A DNA stretch of 64,000 bases from Octopus bimaculoides (Eukaryota). Where the stretch lies: contig NC_068994.1 in assembly GCF_001194135.2 (NCBI RefSeq), positions 2,759,041-2,823,040 of the forward strand. Reading direction: 5' to 3'. Under the pieces are notes generated by a model. It did not search any database and was not told where the DNA came from. It saw nothing but the letters and a program-made list of their open reading frames with translations. Of this stretch, positions 1 to 64,000 are shown piece after piece. Both the position numbers and the translations under genes were made by a program. Each line of letters starts with the position of its first letter. Within the stretch, counting starts at the first letter, position 1.

Positions 1-234
1 ATACACCATTTTGAGCATGGGCGTTGCCAGTACCGCCTGACTGGCCTTCGTGCCAGTGGCACGTAAAAGCACCCACTACACTCTCTGAGTGGTTGGTGTT
101 AGGAAGAGCATCCAGCTGTAGAAACTCTGCCAAATCAGATTGGAGTCTGGTGTAGCCATCTGGTTTCACCAGTCCTCAGTCAAATCGTCCAACCCATGCT
201 AGCATGGAAAGCAGATGTTAAACGATGATGATGA
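1..234 (+). mobile_element. 3' tail of RTE-clade LINE (or tail-sharing SINE), 5' truncated by window edge
   Basis: GGCACGTAAAAGCACCCACTACACTCTC...GGAAGAGCATCCAGCTGTAGAAAC...AAACGATGATGAT is near-identical to the 3' end of the RTE copy at 52700-54150. Confidence 0.75.
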
Positions 235-261
235 TATATATATACATACACATACATATAT

Positions 262-488
262 ATATAAAAAATGTGGAAGGATGGTTTATGGGATTACCTT
301 AGGTTTCCCTTCCATAAAGGGTTTAGCTTTATGCCATATCGTCAGATCCCAAAACCTGTTAGCCCAAATTTTTAAGAGATCTTGGGCCAACAAGTTTTGG
401 GACCTGATGACACAACATAAAGGTAAACCCTTTATGGATAGAAAACCTAAGGTAATCCCATAAACCAGCCATCCCCATTTTTAATATA
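262..488. mobile_element. Fold-back MITE-like element (arms ~90-100 bp, 14-nt loop)
   Basis: TGGTTTATGGGATTACCTTAGGTTT...GTTAGCCCAA pairs with TTGGGCCAAC...AAACCTAAGGTAATCCCATAAACCA with scattered mismatches; TA at both outer ends. Confidence 0.75.
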
Positions 489-528
489 CCTTAGAGTGTG
501 CTACTTATGGATTTGTTTTTTACATATG

Positions 529-600
<72 letters not shown>
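529..600. repeat. (TA)n microsatellite; similar (TA)n/(TG)n/(CA)n tracts occur throughout (e.g. 2310-2375, 3990-4054, 8850-9040, 52345-52425, 63846-63910)
   Basis: Direct reading; these tracts produce the IYIY/CVCV/THTH ORFs. Confidence 0.95.
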
Positions 601-603
<3 letters not shown>

Positions 604-1227
604 ATAGCAAATGTAATGTGGAACAACAACAATAAAGTAAAAGATAATATTGATGTGACATGCCTTAATAAATTTTGTATTAGTTTAATATGTATAATGT
701 GTGTGTGTGTGTGTGTACTCATAAACTCACTACTGTTAGAGAAGTTTGTAAATTTGTATATTTTATGCCATGGCTAGCAGCTGCTCCTCGTGTTTTGAAC
801 AATCTCTATGTGTGAGAGAGAAAATGCTTCTGAAATGTTTGAGACCTTAATGAGAATATTTACATAAAGGAGGGGTATAGACAAGTGTTGCTAGGAGGTC
901 AAAGGAAAATGTGACAAATCGAAGTGTGGGGAGAATGATATTGATGAGTTAAACAGAAAGTGATAACTGTTATAGATGTGGCTGGGGCTCTTAAGCATGC
1001 AGCAGTTGTAAGAGTGTTGTGTGGATGTAAACATGTATTATCTAAACATTCAAAAATGCATTCACTCATTCCGATGTGAGAACCCACATCAAAGTTTATG
1101 GATTAATATAACCTACATTTATATGGAAGTATGCAAAAAAGCTCACAACTATACACACAAATGAAAAACACACTTATACACACTTGTGTATTTACGTGCA
1201 AGTGAAAATTACAGAAAAAAAAAGAGC

Positions 1228-1280
<53 letters not shown>

Positions 1281-2301
1281 CATACACACACTACCAAATG
1301 GGAAGAAAAAAAGATAGCACCAATGAATAGACACATACTCACATATCTACATATATCGCTCAAATCTGGAGAGCAGACAGGGAAGCTGGTTGTGACAGCC
1401 AGGTAAGTTGAAAGTTACATGAATTCTCACGTACAAATTAGAAAAGCATAAATATTAAAAACATTCCAAACTTAGAGAGCGACACTATTATATGTACATG
1501 CTCATATACTCATATCTACATGCACCCATACAAATTTGAGAATAGCATACGCAAACAACATATGAACATATATGCTCATTTTTTAATGTATAGTGTTAAT
1601 AATATAAATTATGTTTTCTATGTGTGTGCATTATTATCACTGTTGTTGTTGTTGTTGTCATTGCTGTTGCTGTTGTTGTTCTTGTTGTGTTTGTTAAAAA
1701 TTGATAGTCATAATTACATATACTAAAATACGAGAAGCTACCGAATTCATGAGAGTAGAATAGCAAAATAGTATTTGTGTTTATGTATGTACATATATAT
1801 TACAAACATAGGGAGACATAAACAAACACTTAATTCTTCAGCATACACACACACACATATATGAGAAAAAGAGAAAATTGCTTGTAAAAGAGCATATGAA
1901 TATACATGATTATACATGTGGTGTGAATGTATGACTGCAGTTCTTAGTGTATAAAACTAAGTTATAGAGTTGTATAGATATAAAAGTATCTATCAGGAAA
2001 TTTCTGCATGTTCTTTTCATATTACTTATTAATAGCAAATTGAAATAGTTTACTCTAATTGAGAAAACATTATTTAATGTTCATTTCATTTTTATATCTT
2101 TCAAATAGTATATCAGTTTGTCCAAATGTCTTTAATATGCAGTGTCTAATTCACATATATACTTTTTCAATGAATTAATATTTGTGCAACATAGGAAAAA
2201 GTTAACTGTAGCAGAGTATGTAATATCATTCTGTGCAATATATATGTGCACTTGCATATGTAGGTAATATATTCATTTATATATATATGCATGTATGTGT
2301 A

Positions 2302-2380
<79 letters not shown>

Positions 2381-2759
2381 ATATGTATATATATATATGT
2401 GTGTGTGTGTATGCATATATATTGTATATATATTTATATATACCTGTGTGTGTGTGTGTACCAATATGTGAGCGTGTGCACACGTAGTGGGTACATGTGT
2501 GGTGTGTGTATACACACACACACACACATATATATGTAATTGAGCCTTAGCTGTTCCTCATTTTCCTACTGATGTAACAGTTCCTTCATGTAGATGGTAT
2601 TGATGACTAAAAAGGCAATCTTCTGTGAATATATGGGAACAAAAATTCCAAAGAAGATTTGGTAGAGGGTATAGATTTTATTTCTTTTGATTTTATGCTC
2701 TTTTATTTATTTATTTAAAAAAAAGTTATTGTGTACTTTCAACTTCAAGGAGATCAGTT

Positions 2760-3450
2760 CTCATGGTGATAGAGTGACACCAGTTGAAGTGTTTCTGGAG
2801 CACATTATTTGAGGGTTAGCCTTAGCTGGTGGTTGTCTTTGTGGAAAAGGCATATTTTAGGTTTTTACATAATGGTTAGTTCCCAGAAGATAATTTCACA
2901 AGGTATCCCTTAACTTTCATTCTAACTGCAAGTCTTAACCATTACAGTTGGAGTTTCATAATGACTGATTTTATGCTTCAACTGTTGGTTTTTCTGGGAT
3001 AGTATTCTTGATGTTATAGTCCTTCTATTTGATGTATAAGATGCAAAGAATTTAGTTGATGGAAACAATCCAGCTTTTTTCATGTCAAATGATGAAGTAT
3101 CCGTGTTTTACAATCATACAATATGGAGAAGATATCTTGATAAATCATCAGTTTTGCTTTGGGATTAAATATTTGCTTTTTAAACAAATTTTGCCAGTTT
3201 TCCAAATGCTAGATACATTGATCCAATTCTGAGTTTCTCCTACTTTATTGAAAGTACAGTTGTTGGAACAATAGGGAAAAGAATCCACTTGTTTGAAGTA
3301 TGTATTCAAAATTATCATCATTTCTAATATATACTTGTATGAAGTATGTATAGAGATGGTGATGCTTAAATTATGGTTGTTAGTCTTTTGGTTTGGCAAG
3401 GATTTTGTTTTGTGAGGCAAGTCAGTCAGATGAATTGGTGAACCCAAAGC
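2760..3450 (-). mobile_element. Degenerate Penelope-like element, N-terminal/RT-proximal fragment
   Basis: Minus-strand translation near 2820-2870 gives PKICLFHKDNHQLRLTL, resembling the PKIHK..PLRPI motif of PLE RTs; many stops. Confidence 0.35.
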
Positions 3451-3464
3451 TGGAGTTCTTTTGT

Positions 3465-3494
<30 letters not shown>

Positions 3495-3496
<2 letters not shown>

Positions 3497-3570
3497 GCTG
3501 TATGGTTAAGGCCTTGGACTTAAGTTCCAATGGACATCTGTCCACGTGGGTCTGAACCCCATTGATGCTA
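3495..3570 (+). pseudogene. tRNA-Leu(TAA): tRNA-Leu(TAA) pseudogene; 5' acceptor strand replaced by (TG)n
   Basis: TGGCTGTATGGTTAAGGCC-TTGGA CT TAA GT TCCAA-TGGACATCTGTCCA-CGTGGG TCTGAAC CCCA-TTGATGCTA: perfect anticodon stem with TAA at 3521-3523, long variable arm, T-arm; closely follows the metazoan Leu-TAA pattern, A and B boxes mutated. Confidence 0.85.
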
Positions 3571-3574
3571 ATAT

Positions 3575-3679
3575 ATCACTAGTGATGGTGATGTTATGCC
3601 TCCATTCATCTTCCCACACAGCCTCAGACTCAACACGGATGCCTACATCAAGTGCCTGGAGGAGGTAGTGCTGCCCTGG
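3575..3679 (+). mobile_element. Tc1/mariner-superfamily transposase fragment (105 bp)
   Basis: Translates ITSDGDVMPPFIFPHSLRLNTDAYIKCLEEVVLPW, typical of the DDD catalytic region. Confidence 0.75.
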
Positions 3680-3943
3680 GCCCACAGCTACTTAACACCT
3701 TGCTAAAACATTTGAGAGATCTCCATGGAGTGGGGGTAGATATTTTCAAGAAACAATTTGACTTCTTGCTATCCAAGATCCCAGATGAACCAATATCAAG
3801 GCAGGAAACTCAAAAGGGAGCAGCAATGTCAAACTTTCTCCTGCACCAAAAGCCAATCACATAGGATTGACCAATTAAAAGGTGATTACACTGGTGGTAC
3901 ACCAGCATGGCCACAGCCTTAGGGCTGAAACATATAAAAGAAT
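3675..3943 (+). mobile_element. 3' end of CR1/L2-type LINE (ORF2 C-terminus plus 3' UTR)
   Basis: LGPQLLNTLLKHLRDLHGVGVDIFKKQFDFLLSKIPDEP...AAMSNFL matches the GP.LFN.LP...FK..LD..L..IPDEP C-terminal motif; followed by an A-rich tail. Confidence 0.7.
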
Positions 3944-3994
3944 ATATGCATATATACATGTATATATACATATATGTATCATATATATGTAAAT

Positions 3995-4054
<60 letters not shown>

Positions 4055-4330
4055 NNNNNNNNNNNNNNNNNNNNNNNNNNNNNNNNNNNNNNNNNNNNNN
4101 NNNNNNNNNNNNNNNNNNNNNNNNNNNNNNNNNNNNNNNNNNNNNNNNNNNNNNNNNNNNNNNNNNNNNNNNNNNNNNNNNNNNNNNNNNNNNNNNNNNN
4201 NNNNNNNNNNNNNNNNNNNNNNNNNNNNNNNNNNNNNNNNNNNNNNNNNNNNNNNNNNNNNNNNNNNNNNNNNNNNNNNNNNNNNNNNNNNNNNNNNNNN
4301 NNNNNNNNNNNNNNNNNNNNNNNNNNNNNN
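4055..4330. other. Assembly gap flanked by (TA)n
   Basis: Run of N. Confidence 1.
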
Positions 4331-4469
4331 TATATATATATATATATATAGCATGCAATGGATAAATTGTCACTATCACGTACTTTTAATTTTGCACGTG
4401 CACATTGTTTGTTTTTAATTTTGTTGCTTACAAAGTATAGTAGGGTCAGTTGGGAACCATCTGTGAGAA

Positions 4470-5060
4470 GAACAGCACCATGATGCAAGAGTTTCTACGG
4501 CTGGATGCCCTTCCTAATGCCAACCACTCCGAGAGTGTAGTGAGTGCGTTTTACATGCCACCGGTGGTACTGACAAAGGCCATGCTCAAATGGTGTTTTT
4601 TACGTGCCACCTGCATGGGAGTCAGTCCAATGTTTTGTTCACATACCACTGGCACAAGTGCCAGTAAGGCAAAGCTGGAAATGATCACACTCAAATGGTG
4701 CTTTTTACGTGCCACCGGCATGGAAGCAAGACTGCTGCTCTGGCAGGGATCCCGCTCGGATGGTGCTGTTAGTACTCCACTGGCACTATGAATGTATCCA
4801 CACACTCTCACATCCCTTCCCATGACCCATTGTCTGTATCGTTTCTTTAGTTCACTTCCTTGCTCCTTAAGTGTTTGCTCTAGCACCCCCATCACTACCT
4901 TCCACTTATCTTCTTCATCCATGTGTCTCTTCTACACCAAGACATCTGTGCTTGTCCCTCTATCACACACCTTTTTACACCTGGTAAGGTCACTCACTTT
5001 CATCTTCCCCTTCCAAATATTTCATTTTAGTAGTGAGGGCTTTTTGCCTTTCTCTTTCCT
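4470..5060 (-). mobile_element. RTE LINE 3' fragment (ORF2 end and tail)
   Basis: Reverse complement of the RTE tail (CTGGATGCCCTTCCTAA, TTTTACGTGCCAC) plus degenerate GR.RK.W.EV-like end (ORF 4551-4922). Confidence 0.65.
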
Positions 5061-5099
5061 CTGTTCTTTTGTCTTGCAAAGTTTCATGACAACCTCACT

Positions 5100-5990
5100 A
5101 GTACTAGTTGTAAGAAGCAGCCAGTACACTCCTTACAGTAATTAACTTTAAGAAAGATGTCCAGCCATAGAAACCATGCCAAAAATAACACTGGAGCCTG
5201 ACACAGCCCTGCAGCGTGGTGGTTCCCTGTCAAATTGTCCAACCTCTACCAGTATGGAAAGTGGACATTAAAAGACGATGGGGATACACACACATATGTA
5301 TGTATGCATACATACATAACTGTGTGTATAAGTATATATCTCTCTCCCATCCCTCATTTACCTATATATAAGAGACTGTATTAGTCCCCTGTAGTACCTT
5401 ACCTGAGCTCACCTTCCCTCCTCGATCTGTCTCCACTATGGCTCATAGTCTTTTATTTTTCATTTCTCTACCACCTGTGTCTTCTGCAAACAAGGAAGCC
5501 TTCTCTACCACCATTAGTAGAATTACTCATATATTGCTGCTATGATGGAAAGCCTACAAGGTACCCATGCACACCCACTAAAGTGATTTGTGAGCACACA
5601 GAAGTTAGGTGGAGTGCAATGTCCTTAGGTTTGTCTCATCAAGAATTTGACAACTTCTCTAGTGTTGTCCTCAAAATACATCCAGTACACACTGTAAAGC
5701 AGATAAAAAAATGAATGAATAAAGAATAAGGTTATGAGGTCCCTTTAGTCTTGTATCACCAAAGGCTTATCAACCTCTCTAGTGCTAGTGTCATGGGACA
5801 ATGTACCCTGTATACTCTGTAAAGTGACTGGTGATGTGAAGGGCATCCAGCTGTAGACATCAAACTAAAAGGATACAAATGAGCACCAGTCTTTGACAGC
5901 AGCAGGTTCCAATAAGAAAGGATTCAGACTGTGAGAACCTAACCAATCTATGTCAGCATGGAAAGCAAATGCAAAACAATAATAATGATG
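5100..5990 (+). mobile_element. Two to three degenerate RTE/SINE tail copies
   Basis: Repeated CAGTACACTC..TAAAG, GGGCATCCAGCTGTAG, GCATGGAAAG..GATGAT motifs. Confidence 0.55.
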
Positions 5991-7911
5991 ACGATATTGA
6001 TACATATAAGATATACATTATATTTTTCCGAAATACATGGTAACTGCAACTTCTAAATTTCGGTGGTTATTTTTCATTGGGCTTCTGATAAGCCATGACT
6101 CTCAGCAAAACTCCAATCCAAAGTCAGTCACTGTGAATTTTTAACACAGAAAATATTTAGTCTTTCATAGTAGTGAGTCCTGTTTCAGTGAATAATCTAA
6201 ATTGACTTTAATTCAATTTTTCTCAATGAATATTTCAAACACACCTACGCATTGATATATAAATTTATAATATGAATATAAATTTAAATATTGAACAAAG
6301 TTCTATGTTGACCAAAATATTCATGCTACATTGAATGTAAGCATTGCAACTATCTATAAAGAAAAGATATGTACAAATCTATGTGTTTGTATGTGTACAT
6401 GTGTATAATTCTACAGGAAAATTTGTATTGCCATAGGTGCAGTGAAGTGTTATTATAACTCGATTTGAAATTCTAGAAATATCTGATTTTGAAATAATCG
6501 CATCCCATTTTCCATTGCCTGAGAACACAGTCTGACATAAGACAATGGTGAAGAAGGTCATACATCCAACAACCATACCAGCCATAGCTATACTGTTGAC
6601 ATCAACAACTTTGCTGTCGTTAATTTAAGAATATATTGCTTCTTTATTCATCCTATAGAAATCTGTGGTACTCTATAGAAGCACACTGGCTAGTTAACTG
6701 TTCCAGCTTAGTTGTATTCAAAGAAGATTCTTCTGCTAGAAATGTGAAACCATAGCAACATTCTTAGTGATATTACAATACTTCTTACCTTCAACCTAAA
6801 CCCTCCACTTCTCCATTTCATCATCTTCAGACCCTCTAGCATTAGGTTGGCAAGTTGGTTGGTAGGTTGGCTGGTAAGTAGTTACATGGCTTGCTGCCTC
6901 AGGTTCAATTTCTGACTGATGATAACTAATCATGTTCTTTTAGGACCCCTAGGGTTATAAGTTTTTTCTTTCTCTATTGTTGAATCAGCAGAGAAATGAC
7001 TGGAGAAAATAAATAACTAATCAAGAAGACAGAAAGATGAAATATTCTACAGAAATAAAGAATAGAGTATATATCAAGATGAAAAGGCAGTTTTCTTTGA
7101 AATCTATTGACTTGACTCCTTTCTAAGGAAGCAGTTGATTTAATTATATTATATATACTTATTAGTTTTCTTTCTTTTCACAGTGTAAAGTTTTCAGCTA
7201 AATATCTCTAACTCATCTTCCTACTTGCAATACTCTGAGGCATATTTTGTCTTCTTGTCTTCATTTTTATCTTTTTTAATTTCTGTTTTTCTCCCACTAC
7301 CTTTATTTACTTCCTATCCCCTTCTCTCTATTTTCATGTATGTTTTTGTCTTTTTTTTTTATTTAGAATATTCTCTCTTCTTCACTTCAATCTTTCCTTT
7401 ATTAATCTTTTCTCTCAACATTATTTCCATTTTCATCTTACATCTCTCATTGCTTCATTTTAATTTAACCTTTCTTTCTCTTATTAATATTTATTAACTT
7501 TTTTTACCTTCCATTTCTAACAACACTTCATTTTTGTCCCCTTGTAAATGTGTTCATTTTTCTTTTCTCCGCATATCTTTCATTTTATTCCTTCATATAT
7601 TATTTACATTTTACTCTTCTTCCAAATTCTACTTCTCTTCATCAATATAACTATCATCAAGCCGCTGCTGCTGTTACTACTACTACTACTACTGCTGCTG
7701 CTGCATAATCACTTCTCTTTAAATAGCAAATAACAACCATAAATATTCTGGAGTTTACCAAACATTGAATAAAGTCACTAAGTTTAGGTTTCTTTAGTTC
7801 GTGGTAGAGAACAATTTAGAAATAAAAGGATTTTGCAAATCAGTGTGAAGATAAAGTAGACAGCTTTTCACACCAAACCATTAGAAAGTATCAGTATTTT
7901 CTAGCATTAAC

Positions 7912-7942
7912 ATCAGAAGCTACTCACTGAGTAGCTTCTGAT
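7912..7942. repeat. Perfect 15-bp-arm palindrome with 1-nt spacer
   Basis: ATCAGAAGCTACTCA c TGAGTAGCTTCTGAT. Confidence 0.95.
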
Positions 7943-8931
7943 AGTATCACCATAATCTTCATCATAATAATGATCATCATCAGCATCAATGTTTTCATGT
8001 CACATATTTATGAGTTTCACTGAAACCACTATCAATATCAGTATCACATTTTCACATTATAGCAATATCAACTCATCCATTCCCTGACCAACATCCTATT
8101 CATGACCATCATCCTTATTATTTACTCATAACATTCTAAATTAATGGACCTCTTCATTGGATACTCAAAGCAATTACTTCAAAGCAAAGAAGAGTGTGTT
8201 GATGCACGCTAGTGGATAATATTGAATGGTATTGGATTGCATATGTTATTTATTGTTTTTATTTTATTTTTTTTATAACACTTTTCCCTGCAGTCAAACA
8301 CCAAATAATTACTTCTGTCCCCAGTTGGCTCAATAATAGAATTGCTTAACAGCTATGCTGACAACCCCATAGTAATACTCTCCCTCAATACCAAGCTAGC
8401 TTTTGCATTACAATGAAGTTTCCTCTAACCCATGAGCCCTCCCACCCCTGGTTAAAGATAGTGGAAAGGGGAGCCAAAGCTTTCACACAGTGTGATTATT
8501 TCTAAAATATAAGAAAAAAAGATGAAAAAGTTGAGTGAAAAAAAAAAAAAGAAACTTTTTCCTTTTATAATAATCAGTCAATAGGCATTGCAGGGAAGCT
8601 GGTTGACAAGACTACGTCTCTAAACATAACAGCTATTGCTTGTATAGAAAATGCTCCACTGGCTCCTAGAATACACAAAACCAAAAGCTATTGTTGTTCA
8701 TCATTATATGAGGAAATGAATGCTGCTTCCAATGATTTGATGATGGGTTTTGCTCCCAAGAGATTTATAAAGAAATGATGATGGCTTTGTTTTCTGAGAT
8801 TTATTTTTGAGTGCACACATTATCTCTCTGTCACTCCTTCACCCTCTCTCTCTATATATATATATATATATACATATATGTATGTAGATATATATGTGTG
8901 TGTGAGCGTGTGTGCGTGTGTGTGTGTGTGG

Positions 8932-8973
<42 letters not shown>

Positions 8974-9001
8974 GTATACATATACATACATAAATACAAA
9001 C

Positions 9002-9038
<37 letters not shown>

Positions 9039-10163
9039 TTTATATACGTGCATACACTTATACATCAAATGTATACATACAGACATCTCTAATGCAATAA
9101 AATGTATTATATCAATGCATTTTTCTATCAAATAATTTTAGCTTTTTTAAAAAATAGAAAAATTTCTGTGTGTTGAACCCACTGTTCTTTCATGAGATCA
9201 ATAATCTTGCATGCATATACTTACATCTAAATGTTAATATATGTATATTTATAGGAATACCATTAAATTGTCTAACTATGGTTTAAGTCCTCTGAAATGT
9301 TTTAGCTTGAATAGCAAGTTAAACTTTAAATCAAAAGTTAGGTAGATGCATATATTGTTTATATAACATACATTCACTATAATTCTTTGAACTTAGCTTT
9401 CACTTATTCCAATAGTTATATCATTTTACTATTTATATAAGGATATTTTACTATTGATTCTTATATTTAAGCTCAAATATTAAAATATGTTTATGTTGTG
9501 TACGTATGCATTTAAATACATTCTTTCCTTTTTTCGTTTGAGAATGCATTCACTTTACACTTTTTGAAAAATGTCTCAAATCAGTTGAAAATATTACAAA
9601 ATACATAATCCTTCTTAGAGTGAAAATATTACCTAAGTATTTTTCATCTGATGATTTGTTTTATTCGTTTATTTTTTACCTTCTACTTTAATGTGCATAT
9701 CTATATTGCTGAGCTGTTATTGTATTCTTTCTTTGGACTTAAACTTTATTTCTATATACATTTGCTAAACTGTATGTAACAGGTGAACCTGAATCACTTT
9801 CTTGGGTTCTATTTTATTTTTGCTCCCTTCTTCATCTTAAAGTCTCAAAAAATTCCTTATAGCTTTGCTGCTTAACTTAAATGAAGGAGATCATGCATAA
9901 CTGTGTAACTGAAAAGTTTCATTCCCAAATATGCAGTTTGGGATTAAATTCCACAGGACAGCATTTTCAGCAAGTGTGTTCTACAAAAGCTTTGTGATGG
10001 ATTTGATATATATGAACTGAACAATGACCTCTGTGTGTGTGTATGTGTGTGTGTGCATGTGCGTGTGTGTGTGTGTGTGTGTGTGTATTTCGTCTTTGTA
10101 TTCAGTTAGCAAGATTCTTGATGTGAAATTGTGTGTTGGTACAAATTTTGTTAATAATACATG

Positions 10164-10563
10164 CACAGATTCAATTCCTCCACTTCTTTATTATTTGTCA
10201 ATTAGTTAAATATCTAACCAACTAACTAACCAATCATTTGTTCAATGTGTTGGTTAAACAATCAATCAGTTGTTTGTTTGTCCATCAAAGGTCTTTCATT
10301 GCCGTTTGCAACTTATTCAATGACTTGTGACTCCTAACTTGCTCCAATGCCTGCTTTCAAGACAGACAAAAGCAGGCCTTGAAGCAAGCAAAGAGTCACA
10401 GGTCATTGAAAATGTTGTGAACAGCAATGAAAGAACTTTGACAGACAAACAAACAACTGGCTGATTGTTTAACTAACATGTTAAACAAACAATTCATTAG
10501 TTAGTTGGTAGGTTAGATATTTTACCAATTGACTAATAATAAAGAAATGGAATTGAACCTGTG
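10164..10563. repeat. Diverged fold-back inverted repeat A (arms ~190 bp, short loop near 10355-10370)
   Basis: e.g. TATCTAACCAACTAACTAA vs TTAGTTAGTTGGTAGGTTAGATA; CTTTCATTGC vs GCAATGAAAG; CACAGATTCAATTCC vs GGAATTGAACCTGTG. Confidence 0.85.
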
Positions 10564-10669
10564 TTTTGTGTTATTATTATTTATTATTATTTGTGTAATG
10601 ATTCCCCCAAGACACAATTATACATATATATATATATATATATATATCTCACATAGACACACACATTTT

Positions 10670-11530
10670 ATTAAAACTGGAAAAAATCTTCACAATCTGC
10701 TGCTCAGAGTTTCATGTGACAGTTCATCAGACAGTTGTAATGATACAAAATGATTAAATTATGTGAGCATATATAATATAGTCTTTAGTAGATACAGTTT
10801 AATGAATAAGCATTTCAATCTGATCAGTTTACTACCTTCAAAAATTAACAGTATATAATTGGTTGCCTATGGAGATTGACATAAAAGGAGAAATAAATAT
10901 AAAATATAAACAATAGTTGAATCAAAAAATATTTGTGTAAAAGCTGGTGAACAAAAGAATAGAATAAAATAGATATGTCCAGAAATAGGAATTGCAAATA
11001 ATTAGAAAGTATATAATAGAAGTCAGAAAGAGGGGTTTCAAATTGAAATTAGAATTAATATTAAAGATTAAAAGATGGAGATGAGAATAAAATAAGTAAA
11101 CAAACGAAAGATACAAAAAATATTCTCTTCTACAGCTTTTAATCTAATTCTAATTTCTATTTTAAACCCCTCTTTTTGATTCTATTATATTCCTTTTAAT
11201 TATTTGCAATTTACATTTCTAGACATATTCTATTTTATCCTATTTTGTTTATTCACTTTTACACAAAGTTTTTTTCATTCAAATATTGTTTATATTTATT
11301 TCTCCTCTAAGGTCAAGCCCCACTGACAGCCAATTATACACTGTTAATTTTTTTTAAGTAATAACCCAGTCAGATTGAAATGCTTGTTCAGAGAACTGTA
11401 TTCACTGAAGATTATATTATATTATATATACTCATATAATTTAATTATTCTATATTATCATGACTGTCTGATAAAAGGTCATCTGAAACTCTGAATAACA
11501 GTTTGTGAAGATTTTTTCAGCTTCAATGAA
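10670..11530. repeat. Diverged fold-back inverted repeat B (arms ~420 bp, loop ~30 nt near 11090-11120)
   Basis: e.g. AAAAAATCTTCACAA vs TTGTGAAGATTTTTT; AAGCATTTCAATCTGA vs TCAGATTGAAATGCTT; GAGGGGTTT vs AAACCCCTC; collinear along the whole length. Confidence 0.85.
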
Positions 11531-13639
11531 ATAGTATATTACTCTGCCTTTTGTATTCGAGTACCATTTTCTCCACCTTGTTTTGCACCTATGTGCTTAC
11601 TTGTGTATGTATGTAAATGCGTGTGTGTTTGTATATGTGCATATATACACACACACATATATATATATATACATACACACCTATACACACACACACATAT
11701 ATATATCATATATAAATAGCAATTTCTGTCCGTCTGTCTGTTACCCTCTTGCTACCCTAACCAGAGAACCAATATTCACCAAACTTAGAAACATACACAA
11801 ACCATTAGAAAATGAGCACCAAAAGGATTTTTACATTTCATGAATGTACTTGATTANNNNNNNNNNATGGTGAAGGGAATACAAATATTAATTTTCAAAC
11901 TAAAAATAATTTAAAAATCAAAATAGAATTAAAACAATTTTCACATTCGTATCAGTGCAATGAATATATATTATCAATAACAATAATGTTGTTTAATTAT
12001 CATTTAATTAACAAACGTTACATTACCTAATACCATCAATTATAGCAAAAGCGTGATTACAACATTACATGGTAACCAAGAGACATAAGTACACTTAATA
12101 TCAGAGATATCTCTCTTCAGAGGACAAATGAACAGAGGAAGATGGAGATATACAGCCAATTATATTAATTATTCCATGATAATTTTTTATCATCAGTTAT
12201 AGAGAAAAAATTGACAAAGATCACAGCATTGCTTACTGATTTAAAAGAGATGCGAGATGGGTGAAGAGATAAAAAAAAAAGTTAGCTATGGAAAGAGCCA
12301 AGTGACCTAAACTTGAATAACAAATATTGTGTTTAAGTTTTCAACAATGAATGATTTATCAATTTGTGGTGGATGGATGCTGAAAGATTTATGGGAAATA
12401 ATTTTAATGTTTAAGCTAGAACAAGTGTATAGTGATATAAGTGCCACTAATTTACTAAGTCCTGTATAAATTTACAGCATACAGAAATAAAATAATTTTA
12501 CCTACAAAGAGTGGCATATTTAGTAATAATATCCTGTCTCAAACAATATAATTGTATTATACATATGGATTACATATTGTAATATCACTATCTCTGTAGT
12601 ATTAGTTTTGCTTTGATATAACAATTTTACACTGGAAACAATGCTTCAACTCATAAAATACCAATATCATTAGTTTATAACATTTTGCCTCAAACAATAA
12701 CTCAGCCAATCATCAAGATAAAGACTGTTTTATGTTACAGACTTTTCTCACATCAACTGATTCTCTGAAAGCTAAAAGAATGCAATGTGTATGAAGTGTG
12801 TAGCAATGACATACAATATTGACTATATTACATTTACTTCAGAGAAAATCTACAGGAATGTACACATAACTATTTATGTTCAAAGATCTCTTTGAGAGAA
12901 AGCAAGGTTGTGATAAACAGATAGATAGCTTGCTAGAGAAAAGCGAGATGATAAATATGGAGGAGAAAAAATTTAAATAACAATAAATTTAAGAGCATGA
13001 CACTAAAAAAAAATTTAATACAATACTATATCTGTTAAATCTAAAAATTCTATAGAAACAATAAAAAGTAAGTGTGAAAAAAGAAGGGAAACTGATAAGA
13101 ATTAATAATGCCCTTTCTGTTGTCACTTGCTGAGAAAGCCATTGTTATTCTCAACAGACTTTCTGTGTAATGAAATATACTGTCAGTCTGGGTTCCTGAT
13201 AAAAATGAATTCTCAGCACAAGTTTGAACAATATTTAAATTTATCTATTCTTTTATCTGTGAACTCATCTTTTATCAGTTGTTTCTGTTGATTTATTAGT
13301 ATTATTCCTGTTGTTACTACGAGGCAATAGTGGTAGACATGATTGTGAGATGATGGTGATGGGGAAGATATTGAAACTTGAAGATGGGCGTATTGATGAT
13401 AGCACTGTTTGCTGACAATACAGTTGCTAATGTTATGAACATTTTATTTTTAAGACTGTAATGAACTGTTTAGTTTTAATGGCAATTGTGTTACTATTGT
13501 CTCCAGTTCCAGTCTTGTCAATACTGACTTTAACTTCCATTCTACTGGTATAGATGAAATAATTTCTGATGGTGAAGAAGAAAAGATGAGAGTGGTGAGG
13601 AATTATGGTGCATAACACACCAATTTCCATAACATCTTA

Positions 13640-13835
13640 ACTGCTACTTTGCTAATGCCTCAAAAAGACTGGAAACTATTCTAAATGTCTACATTTTTTA
13701 TCACTTACCAATTATATATATATAAACAAAGTTATCTGAAGTTCATTCATATTATACACAGCTTGAGGTTGTCTGAACTTTGGAAAAGCTATGCTGTTGT
13801 TCTTGGCATCAGTAAATCTTTTGATCATGTCTACT
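13640..13835 (+). mobile_element. Small CR1/Jockey-type RT fragment
   Basis: 13790-13832 translates YAVVLGISKSFDHV, matching the (ES)YAVALDISKAFDRV RT motif. Confidence 0.45.
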
Positions 13836-14104
13836 CTCAAGTAAAGTTGACTTATTAATTTCTTGTTGGCTTTATTAATTTCTCATCTTTTAGACTGGGG
13901 TGACAGATCAAACCAAAAAGATGAAATATGATGGATATGCATGAGTAAATGCTGCTTTTTTTTTTTGTTGTTTTACATTTGCTTAACCCACACCAGTACA
14001 GCATGGGTTAAAAAGAGCAGATGCTGAAAATTTCAGACTTATTAAATGTTACAGGCTGCAAAGAATCCTTTTCTTCACACTCTATGGATGGTGAGAATCA
14101 AATT

Positions 14105-14366
14105 TCAAATATTATCTTGTGAGTGTGGGCTTATGATGTATGGATATTAAGAATCCATGCTCCGTGCGAGTTATTAACACATCCAGGAAGGTCAGCTTAT
14201 TCTCCTTTTCCTTCAGATTCATCTCTCCTGAACAAAAACTCCATTTGAAGGGATCATAAGCAAGAGCTATGTGAATTCCAATGCTACAGTTGTGGTAGTG
14301 AATATAGAGTTGTGACCAACCATCTACTAAAAATAAGTTATAAGAATATTGCAAACTGTTATTCAT
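14105..14366 (-). mobile_element. Penelope-like RT fragment
   Basis: EKENKLTFLDVLITRTEHGFLISIHHKPT matches the PLE E....L.FLDV.I......T.V.RKPT motif. Confidence 0.6.
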
Positions 14367-14639
14367 GGGAGGCAGAAAAACTAGGCATTGCTGATCACTT
14401 TTAGGGGTGGGGAAGAGAAATCAACTCTGATGGAACAGTCAGGATAATAGATAGGGTACATCACTGAAAGATATGATTCGAAAAGATCAGCACATATACT
14501 AGCCTTTGATAAACTCCTTCAGCAAAGATGAACATCAGATGGCAGTTTTTTTTATAAAAGGGTAAGTAAGGGAGAGAAGTTTAAGAAGATTAGGGGAAAA
14601 GATGCAGGATGGAGGTTGTTATTTGCATTTTGAGAACAG

Positions 14640-15950
14640 ATTTATTGATCAATGTTTGCAGGTAAAAATTATACTGTTGTGTTCATTAAGACAATTTGTG
14701 GATTGCATAATAGCTAAGACTTCAGCTATGCAGAGATCACATTTGTTATTATAGCCACTGTATGGTTTGGTGTGGGTGACTATGGACCACTTGAGAATGT
14801 AAGGAGTTGAATCATTGTTTAGTTTATGGATAAGCTGAGATAAAGGTGTACAGTAGGATTTTATTTGGGACTTGAAACTGGAGTAGTGGTTGCTCACTCT
14901 ATCTTTGAAGGCGGTGCTGCACAAACTGATATATTTGTAGTGACAGTTGGTAGCTGATACTGTACACTTGTGATATTTTTTGTGTGCAGCGATTATCTAA
15001 AGGTTGGACGTCTGAAGCTGCATAGTTTGTAGGGGGTGTTCTAGATGAATTTGTGAGGGTATTGTTATTTAGTGAGGAACCAATGTTAGGTTCATTATTA
15101 GTGGTAGCATTAAGATTAGTATTTGTTAGGGAGTTGAGGATGGCATTGTGGGGTTGTATAATATGATGGTTATCATGTCCAGTGGTATCATCTGTATCGT
15201 TCTTTATTTTTACATGAGGTATAGTTAGGCTTTGTGGTAGATTTAAGGATCGGGTGTTAGTAGTGGAATTATAGTTGGAGTTATGAGGGTTAGTATTGTT
15301 AAGGGGATCTATAGGTGTTCTGGATTGATATGTATGGATTTGGGGGTTATGTTATTAGGTTAGCTGATTGTAGGTTTCTGAGTTTCTTGTTGTTAAGATA
15401 TTAGGTTACTCCTGCAATGTTGGTGGTGATGGAGTAGGACAATTTTATAGACTGGGGGTTAAATATTTTTCTAAGGGGGCTAGATTTAGGGAAATGTTTT
15501 ATGAGTAGAGCAAAGAAGAGTTTAGGTACTCAAGTCTGGACATTAAGGGCAAAGTGGGGGGTAGGGGTGGAACCAGATAACATCCCAGGATTTTGTTTGT
15601 TTAATCCGATTAGGGGCAGGGTTAACAGGGTTGAGATAAGGCTTTGAGGGTGCATGCTAGTGTCTGTTTTGGTGAGTTGCAATTTTTCTGGGATATGGGT
15701 CACCTGGCAAGAAGGTTGTTTGTTAGGTCATCTGTTACTCTGAAATTTGGATGGGCACTGGAGTGGTGGGATAGGCGTGATTTTACATTCATTATATGGC
15801 AGGGAGCGGAACTGGTTTTGGTTCTGGGTTTAGTGGAGGGAGGAATATTCCACATGGGGACATATTCTATTGAGTTTCTATAATTAGTGCATTGTAGGGC
15901 ACAATTGTAATATTCTGCATAGTGATCAAATAATTTCTTATTAACAGATA
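14640..15950 (-). mobile_element. Penelope-like element 3' part (post-RT region and GIY-YIG endonuclease), degenerate
   Basis: HFPKSSPLRKIFNP (~15470-15510) and FKDRVSNHYSSFK...KWSIV...KCDLCIAE...CLNEHNS...TCKH (ORF 14649-14924). Confidence 0.75.
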
Positions 15951-16877
15951 GTGAGGAAATCTGGTAGGAAACACCACACACACATATATACTTCAAGCAG
16001 AACAAGCAAGAGACACCTTGATTTGTGTGAAGTTTTTAATAGATGGTACAGTCCGTGAAAATTCTACTACATAGAAAAACAATTTCTATCAACTGAACTG
16101 AAATTGACCTTGAATATGTATTTCAATATATAATCCTTTTGCATCTCATTTTACCCCACAGTTATCATGCAACAAAGAATGTGGTCTAGATTTAGACCAA
16201 TTAGAGAGTGCCATAAATGTATCTTATAAACAATCATTCAAACACTATGCAAATGTTCAGAATATTTTATTGCTGGAGACTACATAATTTTAAAGAATGA
16301 TTAAGGCACATCACAACTGATATTCAATTTTTTTACCTCACATCTATTTCCTATTTCAGATCTCTAATTGGACTCAACTTTCAAAGGCAATATAAGTAAC
16401 AGAAGAGACTTTAGAATTAAATTATAGACATTTTTCTATTTTCCCTGAGCCAAATATTGCTAGAGCAAACATGATGTAAAATGAAGCCTCTCACTGAAGC
16501 AATTATCTTGATTTTGAAAACCAGAGATTGACACTGAGGTACACTCGCCAGAAAATACTTTCTTTTATATCATTTTGATGTAGACATTCTTAGAAAATAA
16601 AATCACAACAGAAATATTATATTATACCAGAAAGAATAGCGGCAACTTGAAAGCCATGATAATGTGTTATATTGCAAAGTTAATATTTTAATTGAAAATT
16701 ACCAAAATGTCAAAGAAGTCAACAAGTTAATGACTTTTGTAATTAGAAAGTCATGTTTAAACTATACATATTATGGCTTCAAATTAGTCGTGTTTTATTT
16801 CTTTTGGGATTATACATTTATTAAAGCAACCCTTTCAACATAGTAATTTCCAAATTAAGGAGAACATAATATATATA

Positions 16878-16907
16878 AGAGAGAGGGGAGAGAGAAAAAG
16901 AGAAAGG

Positions 16908-16944
<37 letters not shown>

Positions 16945-17030
16945 NNNNNNNNNNGAGAGAGAGAGAGAAAGAGAGTGTGTGTGTGTGCGTGTGTGTGTGC
17001 GTGCGCGCGCTTGCGTGCATATGTATGTAG
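16878..17030. repeat. (GA)n then (GT)n/(GC)n microsatellites around a 10-N gap
   Basis: Direct reading. Confidence 0.9.
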
Positions 17031-20000
17031 ATGCAGATAGACTATAACAAATAAGAATGAAGTATGATGTGTCAATAGTGAATATCATTTCAGAATTATG
17101 ACAACACAAGACAAAAACAATCAATGGTGGAAAAATATTCTCAGTCAACTTCACATATTTAAGTATCATATGGCTAATTAACTAGAAATTAATATCTGAG
17201 ACAAATGCATGCAATTTTCTAAACTATGCTTTCTGTTATAAAACTCCAACAATATTACCAACAATAATTTAATAGTCATATATCTTCCATCAAAATCAGC
17301 CTCACCATATGAAGTGCACTGAAAGGTCAATTGGAAAAATACAAGGAGAGGCATGAGTGGAATCTTAACTGCCAATTGGATTATCATGCAATAAATATTA
17401 CACAGAGAATTGCTTTTGTAGTGATAAACAAAGTTGCACTGTGTAAATATAGTGATGAAATCATTTAGCAATGTCTTTTACCATGCTAAGTAGAAATGTG
17501 TGGTTGTAAAGGTCATATCCTGTTCATTCCTAAGCAAACACTTCAACTGAAGAATTGAACAGAAAATGTATGGCTTCTGAAATATATTATTAAAAATCAA
17601 TGAGTTATGACTGTAATAAAAACTATTTATCTTTTGATAAAGATGCTACTTGTAAAACAATGTAGAATGATTCTATGCTTCATTATTGCTCCTATCCACT
17701 TGGAAACCTACCATTTGCAGAAGCTTGGTTCAGAGATACACTGTTTGGTTTGCTGTTATATGCATGCCAATTTAAACTCTAATATAAGATCAACACTCTT
17801 TCCAATTAGGAGTAATTTATTTCAGAAAATAAGTCATTTAAATCTAAAAGTTCTGCTAAAAGTGAAAGAGATAATTATCCTCTCTTTACAATAAGTATGC
17901 ATACCTTTAGATTTTGGAGAATTATTTTAAAGAATCATAATCAAAATCCAAAGAAGTAGAAAAAATTATTCAGAGACATCTCTTTATAGTCTTGTTAAAA
18001 ACTCTAAAACAAATATTTAATTCAGTTTATTTTAATTCTGTTGCATTGATTTAATTTCTTATTTTGTTTTTTGATTTCAATACTCTATAATGATATGCTT
18101 TTTTAAAGAAAAATAGGGAAAAATCTAGTAAGGACATGCAGACTAAGGAATATGTATAAGAGAGAAAAAAAAGACACAGACAGACAGACAGACAGAGAAT
18201 TTCTATTAAGTTTAAACTTTGAGTCAGTATCTTATTGATCAAAATATGGCTAAAAGAATTAATTAATATTAATCCATTCATATATTGAATAATATTTGTA
18301 TATTAAGGAATTATTATAATTCTAAGTGAAATAATAATAGTTTCTCCCACAGATATGAAAGGTAGTACTCCAGCATAACCTTGATTTAAACAAAATAACA
18401 AATATAAGATTTATGAAGAGACAGAGCATTGAATCTACTCAGTAATTAAGTTAATCTAATCATTACAATAATCACTCAAACATGGGCAAATGGCATAATA
18501 TTGATATTGCTACAATATGAAATATCTCTAATCATTGATAGTTTTAATATATTTTTGATTTTGTTTAATATATAAGCAATCTAATTTCTTTAATGTCATT
18601 AATTCATAACAATACTTCAGAAAATCCCCCACATATTTTCCAAATAACTATATAATTTCTTTAAAAATTATTATGAGGCAGCTATAAGATTTACACTTGA
18701 AAAGTGTTATCACCCCTTTAAGGCAGTATCATGACAAACCAATAAGCCTTATTGCAAATTCACTAATATTTACTTGAATCATTGTTAATGTTTTGCCAGT
18801 GAGCTGGCAGTAAAATATTCATATACAGGAGATTGCAAAGAAACATTACAACTTAATTATTAAAAGGAAAATGAAGAAGGAAAGAGAAGACAGAAAAAAA
18901 TTGATTTCTAGTCTCCTAGTACAAATTCGAAATTGGTTTTTAGAAATAGTTCTTGGTCTTAATGAGAATAATAGCTATGGTATTTTTAAGGTGCTATTAC
19001 TGATACCATTATCCAACAGAGTTTTCTCAGCATTATTTCAAATTTTGCCTTTTAACTACAAATTCTCTCTTTTAATAGAGATTTAAAGAACTCTTTCCAT
19101 TTAATTCTATAAAATGAAATTCATTCATATTTGTTATCTTTTATTTTGTTTTCCATCATGGCATAATATGAAACGCATATGAAAAATGATCTCACGCAAG
19201 TTGCACATCTTGATTAAACACAATCTTACACATTCAAATAAACGATTTTGTTTCTCAGTCTCTTATAGCAATAATAATTTTCTTACATCTATTATAATAA
19301 TATTCTAAATAACACCTCATTTTATATGGAAAAGAAACACTGTCATTAAAAAAAAATATAGTATCTATATATAAAAAAAATCTTACCTACCACATATTGT
19401 CATTGAACCAATTACAAGAGAAAGAAATATACAAGATACATAAGTTAAAATTCCAATGGGCATAGAAAACAAATTATATACTGTATCCTTACAAAACATC
19501 TGTTATGAATTATTTCATTACCTTATTCATTTTATCAGAACTCAGGTAAAATAAATTACATTATTTTATTTTGAGTATTCATAATAATCCAAGAGTATTC
19601 TGAGACAGTACTTAAATGATAAAGTTGGTGCCTCACATCTTACTATTTTCATTACAGAAATTTAGTATATGCAAAGAGTTACTAACCATGACCAGAATAA
19701 ATATTCTGAATTGTGCATGATCAACAAGCCATTTTGACATTCTTTAAATTACTGTTTACAGAATGAAAGTTGAAAATTAAGTTAGCTCACCAGTGGAAGA
19801 TAAATTTCAAAACAGTTATTATTCAAAGTGATAGTTCTCAGAGTGTAGATTCATTTTCCAAAGTTTGTGCAGATGGGACTATGACGAATGAGAGAAAATA
19901 TAGACAAAAATGTCGAATGCAATCTTGACAGAATAAATTAGTTGAAAAAACCAAAGTATTTAATAGATAGGTATTAAAAGAACAATTTATCTTGTCAATA

Positions 20001-20361
20001 TCACCAAGAACATTTGTAACAGCATTTGTTTCCAATTCTACTCAAGGAAAAAAGCTCTCAGCTGTATTTACATATTGAAATAAAATGCATTACCATCCCT
20101 GCTTTACAACGTGCTAAAAATGAACTCTGAAATGTCTGAAGAAAATAATTAAATACTTCAAAAAATATTTAAAAGATATTGTTTTATGCTTAACCATGAA
20201 GTTTAAATTCAGCATTATGTTGAAAAAAAATTCTATAATCTGAGTTTCTGTTCTACTAGCCAGGTTGCTAATACTTGGTTACAATATTTATACAAGCAGA
20301 TTATGTTACAATCCAGTAGAGAAATAGATTCAATTTCACACAATATTTAATAGGAGCACTG

Positions 20362-20649
20362 TCATTATGACAACGAGGGTCCCAGCTGATACGATCAACA
20401 GAACAGCTTGCTCGTGAAATTAACGTGCAAGTGGCAGAACACTCCATAGACATGTGTACCCTTAACATAGTTCTCAGGGAGATTCAGCGTGGCACAGAGT
20501 GTGACAAGGCTGGCCCTTTGAAATACAGGTACTACTCATTTTCGAAAGCTAAGGGGACTGGAGCAAGGACACAATGCGTCGCTGGGAATTGAACTCACGA
20601 CCTTATTATCATGAGCTCCATGCCCTAACCACTAAGCCATGTGCCTCCA
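20362..20649 (-). mobile_element. tRNA-derived SINE
   Basis: Reverse strand begins TGGAGGCACATGGCTTAGTGGTTAGGG (A box) ... GTGAGTTCAATTCCC (B box), followed by a SINE body. Confidence 0.75.
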
Positions 20650-22065
20650 TGCACAATAAAAGCTTTACTTAACTGGTTCTGTAAATAACATAACCTTTGA
20701 TCATTTCTTTTATTATCTGATACCTCAAATGAGATAGAATCAAAACTACTATCAAATTTTTGACATAAATAATAAAACATTAAAGCAGTAGTGTATTTAG
20801 AAGGTTGTTTGTTTTGGCTGATCAGAGAGTGACCATTGGTTTCACCTCTATAAAGTGTTTAGCTGTATAGGCAACTTATCAGACTTAATTGGCTGGAGGC
20901 ACATAACAATGGCAGTGATGCCAGCAACAACTCTAGTGGTAGAAGCAATAACAGCTTCAACACCAGCATTGAGCCCTAATACAAGTTTGGCATACTCTCT
21001 CTTCTTTTCACATGCGTGCGCATGCACACACACACACATGCAAACACACACAAACATACACCCACAAGCTTGTAACCCAAATAGATCTTAAAACATTTAA
21101 TGGCAATTTTTATAAGACTTTCCAGTGAAATCATAAATATTGATGTTCATTCCCAAAACCAAAAAATATTTCTGATCCCTTCCCAATAATAATATAACTG
21201 ATACACTGACAAGACTAGGATTCTGAACTAAAATAGCGAATAGCAGTTCACATAATATGGTTTTCTTGAGGTGGGGCACTAATGGATAAATTATTGATTA
21301 TAAATAATCATCTGAAAAGAAAAAGACTGTTCCATTGATAATATCTAATTAATCTTCCATTACCAAACTGTAAAAATATCTAATCAATAAAAGTTTCACC
21401 CTCTTTGATATTGATCTATGATTATTCAATTGACTGACTCACAAAACTCTCCGAAAAAAGTAGTCATTGAAACTTGTAGGTAAGTTGTAGAAACAATTAA
21501 TGAAATCCTACCATTGTAATGAAATATTTTAATTAAAGCTTTCTTTTCCATTAGTAATACATATGTATATGCAATATCTGTTCTCATATTTACTGAGACT
21601 ATGTACAGTTTTAATGAGCCAAGTGTGTATACACACAATCATTGATATATGTAAGTTCATATGTATACATGTAAGTGCATGTGTGTGTGTATACCTGTAA
21701 AATGATAAACCTATAGAGATACAATAATATAAGGGGTTGGAGATGGAGGAGATGGATGGTGTGTGTGTTTGCATGCAGGGGTGAGTATTTATGTGTTGAA
21801 GACAACGCAAGGAACAAATTATACGGCATGTAGATATTTTTGCCAAATTTAATTAACTCTGAGAAAACGCCTAAAGAAAAAAATGAGGATTAAAATATTA
21901 ACTTCAAAAAGTTTTCAGACATTTTAAACTACATTAAAGATAGAGATGATGGGGATGTGTAAAATGGTAGAAAATATCTTCAAATTATTTAATAATTACA
22001 TTTTCTATTGTGACATTTTCAGTATAGCATAAGAGTCTTTGGATAAAATAAAAAATTAAAAAAAC

Positions 22066-22095
22066 GTTTTTATTGACGATAACGTCAATAAAAAC
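22066..22095. repeat. 13-bp stem hairpin abutting the long palindrome
   Basis: GTTTTTATTGACG ataa CGTCAATAAAAAC. Confidence 0.9.
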
Positions 22096-22401
22096 AATTA
22101 AACCTTGGGAGAGGCATTATGCCGGTAATAAACACACGCACTGGTTCAGTCCTTTATTAATTTATATAGTTTTTTGTTAAATTATTTCATTGCACTCTTG
22201 CAATCTCTTCAGTAACTTGTCTCTCCACTTCCATTTATTTTGAATATATATTCAAAATAAATGGAAGTGGAGAGACAAGTTACTGAAGAGATTGCAAGAG
22301 TGCAATGAAATAATTTAACAAAAAACTATATAAATTAATAAAGGACTGAACCAGTGCGTGTGTTTATTACCGGCATAATGCCTCTCCCAAGGTTTAATTG
22401 T
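22094..22401. repeat. Perfect spacer-less 308-bp palindrome (154-bp arms, centre 22247/22248)
   Basis: Centre GAATAT|ATATTC; arms read as exact reverse complements out to ACAATTAAACCTTGGGAGAGG / CCTCTCCCAAGGTTTAATTGT. Confidence 0.95.
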
Positions 22402-23994
22402 ATTTCTTTCAACACACGTATCCACATCAAGAATCTTGCACACGAAATACACATACGAAATAAGTCAATAAAAACGTTATACATCAGTGTTCTACTTCAA
22501 CAAGATGTTTTTTTTATGACAAGTAATGCAAAGACTTCCGCCCGTCCCCACACCCCACCCATATTCTCCCAAATTTGTTTATTTTAAAAATTTGTTTTGC
22601 CAAAAGCCTCCGTTTTCGGATAGGGAGTTCTGGAAAATTGCCAAAAATCGGCATTGTTAAATTCTTCCCACCCTTCCCCGCAAGTTCTTCAATTTTGACT
22701 TTTTCCCCAACACTAACAGTAACCTTAACTCTAAAACCCTAGCCGTAACTACAGAAATGTAATTGTAAATACCTTGCAACTGCTGCGATAATTATTAACT
22801 GGTAATTGAACGGTAAATGTGTATTTTTATATACCTTGGACTTGCCACCTTATTGTTCCACCTCCAGCCGTTCGTTATATTAGTCAACACACACTGACAC
22901 ACCATTTTGCTGTGGTGGCTCAAAAATTTGGAGAGCAGATATTGGAAGAGAAAGTGAAAGATGTATGTACGTGTATATGAAATGGATGTGTTTGTGTGCG
23001 TGCGCATGTGTGTGAGAGATAGAGTGAGTGAAGGTGTGTGTCGTGATGATTGAGGTCTTTTAAGACAGGGGTTTTCAAACTTTTTGACTTGCGGACCCCT
23101 TTATATTTCAGGCTTTACCTAAGAGACCCCCTTATAAACGCTTATGAAATTTATACATAAGTATTTGCTTAAAATAACATTTTTACATTTATTCATTTAA
23201 CAAATAGATTTATTGTCAATTATACACACAGGATTTTTTTAATACATACTTAGTGAGAAGGATGTGCTTGCTTGGCTTTGCACAAACTGTCAATTCTTGG
23301 AGATATTAATGACAAACATAACGTAAGTCACTTTCTGGAGCAAGTATGGATCTGTATTTGTTTTTCAGATTGGTCAGTGCCGAAAATCCTGCTTCGCATA
23401 AATATGCTGTTGCAAACGGTAGCAAAATCTTAACTACCTTTCGAGGTAACAATGGATACTCGGAGGCTACAGTAAGCCAGAATTTCGAAAGTGGTTGCTG
23501 CATAAAACTGATTTTTAAAGTTCTGTCGCATGAAATTTCAGCCAGTTCTTCCATTAAACGGATTTCTGATCCAGTCAAAATTTTCAGTACTATCTGGAAC
23601 ATCTTTCGAGAAATATTTGTCAAAATGCTCACCTACTGATATCAAATGTCGTTTAATATCTATAATTACCAAATCAACATTAACCGAGATATTCGTCCAG
23701 TGTAGGAAACGTATCTAAAGTTTTCTTACTAACTTTTGTAGTCCATATATTCAGTTTTTTCTTGAAGGCTTCTATTTTGTCACGACTAAATAAAATATTT
23801 GAATTTCTTCCTTGTAGAGATAAATTCAGTTCATTAAGTTTGTTGAATATATCTGCCAGATAAGCAACTTTGCAAAGCCAAATTTTATCAGCCATTATCG
23901 AAGCCAGTTCAGCATTATAATCACACAAAAAAAATCAACAGTTCTTCTCTAAGTTCAAATAAACGCTGGATTGTTTTACCTCGTGAAAGCCATC

Positions 23995-24931
23995 TGTAGC
24001 GAGATCTCTCTCTCAGGCATTCAATCATAAATGATAACGAAGCTGCTAACAGCTAGCCTTGGACCCTTTCTGTCCATCATCCTGATTGGTTCTTATTTTG
24101 CGCGGCAATTGTCCCCATGTTCTGCTTGCTAAGGGGGCATTACATCCAATCGCCGGCTTCAGATAACATCACGTGAGAAGGAGTTTTCAGATCTCTCACA
24201 GGTCTGGTCATTGACCACAAATATACAGAACACAGATACAGCCAGTTCCAGCGCCGACGTCTTCACCACCAATGTACTGTCTACCATTGTCGTCGCCAGC
24301 AACATCAAGCGCGGTTTTATCTCGACACTGTTGAGTGGAGTTTCCACTCACGAACAATAGTCAGAACTAACCAGCGAGAATATTCCGTATCAGGTAACAC
24401 GGTCACAGCATTCGACACTCAACACACATAGTGTGATACTACAGCTCTGCTCCTTGACCACAACTTGTGTAACTTTTATACGAACTGGTTTTTCTCTATC
24501 TCAGCGTTTATGACTTTTTACAGTCTATGTTACAGACACTCTTTCTATGTTTCCTCTCATTCACACGCATACTTGTACTCTCACATATTGTACACACACT
24601 ATTGCTTAAACGACTGTCCGTCACTTCACATTGTTTTATACATTCTCTTGTACACCAAGGCCTGATTTATCTACTGTGTTAATTTTATATGTCGCATGCA
24701 CGCGCACACAGACACAAACAGTTTCACTTTGTTAATAAATTTATTCTCATTATATATCTAACGGTTGAGTTTGTCCTAAGTTCTTTTACTGGCACTATGG
24801 CTCGTATCTCACGGTGAGCCTTCCTTCCAACTTATATATCTTGTTTTGTGTTCGACCGTGCGACATGGTAAAAAGGAGCCTTTACCGTCTACGTCGCCAT
24901 CTCCTTTGGTTCGCACGGTCGAAGTATTACA
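23995..24931. mobile_element. Solo LTR (937 bp, Ty3/Gypsy-like) nested in the Buster transposase
   Basis: TGTA...TACA termini, 4-bp TSD CATC (23991-23994 and 24932-24935); removal restores TEV-R-W-LSRGK; AATAAA near 24733. Confidence 0.85.
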
Positions 24932-26174
24932 CATCTTACCTCTGTAAGAAGCAACAGACTTGAATGTTCTTCCCCCATCGCACCACAGAGTATTGCAAAG
25001 AAAAAACTATACAGTGGTCTTGTTTTAATGAAATTTATCACTTTAATACAACATGACAAGACTTCGGACAAAGAAGCATCCATTTTTTTGGCAACCGGAG
25101 CTTCTCGATGAATCGTGCAATGTGTTGCAGTGATGTTAGGTGCTACTTTCTTAATATATCCCACAACACCCGAGTAAATACCAGTCATTGATGCCGCCCC
25201 ATCTGTACATATGTCAATACACTGGCTCCATAACAACCCTGATTGAAAAGAAAAGTGTCCAATACTTTGAAAACTTTCTCCCCAGTTGTTCTAGTGGGCA
25301 TAGGATAGAAAATCTTCAAGCATTTCACTTTCCCAACAATATCGCACATACACCATAAGTAATATCTGTGCTTTCATCAAGTTGTAATGCAAAAAAGCTT
25401 GTTTTCACTGTCAATTAACTGAGATTTTATATCTTTTGACATATCTTCTATTCTTCGAGCAATTGTGTTGTNNNNNNNNNNAATTAACTGAGATTTTATA
25501 TCTTTTGACATATCTTCTATTCTTCGAGCAATTGTGTTGTCTGACAGTGTCACAGCTTTCAATTTCGCAGCACATTTTCCATCCAAAACTGCCTCACACA
25601 TGTCTATTGCACAGGGCAATACAAGTTCTTCAGCAATATTATGGGCCTTAGCACGAACCACTCGCAGTGCCACTAAATAAGATGCCCGTAGTAGTTTATA
25701 ATTTGATGTTATTGACATTTTAAAAGTTGTTGTCTCTTTTTAATATGCATCCTTTTTTCTTTCAAAAAAATATTTTGGTTTTGTGGCAAATTGAGGATGT
25801 AGTGTTGTTAAATGTCGCTGCATTTTAGCTGGTTTCAAGGCTTCATTCGACAACAGCTTATGACAAAGTAAACACTGTGGTCTGTTAGCATTAGACACAC
25901 TTTCAATGAATCCAAATTGAATATACTCCACGTCGTGTTTTCTTAATTTATTTTTCTGTACAATCTCTTCTGTCTCTATCAGATTCTGAGTTGATTTCAT
26001 CATGAGCTTTCTGTTTCAAAAATTTATCCATGAGTAACGCTTGCACCCTGAAAATTTGAACGTGAAGCTCTTGCATGTGTGAAATAATTTTCGTATAAAC
26101 AACGTTGACGTATAATGGGCAATAATGTAGGTTTTATGCCATTTAGGAACATTAATAAATAAAAAAAAAAACAG

Positions 26175-27142
26175 GGTAATCTTCAAGTTTAGGGGGTTAA
26201 AAAAAGTAAATAAAAATATTCAAGGGAAATAACTGAACGACTTACCATTATTATTCGTTTTCTTTTAGCTATTTATAAATAAGTCACACACGTGCTTTTT
26301 TTTTATTTTCTAAAACCTCATGCGACGGAATTTTTTCTTATAANNNNNNNNNNNNNNNNNNNNNNNNNNNNNNNNNNNNNNNNNNNNNNNNNNNNNNNNN
26401 NNNNNNNNNNNNNNNNNNNNNNNNNNNNNNNNNNNNNNNNNNNNNNNNNNNNNNNNNNNNNNNNNNNNNNNNNNNNNNNNNNNNNNNNNNNNNNNNNNNN
26501 NNNNNNNNNNNNNNNNNNNNNNNNNNNNNNNNNNNNNNNNNNNNNNNNNNNNNNNNNNNNNNNNNNNNNNNNNNNNNNNNNNNNNNNNNNNNNNNNNNNN
26601 NNNNNNNNNNNNNNNNNNNNNNNNNNNNNNNNNNNNNNNNNNNNNNNNNNNNNNNNNNNNNNNNNNNNNNNNNNNNNNNNNNNNNNNNNNNNNNNNNNNN
26701 NNNNNNNNNNNNNNNNNNNNNNNNNNNNNNNNNNNNNNNNNNNNNNNNNNNNNNNNNNNNNNNNNNNNNNNNNNNNNNNNNNNNNNNNNNNNNNNNNNNN
26801 NNNNNNNNNNNNNNNNNNNNNNNNNNNNNNNNNNNNNNNNNNNNNNNNNNNNNNNNNNNNNNNNNNNNNNNNNNNNNNNNNNNNNNNNNNNNNNNNNNNN
26901 NNNNNNNNNNNNNNNNNNNNNNNNNNNNNNNNNNNNNNNNNNNNNNNNNNNNNNNNNNNNNNNNNNNNNNNNNNNNNNNNNNNNNNNNNNNNNNNNNNNN
27001 NNNNNNNNNNNNNNNNNNNNNNNNNNNNNNNNNNNNNNNNNNNNNNNNNNNNNNNNNNNNNNNNNNNNNNNNNNNNNNNNNNNNNNNNNNNNNNNNNNNN
27101 NNNNNNNNNNNNNNNNNNNNNNNNCTAAACTTGAAGATTACC
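26175..27142. mobile_element. Mutator-like (MULE) non-autonomous insertion spanning the 26344-27124 gap
   Basis: TIR GGTAATCTTCAAGTTTAG / CTAAACTTGAAGATTACC; 9-bp flanks AAAAAACAG vs AAAAATCAG (8/9 match) as TSD. Confidence 0.7.
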
Positions 27143-30100
27143 AAAAATCAGATATTCAGACACTGAAAATTTATAATTTGAACTTCACTGGATGTGTAAA
27201 TTAACAAAGTACCTGTGTGCTTCTTTGGATCTGACTAAGCAGTCTTAACTCAGCAAATACGTGAACGCAAAAAAAAACACAAATTCACACTTTTCTTATG
27301 TCACGAACCATAATTAATGTGAATGGAATTCCTGACACGCAATCAATGCTCAAGTGACAACTTAATTGTTTTAATCGATGGGACTTTTAGGATATATTAC
27401 AAAATTATTTACCTGTTATTTCATGCGCTTACATTTACAAAATATAAGAAAAATGATTTCGATTAAAAACGTATATAAAATCAAATTGCTCATAAAAAGT
27501 ATTTGCTGTCCATGGACCACAGTTTGAAAACCCCTGATTTATACAATCAATTGAATATATAATGTAAAAATATTATGATTTAACATTGTTTTTATATCAG
27601 AATTAGCTTGGCCAGTGAAAGTAGCAAGTTTAGAAAGTCTAGAAATTGAAATACTAATCTGAAAACTGCCTAAAGCCAGCTTAAAGTTTAAGGTATTTAC
27701 AAAAGTAGAGAGTGATATATATCAACAATAAATTGTAGACAAATAATGTTAGTGTTTAATAGATGTGAGAACAGGAGTAAGTTGAACACGAGTCCATATG
27801 TAGATAGTATGAACTAAAAGAAAAATGTAAATCATAGAGTAATTCAGTATATAAATGTGTCCAGACAGCCATAATATTCTCTTTATTCAACACTGACATG
27901 TGAATCTAAACAGCCTTTTAGTTTATAAATTTCTTTCTTTCAAGTTCACTTTACACGTACATCATTGTAATCTTGCTTTATTCAAATGCAAGACTGCCTC
28001 TTTTACTTTACATGTCTCACTGCCATATGTAATATATTTCTCATGTGCATGATTCTTAGATATGGTGTAAAAAATATGAGCAGTTGTGACTTGGACATTA
28101 TGAACAGCTTTGATTGCTCACTAGATAACTTTTGTTTCCTAGGTGATATATGTAGAGCTGTTGCTACTTGTTTGTGAAGATGGTAGTGGTAGTTTGAAAG
28201 TAGGAAAGGATTTGAAGGCAATAAGAGCTTTAGGTAAGTGCTTACTATGTTGGCAACAAAGTACAAAAGACACTTGTGAGTTGGTACAGTTACTCTACAG
28301 CAAACTGCATATTTCATGGGTGAAGCAATGTAGAAAGACAAGATGCAGAGTAACTGAGAAAGCAAATGGATATTAAAAGAATTGGTGGATGTACATAGAA
28401 GAAACATTTATACTTATATGGATATGTAATGCTATCTGGAAGATGCATGTTGGAAAAATTGTCAGAGCTGTCGGTACATAATAAATCAGAGAAAAGGCTT
28501 GGGAAGAAATTCTTATATCAGATATGACAATATTGAACCTCAAAACTAAAACAGCAAAAGAGAAAGATGGCATATTGCTGTCAGTTGAGGTAGCAATGAA
28601 AACTAAATAGAAAACAGATTTGAAATGAAACTGTAAATGTGGATTATGCACACACATATGCATTAAATTACAGGGTACAAGAGGTATTTGAGGACATTAA
28701 GAAATTGAATAAAACAAATCTACTCTACTAAAAACTAAATATATTTAATAAAAATTTGTGCATATGTTCTTTAGAAAATTAGCAATTTCAAAATCACTGT
28801 GTTCTGCATATGTGGCAACAATAACTGAATGTCTTTTTCTTTCTTGTGTTAGCATTTTATCAGCTATGAGGGGATCTGAAAGAAATGAAAAACTTTTAAC
28901 TGGTTTGAAGAGATTAATTATACTGGTAATTGAGTGTCCTCAAATACTCCTCAACCCTGTATATCATATATTTAAATATATATATATATACACAATCATA
29001 CGCAAACACATTCATTATATTTTCATTATCCTCATCATTATTTTAACCTCTACTTTTCCATGCTTACAGAGGTCAGATGGTAATTATTCAGTCAGGTGCC
29101 CTTTCTGTTGCCAAACTTCATGTTTCCAAGCAAGGCAATAGTTTCCCATGGCCAGCTCTGTTTTCATGGAAGATTGGAAATGAAGTCCACAGTTTGTATG
29201 ACAGTGATGCTCATGTACAACTAACTATTGGATGATGTCAAAACAAAGAAACACAAACAAATATATATATGTGTGTGTGTGTACATATATATATATGTAT
29301 GTATGTGTATATATATATATATATATTAGTGTTTATGGAAAATAATAGAAAATACGGAATATAAAAAACAAAACAGATGAAGTAATAGTCTTAACTTTAC
29401 AGCTGTTTCAGATTTAGCATGATTACTGCCATAAAAATATCCTATAACTAGATGTATTGATGAATGGAATAACAGGAATTTTTATATATCCATGAGGCAA
29501 CTTTTGTGTGTTGTATGTGTGTGCACGTGCGTCTGTGTGTGTGTGTGTGTGTGCACACATGCACTTGTGTGTTTGTATGTATTTATGTATACATGATGAC
29601 ATTTATTGGATGAAAAATCTCCATAAGCTATCAGCAATAAAAGAAAACTAAAATAGATATAGTAAGAAGTAATAAGGTGAGATCTGAGGAGTCTAAGGCC
29701 CACAGAAACAATAATGTAAGATTAAAAGGTAGAGCAATATATGCCCCATTGCAGACTCAGGTACAGTAAACCAATAAAAATGATACCTACTTTGCTCATG
29801 TAAACTTTTTTAATGCAATCCACTTTTAGAGAGAGATAGAATAGGTGTGTATGTGAGTGAATAATTGGATGTGTGTATGAGACTATGTGAGTTGTTTTGA
29901 CAGCAATAAAAGATATGTGTAATTTTGATGTAACAGAAACATTCCCATTGAGTATATACCACTTTACCAGTCTTTGGAACAGAGATTTGTTATCTATGGT
30001 AGTCCATTGCATGTTGGCACAGATCAGCTGTAGATTAAATCAACCTAAGAACTTGACTGATATTTAATGCTATTTTTTTCCCAAAAGGATAGAAGGCAAA

Positions 30101-32154
30101 GCTTACCTTGTTATAGATTGAACTCAAAATATAAAGTGCCAGAATAAATACAAAAATAAGAACAAATTTTGCATGATATTTTAAAAATGCTGTCTGACCA
30201 CCAGCTTAATGAAGCTGATGATATAATCACCTTCCAATTTCTTGAATGATCACTTTTCTACACACACACATCTGTTATTTATGTGTGTGTGTGTGTGTAA
30301 GTATGTATGTTTATGTATAAGAACTAAACTGCAAAGAAAACTTTGGAATAGCAATAAATATTTATAAATTTGAACACTCTTATGCATAGAAAAGTGTTAA
30401 TATATGTGTATATTTGCAAATATTCATTGTGATTAAGGCAAATATTTTCGACCTTTTTTTTTAAATAAATAATCCTTTTCAACCCATGAAATTTTTGCTA
30501 AGTTTTCATAATATGAGGGAAATATTACATATATTTATATGGGCATACATATGTATATGTATTTATATATGTGTGTGTATTTGTTTTATATGTTGCTAAA
30601 CACTGTTTTCTTTTTATTAATATATTCTATATGAAATATGCTTTTCTATCATCAAGAATGCTTAGTTTTCATGGGTAGTTACACATGTTAGTATGCAAAT
30701 ATGAATATGTATCTTTGTCAGTTTGGGAGAGAGAGTGATTGTGTGTCTACATTCAAATAAATGCTATTATGTCCAAAAACCTGATATAATAGGCATAAAC
30801 TGAAGCTAAATGTCAAAAATCTCTAAAGAAACAAATTTTCTAAGTGAGGATTTTCACAATATATATGACTTAGGGTGAAGACAAAGCAGATATGACAATA
30901 AATGGAAATTGTTTTCTAAGCTGACAGTTTCTATTGACATTTATTATGAAAGTATATTTTATATCTCACTCTCATAAATGCATTCTCTCTAACAACAATA
31001 TACCATTACAGGAAAACATCCTGTATTAGAATATAATACCACAGAGAAATCTCTTTGAAAATGTTCTTATTCCTTTCATTTCTCAGTTTCTAAAATTCTT
31101 TTAAGTTCCAAAGACATATATTCTTTCTACATCTTAATATCTTCATGAAAATGTCTACACTTAGAGTTCTCTTTATATTTGAACTATCATTTTCTATTCT
31201 TGGCTATATCCATTAACATGGTTAATCTCTATTTCACAGCTTAGCCTTTCAATACCCTGCAGTATTCTATCATGTAGCAATGTTAGCATTCCATTAACTC
31301 AGTATTTCCCGTGGCTATTTTTCATTAAACTAGCCACATAATCTCAGTTCAGAAACAGAATAAAGAAAAATATACTGAATATATTTTGACAGGCAAACGT
31401 AACTATATACACAGATTTAGTTGTTTATTTTCTGTATAATGTTGTTTAAATATTTTTTTTAATAATATTTTTGTCAGCTATCATAAATATTAATATATAT
31501 TATTTCTCAATTTTTCTATACTGTTTTACACTTACATATTAGATATATGATAGTATTTATAAAAATGTATGTTCATATTATCAATAATGTTGAAAGTTTT
31601 CATACAATATTCATATTTTAAATATATATACTTATATAAATGCACACACTTACACATATGCATGCATATTAAATAGCAAGGAAAACAGTAGATTAATTTA
31701 ATCATTTCATTCTTCATGTAATTTCAGTAATACTTTAGTAATAGCTATTATACATTTAATTATTTAAGAGTCATTATAGGTATTATATCCTCTGAAGACA
31801 TATAAACTAAATGTTTAATAACTATCACTAAGTATTATTAAAATATTACTGAAATGGATATAAAGAATGAAATAAATTAATTGGTTACTTTATTTGTTAT
31901 AGAATCAATGCATTTTTACTCTATGGTTCAATAGAGCCACATGTATGAAAACATTCTTGTGAGCACATGTGTTTGAGTGTATTGAAATATACTGAGTTTT
32001 AAACAAAGCATGAATAAAAATTAAGTAGGAAGAAATATGAATTTTCTGACATTTACCAAGCAGGTAAGACTTATGACTAATAAGAAGATAATTACTATCA
32101 TCATTAAAGGGAAATGTACTATGTTGTTGCTGTTATTGTTATTATTATTACTAT

Positions 32155-32600
32155 TAAGGCAGTGAGCTAGTAGAATCATTAGCATGCTGGTAAAATGCTG
32201 AGAAGTATTTCGTCTGTCTTTACATTCTGAGTTCAAATTCCACCAAGGTCAACTTTGGTCTTCATCCTTTTGGGGTTGATAAATTAAGTACCAGTGAAAC
32301 ACTGGTTTGTTGTAATTAACTAGTCCCCTCCCGCAAAATTGGGGAAAGGAGAAAAAGAAAAAAAATGTGCCTATAGAGGAAAGGATTATTATCATTATTA
32401 AGATGGTGAGCTAGCAGAATCCTTAGCATGCTGGGTAAAATGCTTAGTGGCATTTTGTTTGTTTTTTTACATTCTGAATTCAAACTCTGAGGTTGACTTT
32501 GTCTTTCATCCTTACAAGGTTGATGAAATAAGTACCAGCTGAGCACTGGGGTCAATGTAATCGACTTGGTCCCTCTCCAAAATTGCTGGCCCTTCTTAAC
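32155..32600 (+). mobile_element. Two tandem copies of an abundant tRNA-derived SINE
   Basis: GGTGAGCTAGCAGAATC.TTAGCATGCTGG...TTCTGAGTTCAAATTC...CTTCATCCTT...AAGTACCAG...AAAATTG..GGCC. Confidence 0.8.
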
Positions 32601-33199
32601 ACCAGCCACTCCACTCTATAGAGTGAGAGAGAGAGAAGATAAGAAAGCAAGAGGGAGAGGAATAGAGAGAGAAAGAGAGGTACAAGAAAGAGGACAGAAA
32701 TAGGTGTGCTGATGTAAAGGAGATACTTGGTTACCTAGTCAGACAGAAAAGCAAAAGGAGAGAGAGAGAGTGATCAAGAATGAGGACAGAAACAGATGTG
32801 CTGCTGTAAAGGAGACACATGGCTACTCAACCAGAAGGAAGAGCAAGCAAAAAAAGAGACAGTGGGAAACAGCAAAAGTGCAAGAGAGAACAGGAGAGAG
32901 ATTGTGTGAAGTGCCAGGGTGTACTCACAAGTAACAAGGATCAGAGAATAAATGAGATGAAAGAATAAGGAAGAGAGAGATAAATGGTGGTAATTGCCAG
33001 GGCATGCCCTCAAGATACAGAGGTCATAATATATGCAACCTGGTGTTGCTAAGAAGGCATGAGTAGGGATTGCAGTAGCTGGTGAAAACCTGGGTGTAAA
33101 GATGAGGTGGGGAAAAGCAGTAATACAGCGAGCAAGGCAGTAAGGGCAGGGAAAAGGAGTGGGAGACAATCATATACACTATGTATATGACTTGAAGAA

Positions 33200-33770
33200 G
33201 AAATGTGAGGAAGAGAAAGATGCAGTTTAGAAGAGATGTTGTTCAGTTTCTTGGGGTAGGATGTGTGAAAAGTTTATTGTTACATGTGGGTGGGACACAA
33301 CACTTCTAGCACTCAGATGTGGGTGGGTCTTCTCTAGAACCTCATATGGTCAGACATCTCGGTCCATTGTCATTTCCTCCGTGAACCCTAACATCCTGAG
33401 ATTGGTTCTCATCATTTCATCTCATGTTTTCTTGGATCCCCTTCTTCCACAGGTACCATCCACTGTCAGTGACAGGTACTTCTGTATACAGCTTGTCTTT
33501 ACTCATACGCATCACATGTCCAAACCAATGCATTCTCCTCTCCAGCATGCCACATTTAATTCCTCTTATACCTAAGTCTCAACACAGTTGCATTTTGTTG
33601 ATCATGCACACTAATGCTGCAAATCCAATGATGCATACTACCTTCATTCCTCTTCAGTCTATGCATGTCCTCTGTATTCAGAGCCCATGTTTCACTACCA
33701 TGAAGTACAAAGTGTATTCTATATGGAGAATATCTGTCTCTCATCTCTCTATATATACATATACCAGACA
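33200..33770 (-). mobile_element. RTE LINE ORF2 3' fragment
   Basis: VLHGSETWALNTEDMHRLKRNEGSMHHWICSISVHDQQ (ORF 33556-33771), homologous to the 53117-53386 region. Confidence 0.8.
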
Positions 33771-35269
33771 AAGCATTATGAGAACTGAGGCATCCCAGAC
33801 AACAATTATGGAAAAAAAAGTAGCATGACAGATTTTGATTATAGGGACCATCTCAAAACATTTCTCTCTAATGTCACCATAAAACTACATTATTTGCATA
33901 ATGTGGAGATGATACCACCCACGCTGCTCAAGCAATCTTAACATCAAGTTTACAATTCATCTACAGCTGGGACCCTGTGGCATATGCCCTCTACATGAAT
34001 CAAGTTCATAACACTTAACTAGCAAATCAATGAGATTTAAATTTCTCAGCAAGAATTTTTGATATTTTCAAATTTATTATGACAGTCTAAAATAACTCAA
34101 AAAATTTTGATATTGATGTATTTTATAATCTCATTACTTTCATTTGCTTGTTGACTTGAAGATACACAAGGACCTTTTGTAAGGAGAAAAGTAATTCCAG
34201 TTCATTTGACTTATAAGGATTCAGATTATCAACAATAAAAGAATGGAGGACAAAATGAACTTTTAGGGGAATAGAACTTAGAAACTTAATTATATAAAGC
34301 ATTTAAACTATTTCTGTGGTAATCGACTTCAGCTCTAATTATTAAAATAAATATTATAAATAGAAAGAACTGAAGTATTTTGTAAAAGAATAGGAAGTAT
34401 TTGTTGCAAAACCTATAAAAGAATTGGAAATTTTGTAGAATCTATAAAACTCAAATTAGATGAAAACTTAACAACTTGACTGTTATTTACAAAAGTGCAC
34501 TTCCATTTGTAGATTTCACATGAAAGTGAGCAATCTTGTAAGCTGTGAGCATGATACTTGGTGACTATCAATTTAAAATTATGACCTGGGGTCATAATCC
34601 AGCTGCATTTTTCAAATTAATGTCAGATGAAATATTTGGGAAGAGTATGAATCAAGAAAGATTGTTTCATGTTACAATACCAGACAATAAATTGTTTGAA
34701 TTCATGTGGAGTTAAATAAAACTTTGGAATTGCTTCTAATAGGATGAAAGCAGTCAGCTCTGCTATGCAAAACCAGTTTTCTAAGGGACAAAACGACAAT
34801 TTTGAAGTCTAAAATCAGACTGGAGGGAATTGTGTATCAGAGAAGACTATTCGGATTTATAGGATTTAATCAAAAGCACAGAACACTCTTTATGTGGAAG
34901 AGTGAAAGAAAGTGTGTCCATTTGTATGCATTTCTCTTTTGTGTGTAGAGAGTATATGGATATGAAAATGCATGTGTTTGTGGAGACAAATACACATGTA
35001 TAAATGTGTGCATGTATATGAATGTGATGTAAATGCACCTTCACAATCTGATTTTACTGACTCACTGTATAAATTGCAGTAAAAAAAAAATTAATATGTC
35101 TTCATCTTTATATTAATGAAATAACAGTAAGATTTATTAATAATGAAGCTTTGAAGAAATGAGAGATAGAAAATTAGGTTCTTTGCCATAGAAAGTTAAT
35201 CAATCTCATTAAAACGTTGCCTCTTATCTTTCTTCCACAGTAGCAACATCAATAATAATAATAATTCTT

Positions 35270-35880
35270 TATACTATAGGCACAAGGCCTGAAATTTTGG
35301 GAGAAGGAGCTAGTCAGTTACATTGACCCCAGTATTTGACTGGTACATATTCTATCAATCCCAAAAGGGTGAAAGACAAAATCAACCTCAGTGGAATTTG
35401 AACTCAGAATATAAAGATGGGCAAGCTGGCAGAAACGTTTGCATGCCGGGTGAAATGCTTAGCAGTATTTCATCTGTCTTTACGTTCTGAGTTCAAATTC
35501 TGTCGAGGTTGACTTTGCCTTTCATCCTTTCAGGGTTGATAAATTAAGTACTAGTTGCATACTGACGTCAATCTAATCGACTGGCAACCTCCCCAAACGT
35601 TTTAGGCCTTGTGCCTAAAGTAAAAAAGAATATAAAGATGGACAAAATGCTTAGCAGCATTTTGTCTGGAATGCTAATGATCTTGCCAGCTTGCTATCCT
35701 ATTAATAATAATAATAATAATGTTTCAATTCTGGTGCAAGGTCACATATTTTAGGGAGCAAATTAATTGAGTGGCTCAACAATAGTGCATGACTGGTACA
35801 TAGTGACTTGGGAAGGATGAAAAGTAAGTGTAACCTCATTAGAATTAAAGCTCAGAATATGAAAGCCAATGAGCTGAAAT
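35270..35880. mobile_element. SINE cluster: minus copy 35270-35415, plus copy 35420-35630, degenerate minus copy 35700-35880
   Basis: Same SINE motifs as 32155-32600 in both orientations. Confidence 0.75.
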
Positions 35881-35989
35881 TACAAATACTCTGGCCATCC
35901 TAATATTAATAATGATAACGATAATGACAATGAGTCATTTTAGTAACACCACTGCCACCACCACCACCATAAAAAGAAACCAAAACAGA

Positions 35990-36560
35990 AGATAAGCAGA
36001 TATGTGAACAGAAGTAAGCAGTTCAAGGAGAAGAGATCATTCAAAAATAATCCAAAGCAATTCTTCTGTGCTTTGGAAGAAGTGAATAGGGAGGATGTTG
36101 TTCCTAATGCTGACCAGGCCAAAGAATTCTGGAATGAGATATGGGGAAACACTGTGATGCATAGAAGAGATGCCAAATGGATAGAATCGATCAAGACAGA
36201 ATTGCAAAGAGGAAATAGACAAAGATATATTGCCATATGCACACAACCAATGTCGGGTATCAAACTGGAATGCTCCTGGTCCAGATGGGATCCATAGCTT
36301 TTGGTTGAAGAGGTGCAATATAGTTCATGAAAGACTGGCAACTCAATTGAATGAATGTGTCTAGCAAGGTGAAGTTCCCTCATGGCTGGTAATGAGAAAG
36401 ACAACACTTGTAATGAAAGATAAAAGGGAAATTACCATCCCATTGTATGCCTCAACATCATATAGAAGGTACTTAATGAAATATTTGTGGAGAAGGCAAA
36501 TACTTTTCTTTCCATATGTTAGTTTAAAGATGAATAGCAGTGGCTATAACTGAAGCCTGA
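35990..36560 (+). mobile_element. R4/Dong-type (RLE) non-LTR retrotransposon fragment, RT-proximal
   Basis: FKNNPKQFF...EFWNEIWG...DAKWIE followed by frameshifted NWNAPGPDGIHSFWLK and HERLATQLN motifs. Confidence 0.75.
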
Positions 36561-37752
36561 ACCTTCAAGGATGATCAAATTGATGTGGCTATTCTGTTAA
36601 AATTCTCATACGTTGATGAGAAGAATTTCAAAAGGTTGAGGTTCGAGGAATAAGAGTTTAGTCAAAGCATTTACTTCAGTGTTTGGATGGAAGGATAGGG
36701 ATGAGGAGAATGTGAGAGGTAACAAAAACTGATGGGTTGCAATTGATATCTTATATGCTCAGAACTAACACTAAGAGAAGAGATAGAGGAAAGAAGCAAC
36801 ATTTTGCTTGGCAAATGTGTATAGGACTCTCATGAAAGAAAGTTAGCCAGTTAGATATTCATTTATTTTTCAATATGATGCATGACTTTTTTTGGATTTG
36901 ACTTAGGTTGTTTTTAAGCAGCATAATCCAAGTTATGAGAGATCTATTCCTATATGGCTCACACTAGAGCTTTGTAAAGCTAAAGTATTTTTAGTCCTAC
37001 AGTTGACACTTTATCTTTTGTGACATAGTTTAAGCATTGTAATATATGTGAGGTTGCAATGAAAGATTATGAGGCTTGCATTTGTAGCAACTTTGAAATT
37101 TTAATTTGCACGTTGTTCTCATGAGTAGAGAGGATGAAGTACAGCTCTGTCTTTAATATTTGTAGCAACTGTTTCTTTATATTGTTGAAAGAAACTAGGA
37201 TATCATATCCCTCAGTGGAATATGTTTCCAAGCTCTATATTCATCACAGCAGTGCATGTCAAATGTAAAGTGTTTTGTTTGCATGATAATTATGCTCATG
37301 TGGAAAAGATTATCAAAAATGAAGGCTGTCATCATCTGTAAAGGAGTGTTTTCAGCAACAGTTAACATATGTGGGTTAGGTCTATTGAGATTATGTGTTA
37401 ACCTTTATTGCTAATACCAAGAGAGAAAAGTGAGCAGTGGGAAGAATGGATTCTAAATAATTAAAAGAATCATCTTTTGCAAAAAGGAATATAGTAAATT
37501 TCTTGAATGTCAGATAGAGATGGAGATTGAAATATGTCTAACTTAGAGACAAATAGAAAACAAAGAAGTTTTGTGAACAAAAGATTAAATTACATAAGGA
37601 AAGCTTTAGGAATACAATGAAATGAATGTGCATTGAATAAAACAGTAATTCTTGTCATGGTGTGATTTTTAATACTCTTATTTTCTTTCTTTACAGAGCA
37701 ACTCACTAAATACTTCACATGCTTTACTCCTATAACTGTGATTCCAAGCAAT

Positions 37753-40128
37753 ATGTTGTTATCCATATACATATTTTTAATCTTACTGCACTGTTGTCAA
37801 TGTGTAGATCTCATCTATCATGTACAAGAAGAAAAAGGTGCAAACACCTTCGTTGGAGATATTGCAAGTGACTCACAATTGTTTGCTAGTTTCTCATCTC
37901 AGGATTATGGACACATTACTTTTACTCAACTCAAACGCCGGCAGTCTAGTAGCTCTCTTCTGTTCAATGTTACTAAGAGTGGGAAATTATACACAGCCCA
38001 ACGGTTAGATGCTGACTCTCTTTGTACATATAACAAAGAATGTTCAAAAATTGTCAAAGTTGCAGTAAGGCAAGCAGAAACATTTATAAAAGTATTGAAA
38101 ATCAAAGTGATAATTGAAGATATCAATGATCATCAACCTGTATTTTCTGACAAGCAAATTGATCTTCAGTTTTATGAGACAGATGGGAAAGGGACAAAGA
38201 AATCAGCGCCAAGTGCCATAGATGGAGACATGGGAGCTTTAAATTCCAAAATTAACTATAGACTAAAAAATAATGTAAATCAGACATTTTCATTATTTGT
38301 TTCCAAAAGAGTTGATGGTGTATCAACATTGGAAATTATCTTAGAAAAAAAACTTGATCGAGAGATCAAAGATCTATATTTAGTGCAAGTTGTTGCTCAA
38401 GATGGAGGTTCTCCACCACATCAGTGTATTCTAAATGTTCAAATTTCTGTTATTGATGAAAATGATAATCGACCTGTTTTCTTTCAAAATATGTACAATG
38501 TTTCAGTGAAAAACACTCATTCAAGAATGAGGCCTGTTGTAATATTATCAGCAAAGGATAAAGATTCAGGTGAAAATAGTCATGTTTCATATTACTTTAG
38601 TCCCAAGACATCAGCAATTGCAAGAGACCATTTTAGGATCAATAAAGAAACAGGAGAAATTTTCCTTGATAAAACATCAAAGTTAAGTGAGAAAATGAAT
38701 TTTAAGTTATTTATTGAAGCCAGAGATGGAGGTAGTCCACCTTTGAGTTCAATTGCAACAGTTATAGTGAGTGTCTTGAATCAAGAAAATAATGCCCCAA
38801 CTATAGATGTAGATTTTGTTTCTGTATTAACTGAAAACACTACAAAAATAGTTGAAAGTACCAAAGTTGGTAGTTTCATAGCATATGTTATGGTTACAGA
38901 CAATGATGTTGGACACAATGGAGAAGTCACATGTGACCTTAAACATGAAAAATTTAAACTTTCTGCAATTAGTTCAAAAGAATACAAGGTTATTTTAAAA
39001 GAGCGTGTTGATAGAGAAATTGAGGATCATTATATAATTACAATAAAATGCCAAGACCATGGATTCCCACCATTGCAGAGAGAAAGAAAATTTTCCCTTC
39101 AGTTGATCGATGTCAATGATGTACAGCCAATGTTTACTAAAGACACATTCAAATTTTTGACCTATGAAAATGAAAAACCATCATTTCCAGTTGGATTTGT
39201 TAATGCCACTGACCCAGATTTAGGGCTAGGAGGCAAATTGTCATATGCTTTATTTGATAAAAACCAATTTGATATTCCTTTCAAAATAACAGACAATGGA
39301 TTTATTTCAACTAGAAAATCTCTTGACCGTGAACAAAACAGCATTTATAAATTTCAAGTTTTAGTCAGAGACAATGGAAGTCCATCACTTAATAATACAG
39401 CTAACGTTATTGTTGAAATTATGGATGAAAATGATAATGCTCCTTATTTCACCTTTCCTAGTGTTAGCCCCTTTAGTTTGGATCTTCATTACCATCCACA
39501 GAGTGACACTGAAATCACTGTTCTGAGAGCATCAGACAGAGATAGCCATGTAAATGCTTTCCTTACCTATGAATTAATTGGAGGTAATGATAAACGATTA
39601 TTTATGATTAATGCTCATTCAGGTATTTTATCTTTTTCTCGAGCAGTTTATCAAAATGATGCAGGGTCATATGAACTTCAATTTATAGTTAAAGACAGTG
39701 GAAATCCAGTTCTATCAGCAACAGCCATTTTGTCCTTAACATTGACAGTCAGTAATAAAACATCAACAATGTTAACAGCTGTCCAGATTCAATCCAGTGA
39801 TATGATTGATGTAAACTTAGTTATAATTATTGTTGTTGTAGCAGTGGTGCTGTCTATTGCCATTGTGATATTCATTACAACATGCATTGTTAAATACAAC
39901 TACCCCAGAAATGCTAACCATGGCACAGATGTAAATACTTCATACCAGTCAAGAAGTGAAATGCGAAATCTCATTTATCAAACTAACAATCGAGTTTCAA
40001 TGACAAGAGGCCAAAATGAAGGCATGAGTCCAAATACTCCATCAATGAGATCAAGGGGTCAATTTTATCCAGAAATCGAATCTCAGAAACCTTCCACTAT
40101 GATCAGAACACTTTCAAAGTCTTCACAA
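37753..40128 (+). CDS. PCDH: Protocadherin 1 of window, large coding exon: signal peptide, EC1-EC6, TM helix (~39817-39891), proximal cytoplasmic tail
   Basis: Uninterrupted ORF; hydrophobic signal MLLSIYIFLILLHCCQC after ATG 37753; linkers DINDHQP, DENDNRP, QENNAP, DVNDVQP, DENDNAP; LDRE/DxD/DGG motifs; EC1 C-X5-C; acceptor TTTCTTTCTTTACAG ends 37696; donor CAA|GTAAGT at 40128/40129 (phase 0). Family-level symbol only. Confidence 0.97.
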
Positions 40129-40329
40129 GTAAGTTCATTGCTTTCATTATCATTATTTTAAGTTGTTTTATTGTTCAAGTGAAAATAATTGAGATTGATT
40201 CATGATAATATGAAGTAACTGAAGATTAATTTGTTGGTATTAAAACAAAAACTGATTTTTAAAATACAATAATGTCTGAAATAAATTATTTTTTTGTTTG
40301 GGAAGCAAGTCATTTTATTTTACTTCATT

Positions 40330-42450
40330 TACTCCTCCCTTTTTAGCATTTTTTTTTTCACTTCATACTCTTTCTTTTTGGCATGTATTTGCAGGAATTC
40401 TGTGTTCTTCCTTTTTCTTCCACTTGTATGCATGGGTTCTACCACCTGTAATGGTATTGGTACCTGGAATGTGTTATACAATCATTCCATAGGTTCTTCT
40501 AATCTGTCTGATTCGTTTTCTATGAATCTCTTCTTTAATTGGTTCATGTGTCTTTTTTCAATACCTTTTTTGCTTTTTACCCAATACATCATTTTTCCTA
40601 TATACTTTGTAATTTCACCTTCTTCCTAGTACTGCTTTCCATTTTTATACAACATCATGTACACCTTATCACCAATTTTGAAAAATTTTTATATGACTTT
40701 CTTGGCACTTTTTCTTTCCTTGGCAGGTAACAGTTTATCAAAAGCTGATTTCACCTTCCTCATGAACATCAGTTCTGCTGGTGACCTTCCTGCTGGTGTA
40801 TTGGAGTTTGGTGTCATCCTGTACACCCTTAGGAATTGTTGCAGAGTGACTTCTTCTGTGACTTCCTTGTTTGCTTTTCTCAAAGCTCTTTTAAACATGT
40901 CAACAAATCACTCTGCCAGTCCATTTGATCTGGGATGGTAAGGCACTATAATTCTATGTTCTACTGTGAACATTTCGCAGAATTTTCCATTATCAGATAC
41001 AATCACGTCTGGGATACTGAATCTTGCGAATAATTTGTGCAAAAAATTTATTACAATTAAGGCAGTTGGTCTTTTGCATTTAACAATTTCCGGTCATTTT
41101 GTAAACCTGTCAACTACCACTAAGTAAGCGACTAAGTAGTAGTTAATGGACCCAAAAATTGATGTGTAGTCTTGTCCATGATTTTTTACTTCTAGCCAAG
41201 GTTCCCATTTTTGAGTTGGCAATTTCACTGCCAGAGCAGGCTATAATTTTTTTCTACTGGCAATAGTGTCCTTGACATGTGCGCTATGGCCTTTTGGCTG
41301 CCATCATCACATTTGTGTAGGAGTATGGCACCTACTTTATACTCACTACCATCTGTTGCAAGTGTTATCTCCAACTTTGGATCGAATTGTTTATATCCTC
41401 ATCACCACTGTTATAACGTGAACTCTTGTCCACTTGTATGTTATTTGTTGACAGTGTACTATCCTTGTCACCACTATTATGTTGTGGTGGTATTCCATGT
41501 CTTATTATCTTTGACTTGTCTATCATGCTTTGCTGATAGCTCTGCAAGACGATGACTGGGAAACATCTAGAGTGCTAACATGGAGAGTGCTAACTTCATT
41601 TCTTTCTAGCATTTGTAGGTCTTCTGCATTTAGGCCCATGTCTCACTATCATGTAGTTTTGCTGTTCATATGCAAGTATCACAAATTCTGCCTTTTACTC
41701 TAAAAGACAAACCTTTTGTTGCCAACAGAGATAAACAGCTCCCTGAACTTTCATCTGCCTGTTCTTAGGCTTGCTGCTATACTTTCAAAACATCTTCCAC
41801 CTCTGTTAATAAAGGTACCTAGGTAACAGAATCAATCTGTTAGCTCTGGGGAAATTTGCTTGGCAACTAAGAGTATTTTATTTTGTGTGCACTCTTCATG
41901 CTTATTACTTCTGCACAGCTGTCATATACAAATCTGCTTTCTCTAGTAACCTGTCCATGATTCCACTGTACCTCTTGTGTGTCCATAGTTTGCATTGATT
42001 ACACTGTATGGAATTCTACCAACTTCTCTTCTATATGTTGGGCAAGGTCATTTCTCTGATGGGAGTAGGGTCATATCTACTTTCTCATTTGCTAATATTT
42101 TAGGCTTTGCTAAATTACTTTGAAGCTTTTCAATTCCAAGTTTGGCTTCCATGCTTGGAATTTCTCCTCTAATCTTACTACAGTTTCTGCTATAAGAATG
42201 AGGACATCACAATATGTGAATTCCCATTTTTATGGTTAGGAAGTCTAAGATGACTAGATAGGGATAGAGAACTGAACCTTGCTGGGCATACTAAATTCAT
42301 TGCTATTTTTGTTTCTAACTCTTACCTGCCAACAGAATCTCTGTACATGGCTTTCACAAGCCATTTAACTTCTCTCAGCTTCTCAGCACCCACCGGATCA
42401 CCAAGCTAGGGATTCTGTCAAAGGCTTTCTTTGGATGAACCAATACACTG
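40330..42450 (-). mobile_element. Degenerate Ty3/Gypsy pol (RT/RNase H remnants and integrase) antisense in protocadherin intron 1
   Basis: Minus strand: VVVDRFTK, FARFSIPDVIVSDNG, PYHPRSNGLAE, FLRVYRMTPN...SPAELM, KRHMNQLK; stops and frameshifts. Confidence 0.8.
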
Positions 42451-43470
42451 TTAAAAATTTTTGAGAAGTACAGATAAAAGTCTATTATGTATCAAATGAA
42501 GATGCCAATCAGTAATTTTAACCTTCAAATGCACTTTTAAAAGCGCTGATGTATGAACAGGGTTAGGGTTAGTAACAAAAATTATAGATTTAATTTGAAA
42601 TTCAATTTGAAATTTTACAATTTTATTTAGATGAAGTGAGATGGAAATGCTGTAAAAATTCCACATGCAAAAAGTTCCACACACCTATTCTGGAATAAAA
42701 TTTTATGATATATTTTACTACAAAAATTAAAACAGCATCTTAATCAAAACAGGTTCATTACATTTTCAAAGACTATATATAACCTTTGTTGCATAATCAA
42801 AATTAAGATCTTTCTTAAATAATATCACAATAAACTTTACGAAAATCACAACAATGTATAAAGTATTGCTTTCTACCTCTGATGAAAGTAAAATTAAAAA
42901 TTAAAATTAGAGTGTAAGAAAAAATGCTTTGCAGCATTTATTCCAGTTCTTTCTACTTTCAACTTTGTCTTTCCTTTCGAGATTGGTAAATAAAGGACCA
43001 GTCAAGTGCTGGGAGTGAAGCATCCAGCTAAATCCCTCTCCTCAAAATTGCTGGCCTTGTACATAAATTAGAAACAATTATTCCTGATAAAAGAGAGGTC
43101 ATTCTAATATTTACTAGTGTTAATTTGAGACATAACTATCAACTAAAGAGCTAACCAGTGCCATCTAACATGACTATCAGCGGAAGAGCTAACCAGTGCT
43201 ATCTTACTAGTACTATCAGATGGAAACTGAATCCAAGTTTACTAGGAAAAGGCTTATACCACAAAATATTTTTTCAAATATAAGATATCAGCACATGAAC
43301 AACACTAAATTGCTACAGAATATTCTTATCCTTAATAGAGATTTCTTAAAAGATTTTAACAAATTAGAAATGGAGGAACATATCAAAACTGAAGACTGTA
43401 ACTGATGCTCTTTTTCTGTCCTCACCAAACTTTATATTTACAAGTTTTTATTCTTTTTCAATACTCTTAG

Positions 43471-43627
43471 ATGTACAGTCAACCTGTTACTGTGACATCT
43501 GGTGGTGAGCCAATGGAGCAAAACATTGTTATGGTCCCTAACTATCTGAGTGATACAATGTCTACCAAAAGAGACAGTGGACATAACTGGAATGAAGGAG
43601 AAACAAAACAATATGAAGAAATACCTG
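43471..43627 (+). CDS. PCDH: Protocadherin 1 exon 2 (cytoplasmic tail): MYSQPVTVTSGGEPMEQNIVMVPNYLSDTMSTKRDSGHNWNEGETKQYEEIP+G
   Basis: Pyrimidine tract plus TAG acceptor at 43469-43470, phase 0 matches exon 1; donor G|GTATGT at 43628; RDSGH recalls the DSG motif of protocadherin tails; a homologous exon exists at 62170-62320. Confidence 0.85.
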
Positions 43628-44412
43628 GTATGTTAGTGGTTATTTTCTGTTTTGTTTCCTCCTTGCTATTCATTAACCTTAATTTATTTGAATTGAAAGA
43701 TGCTCCAAAACATGAAAATTATTATATTTGTAAATAAACTGATCATAACACAGAATCTAGCAAAAATAAGTTTTCTGTGTAAATTAGTTAAATTAATGGC
43801 AAGGATATTAGCAGGCATTAGTTTACTAACAAACCCTCTGATTTATAACATTATGGCTGCTAAAATCTCAATTTTGTTAAAATAGCCCTCTCAAAAATGC
43901 AAGAAAATAGGAGCATGACCCACAACTAATGTACAGTTTAAGTTTAAACACAGAAAGGAGTATACAAGATAAATCCAACCAACTTTATAAAATATCACTC
44001 TCATTTTAGCTCAGATCCTGAATAAATGGATTTGAAAAAAATACTATGCATGATACTTGAAAGAAATGTTTTACATTAACTGATGATAGAATTCAAGTTC
44101 CTGTTTTGAAACTACTTTTTTTTTCTTTTCATTTTGGAATACAATGTATATTTACAAGTTATTATTGTCATTAGAATTACATGTTAAAAAAACTTCCTGT
44201 ATTGTTATCATCCTTGAAATATGCAACTGGATATGAAAGTTTAAACTTTCAGATAAGCATATAATGGAATTCAGTTTGTCTTAGCAGGAAATAAAATAAA
44301 AAAATTTGTTGGCTATAACTGAAAAATATACATATATATATGTATATATTTTGTCAACATATATATCCCAAAAAGAAGCACATACTAAAGCATAGAGCAG
44401 TAGTGTATTTAT

Positions 44413-44561
44413 ATGCAGTGAAGTTTATGTCTGGTCATAGAGTGACCTATGGTTTCACATCCATAAAGGGCCTAGAGTCTGATGAGCCATCCATGGGGCT
44501 AGGCTCTTTATGGATGCAAAACCATTAGTCACTCTATGACCAGACACAGACTTAACTGCAT
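44413..44561. mobile_element. 149-bp fold-back MITE in protocadherin intron 2
   Basis: ~64-bp arms ATGCAGTGAAGTTTATGTCTGGTCATAGAGTGAC... / ...GTCACTCTATGACCAGACACAGACTTAACTGCAT. Confidence 0.85.
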
Positions 44562-44600
44562 CTAAAAATATACATATACATATATATGTATGTATGTATG

Positions 44601-44650
<50 letters not shown>

Positions 44651-44689
44651 CACACACATACATACATACATACATATATATATATGCAG

Positions 44690-45200
44690 AGTTTGACCAC
44701 CTCCTGTACCTGCACCTCAACCTCAGCACCATCATGGCATCTGATGTGGCTTTTTAAACCAGACAATGTTCTGAAAAGATACCCACTTAGATTGCACATC
44801 CGATTTGGACCACCAAGAGCTGCAGATAAGTTCTGATCTTTGTGGATCTTTAAATGTCTTTTGAGGCCTCCATTTTGGCAAACCTTCTGCCATACATTGC
44901 ATTCAAACGTGTGCTCAAATATATAGGCAGAATAGTTGGTGGAGGTTTGTTTTTCATGGGTTCACAAATTAGATTTGAGCCCAGCAAAAGAAAGGCATGG
45001 TCTGTCACAAACTGTGCACACAAAAAGGTCATTGTCATTCACCTTCTCAATCGTAACATTGTTCCTTAGATCTCTGTTGAGTCTTACATGCATTATCCTG
45101 GATTCTTCAAATACTTTCACTCCACACTTTTGTTCGCCATCCAACTCGATCTGAAACAAGGGTTTCCATGTCTTATGGGTCCATTCCAAGTGACTGCCAT
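44690..45200 (-). mobile_element. RTE/BovB-like LINE 3' end with C2H2-like knuckles
   Basis: GVKVFEESR...FVCTVCDRPCLSFAGLKS and CNLSGYLFRTLSGLKSHIRCH. Confidence 0.7.
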
Positions 45201-45792
45201 CCTTAAACCTTTTTTTTTAGGTTTATGCTGATAGCATTTCCCCTCTGCAAGCTCACCATAAAACAGGTGTTTTGGCATGCGTTCACCTGTCATTCAAACA
45301 ATATGACCACACCATCTCATTTGGTACATATGTATGTATACATATATACATGTATACATATACACACACACATATATATATTGTGTGTGTGTGTGTGTGT
45401 GTGTGTGTGCTTGTGTGTATGCATACATATGCCACCAGATAATCCTCATGTGAAAATTATGGTTTAAACTTTAAAATTGTCTGGAGATTTTAAATTATTT
45501 TATTTCTTTAACAAGATATATTAAAAGAAATGCAAATCTCACAACGTTAAGTACATATTCTAGGACAGAGATCTAAGATAAAATATATTCACCATTTTTT
45601 AACTGGTAAGTTATTTTTACAATATGTTTTTTAACCTACTGACGTGATAAATCTGATGGTCTAATTCAAGATTGAGTATTACTGTCAAGCATTTTATGGT
45701 TTATAATTATACTTAATTTTAAATTGGGTTTCTAAAACTATTATCCTGTAAAGATAAGTTTGATAATTTTCTCTTCTTTTGGCATTTTCCAG

Positions 45793-45839
45793 GGCTTTAC
45801 AACTTCAGACACATATCATCCACTTCAAAGATGGACTGA
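45793..45839 (+). CDS. PCDH: Probable terminal coding exon 3 of protocadherin 1: (G)LYNFRHISSTSKMD*
   Basis: Strong acceptor TTTTCTCTTCTTTTGGCATTTTCCAG; phase 1 fits exon 2; TGA at 45837-45839; no homology support, so tentative. Confidence 0.5.
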
Positions 45840-47899
45840 AACCACAAAGACAGACATATAAAAAGAAATCAATGAGATTGTAATAGAAATGAATCAACAA
45901 ACAGGGAAGTGAACAAAATGCCTATAAGCCTTCCAGAGACAGAATCATAAAACACCCATTTATGGTTGCATTCGATTGTAGGAGTGATATAGTACCATTT
46001 AATGTGAACGAGACAAATGTCTTTGAAATACATTAGTATTGTTAATATTGAAGATAGATATAACAAAAAATATTTTTTACCTCCATTCAATCATACAAGG
46101 TATGCATACAGACCATAACGAGGTGAACATAGATCTTATCTTCATTTTAAATATTCTGGTTTATATATACCCTGATATATGTTTTCCCTGTGTACAGATA
46201 CATAATTATGCACATAATATATAGAAAATGTGTATGTAAAAATGTGTACATACACATTTGGGAGTATGAAAAAGATGACTCATCCTCAATACATGAAGAA
46301 GAGTTTAATTAATTTGGGGTGATGCTAAGTTCAAGTATCACTGTGATTGATTTTATCTTTCATCCCTTCAGGGTCAATAATAATAAGTCATGTGCTAGAT
46401 TTAATTTAATCATCTGTAATAACTTCCTTAACCATAAGAATGTATGAAATTTATATTTTAGTTATTAAGGTAACAATATTTTATGCTGTATATCCTACAT
46501 TTATAAAATAGGATTTAAAACAGTATGCAGTATTTATCATTTAAAGGAATATTTTTCATATTCCATGTTATGTGATGTAATGTCTTTTGCAAAAACGATC
46601 CTATATTTAGAAGAGAAATATTTTTATATAACGCTAACTGCTATAGTAAGCATAATTTGGCATTAATCATATTATGTTTTAACTAATAGATTATAACAGT
46701 TACGATGATAAGTGTAATGTATATTACTACTAAACAAAAATGCATGTGTCTGTGCATTTGAGTAGGAATGTACATGTCAGTGTACATTTGTTGTGTTTCA
46801 TCCCAAGTCAACATTGATTCAGCGAATTGATTAAAGACATTCCAATCATGAACATCCTATCTTTTTCCAAGGAACCCAGAACCATATTTACTAATGTGCC
46901 CTCTTATGGTAGTGCATGATTTGAAGAAAATTTGGCTGCACTCTCTAGCAGGTCTAGAAATAAACCATGTAGAGGCCCCAACATTGGTCTGTTGAATGTA
47001 TTCGAAGCATATCTGTATGGCAATTCTGTGATTTTCTTTCAAGTTGAAATTTTTAACATTAACAATCACAATTATATACTGAATGAAGATGATCTAAATA
47101 CGAAATATTACTGAATGTCATCTGTAATTGTGCATTTTCAAAACTTTTTATAAAGTTTTAAAGGTAAACATGTCAATTTAACAAAGGGTTTTGTTAAGAG
47201 TCATTGACAGATATTACAAATTAACATTGTTTATAAATTGATCCAATGCTTCAAGACATAAACATATTTCAGATGACATAAACTGAANNNNNNNNNNCAA
47301 AGGGAATCAAACAACTTAAATCTTCAGTTATTTTTATTTTGTAATATTTGATATTGTGTAATTTTATCAAATCAGTTATTTCAAAGTAAAACTTTTAAAA
47401 CACTTTTTATTTCCAGGAAATTTGCTAAATGCTTTCAAAATGAAAAGAAAAATTTCAAATATCTCCAGAAAAAACATTTTTATAGGAAATGTTTTCACAC
47501 ATTGGTAAATTATACAATAAAGAAAATGATTTCTCATTTTTTACTTGTTTCCAAGAGAAAATCTGTTCCCAAATTAAATGTTTATTTGTTAAATAAAAGT
47601 CATTGTAAAATCTTTCCTTACAGAATATGTATGTGTGTGTGAGGGAGGGAGAGAGTGTGAGAGATGATTTATATAAAAGAAATCTCTATTTTAGGTAATG
47701 TAATATTTTAATATTAAAACATTCCAATCATAATATGATTGGAATGCTTCAATAGATATGCATGTCATTAGATTTTACACAAAATTTGACACTATAAATG
47801 TGACAGTGGACAAGAAATGTAGCATGACTGTGTTTAAGAGTGAACAGATAATGTATTGTTGAAATACTGTTAAAAGTGTACATATTATTTGAGTTCAAT

Positions 47900-48065
47900 T
47901 TTTTAAGGTCCTCTTTTTTCCAATGGTGTTAGGAAGTGCATCCGGCTGTAGAAACTATATCAAAGCAAACATTTGAGCTTTGCACAGTCTTCTGGCTCAC
48001 CACCTACTGTCAAACTGTCCAAACCATGCCAATATGGACTTTAAATGATGATAATGATGATGTAG
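47900..48065 (+). mobile_element. RTE/SINE tail copy
   Basis: GTTAGGAAGTGCATCCGGCTGTAGAAAC...CCATGCC...AAATGATGATAATGATGAT. Confidence 0.65.
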
Positions 48066-48579
48066 AGTATAGTTATGACAGTCAGAGGCTCTCTTAGGTG
48101 AGTTTGATGCAACTGATGTTCCTCTTGAACAATTGTAAATCAATAACTGCCAAACAAGCATGGGTAGGGATAAAATTCCTGAGGAATGTCATTAGAAAGA
48201 AAGGATTTGGAAAGTGGTTAGTGTGGGCCTAAGGAGGCAGGCATCATATGGAGAAGAGAAGAATAAAGAAGAGTTAGTTAGGTAAACTTGGGTGGAAGTG
48301 ACATGAGACCAGCTAACCCAAATCCAATGACAAGAGACTACAATTGTAGCTGTAGAAATAGCAGAACATGCCTTTCCTCCAGTTGTTGGAGAAAGTTGGT
48401 GAGCAACTCTGTCAATTAATCAGGTGGCCTTTTTGCAGATTCAATTTATGATGTACATGTGTGCAGCTGTGGCATTGTCCTAGATTTTACTGTGGTCCTC
48501 ACTCGAGCCTTGTAGAGAGATTAAAATCAAAGCAAAAGTTTTAGGAGGCAACAAATTAGGTTTTGATATCTGATTTAAC

Positions 48580-49710
48580 CATTAATTATGGTTAATTTTG
48601 GGATATCTAGAACAATAACTCTACCAAGAAATAGTGGAAAACTATAGCACTGGATTTAGAAATTATATTGAAAAGGCATGGAAAAGATACCTTGACAGTT
48701 GTTTCATAATGTGGACAGAATCTCTAAATACATTGGAAGAGTTTAATATCCTCCTGAACAACCTACACCCATCTCTCCAATTTATAAAAGAGATGAGTAG
48801 TACCATATTACCATTCCTAGTTATAATGGTAACTAAAAAGGACACCACCATTACCATAGATATATACTACAATCACATGGACACACATCAATACTTGACT
48901 TTTAAGTCATGCCATCAACATACAAAACACAACATACCATACTGCTTAGCCAGAAGAATTTGTACCATTGTAGAAGATGCAAATATCAAGAACAAACACC
49001 TAACAGAACTATGAGAATTTTTGCTCAAACAAAAATACTTGTCTCTACTTATAGAAAATTGCATACAGCAGGCTATAAAAATACCCATACAACAACTGAA
49101 GACAACTCAAAGAAGAGGAAAACAGGAACAAGACATACCATTTATTCTGACACACAACCCATGTCACCAGATATCTTTAACATTGTCAAAGTAAACCTAC
49201 AAATCATTGCTCAAAGTAATGAATTAAAAGATATAATCACAGATCGAGCCATGTTTCTTAGTAAAATCATTAACAAAGGAAAAGTTTGACCTCAGCAACA
49301 AAGACTAATCATTCACTGTATTTAAATGCAATGATAGGTGATGTGACACAAGCCAATTCATGCATACCGACCAATATATGAACACAAAACCCAGAAAAAT
49401 ATTCACAAACACAAATATGAACTGCAAAAGCAGAAATTTAATTTACTGCATCAAGTACCCGATTCGTGAAGAACTATATGTAGGTCATGTACTGTCAATG
49501 CACTGTCAGAATGTTCATGTGTGCAACGACAGCAAATTAGAGATCCAGATGTCCGTCAGATACATTTGAGTAACCATCTAGAAACATGCGGTTGGAAGAT
49601 ATTTATAATTCTTCCATTCTACAAACTATACAGTCCAAGTGAAATTGAGAGAAAAATCAGAGAAAAGAACTTTATTAATAAAGTTCAACCCAAGCTAAAT
49701 AAACAATAAT
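48580..49710 (+). mobile_element. Penelope-like element 3' half (RT C-terminus and GIY-YIG), degenerate
   Basis: WKRYLDSCF...LNNLHPSLQF...LPFL...DTHQYLTFKSCH...NIPYCLARRICTIV; then NMNCKSRNLIYCIK...LYVG. Confidence 0.85.
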
Positions 49711-50044
49711 ACTAATGCACATTTTTCCTTGCTCATACCCCACTGAGCCATAAAACTATCTCTCCTCACCACTACATCTTTCACCCTCCTCATTCACAAT
49801 ATTTGACACAACCCATCCAAGACTCCAGCAACCTACACAACCACAAGTCATCTCCCTCTCTCTTTTCTCTCTCTCTCTCTCTCATCCTTCACCTTTCTAT
49901 TGTATTAATATCACTATTCTGTGGAGTTGATATAATATTAAAAAAGCCTATTTCCAAATATACAATGTATACCCCACCATTTCACAATATCCACAACTAT
50001 TATCATCATAAGCTACTCTTTTATTCTTTTATTCATTTACTCGT

Positions 50045-50410
50045 TTCAGTCATTTGACATGTTGGAGTACTGCCTTGAAGGGTTATAGGCAAAGCAAATC
50101 GATCCCAGGATTTATTTCTTAAGCCTAGAACTTACTCTATTGGTCTCTCATTCCAAACCACTAAGTTACGAGGATGTAAACTCACCAAAACCTATTGTCA
50201 AGCAGTGATGGAGGGGGGGGGGGCACAGATACAAAGACATGCACACATAGATATATACATATATCTTCTTTGAATGTCTATCCACCAAATCCACTCACAA
50301 GGCTTTGGTTGGTCCAAGGCTATAGAAAAAGATACTTGCTCAAGGTGCCATGCAGTGAGACTGAACACAGAACCATGTGGTTGGGAATCAAGTCTTTTAC
50401 TGTACCTATA
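50045..50410 (+). mobile_element. SINE body/tail fragments of a second family
   Basis: GGAGTACTGCCTTGAAGGG..ATCGATCCCAGG..CTAAGTTACG.GGA.GTAAAC..TTGTCAAGC and CCAAATCCACTCACAAGGCTTTGGT..GGTGCCATGCAGTG motifs recognised as an abundant octopus interspersed repeat. Confidence 0.55.
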
Positions 50411-50639
50411 CAAGCCATGCCTCTGCTTTATAATTATTTCATGAGGAACATAATTCTAATGCTGATACAGAGCTGTTATATATGTTATATATACACTCAT
50501 ATGTTATATATATATGTTATATATACACTCATACATTAAAAAACAGATATGTACCAAGTTCCAATTAGATGGCAAGCTAGAATACTCAATGAAATTTTAC
50601 TTTCCACTCTCCTCCAAATTTCTTGTTAGCTTCTATCAT

Positions 50640-52260
50640 GATGCCTTTTTCAGTTGTTCCCCTTGCAACATCTGTTTTCTGATAGTTGCTAATACATTGG
50701 TTTGTCATGTGAATGTAGACTACAGGAGCCATCTAACTCATAAAATAAAGATTTGCTTGACACTATGTAGCATTAATTTAGTTCATAGACTTCAGTGTTT
50801 TGGAACGAACAATTGAAGGCAATCTGAATAAGTCTTAATATTTCAAAATAGTCACATTATTCTATCATGATGCTTTCTTTCTCAATTAAGACTATATCTG
50901 GCTTCCCTATTCTCAATCTCATGGTTGCACTGAATCATAAAATCCCACAGGATCTTTGCATTATCATTTTCGATGATGCCTTCGGGTTTATGGTCATACC
51001 AATTTTTTGCTCTGTCAAGTCCATATTTGTTGTAAAGTGTCCAATGGACAAGCCTTGCTATACTGTCGTGGCATTTCTTATATTCCTTCCAGGCTAGTAG
51101 CATACATTGGCTGGTAATATGCCATACGGTTTCACCATTTTGTCCACAAATTCTGCACTTATCACTTTCTGATATGTTGTCTATTCTGTATTTTATGTAA
51201 TTTGTTCTTAGTGCTTGCTCTTGGGCAGCACAGATTAGAGCCTCCGTTTCCGGTTTTAAATCACTTTTAGTGATCCACAAACATCTTTTTTCTCTGTCTG
51301 TCTTATCTTCATCATCCCTATGAAATTGTCCATGTATTCTTTTCTTTATCCACCTGTTTTCAGTTTCATTCTTTTTCAATTGCTTGTACAGTGCTTTATC
51401 TTTGCAATCTGTCATCTTACACAAGCCTGACCTTCTTACTTCTAATAAGTGGTTCTGTGGCATTTTTTTACGTACCATGCTATGTTGTTTTCTTCTGCTC
51501 TAATGCTGTGTTCACATCCAATAAGTCCTCTTCCCCCTCTTTTTCTTGGTACATACAGTCTGCCTGTGCCACTTTTTGGGAGGAGTGTTCCATATCTAGT
51601 TAGCAACTTCCTTGTCTTTCTGTCTAAGTTCTTTAGTTTGTCTACTGACCATGCAATTACCCCTGCTCCATATCTAAGGAGTGAAACCGCCCAGGTGTTG
51701 ATAGCTTCAATCTTATTCTGTCCATTTAATTTCGACTCAAGGATCAATCTCAGTCTGCACAAGTACCCCACCTTAAATTTTTCTGTCATTTCTTTCTTCA
51801 TCAATTTATCCATTTCCAGAGTCCCCAAGTACTTATAGCCCATCTCTTCTATCTGCTTCATAACCTCCCCCGATGGTATCATTAGCCTGTCCATACATTT
51901 GATTTTGCCTCTCTTCAAGACTAACACACCACACTTTCTCAGTTTGAACTCCATTCTGATATCAGCACTGAAAGTATACACTGTATCAGCGAGGGAACTG
52001 ACTTGGGCTTCATCTTTACTATAAAGTTTGAGGTCATCCATGAATAACAAATGGTTGACTTTTTGTTGACGGCTTTTGAATACACACCCAGCTCTTGCTT
52101 TCTTCAGAATCAGTGTTAGTGGTATCAATCACAGTACAAAGACCAGTGGGGATAGGCAGTTCCCTTGGAAGATGCCCCTCCTAATTTCTACTGTCCCTAA
52201 ACTTTTTCCAAGCAATCGCTCAACATTCGATGCAATTTTTCCAAGCAATCACTCAACATT
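50640..52260 (-). mobile_element. 5'-truncated R4/Dong-type retrotransposon (RT end, CCHC knuckle, RLE), next to a (TAA)n tract
   Basis: VNHLLFMDDLKLY, YKYLG, GGRGL, AAQEQAL.T, CRICGQNGETVWHITSQC, HDSIAR.VHW, KILWDF. Confidence 0.9.
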
Positions 52261-52338
52261 CAATGCAATAAATTATTATTATTACCATTATTATTATTAT
52301 TATTATCATTATTATTATTTTTATTATTTTCATTATTT

Positions 52339-52428
<90 letters not shown>

Positions 52429-52699
52429 GGGATCATAAATCCGAAATACTGACCGTCAACAAAATTAGATTGTCAATCAACAAATTGTTTTCTTAACTAT
52501 CATATATTCTATCATATTTTATGTGAGTGCAGATAGTTTCAAAAGAAGCAATATAAGGGAGGTCACTCTACTCAACTACCGTCTTTTGGAAAAGAATGCA
52601 AAATAAAGCATTGAACTTGGAAATAAACTTCAAAGAGAAATATATATTTAAAAGCTAGTTGTTAAAATGGATGTATACAAAGCAATGTACTCAGGCTGC

Positions 52700-54150
52700 C
52701 TCTAGGAGCTTCTCTTTGTTAATGACCTTACTCTAATAGCTGAGTCACTACCAGAACTAGAGAAAAAGTTTCAGGTGTGGAAGCAAGGTCTAGAATTGAA
52801 AGGCCATAGAGTCAATCTAGCAAAAACCAAAGACTTAATAAGTAGGAAAGCAGACAAATCACAAATCCCTTCAGATTGAGCACAAATCCCTGCTCAATCT
52901 GTAGAAAAGGCATTGGCAAAAAGTCCATACGATGTACCCGGTGTAAGCTATGGATACATAAGAAGTGCAGTAATATCAAAGGAAGGTTAACTGGGAAGAT
53001 AGTCTTTGTGTGTGGCAGAAGAACAGGTGCAATAAACACTGAAGATGTACAGGATACAGATTCCATCACATGCCAGGGGAAAAAGCTAGAAGTAGTTGAT
53101 AGCTTCGATTACCTAGGTGACCAAGTCAGTAGTGGGGGGTGAATGCTCTGAGAGCGTAGCTGCTCGAATAAGAATAGCCTGGGCAAAAGTTAGAGAGCTC
53201 CTACCTCTGCTGATAACAATGGGCCTCTTCCTCAGAGTGAAAGGTAGACTGTATGGTACCTGTGTGCAAACAATCATGCTACACAGCAGTGAAACATGGG
53301 CTGTGACTGCTGAGGACATGCGTGGGCTTGGAAGAAATGAAGTTAGTATGCTCTGCTGGATGTGTAATGTCAGTGGGCAAACATGACAGAGTGTAAGTGC
53401 TCTGAGAGAAAAGTTGGACATAAGAAGCATCAGATGTGATGTGCAAGGGAGACAACTGTGCTGGTATGGTCGTGTTGCATAAGGATGAGTACAGCTGTGT
53501 GAAGAAGTGTTACACTCTAACAGTGGAGGGAGCTTGTAGAAGAGGTAGACCCAGGAAGAGATGGGATGAGGTGGTGAAGTACGACCTTCAAACATTGGGC
53601 TTCACAGAGGCAATGACAAGTGACCGAGACCTTTGGAGATATGCTGTGCTTGAGAAGACCTGGCCTGTCCAGTGAGAACATAGCCATGACAGATACCAGT
53701 GTCGCATAACTGGCCCATTTAAAAATACCCTTCAATCATTGGGCAATATGCCATGCTTGTAAAAACCTTTTGGACCAAGTGAAATTGTAGTCATGGCCAA
53801 TGCCAGTGGCACCTGACTGGCAACCATGCCAGTGACATGTAAAAGCACCATTCAAGCATGGCTGATGCTAGTACTGCCTGACTGGTACCTATACCAGTGA
53901 CAAATAAAAAGCACCATTTGTGCGTGGTCAATGCCAGTGATACCAGACTGGCTTCTGTACCGGTTGCACATAAAAAACACACGCTACACTCTTGGAGTGG
54001 TTAGCGTTAGGAAGGGCATTCAACTGTAGAAACCTTGCCAAATCAAATTGGAGCCTGGTGCAGCCTCCTGGTGTGTCAGTCCTCAGTCAAACCGTCCAAT
54101 CCATGCCAGCATGGAAAGCGGAAATTAAACGATGATGGTGATGATAATGA
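52700..54150 (+). mobile_element. 5'-truncated RTE LINE with PHD-like insert and full 3' tail
   Basis: LFVNDLTLIAES..GHRVNLAKTK; CSICRKG..CTRCKLWIHKKC; VVDSFDYLG; RIRIAW.K.RELLPLL; HSSETW; GRPRKRWDEVV; tail ends AAACGATGATG. Confidence 0.9.
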
Positions 54151-54399
54151 TAGTAACCTTCATGTGAGGATGTAAAGAAGGTGCCAGAGAAGCTAAAATG
54201 GTTGATATAATACTTCAAAATCTATGAGCTTAACTAAAAATCACAAAACGTGTTTGTCAGGTGACCTTCCAGTTCTGCTTCTCTGCACCATATTGGTTTC
54301 TCAAAATGTATAATCAAGATTTTTTTTACTTCTATGCCTCACCAAATTTTATATGGTGAACTTTATACTGAAAGAAGGCTCCATGGCTGTCCCCTCTGT

Positions 54400-54725
54400 T
54401 GATACAAGTACTAGCTGAAGCAAAGCCTAAAACTGACTGAAATCAGGGCTTGGGACATTGAAGCTCAGGACAGGCCTGGCTGGCATCATTCTATCTTCAC
54501 TGTGACAGATCATTTTGAAGCAGAACAACAGAGGAAAAAAGAAGAGAAATGACAAGAAAGAAAATGGAGGCTGCAACAACCAAAGCCTCCATGACGGATC
54601 CCTTGTGGACATTGCTATAGACACTTCCAAGCAAGAATCAGTCTCATTAGTCATTAGAAACATAAACATGGACAGAGGGGAAGAAATGGTCAAGAAGAAG
54701 CCAAATAAATTATTGGACACATGAT
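54400..54725 (+). mobile_element. RTE/BovB-like LINE 3' fragment
   Basis: AWDIEAQDRPGWHHSI...HFEAEQQRKKEEK*QERK...IPCGHCYRHFQARISLISH. Confidence 0.75.
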
Positions 54726-55850
54726 AAAATGCTGATGGTAGTCAAGATTATTTCTACTATTATATGAAAGAATTTTAGAACAGATTACTCACACAACAAC
54801 ACACTTTAAGATTAGATCTAGTTTTTTGCATTCACAAAATATGCATTTTTTTAAAAAGAAGTAAAAAATCTGATAATTGGCTATATTAATGTAGCCTTCC
54901 AGTCTCATTGCTTTGAAGGTATGATGTAGTGGAGAAAAAAATTGGAGAAAACAGTTACGGAAGTTTAAAAATAAAAAAAACTAGTTATTTTTAGCCAAAG
55001 GCGAGACAAATTTTCTGCGTTCAGTGGAGTGATGTCAACTTTAAGGTTGTATCCTGTAAAATTTATAATTTAGCATTGGACTTGTTCATTGTAGGTTTCT
55101 AAATAAACAGAATTACTTAATTTCATTGCAGGTTTCTGAAATAAACAGAAAATCTTAAAATCAGCATGCATCATTTTACTGTTCTTTTGTCTCTTTATTT
55201 GTATTTTCTTTATAATTTTTAAAAATTTGTTATATTAATATATTTGCATGTGTTTACTTTATGCGTATTTCAGTATTATGTAGACCTGTCATGTACTTGT
55301 GTACATCATTAATATATAAGTGCATGTGCTTGAGTGTGTGTATGTGTACATGAAAAGTGGGCAGCTGTCTCCAAAACTTCAAAGTTGAGTAACATTTTCA
55401 TGCTTGGATTTGTAAACTACGATAAGAATAACACTGGTCAACAAAGAATTTGTCCCAAGGAAAAGAATACCTGTATTTTATATGCTTTTGCATGCAGAAT
55501 TCAAAAATAATGTCAACTTATCTGTGTCACCCACAGTTTCTCTGTTCCACAATATCCTTCTCAGTTCCTGTTATGTGGGCTAAATTTCAGTTCAGCTGTT
55601 GAAATGTGAAGCTAATGGTTTAAGAAATACTCCTAATTTAAATTTTTATGAATACATTTAACCTAGTGAAATCATAAATCCAGCTAACTGAGTAAATGAG
55701 TCCCCACAAAAAAAAAAAAAAAACGAAATATGTAAAAATACTAGCACACAGAAAAAGCACAGAAAAATACTAATACACAGAAGCACAGAAAAATATGTGA
55801 TATACTAACACACAAAAATTAAAACAAAACAGCAATACAGACAACAGGGA

Positions 55851-55914
55851 ACCGCAACACAGCTTGCGGTTGTCATGGTAACAAACTGCTAATGCCACGC
55901 TGTCTGTTGATTGG
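55851..55914. promoter_or_regulatory. Promoter-like module: inverted ACCGCAA/TTGCGGT pair, RFX X-box (55869-55882), inverted CCAAT (55910-55914), in CpG-retaining DNA
   Basis: GTTGTC-AT-GGTAAC fits the GTHNYY-AT-RRNAAC X-box consensus exactly; CpGs frequent over 55850-56400 in an otherwise CpG-poor window. Confidence 0.55.
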
Positions 55915-56649
55915 ATAAAATTACCCAAATTTCCCAACTTTAATTCCAAATGACATCAGATTCTTTAATTTACAAGATAAAGTAATTGGTTGATCGTAAT
56001 CAAAATTCCAAGTTGCATCGATGCACCAAAATTGAAAGCAATCTGAGCAAAATTAAGGAGTGGCTCATTTTGCGAATGAGAAAGACTAGATCTCCAAAAT
56101 TTAAGAAAAATTAGTATTCCATTAAAAATTTCCCGTCGTTATTTTTTAGAAACAATAAAATAAAATTATATTCATACGTTTATAATTTTTAAATATTTCA
56201 GCATTCAGAAATAGATACGTTGTAAGGGGAACAACTCAGATATTTCAATGATTACATTTACAGGTAACGACTATGCATAAATATCAAGATGACTTATCTG
56301 TTGCGAAATAATATGTGCGCGCGCGCGTGTGTGCGTGCATGCGAGCGCGAGAGTTGGCTGTTAATTCAATCGAACATAAAGAAATCAAAAAAGTAGTGAA
56401 AAAAGCAATTAATAATTTTTGAAATATTTTCACCAAACCTGATAGTATGAAAGGTAGCAAAGCATGATAAAAGATAATAAGAGTAGAAATTAATATTATT
56501 TTTAGCATACAAGGGATCCACTTAGTGGTCTCTCCTCTTGTTTATGTCTAAATGTAATTCATGATAAAAGATATCAGTAACAAATTCTTATAACAATTCA
56601 TAATACAACTATAAAGTGCAATGTAACTTTTTATCCACATAAAAAAATG

Positions 56650-56686
<37 letters not shown>

Positions 56687-56900
56687 NNNNNNNNNNNNNN
56701 NNNNNNNNNNNNNNNNNNNNNNNNNNNNNNNNNNNNNNNNNNNNNNNNNNNNNNNNNNNNNNNNNNNNNNNNNNNNNNNNNNNNNNNNNNNNNNNNNNNN
56801 NNNNNNNNNNNNNNNNNNNNNNNNNNNNNNNNNNNNNNNNNNNNNNNNNNNNNNNNNNNNNNNNNNNNNNNNNNNNNNNNNNNNNNNNNNNNNNNNNNNN
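56687..56900. other. Assembly gap (214 N) that probably hides ~2.2 kb of protocadherin 2 coding sequence
   Basis: Sequence resumes mid-ORF in the cytoplasmic part of a protocadherin exon. Confidence 0.8.
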
Positions 56901-57119
56901 CCAAAATTTCTCTCAAGGACTGAGATGAGACAAATCCTGTATCAGACTAACAATCCTGTTGCAATAACTAGAAATGCAGAAGAGATATTTAACCGAAATC
57001 TTCAATCAATAAATCCAAAAAGTCCTTATTATACAGAGACAGAACAACCAATAAATGAATGGAAATTCTCAACAACACCCAGGAGGCTACCACCAGTTCC
57101 TCAGATATGTAAAATATAA
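56901..57119 (+). CDS. PCDH: Protocadherin 2 of window, 3' end of large exon (partial); donor position reads AT, ORF runs on to TAA
   Basis: SRTEMRQILYQTNNPVAITR aligns with SRSEMRNLIYQTNNRVSMTR of gene 1; ends VPQ|ATATGT at 57104/57105 where gene 1 has SSQ|GTAAGT. Confidence 0.8.
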   Translation, partial: PKFLSRTEMRQILYQTNNPVAITRNAEEIFNRNLQSINPKSPYYTETEQPINEWKFSTTPRRLPPVPQICKI

Positions 57120-57431
57120 TCTATTAACATCTATGAATATGTTCATAATTTCATATATAAATATCATTTCTACAGAAGAAATGGAATGAATATGTCATTA
57201 TGTATTATGAGGAAATTAAATTAATTCTGAAGCTTTCAACATGGTTATAATTGTCATAAATAGATTTTTGGGTTTCGTTATTGGGATAGATTGCATAAAG
57301 AACATCAGAATTTAGCAGTAAGTGAATAACCAGAGTAAAATTCCTTATGCAATTCTTATTATATATCATAGAAAAATAATAGAAACCATTTAGAATAAAA
57401 TGTAAAAAGCATTTGCAAGTATTTGAAAATA

Positions 57432-58433
57432 TATGAGTGTCGGCTGAAAAGTTCATCGGCTGACCAAGATACTCTCATGGAATGTAATCTCAACATAGTC
57501 CCCGTTGCAATTCACACAAGTCTTCCATCGGTGTTGCAGGATCCTATTTGAGAATAGGGAGGGTGAAAAACTTCTTCAAATTCACAGTCATGCATAGCAG
57601 CCATTGAAACCAAGAAGTTATGTACTAGAGCATTGTCCTGATGAAACAAGATCCCTTTATTCAGTTTTCTTGGGCATTTAGTTTTTATAGCCTTTCATAA
57701 ATGCTTCAGAAAGTTGGTATAGTTCTCTCCATTGATGGTGTGGCCCCTTTGAAGATAATCAATAAACACAGTGCCTTTTGTATCCCTTCCCTGCTGATAA
57801 AATGACCTTGTCCCTCTTTGGAGCAAATAAGGAGGGGCGTTTCCACTGCATGGATTGTCTCTTTGTTGCTGTGTCATAGTGATGAAGCCAGTACTCATCC
57901 TAGTTAAGACATACTCAAGGAAACCAACTGGATCTGCCTGAAACAATGTCAGATTTTCCCATGATGTGATCAGCCTGGTGGGCTTTTGATCACATGTCAG
58001 AAGACATGGCACTTGCTAAGCAGAAACCTTCATCATATCAAGTTCATTGAGCAGAATATTTTCAACTCGCTCACAGGATATGCTAATAACATTGGTTATT
58101 TGATTTATAGTCAATTGCTGGTCATCCATCAACTTGTGTTGAATACAGTCAATGTCTTCCTTGGTGGTAACAGTTGCAGGACATCCAGATCTTGGGTCAT
58201 CTTCAAGACTCTCCATTCCCCTCCTAAATTCAGCTGTCCATTTTCAAGAGAAGTCGTTACTAGTTACTTTTGAAGTTTTCTTTGAAATATCAGATGTCAG
58301 TTTACCTAGAAAGAAATCATGCTGAAATAAATAAATTATTAATTTCTGCATAGTTGAAATTAATGCATGCAAGATTTCACAGCACTGGCATCACTCCTTC
58401 ATAGTCAGCCTATGAACTTTTCATCCCCCCCCC
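57432..58433 (-). mobile_element. Mariner transposon, internally deleted and frameshifted
   Basis: TIRs GCTGAAAAGTTCATCGGCTGAC / GTCAGCCTATGAACTTTTCATC; SLEDDPRSGCP, ERVENIL.NEL.M.KVSA, TVFIDYLQRGHTINGENY. Confidence 0.88.
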
Positions 58434-59319
58434 CACACACACACACTTGTAGCTCTAAGAACATATTGTTGTTTTGTTAGCATGGGGATTTAGGTTCTGA
58501 GAGTTTTCAGTAAATGGGTGTTTGCGAGTGAGGCAATAAGCCAACCAATAAATCTGTTCTTAGAATAAATATAATTCAGGATACTAATCACTGAATGCAA
58601 TATGAAATTCCATATAAAAGGGAAACATTTTATTCTGAGTTGTTCAATTATAGTCCAACTTGCTGAAGATATTTTGTCCTATGTCTGCATGTTGTATTTA
58701 TATATTTCATTTTGTATTTATTTACCTTGTCAGCAATATGAAACAGAAATCCTGTCAATAATAGTTAGTTATAGCAACTCTTGTCTCTCAAGAGAGAGAG
58801 CACACTTTCTTAGTTAATACTATGAATGCAATGCTTAAAGAAGTCAGAAATCAGATGGATAGTGGGTTCCATTCAATACAGATATCTATTAGAAGAGAGC
58901 ACTTTCTTACAATTTCATCACATGAAAATACTAAGAGGAATCAAGATGTAATCTATACACAGTGTAAGAAAAGATTGTAACTTTAAATATTTGAGGCATC
59001 AAGTTTTATTCTCTCAAATGGTTTAACCTTTGTGCAACATACCTACATTACTGTGGCTCCTGGCTTGATATTCAGTTAATATGAATAACCCATACAAACT
59101 TTCTCTTCTTAAGTCTCATGATAAATAATTTTTCATTACATAGACTACTTTTTTGAAATACTTTCCTCCTTTCAATCATATCAAACCCCACATTAACCTC
59201 ACTCATATTATTTACATCTTTTTCTAACTATCTAATATGTTAAAAGTTTCACAGAATGTTAACAGTTCTTCCTACTCTTCCTACTTGAACATAGTTATTA
59301 TTATTGATTGTTATTTGAA

Positions 59320-61750
59320 GTTGATGATTGGCAGAATTGTTAGAGCTTCAAACCAAATGCTTTGCAGTATTTGTTTCAGTTCTTTACATTCTGAGTTCAT
59401 ATTCTGACATGGTGCACTCTGCTGTTGGATTCAATAGAATAAAGTACTAGTAAGTCTTGGGGTTGATGCAATTGACTAACCCCCTTCTTTCAAAATTGAA
59501 GGCCTTGTACCTAAATCATAACTCATTATTATTATTTGAGGGCAGAGAATTGGTAGAATCATTAGAGCATTGGACAAAGTGTTTTGTGGTATTTAGTTAC
59601 AGCACATCATATTCTGATTTCAAATTCCACTGAGATCAGCTTTGCCCTTCATCCTTTTGGAATTGATAAAATAAAGTACCAATCAAGTAATGATGTTGAA
59701 GGTATTGATGAAAATCCTCCCTTGAAACCTGTGTCCATGTACCTAAATAAGAAGCCATTATGATTATTATTATTATTATTATTATTATTATCATTATTAT
59801 TACTATTATTATTTAGGACAGAAGTGAGTTGATTACATTGACCCATGTGCCCAAAGTTGACCTTAACTGAGTTTAAATTCTGTTCAGGTCAACTTAGCCT
59901 TTCATCCTTTCAGTGTTAATGAAATAAGTACCACTTGAGCCCTTAGATTAATGTAATCAACTAATCTCCTCCCACAGAATTCCAGACCCTGTACCAATAG
60001 TAGAAAGGATTGTTGTTGTTGTTGTTGTCAAGGTGATGTGCCAGCAGAATTGTCAGCACACTGGACAAAGTGCTTAGCAGCATTGCTCCCCTCCAAATTA
60101 CTGGCCTTGCACCAAAATTTGCAATCATTATCATTGTTATTATTTTTTTCCTTGTGTGCACTCCTGTCGGGATTACATTTTGTAGATTTTTTTCCCAAAG
60201 ATAAATGGTTGTTCTCTTTCTGTGTCTATCACAAGAAATTACAAATGGAGATTAGAAAGTTATTTTCAATATTTCTCTGTCTTATTAGGGTAAAAAAATT
60301 ACATTTTTGGTGGATACTTTCAGTTCGTTTTATGCTTTTTTGTGCATGTATTTTTTATTTAACCACATATAAAAATAGTTCTTTACATTATGATAGTAGG
60401 AGAAGTACACACACACACACACACATGCCCATGTACACACTCATAGAGGCTTTGTTACATGAAAGTAATGATAGAAATTGAAATAAAAGAGCTTCATTTT
60501 CAAACAAAATTTGCATCACCCCAGTACTTGAGTGGTACTTTATTGATCCCAGTGGGATGACTAGCAAAGTTGACCATGACAGAATTTGAACTCAGAAAGT
60601 AAAATGCTGGAATAAGTATTGTAAGGCACTTTTTTTTACAGTGCTCTAGTGTTTCTGCCTGTCCACTACATAATTCAGATTAGCAAGTCCAGCAATTTTA
60701 TCAATTTTGGAAAGAAAAACGCAGAGTTGATCTTGTAATTTGAACTCAGAACTTTAAGAGCCAGATCAAATATTGCAGGGCACTTTTTACTGTACATTAA
60801 TGATTCAGCTACGCTGCCACCTTAATTGTTTATAACATACACACAAAATTTAGGAAGTGATCTTAGTTAACTATTTTAAAGCTTGACTAGTAGTTTATCT
60901 ATGGATTCCACAATAATGAAAGGTAGTTGACCTTAGAAGAATTTGAACTGAATATGTAAAGGGTTGGAAGGTATTTTGTTTAATGTTCAAAGGATTCTGC
61001 TTGGCACAAGGCCAGCAATTTCAGGGGAAGGATTAAGTCGATTATATTGACCCCAATGCTCAACTGGTACTTATTTTATTGATCTTAAAAAGATGAAAGG
61101 CAACGACAACCTCAGTGGTATTTGAACTCAGAACATAAAGATGGATGAAATGCTGCTAAGCATTTTGCCCAGTATGCTAATGATTCTGCCAGCTCACCAT
61201 AATAATAATAATAATAATGATAATAATAATGCTTTCTAATTGATGTATCAATACCAGCAGATGACAACGTTTCCCTAAAAGAAATGGAAAAACTTTCAAA
61301 ATACAAAGACCTGGAAATAGAGGTAACTCGAATGTGGAATCTGAAAACAGAAACAATTCCTATCATAGTAGGTGCCTTAGGTATAATAAAAAAATATTCA
61401 GACAAATACATAACAAAAACATCAGGANNNNNNNNNNAAACCACAGCACATACCCAAGGCACACAGAGCTGTGCTCAGTAGTGAAGTGAAAGCACGTTAT
61501 AAAAATAAAACTACTGAACAATAATAATAATAATGCTTTCTACTGGAGGCACAAGGCCTCAAATTTGGTGGGAGGGAACTAGTCGATTACATCAATCCCA
61601 GTATTTCACTGGTACTTAATTTATCGACTCCGAAAGGATGAAAAGCAAAGTTGACCTCGGTGGAATTTGAACACTGAACCTAGCAGCAGACAAAATACCA
61701 TTAAGCATTTCACCTGGCATGCTAATGATTCTGCCAGCTCACCACCTTAA
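59320..61750. mobile_element. Dense pile-up of about nine tRNA-SINE copies: plus-strand block 59320-60110, minus-strand block 60500-61750
   Basis: Repeated GGCAGAAT..TTAG, TTCTGA.TTCAAATTC, CTTTCATCCTTT, AAGTACC motifs and their reverse complements. Confidence 0.75.
61239..61523 (+). mobile_element. Very short 5'-truncated R4/Dong copy (RLE C-terminus) with 19-bp TSD
   Basis: IDVSIPADDNVSLKEMEKLSKYKDLEIEVTRMW...PIIVGALG; flanks ATAATAATAATGCTTTCTA at 61220-61238 and 61524-61542. Confidence 0.85.
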
Positions 61751-62169
61751 TAATGATAATAATAATAATGATAATTTTCCTTTCTATTATTTCATGTAAC
61801 TTTAGTAACTGAGGTTAGATGTAATATAATTGACCCAATATTTTCTGGAAATATACCTAATTGTATCATTTAGTTCATGCTACTTTGATTATAAAGCAAG
61901 TAAAATAGCTACACTGCTGCCATTAACAGCCTTTTGATATTTTCTTTTAAAAAGTGATAATTTATAAATGTTAGTTCAATCTCAATTATAACTTATAATT
62001 TTAACTATAATTCTAACTTTTAACTTTTAATTCCTTATAACTATCAGTTATAAGGAATTAAAGCAAGATTATTTTTCCCCCTTTTTATCAGAAATTAGAT
62101 TTTTTAACTGTATGTAACAATGGAGATAACATGTGCAAAGTAAGTTTCCCATTTATCTTTTTCTGAAAG

Positions 62170-62320
62170 AATTACAATAAAGATGTAACAGAGAGTTCAG
62201 GTGAACAAAAATGTTATAATGGTACATCAAACAACTTAAATACAACTCTAACTTCTCATAAAGAATGAAATCGAGGATGGAGCGAAGGAGATATTACTCA
62301 ACAGACATCTGGAGTATCAG
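62170..62320 (+). pseudogene. Decayed exon-2 homologue of protocadherin 2 (in-frame TGA at 62266-62268, two compensating frameshifts)
   Basis: NYNKDVTESSGE / NVIMV / NNLNTTLTSHKE*NRGWSEGD aligns with MYSQPVTVTSGGE / NIVMV / NYLSDTMSTKRDSGHNWNEGE; AAG acceptor (phase 0) and G|GTAATT donor (phase 1) match gene 1 phases. Confidence 0.8.
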
Positions 62321-62977
62321 GTAATTACAAAATAAATCAGAAACTTCAAATTATTATCAGAAGTTTTTAATTACCTAAAATAAATGTAAAGGAAAAAAAT
62401 TATTACTTAATTTTCTTTTAAATATATTAGTTCATAAACTATCATTTCCATAGAAAAAAAATTGTTACTTAATTTTTTAAAATATATTAGTGCATGAACT
62501 ATCATTTCCACAGGAAAAAAAATCATAACAAAATATGAAATATTTTCAGTTCAGAAATCAACAATATATTTCAAAGCTAGTTGAAGTTGTGTTTATATAT
62601 ATATTTTCAGAGTATAGTAACTATCACCAAACATACCTCCAACAGCAAAGAGTGAATATGAACAAGAAACCTATCTAGCACCAGTTTAACATACATCATG
62701 TTTACTTTCCTTTAATTACAGAACCACTTAGGAAAATAATTTAATATAATTTAATGATGACATATTAAACACTACTTTAAATGTATTGAGGTTTTTTTGT
62801 TTTGAGTTTTTTTTTAAAAGATTTCTATAAAGAAAAATCCTTTTAATTGTAATGAAAATCATAAAACTATTGATAGTTTTACTGAAGCTTTTTGTTATAA
62901 TCAAAAACAACAAATATCTATATAGTTGTTACACTGATAAATATTTAACAATACAATTTATATTTTGTAAAATAAAA

Positions 62978-62980
<3 letters not shown>

Positions 62981-63021
<41 letters not shown>

Positions 63022-63098
63022 TCTCTCCTCTCCTCTCTCTCTCTCTCTTCTCTCTCTCTTCTCTCCTCTCCTCTCCTCTCCTCTCTCTCTCTCTCTCT
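62981..63098. repeat. (CT)n/(CTCTC)n pyrimidine microsatellite
   Basis: Direct reading. Confidence 0.9.
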
Positions 63099-63231
63099 CA
63101 AATTCAATTAATAGGAGCCAAATTAACATCATCACATTTGTCCTTTGTCATTTCCTTCATGGCAGTCAACTCCCTAAGATCTGCTTCCTCCCACTATTTT
63201 CCATTATTTCTTTGGTCTTTTCCTCTTACAG

Positions 63232-63308
63232 GTTCCTTCCACTTGGACCGTCTGAGGCCTCTTTACACATCTATATTTGACAAAATGCTTGTTCAGCTTT
63301 TCATGTAG
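63232..63308 (+). other. Candidate terminal exon 3 of protocadherin 2: (G)SFHLDRLRPLYTSIFDKMLVQLFM*
   Basis: Long pyrimidine tract ending CTTACAG|G, phase 1 compatible; no clear homology to gene 1 exon 3. Confidence 0.3.
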
Positions 63309-63501
63309 TGAAAAATTGTAATAAAAGGATTTGAAATAGAAGCCATACAAAATGCATTAATAAAGTAAAATTTTAGTAGCAAATTTATAGATGTATATTA
63401 GAGAATTTACTGGATGATAAACAACCACATCATTTTATTTTATACACTTTAATGGCAAAATAGACATTACTATCAACAATAGATATATTATCATGTAAGA
63501 A

Positions 63502-63548
63502 GTTCACATACATGTAATGTATGTGAACATGTTCACATACATTACATG
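63502..63548. repeat. Perfect 38-bp palindrome (63511-63548) overlapping a 12-bp stem (63502-63528)
   Basis: CATGTAATGTATGTGAACA|TGTTCACATACATTACATG; three alternating copies of GTTCACATACAT. Confidence 0.9.
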
Positions 63549-63841
63549 AACAAAGGCATTCTGAAATACAACTAATCTTGATATACAAAAAACATTTTCA
63601 TAAATTTCCTCAGAACAAAAAGAATTATAATATGATTTTAAAATCATTATATAATTTTGGAAAATTTATATAATTTTGGAAAATTTTATATAAAATTACA
63701 ATTAAAAAATACAATTTGAGTCATAAATTCAAAAAATTGAATTGATAAATTAAATTTATATATGTTTATTATGATGTAATTATTTTGTTTCATAACATTA
63801 AATGTTTAAAAGAATTTGGTGACAGATTTGTTATTCTAAAC

Positions 63842-63911
<70 letters not shown>

Positions 63912-64000
63912 GTACACATATACAGAGAGAAACAGATTATTAAGATAATTAAGTATAATGAATAGATATATTAAGTTCCATAAACAACCAAAAGGCACTG

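What the first reader, a model, noticed from the sequence alone, without database searches (positions are those of the whole stretch)
57102..57119. GT-to-AT donor change: tail-less protocadherin, or an A-to-I editing-gated splice switch
Seen: at the position homologous to gene 1's CAA|GTAAGT, gene 2 has CAG|ATATGT, a consensus donor except for G>A at +1; unspliced, the ORF adds ICKI and stops at 57119. Established: inosine is read as G by the spliceosome and ribosome, and coleoids have very extensive ADAR editing. Inference (speculative): editing A57105 would recreate the donor, and editing the A of the exon-2 TGA (62268) would give Trp, so both visible blocks to a full-length tail are A-to-I reversible. 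Default product: a receptor with a truncated tail. Caveats: both As have a 5' G, which ADARs disfavour; the paralogue has Ser, not Trp, at the stop; plain loss of function is the simpler explanation; and a cryptic GT exists at 57109.
Basis: inference. Interest (0 to 1): 0.75.

Follow-up and report, generated by a model that had tools for sequence, protein, structure and literature searches.

The report
Young protocadherin pseudogene in octopus array
The GT-to-AT splice-site change is really in the sequence, but it is one of three separate disabling mutations in a recently dead copy of an octopus protocadherin gene, so it is an ordinary pseudogene and not an RNA-editing-controlled splice switch.

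Summary
The window is Octopus bimaculoides chromosome DNA at the start of a tandem protocadherin array. At 57102-57110 gene 2 reads CAG|ATATGT, and the unspliced frame adds ICKI and stops at 57117-57119. Six paralogues in the same species have GT at this position. So do the positional orthologues in O. vulgaris and Argonauta hians, both with GTATGT.

The editing interpretation does not hold.
- The exon-2 stop (TGA, 62266-62268) comes from CGA (Arg) by a C-to-T change. Both orthologues still have CGA. Editing would give Trp, not Arg.
One base is deleted in exon 3, in the C run at 62627-62628. This puts the conserved C-terminus (PNIPP...EQETYLAPV) out of frame, and no A-to-I change can mend it.
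- The RNA around the donor folds no better than shuffled sequence (z -0.07).
- Only the last 68 codons of exon 1 are in the assembly. They follow a 214-N gap whose left flank is not cadherin sequence.

The O. vulgaris orthologue is intact: an 800-codon exon 1, a GT donor and an open tail. The few other changes on the O. bimaculoides branch (5 synonymous, 3 non-synonymous) suggest the gene died recently.

Verdict: a young, lineage-specific pseudogene. A still-used tail-less receptor remains a minor possibility.

The parts
56687..56900 (.). Assembly gap (214 N). It lies where the transmembrane segment and the whole ectodomain part of gene 2's exon 1 should be. The left flank (to 56686) is (AT)n and non-cadherin DNA.
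   Evidence: tblastn with gene 1 and paralogues finds no second ectodomain in the window. L009:1-3218 of the O. vulgaris orthologue has no counterpart in the window. In three paralogues the gap sizes match the missing codons (244 N vs ~285 nt, 1774 vs ~1635, 639 vs ~633), and a fourth gap of 2318 N is large enough for a whole exon 1. Gene 2's gap is about 2.2 kb too small.
56901..57104 (+). Last 68 codons of gene 2's exon 1 (cytoplasmic juxtamembrane part, PKFLSRTEMRQILYQTNN...PRRLPPVPQ). The frame is open.
   Evidence: 92.6% nt and 91% aa identical to the O. vulgaris orthologue at L009:3219-3422. 92% aa identical to paralogue P0121.
57105..57110 (+). Inactivated 5' splice site, ATATGT. The ancestral form is GTATGT, so this is a G>A change at +1 (57105).
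   Evidence: A1: gene 1 and five paralogous copies have GT. A4: the O. vulgaris orthologue has CAG|GTATGT in a stretch that is otherwise about 94% identical. A. hians also has GTATGT.
57105..57119 (+). Read-through codons ICKI plus TAA (57117-57119). This would be the end of any unspliced product.
57105..62169 (+). Former intron 1. It is 5.07 kb here and 2.1 kb in O. vulgaris. The extra length comes from O. bimaculoides-specific insertions of SINE-like repeats (about 57820-59380 and 59735-60954) and a 10-N gap at 61428-61437. The acceptor AG at 62168-62169 is intact.
   Evidence: Collinear blastn blocks against L009. Repeats. Acceptor in A5.
62170..62320 (+). Exon 2 (151 nt, phase 0 to 1) with an in-frame TGA at 62266-62268. 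It was derived from CGA (Arg) by C>T at a CpG.
   Evidence: A5: O. vulgaris has CGA. A. hians has CGA. The protein alignment shows R in both orthologues and in P0104.
62611..62689 (+). Exon 3 with a 1-nt deletion in a C run (62627-62628 CC, against CCC in the O. vulgaris orthologue). The frame coming from exon 2 now reads EYSNYHQTYLQQQRVNMNKKPI and stops at TAG 62676-62678. The conserved ending PNIPPTAKSEYEQETYLAPV and its TAA (62687-62689) are out of frame.
   Evidence: A2 (three paralogues), A6 (orthologue).
37753..45839 (+). Gene 1, the intact reference paralogue (XP_014767714.1, 'protocadherin gamma-B6 isoform X1', 859 aa). Exon 1 is 37753-40129 with donor CAA|GTAAGT, exon 2 is 43471-43627, and exon 3 is 45793-45839.

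Best explanation
Gene 2 is a young, lineage-specific pseudogene. It is the O. bimaculoides counterpart of the protocadherin gene that lies directly downstream of the 'gamma-B6-like' gene (gene 1) in O. vulgaris and Argonauta hians, at the proximal edge of a tandem protocadherin sub-array.

Shown:
- In the O. bimaculoides assembly the copy carries three independent derived lesions within about 430 nt of tail-coding sequence. They are G>A at +1 of the intron-1 donor (57105), CGA>TGA in exon 2 (62266) and a 1-nt deletion in exon 3 (62627-62628).
- The assembly also lacks the promoter-proximal 3.2 kb, including most of exon 1.
- The orthologues are intact at all three sites.

Inferred:
- Selection on the gene, or at least on its tail exons, was lost recently in the O. 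bimaculoides lineage, and the lesions then accumulated neutrally.
- The donor change stops normal splicing of intron 1.
- Any residual transcript would end at ICKI-stop, or splice from the weak out-of-frame GT at 57109 to an immediate stop.
- No RNA editing is needed to explain any of this.
For: Species and family:
- Gene 1 is 100% identical to an O. bimaculoides protocadherin on CM046614.1.

Orthology:
- Window 56901-64000 is collinear with O. vulgaris L009:3219-7391 at 85-93% identity, introns included.
- A. hians P0138 is the gene immediately downstream of the gene-1 orthologue.

Donor:
- GT in gene 1 and five paralogous copies (A1) and in both orthologues. AT only here.

Stop:
- CGA in both orthologues.

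Frameshift:
- The deletion is absent from three paralogues and both orthologues. The resulting frame is shown.

Orthologue state:
- O. vulgaris exon 1 is an intact 800-codon ORF with an open tail.

Missing 5' part:
-.
- Gap sizes elsewhere in this assembly agree with the missing codons.

Timing:
- With A. hians as outgroup, the O. bimaculoides branch has 5 synonymous, 3 non-synonymous and 1 nonsense change. The O. vulgaris branch has 9 synonymous and 6 non-synonymous.
- Pairwise dN/dS to the orthologue is 0.20. Decay is therefore recent.

Literature:
- Fragmentary protocadherin reading frames that are likely pseudogenes, together with ongoing duplication and gene conversion, have been reported in coleoid protocadherin clusters (PMC9068888).
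Against: - No reads, other individuals or RNA data could be consulted. The lesions rest on one short-read-based assembly and could be alleles segregating in the sequenced animal.
- The exon-1 remnant is still open. It shows few non-synonymous changes (dN/dS 0.10 to the closest paralogue, and 0.34 to the orthologue). Exon 1 might therefore still be in use.
- The absence of the ectodomain could be an assembly hole. Exon 1 of four neighbouring paralogues is also broken by gaps, because the paralogous exons are about 90% alike.
Confidence: 0.78

Rival explanations
1. Tail-less but functional protocadherin. Exon 1 is complete in the real genome and hidden in a mis-sized gap. Loss of the donor fixed a product with six cadherin repeats, the membrane span and about 95 juxtamembrane residues ending in ICKI. 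Exons 2 and 3, no longer used, are decaying.
For: - The 68 visible exon-1 codons are open and look constrained. dN/dS to P0121 is 0.10, and gene-2-specific changes are 5 synonymous to 2 non-synonymous.
- All three lesions lie at or after the exon-1 end, as expected if only the tail was given up.
- Gaps inside exon 1 are common in this assembly.
Against: - The gap is 214 N. Its left flank is not cadherin sequence, and gap sizes elsewhere are accurate to about 10-15%.
- The orthologue's 1 kb upstream region and 2.2 kb of its exon 1 have no counterpart anywhere in the window.
- With only 204 nt visible, zero lesions in exon 1 is not significant.
- NCBI's gene prediction on the assembly gives no protein containing this tail, although that word-indexed search also missed known relatives.
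- The lost tail holds the motifs best conserved in the subfamily: GWSEGD, EYSNY, PNIPP and EQETYL.PV.
Confidence: 0.12
2. Editing-gated splice switch. ADAR converts A57105 to inosine and recreates a GU-like donor. It also converts the TGA to UGI (Trp). A full-length tail is then made only where editing is high.
For: - Inosine is read as G by the splicing and translation machinery.
- Editing is known to create splice sites. ADAR2 edits an intronic AA to AI in its own pre-mRNA (PMC4381283).
- Coleoids edit heavily, protocadherin transcripts included (from my own knowledge of the cephalopod editing literature; not checked here).
- The donor change is of the G>A type that editing could mask.
Against: - A third lesion, the 1-nt deletion in exon 3, cannot be reversed. 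It removes the conserved C-terminus.
- The stop arose by C>T from Arg. Editing gives Trp, which none of the aligned relatives has there.
- Lesions in exons 2 and 3 show that those exons are not under selection.
- The donor region folds no better than shuffles (z -0.07), and no inverted repeat reaches it. The stop region has z -1.28.
- Both adenosines follow a G.
- The orthologues use a plain GT.
Confidence: 0.02
3. Assembly or sequencing artefact. The real genome has GT, CGA and CCC, and the contigs carry consensus errors or are chimeras of paralogues.
For: - The locus is poorly assembled, with gaps at 56687-56900 and 61428-61437.
- The donor lies 204 nt from a contig end.
- The paralogues are about 90% alike, which invites mis-assembly.
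Against: - Three independent errors within 430 nt of a short-read consensus are unlikely.
- None of the three variant states occurs in any paralogue examined, so a chimera cannot have imported them.
- Order and orientation of the contigs are confirmed by collinearity with O. vulgaris.
Confidence: 0.08

Closest known systems
Pseudogenes and gene fragments in coleoid clustered protocadherin arrays (Albertin et al. 2022, PMC9068888; 168 multi-exon protocadherin genes in O. bimaculoides, Albertin et al. 2015 as cited in PMC6339937)
   Same: - A tandem array member with the family's three-exon layout: a large exon 1, then two short tail exons.
- It is fragmentary and has disabling lesions.
- It sits among paralogues that are homogenised by gene conversion.
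   Different: - This copy has intact positional orthologues in two other octopods, so its death can be dated to the O. bimaculoides lineage.
- NCBI's gene prediction on the assembly gave no protein for it. I could not check whether it is listed as a pseudogene.
ADAR2 self-editing that creates a 3' splice site (Rueter et al. 1999, as described in PMC4381283)
   Same: Only in concept: an A read as G at an essential splice dinucleotide.
   Different: - That case is an AA-to-AI acceptor inside a conserved duplex, and it regulates a working gene.
- Here the site is a donor with no duplex and a 5' G.
- The downstream exons are themselves broken.
Vertebrate clustered protocadherins (variable first exons spliced to shared constant exons)
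   Same: A large ectodomain, transmembrane and juxtamembrane exon ends at a phase-0 donor and is joined to short tail exons.
   Different: - In octopus each gene has its own tail exons and no shared constant region (PMC9068888; seen here for gene 1, gene 2 and the paralogues).
- Loss of the donor therefore cannot be bypassed by another variable exon.

Membership tests
Octopod clustered protocadherin gene (this subfamily) | Cytoplasmic part of exon 1 homologous to the family and ending at the family's phase-0 donor position | tested here: met
   68 codons, 91% aa identical to the O. vulgaris orthologue and 75-93% to paralogues. The exon ends coincide.
Octopod clustered protocadherin gene (this subfamily) | Six cadherin repeats plus a membrane span encoded in exon 1 | tested here: not met
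   Not present in the window. There is a 214-N gap with a non-cadherin left flank. The O. vulgaris orthologue has them. An assembly hole cannot be excluded.
Octopod clustered protocadherin gene (this subfamily) | Own tail exons 2 and 3 with the GWSEGD, EYSNY, PNIPP and EQ.TYL.P motifs | tested here: met
   Both exons are present with intact acceptors and the exon-2 donor. The motifs are recognisable but interrupted by a stop and a frameshift.
Processed or unprocessed pseudogene (non-functional gene copy) | Disabling lesions that are absent from intact orthologues | tested here: met
   Donor G>A, CGA>TGA and a 1-nt deletion. Both positional orthologues are intact at all three sites. The introns are retained, so it is an unprocessed pseudogene.
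Processed or unprocessed pseudogene (non-functional gene copy) | Relaxed selection (dN/dS near 1 on its branch) | tested here: inconclusive
   The O. bimaculoides branch has 5 synonymous, 3 non-synonymous and 1 nonsense change in 432 nt. These are too few to separate 'recently relaxed' from 'still constrained'.
Processed or unprocessed pseudogene (non-functional gene copy) | Lack of a functional transcript or protein | not testable with these tools
   No RNA-seq or read data were available.
ADAR-edited splice site | Target adenosine lies in a stable RNA duplex | tested here: not met
   300-nt folds: z -0.07 at the donor and z -1.28 at the stop. No inverted repeat includes 57105.
ADAR-edited splice site | Favourable 5' neighbour (U or A, not G) | tested here: not met
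   G57104 precedes A57105 and G62267 precedes A62268. The neighbour preference itself is from established knowledge.
ADAR-edited splice site | The edited product is functional and its downstream exons are maintained | tested here: not met
   Frameshift in exon 3 and a non-ancestral Trp at the stop.
ADAR-edited splice site | A-to-G mismatches between RNA and DNA at the site | not testable with these tools
   No transcriptome reads were available.
U12-type AT-AC intron | ATATCC donor, AC acceptor and a TCCTTAAC branch site | tested here: not met
   The donor is ATATGT and the acceptor is AG. No branch-site motif lies upstream of 62170. The orthologous intron is GT-AG.

The most novel reading that the evidence does not exclude
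The copy is still expressed. Its G>A donor mutation is tolerated because ADAR editing of the pre-mRNA restores a usable donor in part of the transcripts. This would be a 'harm-permitting' use of editing at a splice site. The product would be a protocadherin with a variant C-terminus in strongly editing neurons and a tail-less one elsewhere.
Probability: 0.02. Interest if true: 0.75.

Novelty: already known. Interest (0 to 1): 0.1.

Why it matters
It matters little beyond annotation. It adds one dated example of gene death to the birth-and-death turnover of octopus protocadherins. The copy is intact in O. vulgaris and Argonauta hians and broken in O. bimaculoides.

It also shows that several short 'uncharacterized proteins' in the O. 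bimaculoides annotation are pieces of protocadherins cut by assembly gaps.

Had the editing switch been real, it would have been a first case of a genomically dead donor rescued by editing in a neural recognition gene. The sequence evidence argues against that.

Tried and rejected
1. U12-type AT-AC intron. Rejected: the donor is ATATGT, the acceptor is AG, and the orthologous intron is GT-AG.

2. Cryptic donors.
- GT at 57109 (GTAAAA) adds 4 nt and gives ...PVPQI-stop.
- The in-frame GTTCCT at 57096 is a poor match to a donor and still runs into the TGA.

3. Alternative acceptors or donors that might restore the exon-3 frame. I checked these by hand, with no tool call. None exists, and the conserved frame has a TAA just upstream of the deletion.

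4. The short query with gene 2's tail returned only three 'tail-only' O. bimaculoides proteins. This first suggested a family of tail-only genes. Rejected: these are full protocadherins whose exon 1 is interrupted by N gaps. The same search also missed full-length relatives that were found later.

5. O. vulgaris loci L006, L007 and L008 (P0104, P0113, P0079) were fetched as candidate orthologues. They are paralogues, with 72-88% identity in exons only. The true orthologue was in L009.

6. L005 (the O. vulgaris gene-1 locus) is collinear with window 6.5-52.7 kb but ends 16.7 kb short of the orthologue. The sequence matching the left flank of the gap (52.7-56.7 kb) was therefore not seen.

7. 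Looking for gene 2's ectodomain among the O. bimaculoides proteins already fetched. None is closer than 84% to the orthologue.

8. Pfam on two other long ORFs in the window (44458-44961 and 53116-53601, both minus strand) found nothing.

Full report
**What the window is.**
- A stop-to-stop ORF scan shows one long cadherin ORF (37666-40158, + strand) and eight N runs. One of these is 214 N at 56687-56900.
- The long ORF is 100% identical to O. bimaculoides XP_014767714.1, 'protocadherin gamma-B6 isoform X1', 859 aa, on chromosome record CM046614.1 of GCA_001194135.2.
- Mapping that protein gives gene 1: exon 1 at 37753-40129 ending CAA|GTAAGT, exon 2 at 43471-43627, and exon 3 at 45793-45839.

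**The observation.**
- At 57102-57110 the sequence is CAG|ATATGT. The open frame continues ATA TGT AAA ATA TAA, so it reads ICKI and stops at 57117-57119.
- The frame upstream is open back to the first base after the gap (56901). It encodes 68 residues homologous to the cytoplasmic end of exon 1 in gene 1 and other family members.
- In an alignment with gene 1 and five paralogous copies from the same chromosome, the exon ends coincide. Every other sequence has GT where gene 2 has AT (A1).
- The putative exon 2 (62170-62320) has an AG acceptor, a GT donor and an in-frame TGA at 62266-62268.

- There is no ectodomain for gene 2 in the window. tblastn with gene 1 and with paralogues finds cadherin repeats only in gene 1.
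- The left flank of the gap is (AT)n and unrelated AT-rich DNA.
- Searching with gene 2's tail returned three short 'uncharacterized proteins' of O. bimaculoides. Their loci show that they are ordinary protocadherins whose exon 1 is interrupted by N gaps.
- In three of those copies the gap lengths agree with the number of missing codons: 244 N against about 285 nt, 1774 against about 1635, and 639 against about 633. A fourth gap, 2318 N, is large enough to hide a whole exon 1.
- Gene 2's gap of 214 N would have to hold about 2.2 kb.
- Either the ectodomain and promoter were deleted, or this gap is badly undersized. I could not decide which.

- Exon 3 of gene 2 (62611-62689) aligns with exon 3 of three paralogues and lacks one base (A2).
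- Read from exon 2, the frame becomes EYSNYHQTYLQQQRVNMNKKPI and stops at 62676-62678.
- The ending conserved across the family, PNIPPTAKSEYEQETYLAPV plus TAA, sits in another frame.
- By hand I found no alternative acceptor or exon-2 donor that restores the frame.

**Orthologues.**
- The O. vulgaris chromosome (OX597827.1) is collinear with window 6.5-52.7 kb around gene 1 (L005).
- Three candidate loci turned out to be paralogues.
- Locus L009 then gave the true orthologue. Window 56901-64000 aligns in order with L009:3219-7391 at 85-93% identity, including about 700 nt of intron directly after the donor and the sequence between and beyond exons 2 and 3. This also confirms that the contigs on either side of the 10-N gap at 61428 are correctly joined.
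- In O. vulgaris, exon 1 is an intact 800-codon ORF (L009:1023-3422).
- The O. vulgaris donor is CAG|GTATGT (A4).
- The codon at the O. bimaculoides stop is CGA (A5).
- Exon 3 reads CACCCAAAC where O. bimaculoides has CA-CCAAAC (A6).
- The conceptual O. vulgaris protein is a complete 876-residue protocadherin.
- In Argonauta hians, the gene immediately downstream of the gene-1 orthologue (P0138) has GTATGT, CGA and an undeleted exon 3.
- All three lesions are therefore derived in the O. bimaculoides lineage.

**Timing.**
- Against the O. vulgaris orthologue, the three coding pieces give dS 0.18, dN 0.035 and dN/dS 0.20. Gene 1's exon 1 gives 0.22.
- With A. hians as outgroup, the O. bimaculoides branch has 5 synonymous, 3 non-synonymous and 1 nonsense substitution. 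The O. vulgaris branch has 9 synonymous and 6 non-synonymous.
- The exon-1 remnant compared with its closest paralogue gives dN/dS 0.10.
- The numbers are small, but they exclude long neutral decay. Constraint was lost recently, or only for the tail.

**The editing hypothesis.**
- Editing can create splice sites, as in ADAR2 self-editing (PMC4381283).
- Here only one of the three lesions is a G>A change that editing could mask.
- The stop arose by C>T from Arg, and editing would give Trp. None of the aligned relatives has Trp there: the residues are R, R, R, Q, H, H and S.
- The frameshift is beyond the reach of editing.
- If an edited, spliced product mattered, exons 2 and 3 would be kept intact. 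They are not.
- A 300-nt fold around the donor is no more stable than shuffled sequence (z -0.07), and around the stop z is -1.28.
- The inverted repeats in the intron are SINE-like copies more than 2 kb from the donor.
- Both adenosines follow a G.
- A U12-type AT-AC intron is excluded by the donor and acceptor sequences and by the GT-AG orthologue.

**Conclusion.**
- Gene 2 is best read as a young, unprocessed pseudogene at the proximal edge of a tandem protocadherin sub-array. This is the kind of fragment already noted in coleoid protocadherin clusters (PMC9068888).
- A still-used tail-less receptor is possible only if exon 1 is hidden in the gap.
- An artefact would need three independent consensus errors that match no paralogue.
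- The editing-gated switch is not supported by any test I could run, and the third lesion contradicts it.
- Reads and RNA data, which these tools do not offer, would settle the remaining doubt.

Noticed in passing
L002 8074-9847 and 10001-12039; L003 9214-9852 and 10001-12027; L003 572-1685: NCBI 'uncharacterized proteins' LOC128249406 (138 aa), LOC106870064 (141 aa) and LOC106870065 (105 aa) of O. bimaculoides are tail-only pieces of protocadherin genes. For the first two, exon 1 is seen to be cut by an assembly gap and a neighbouring model holds the ectodomain half. The third starts about 390 nt after an N run at the edge of the locus, so its exon 1 was not seen.
   Followed up: yes
L009 1023-6057 (O. 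vulgaris OX597827.1): The O. vulgaris orthologue of gene 2 is annotated only as a 474-aa product (2229-6057). The DNA holds an uninterrupted 800-codon exon 1 plus two tail exons, 876 codons in all. The gene model looks truncated.
   Followed up: partly
window 50885-52128 (- strand): A LINE-like reverse-transcriptase remnant. RVT_1 scores E 3e-5 and zf-RVT E 1e-3, both below Pfam's gathering scores. It is also present at the orthologous place in O. vulgaris (L005 60276-62097, 88%), so it is an old insertion.
   Followed up: partly
window about 57820-59380 and 59735-60954; also 32.1-32.6 kb, 35.2-35.7 kb and 61.0-61.8 kb: A SINE-like repeat family of about 200 nt occurs in direct and inverted copies. 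Insertions of it and other DNA make gene 2's intron 1 about 3 kb longer than in O. vulgaris. Inverted pairs could form long intronic duplexes, but they lie far from the exons.
   Followed up: partly
window 52692-54150: A repeat with several 73-80% copies in O. vulgaris locus L006. It starts exactly where collinearity with O. vulgaris L005 stops, so it is probably a transposon insertion.
   Followed up: no
window 56901-57104 compared with L002, L003, L007, L008 and L009: The last 200 nt of exon 1 are more alike among paralogues (dS 0.15-0.6; 93% nt identity to a non-orthologous O. vulgaris copy at L009:12208-12415) than exons 2 are (dS about 1). This fits gene conversion within exon 1, as proposed for these clusters.
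   Followed up: partly
window 45.9-56.7 kb compared with O. vulgaris 79.606-79.623 Mb: Between gene 1 and the gene-2 tail, the O. bimaculoides assembly is about 16 kb shorter than O. vulgaris. O. vulgaris has a further cadherin-containing gene model (207 aa) running into L009:1-1033. This is either a deletion or a collapsed assembly.
   Followed up: no
window 3886-4494 and 56650-56686: (AT)n and (TA)n microsatellites border two of the larger N gaps. They are probably the reason the short-read assembly broke there.
   Followed up: no
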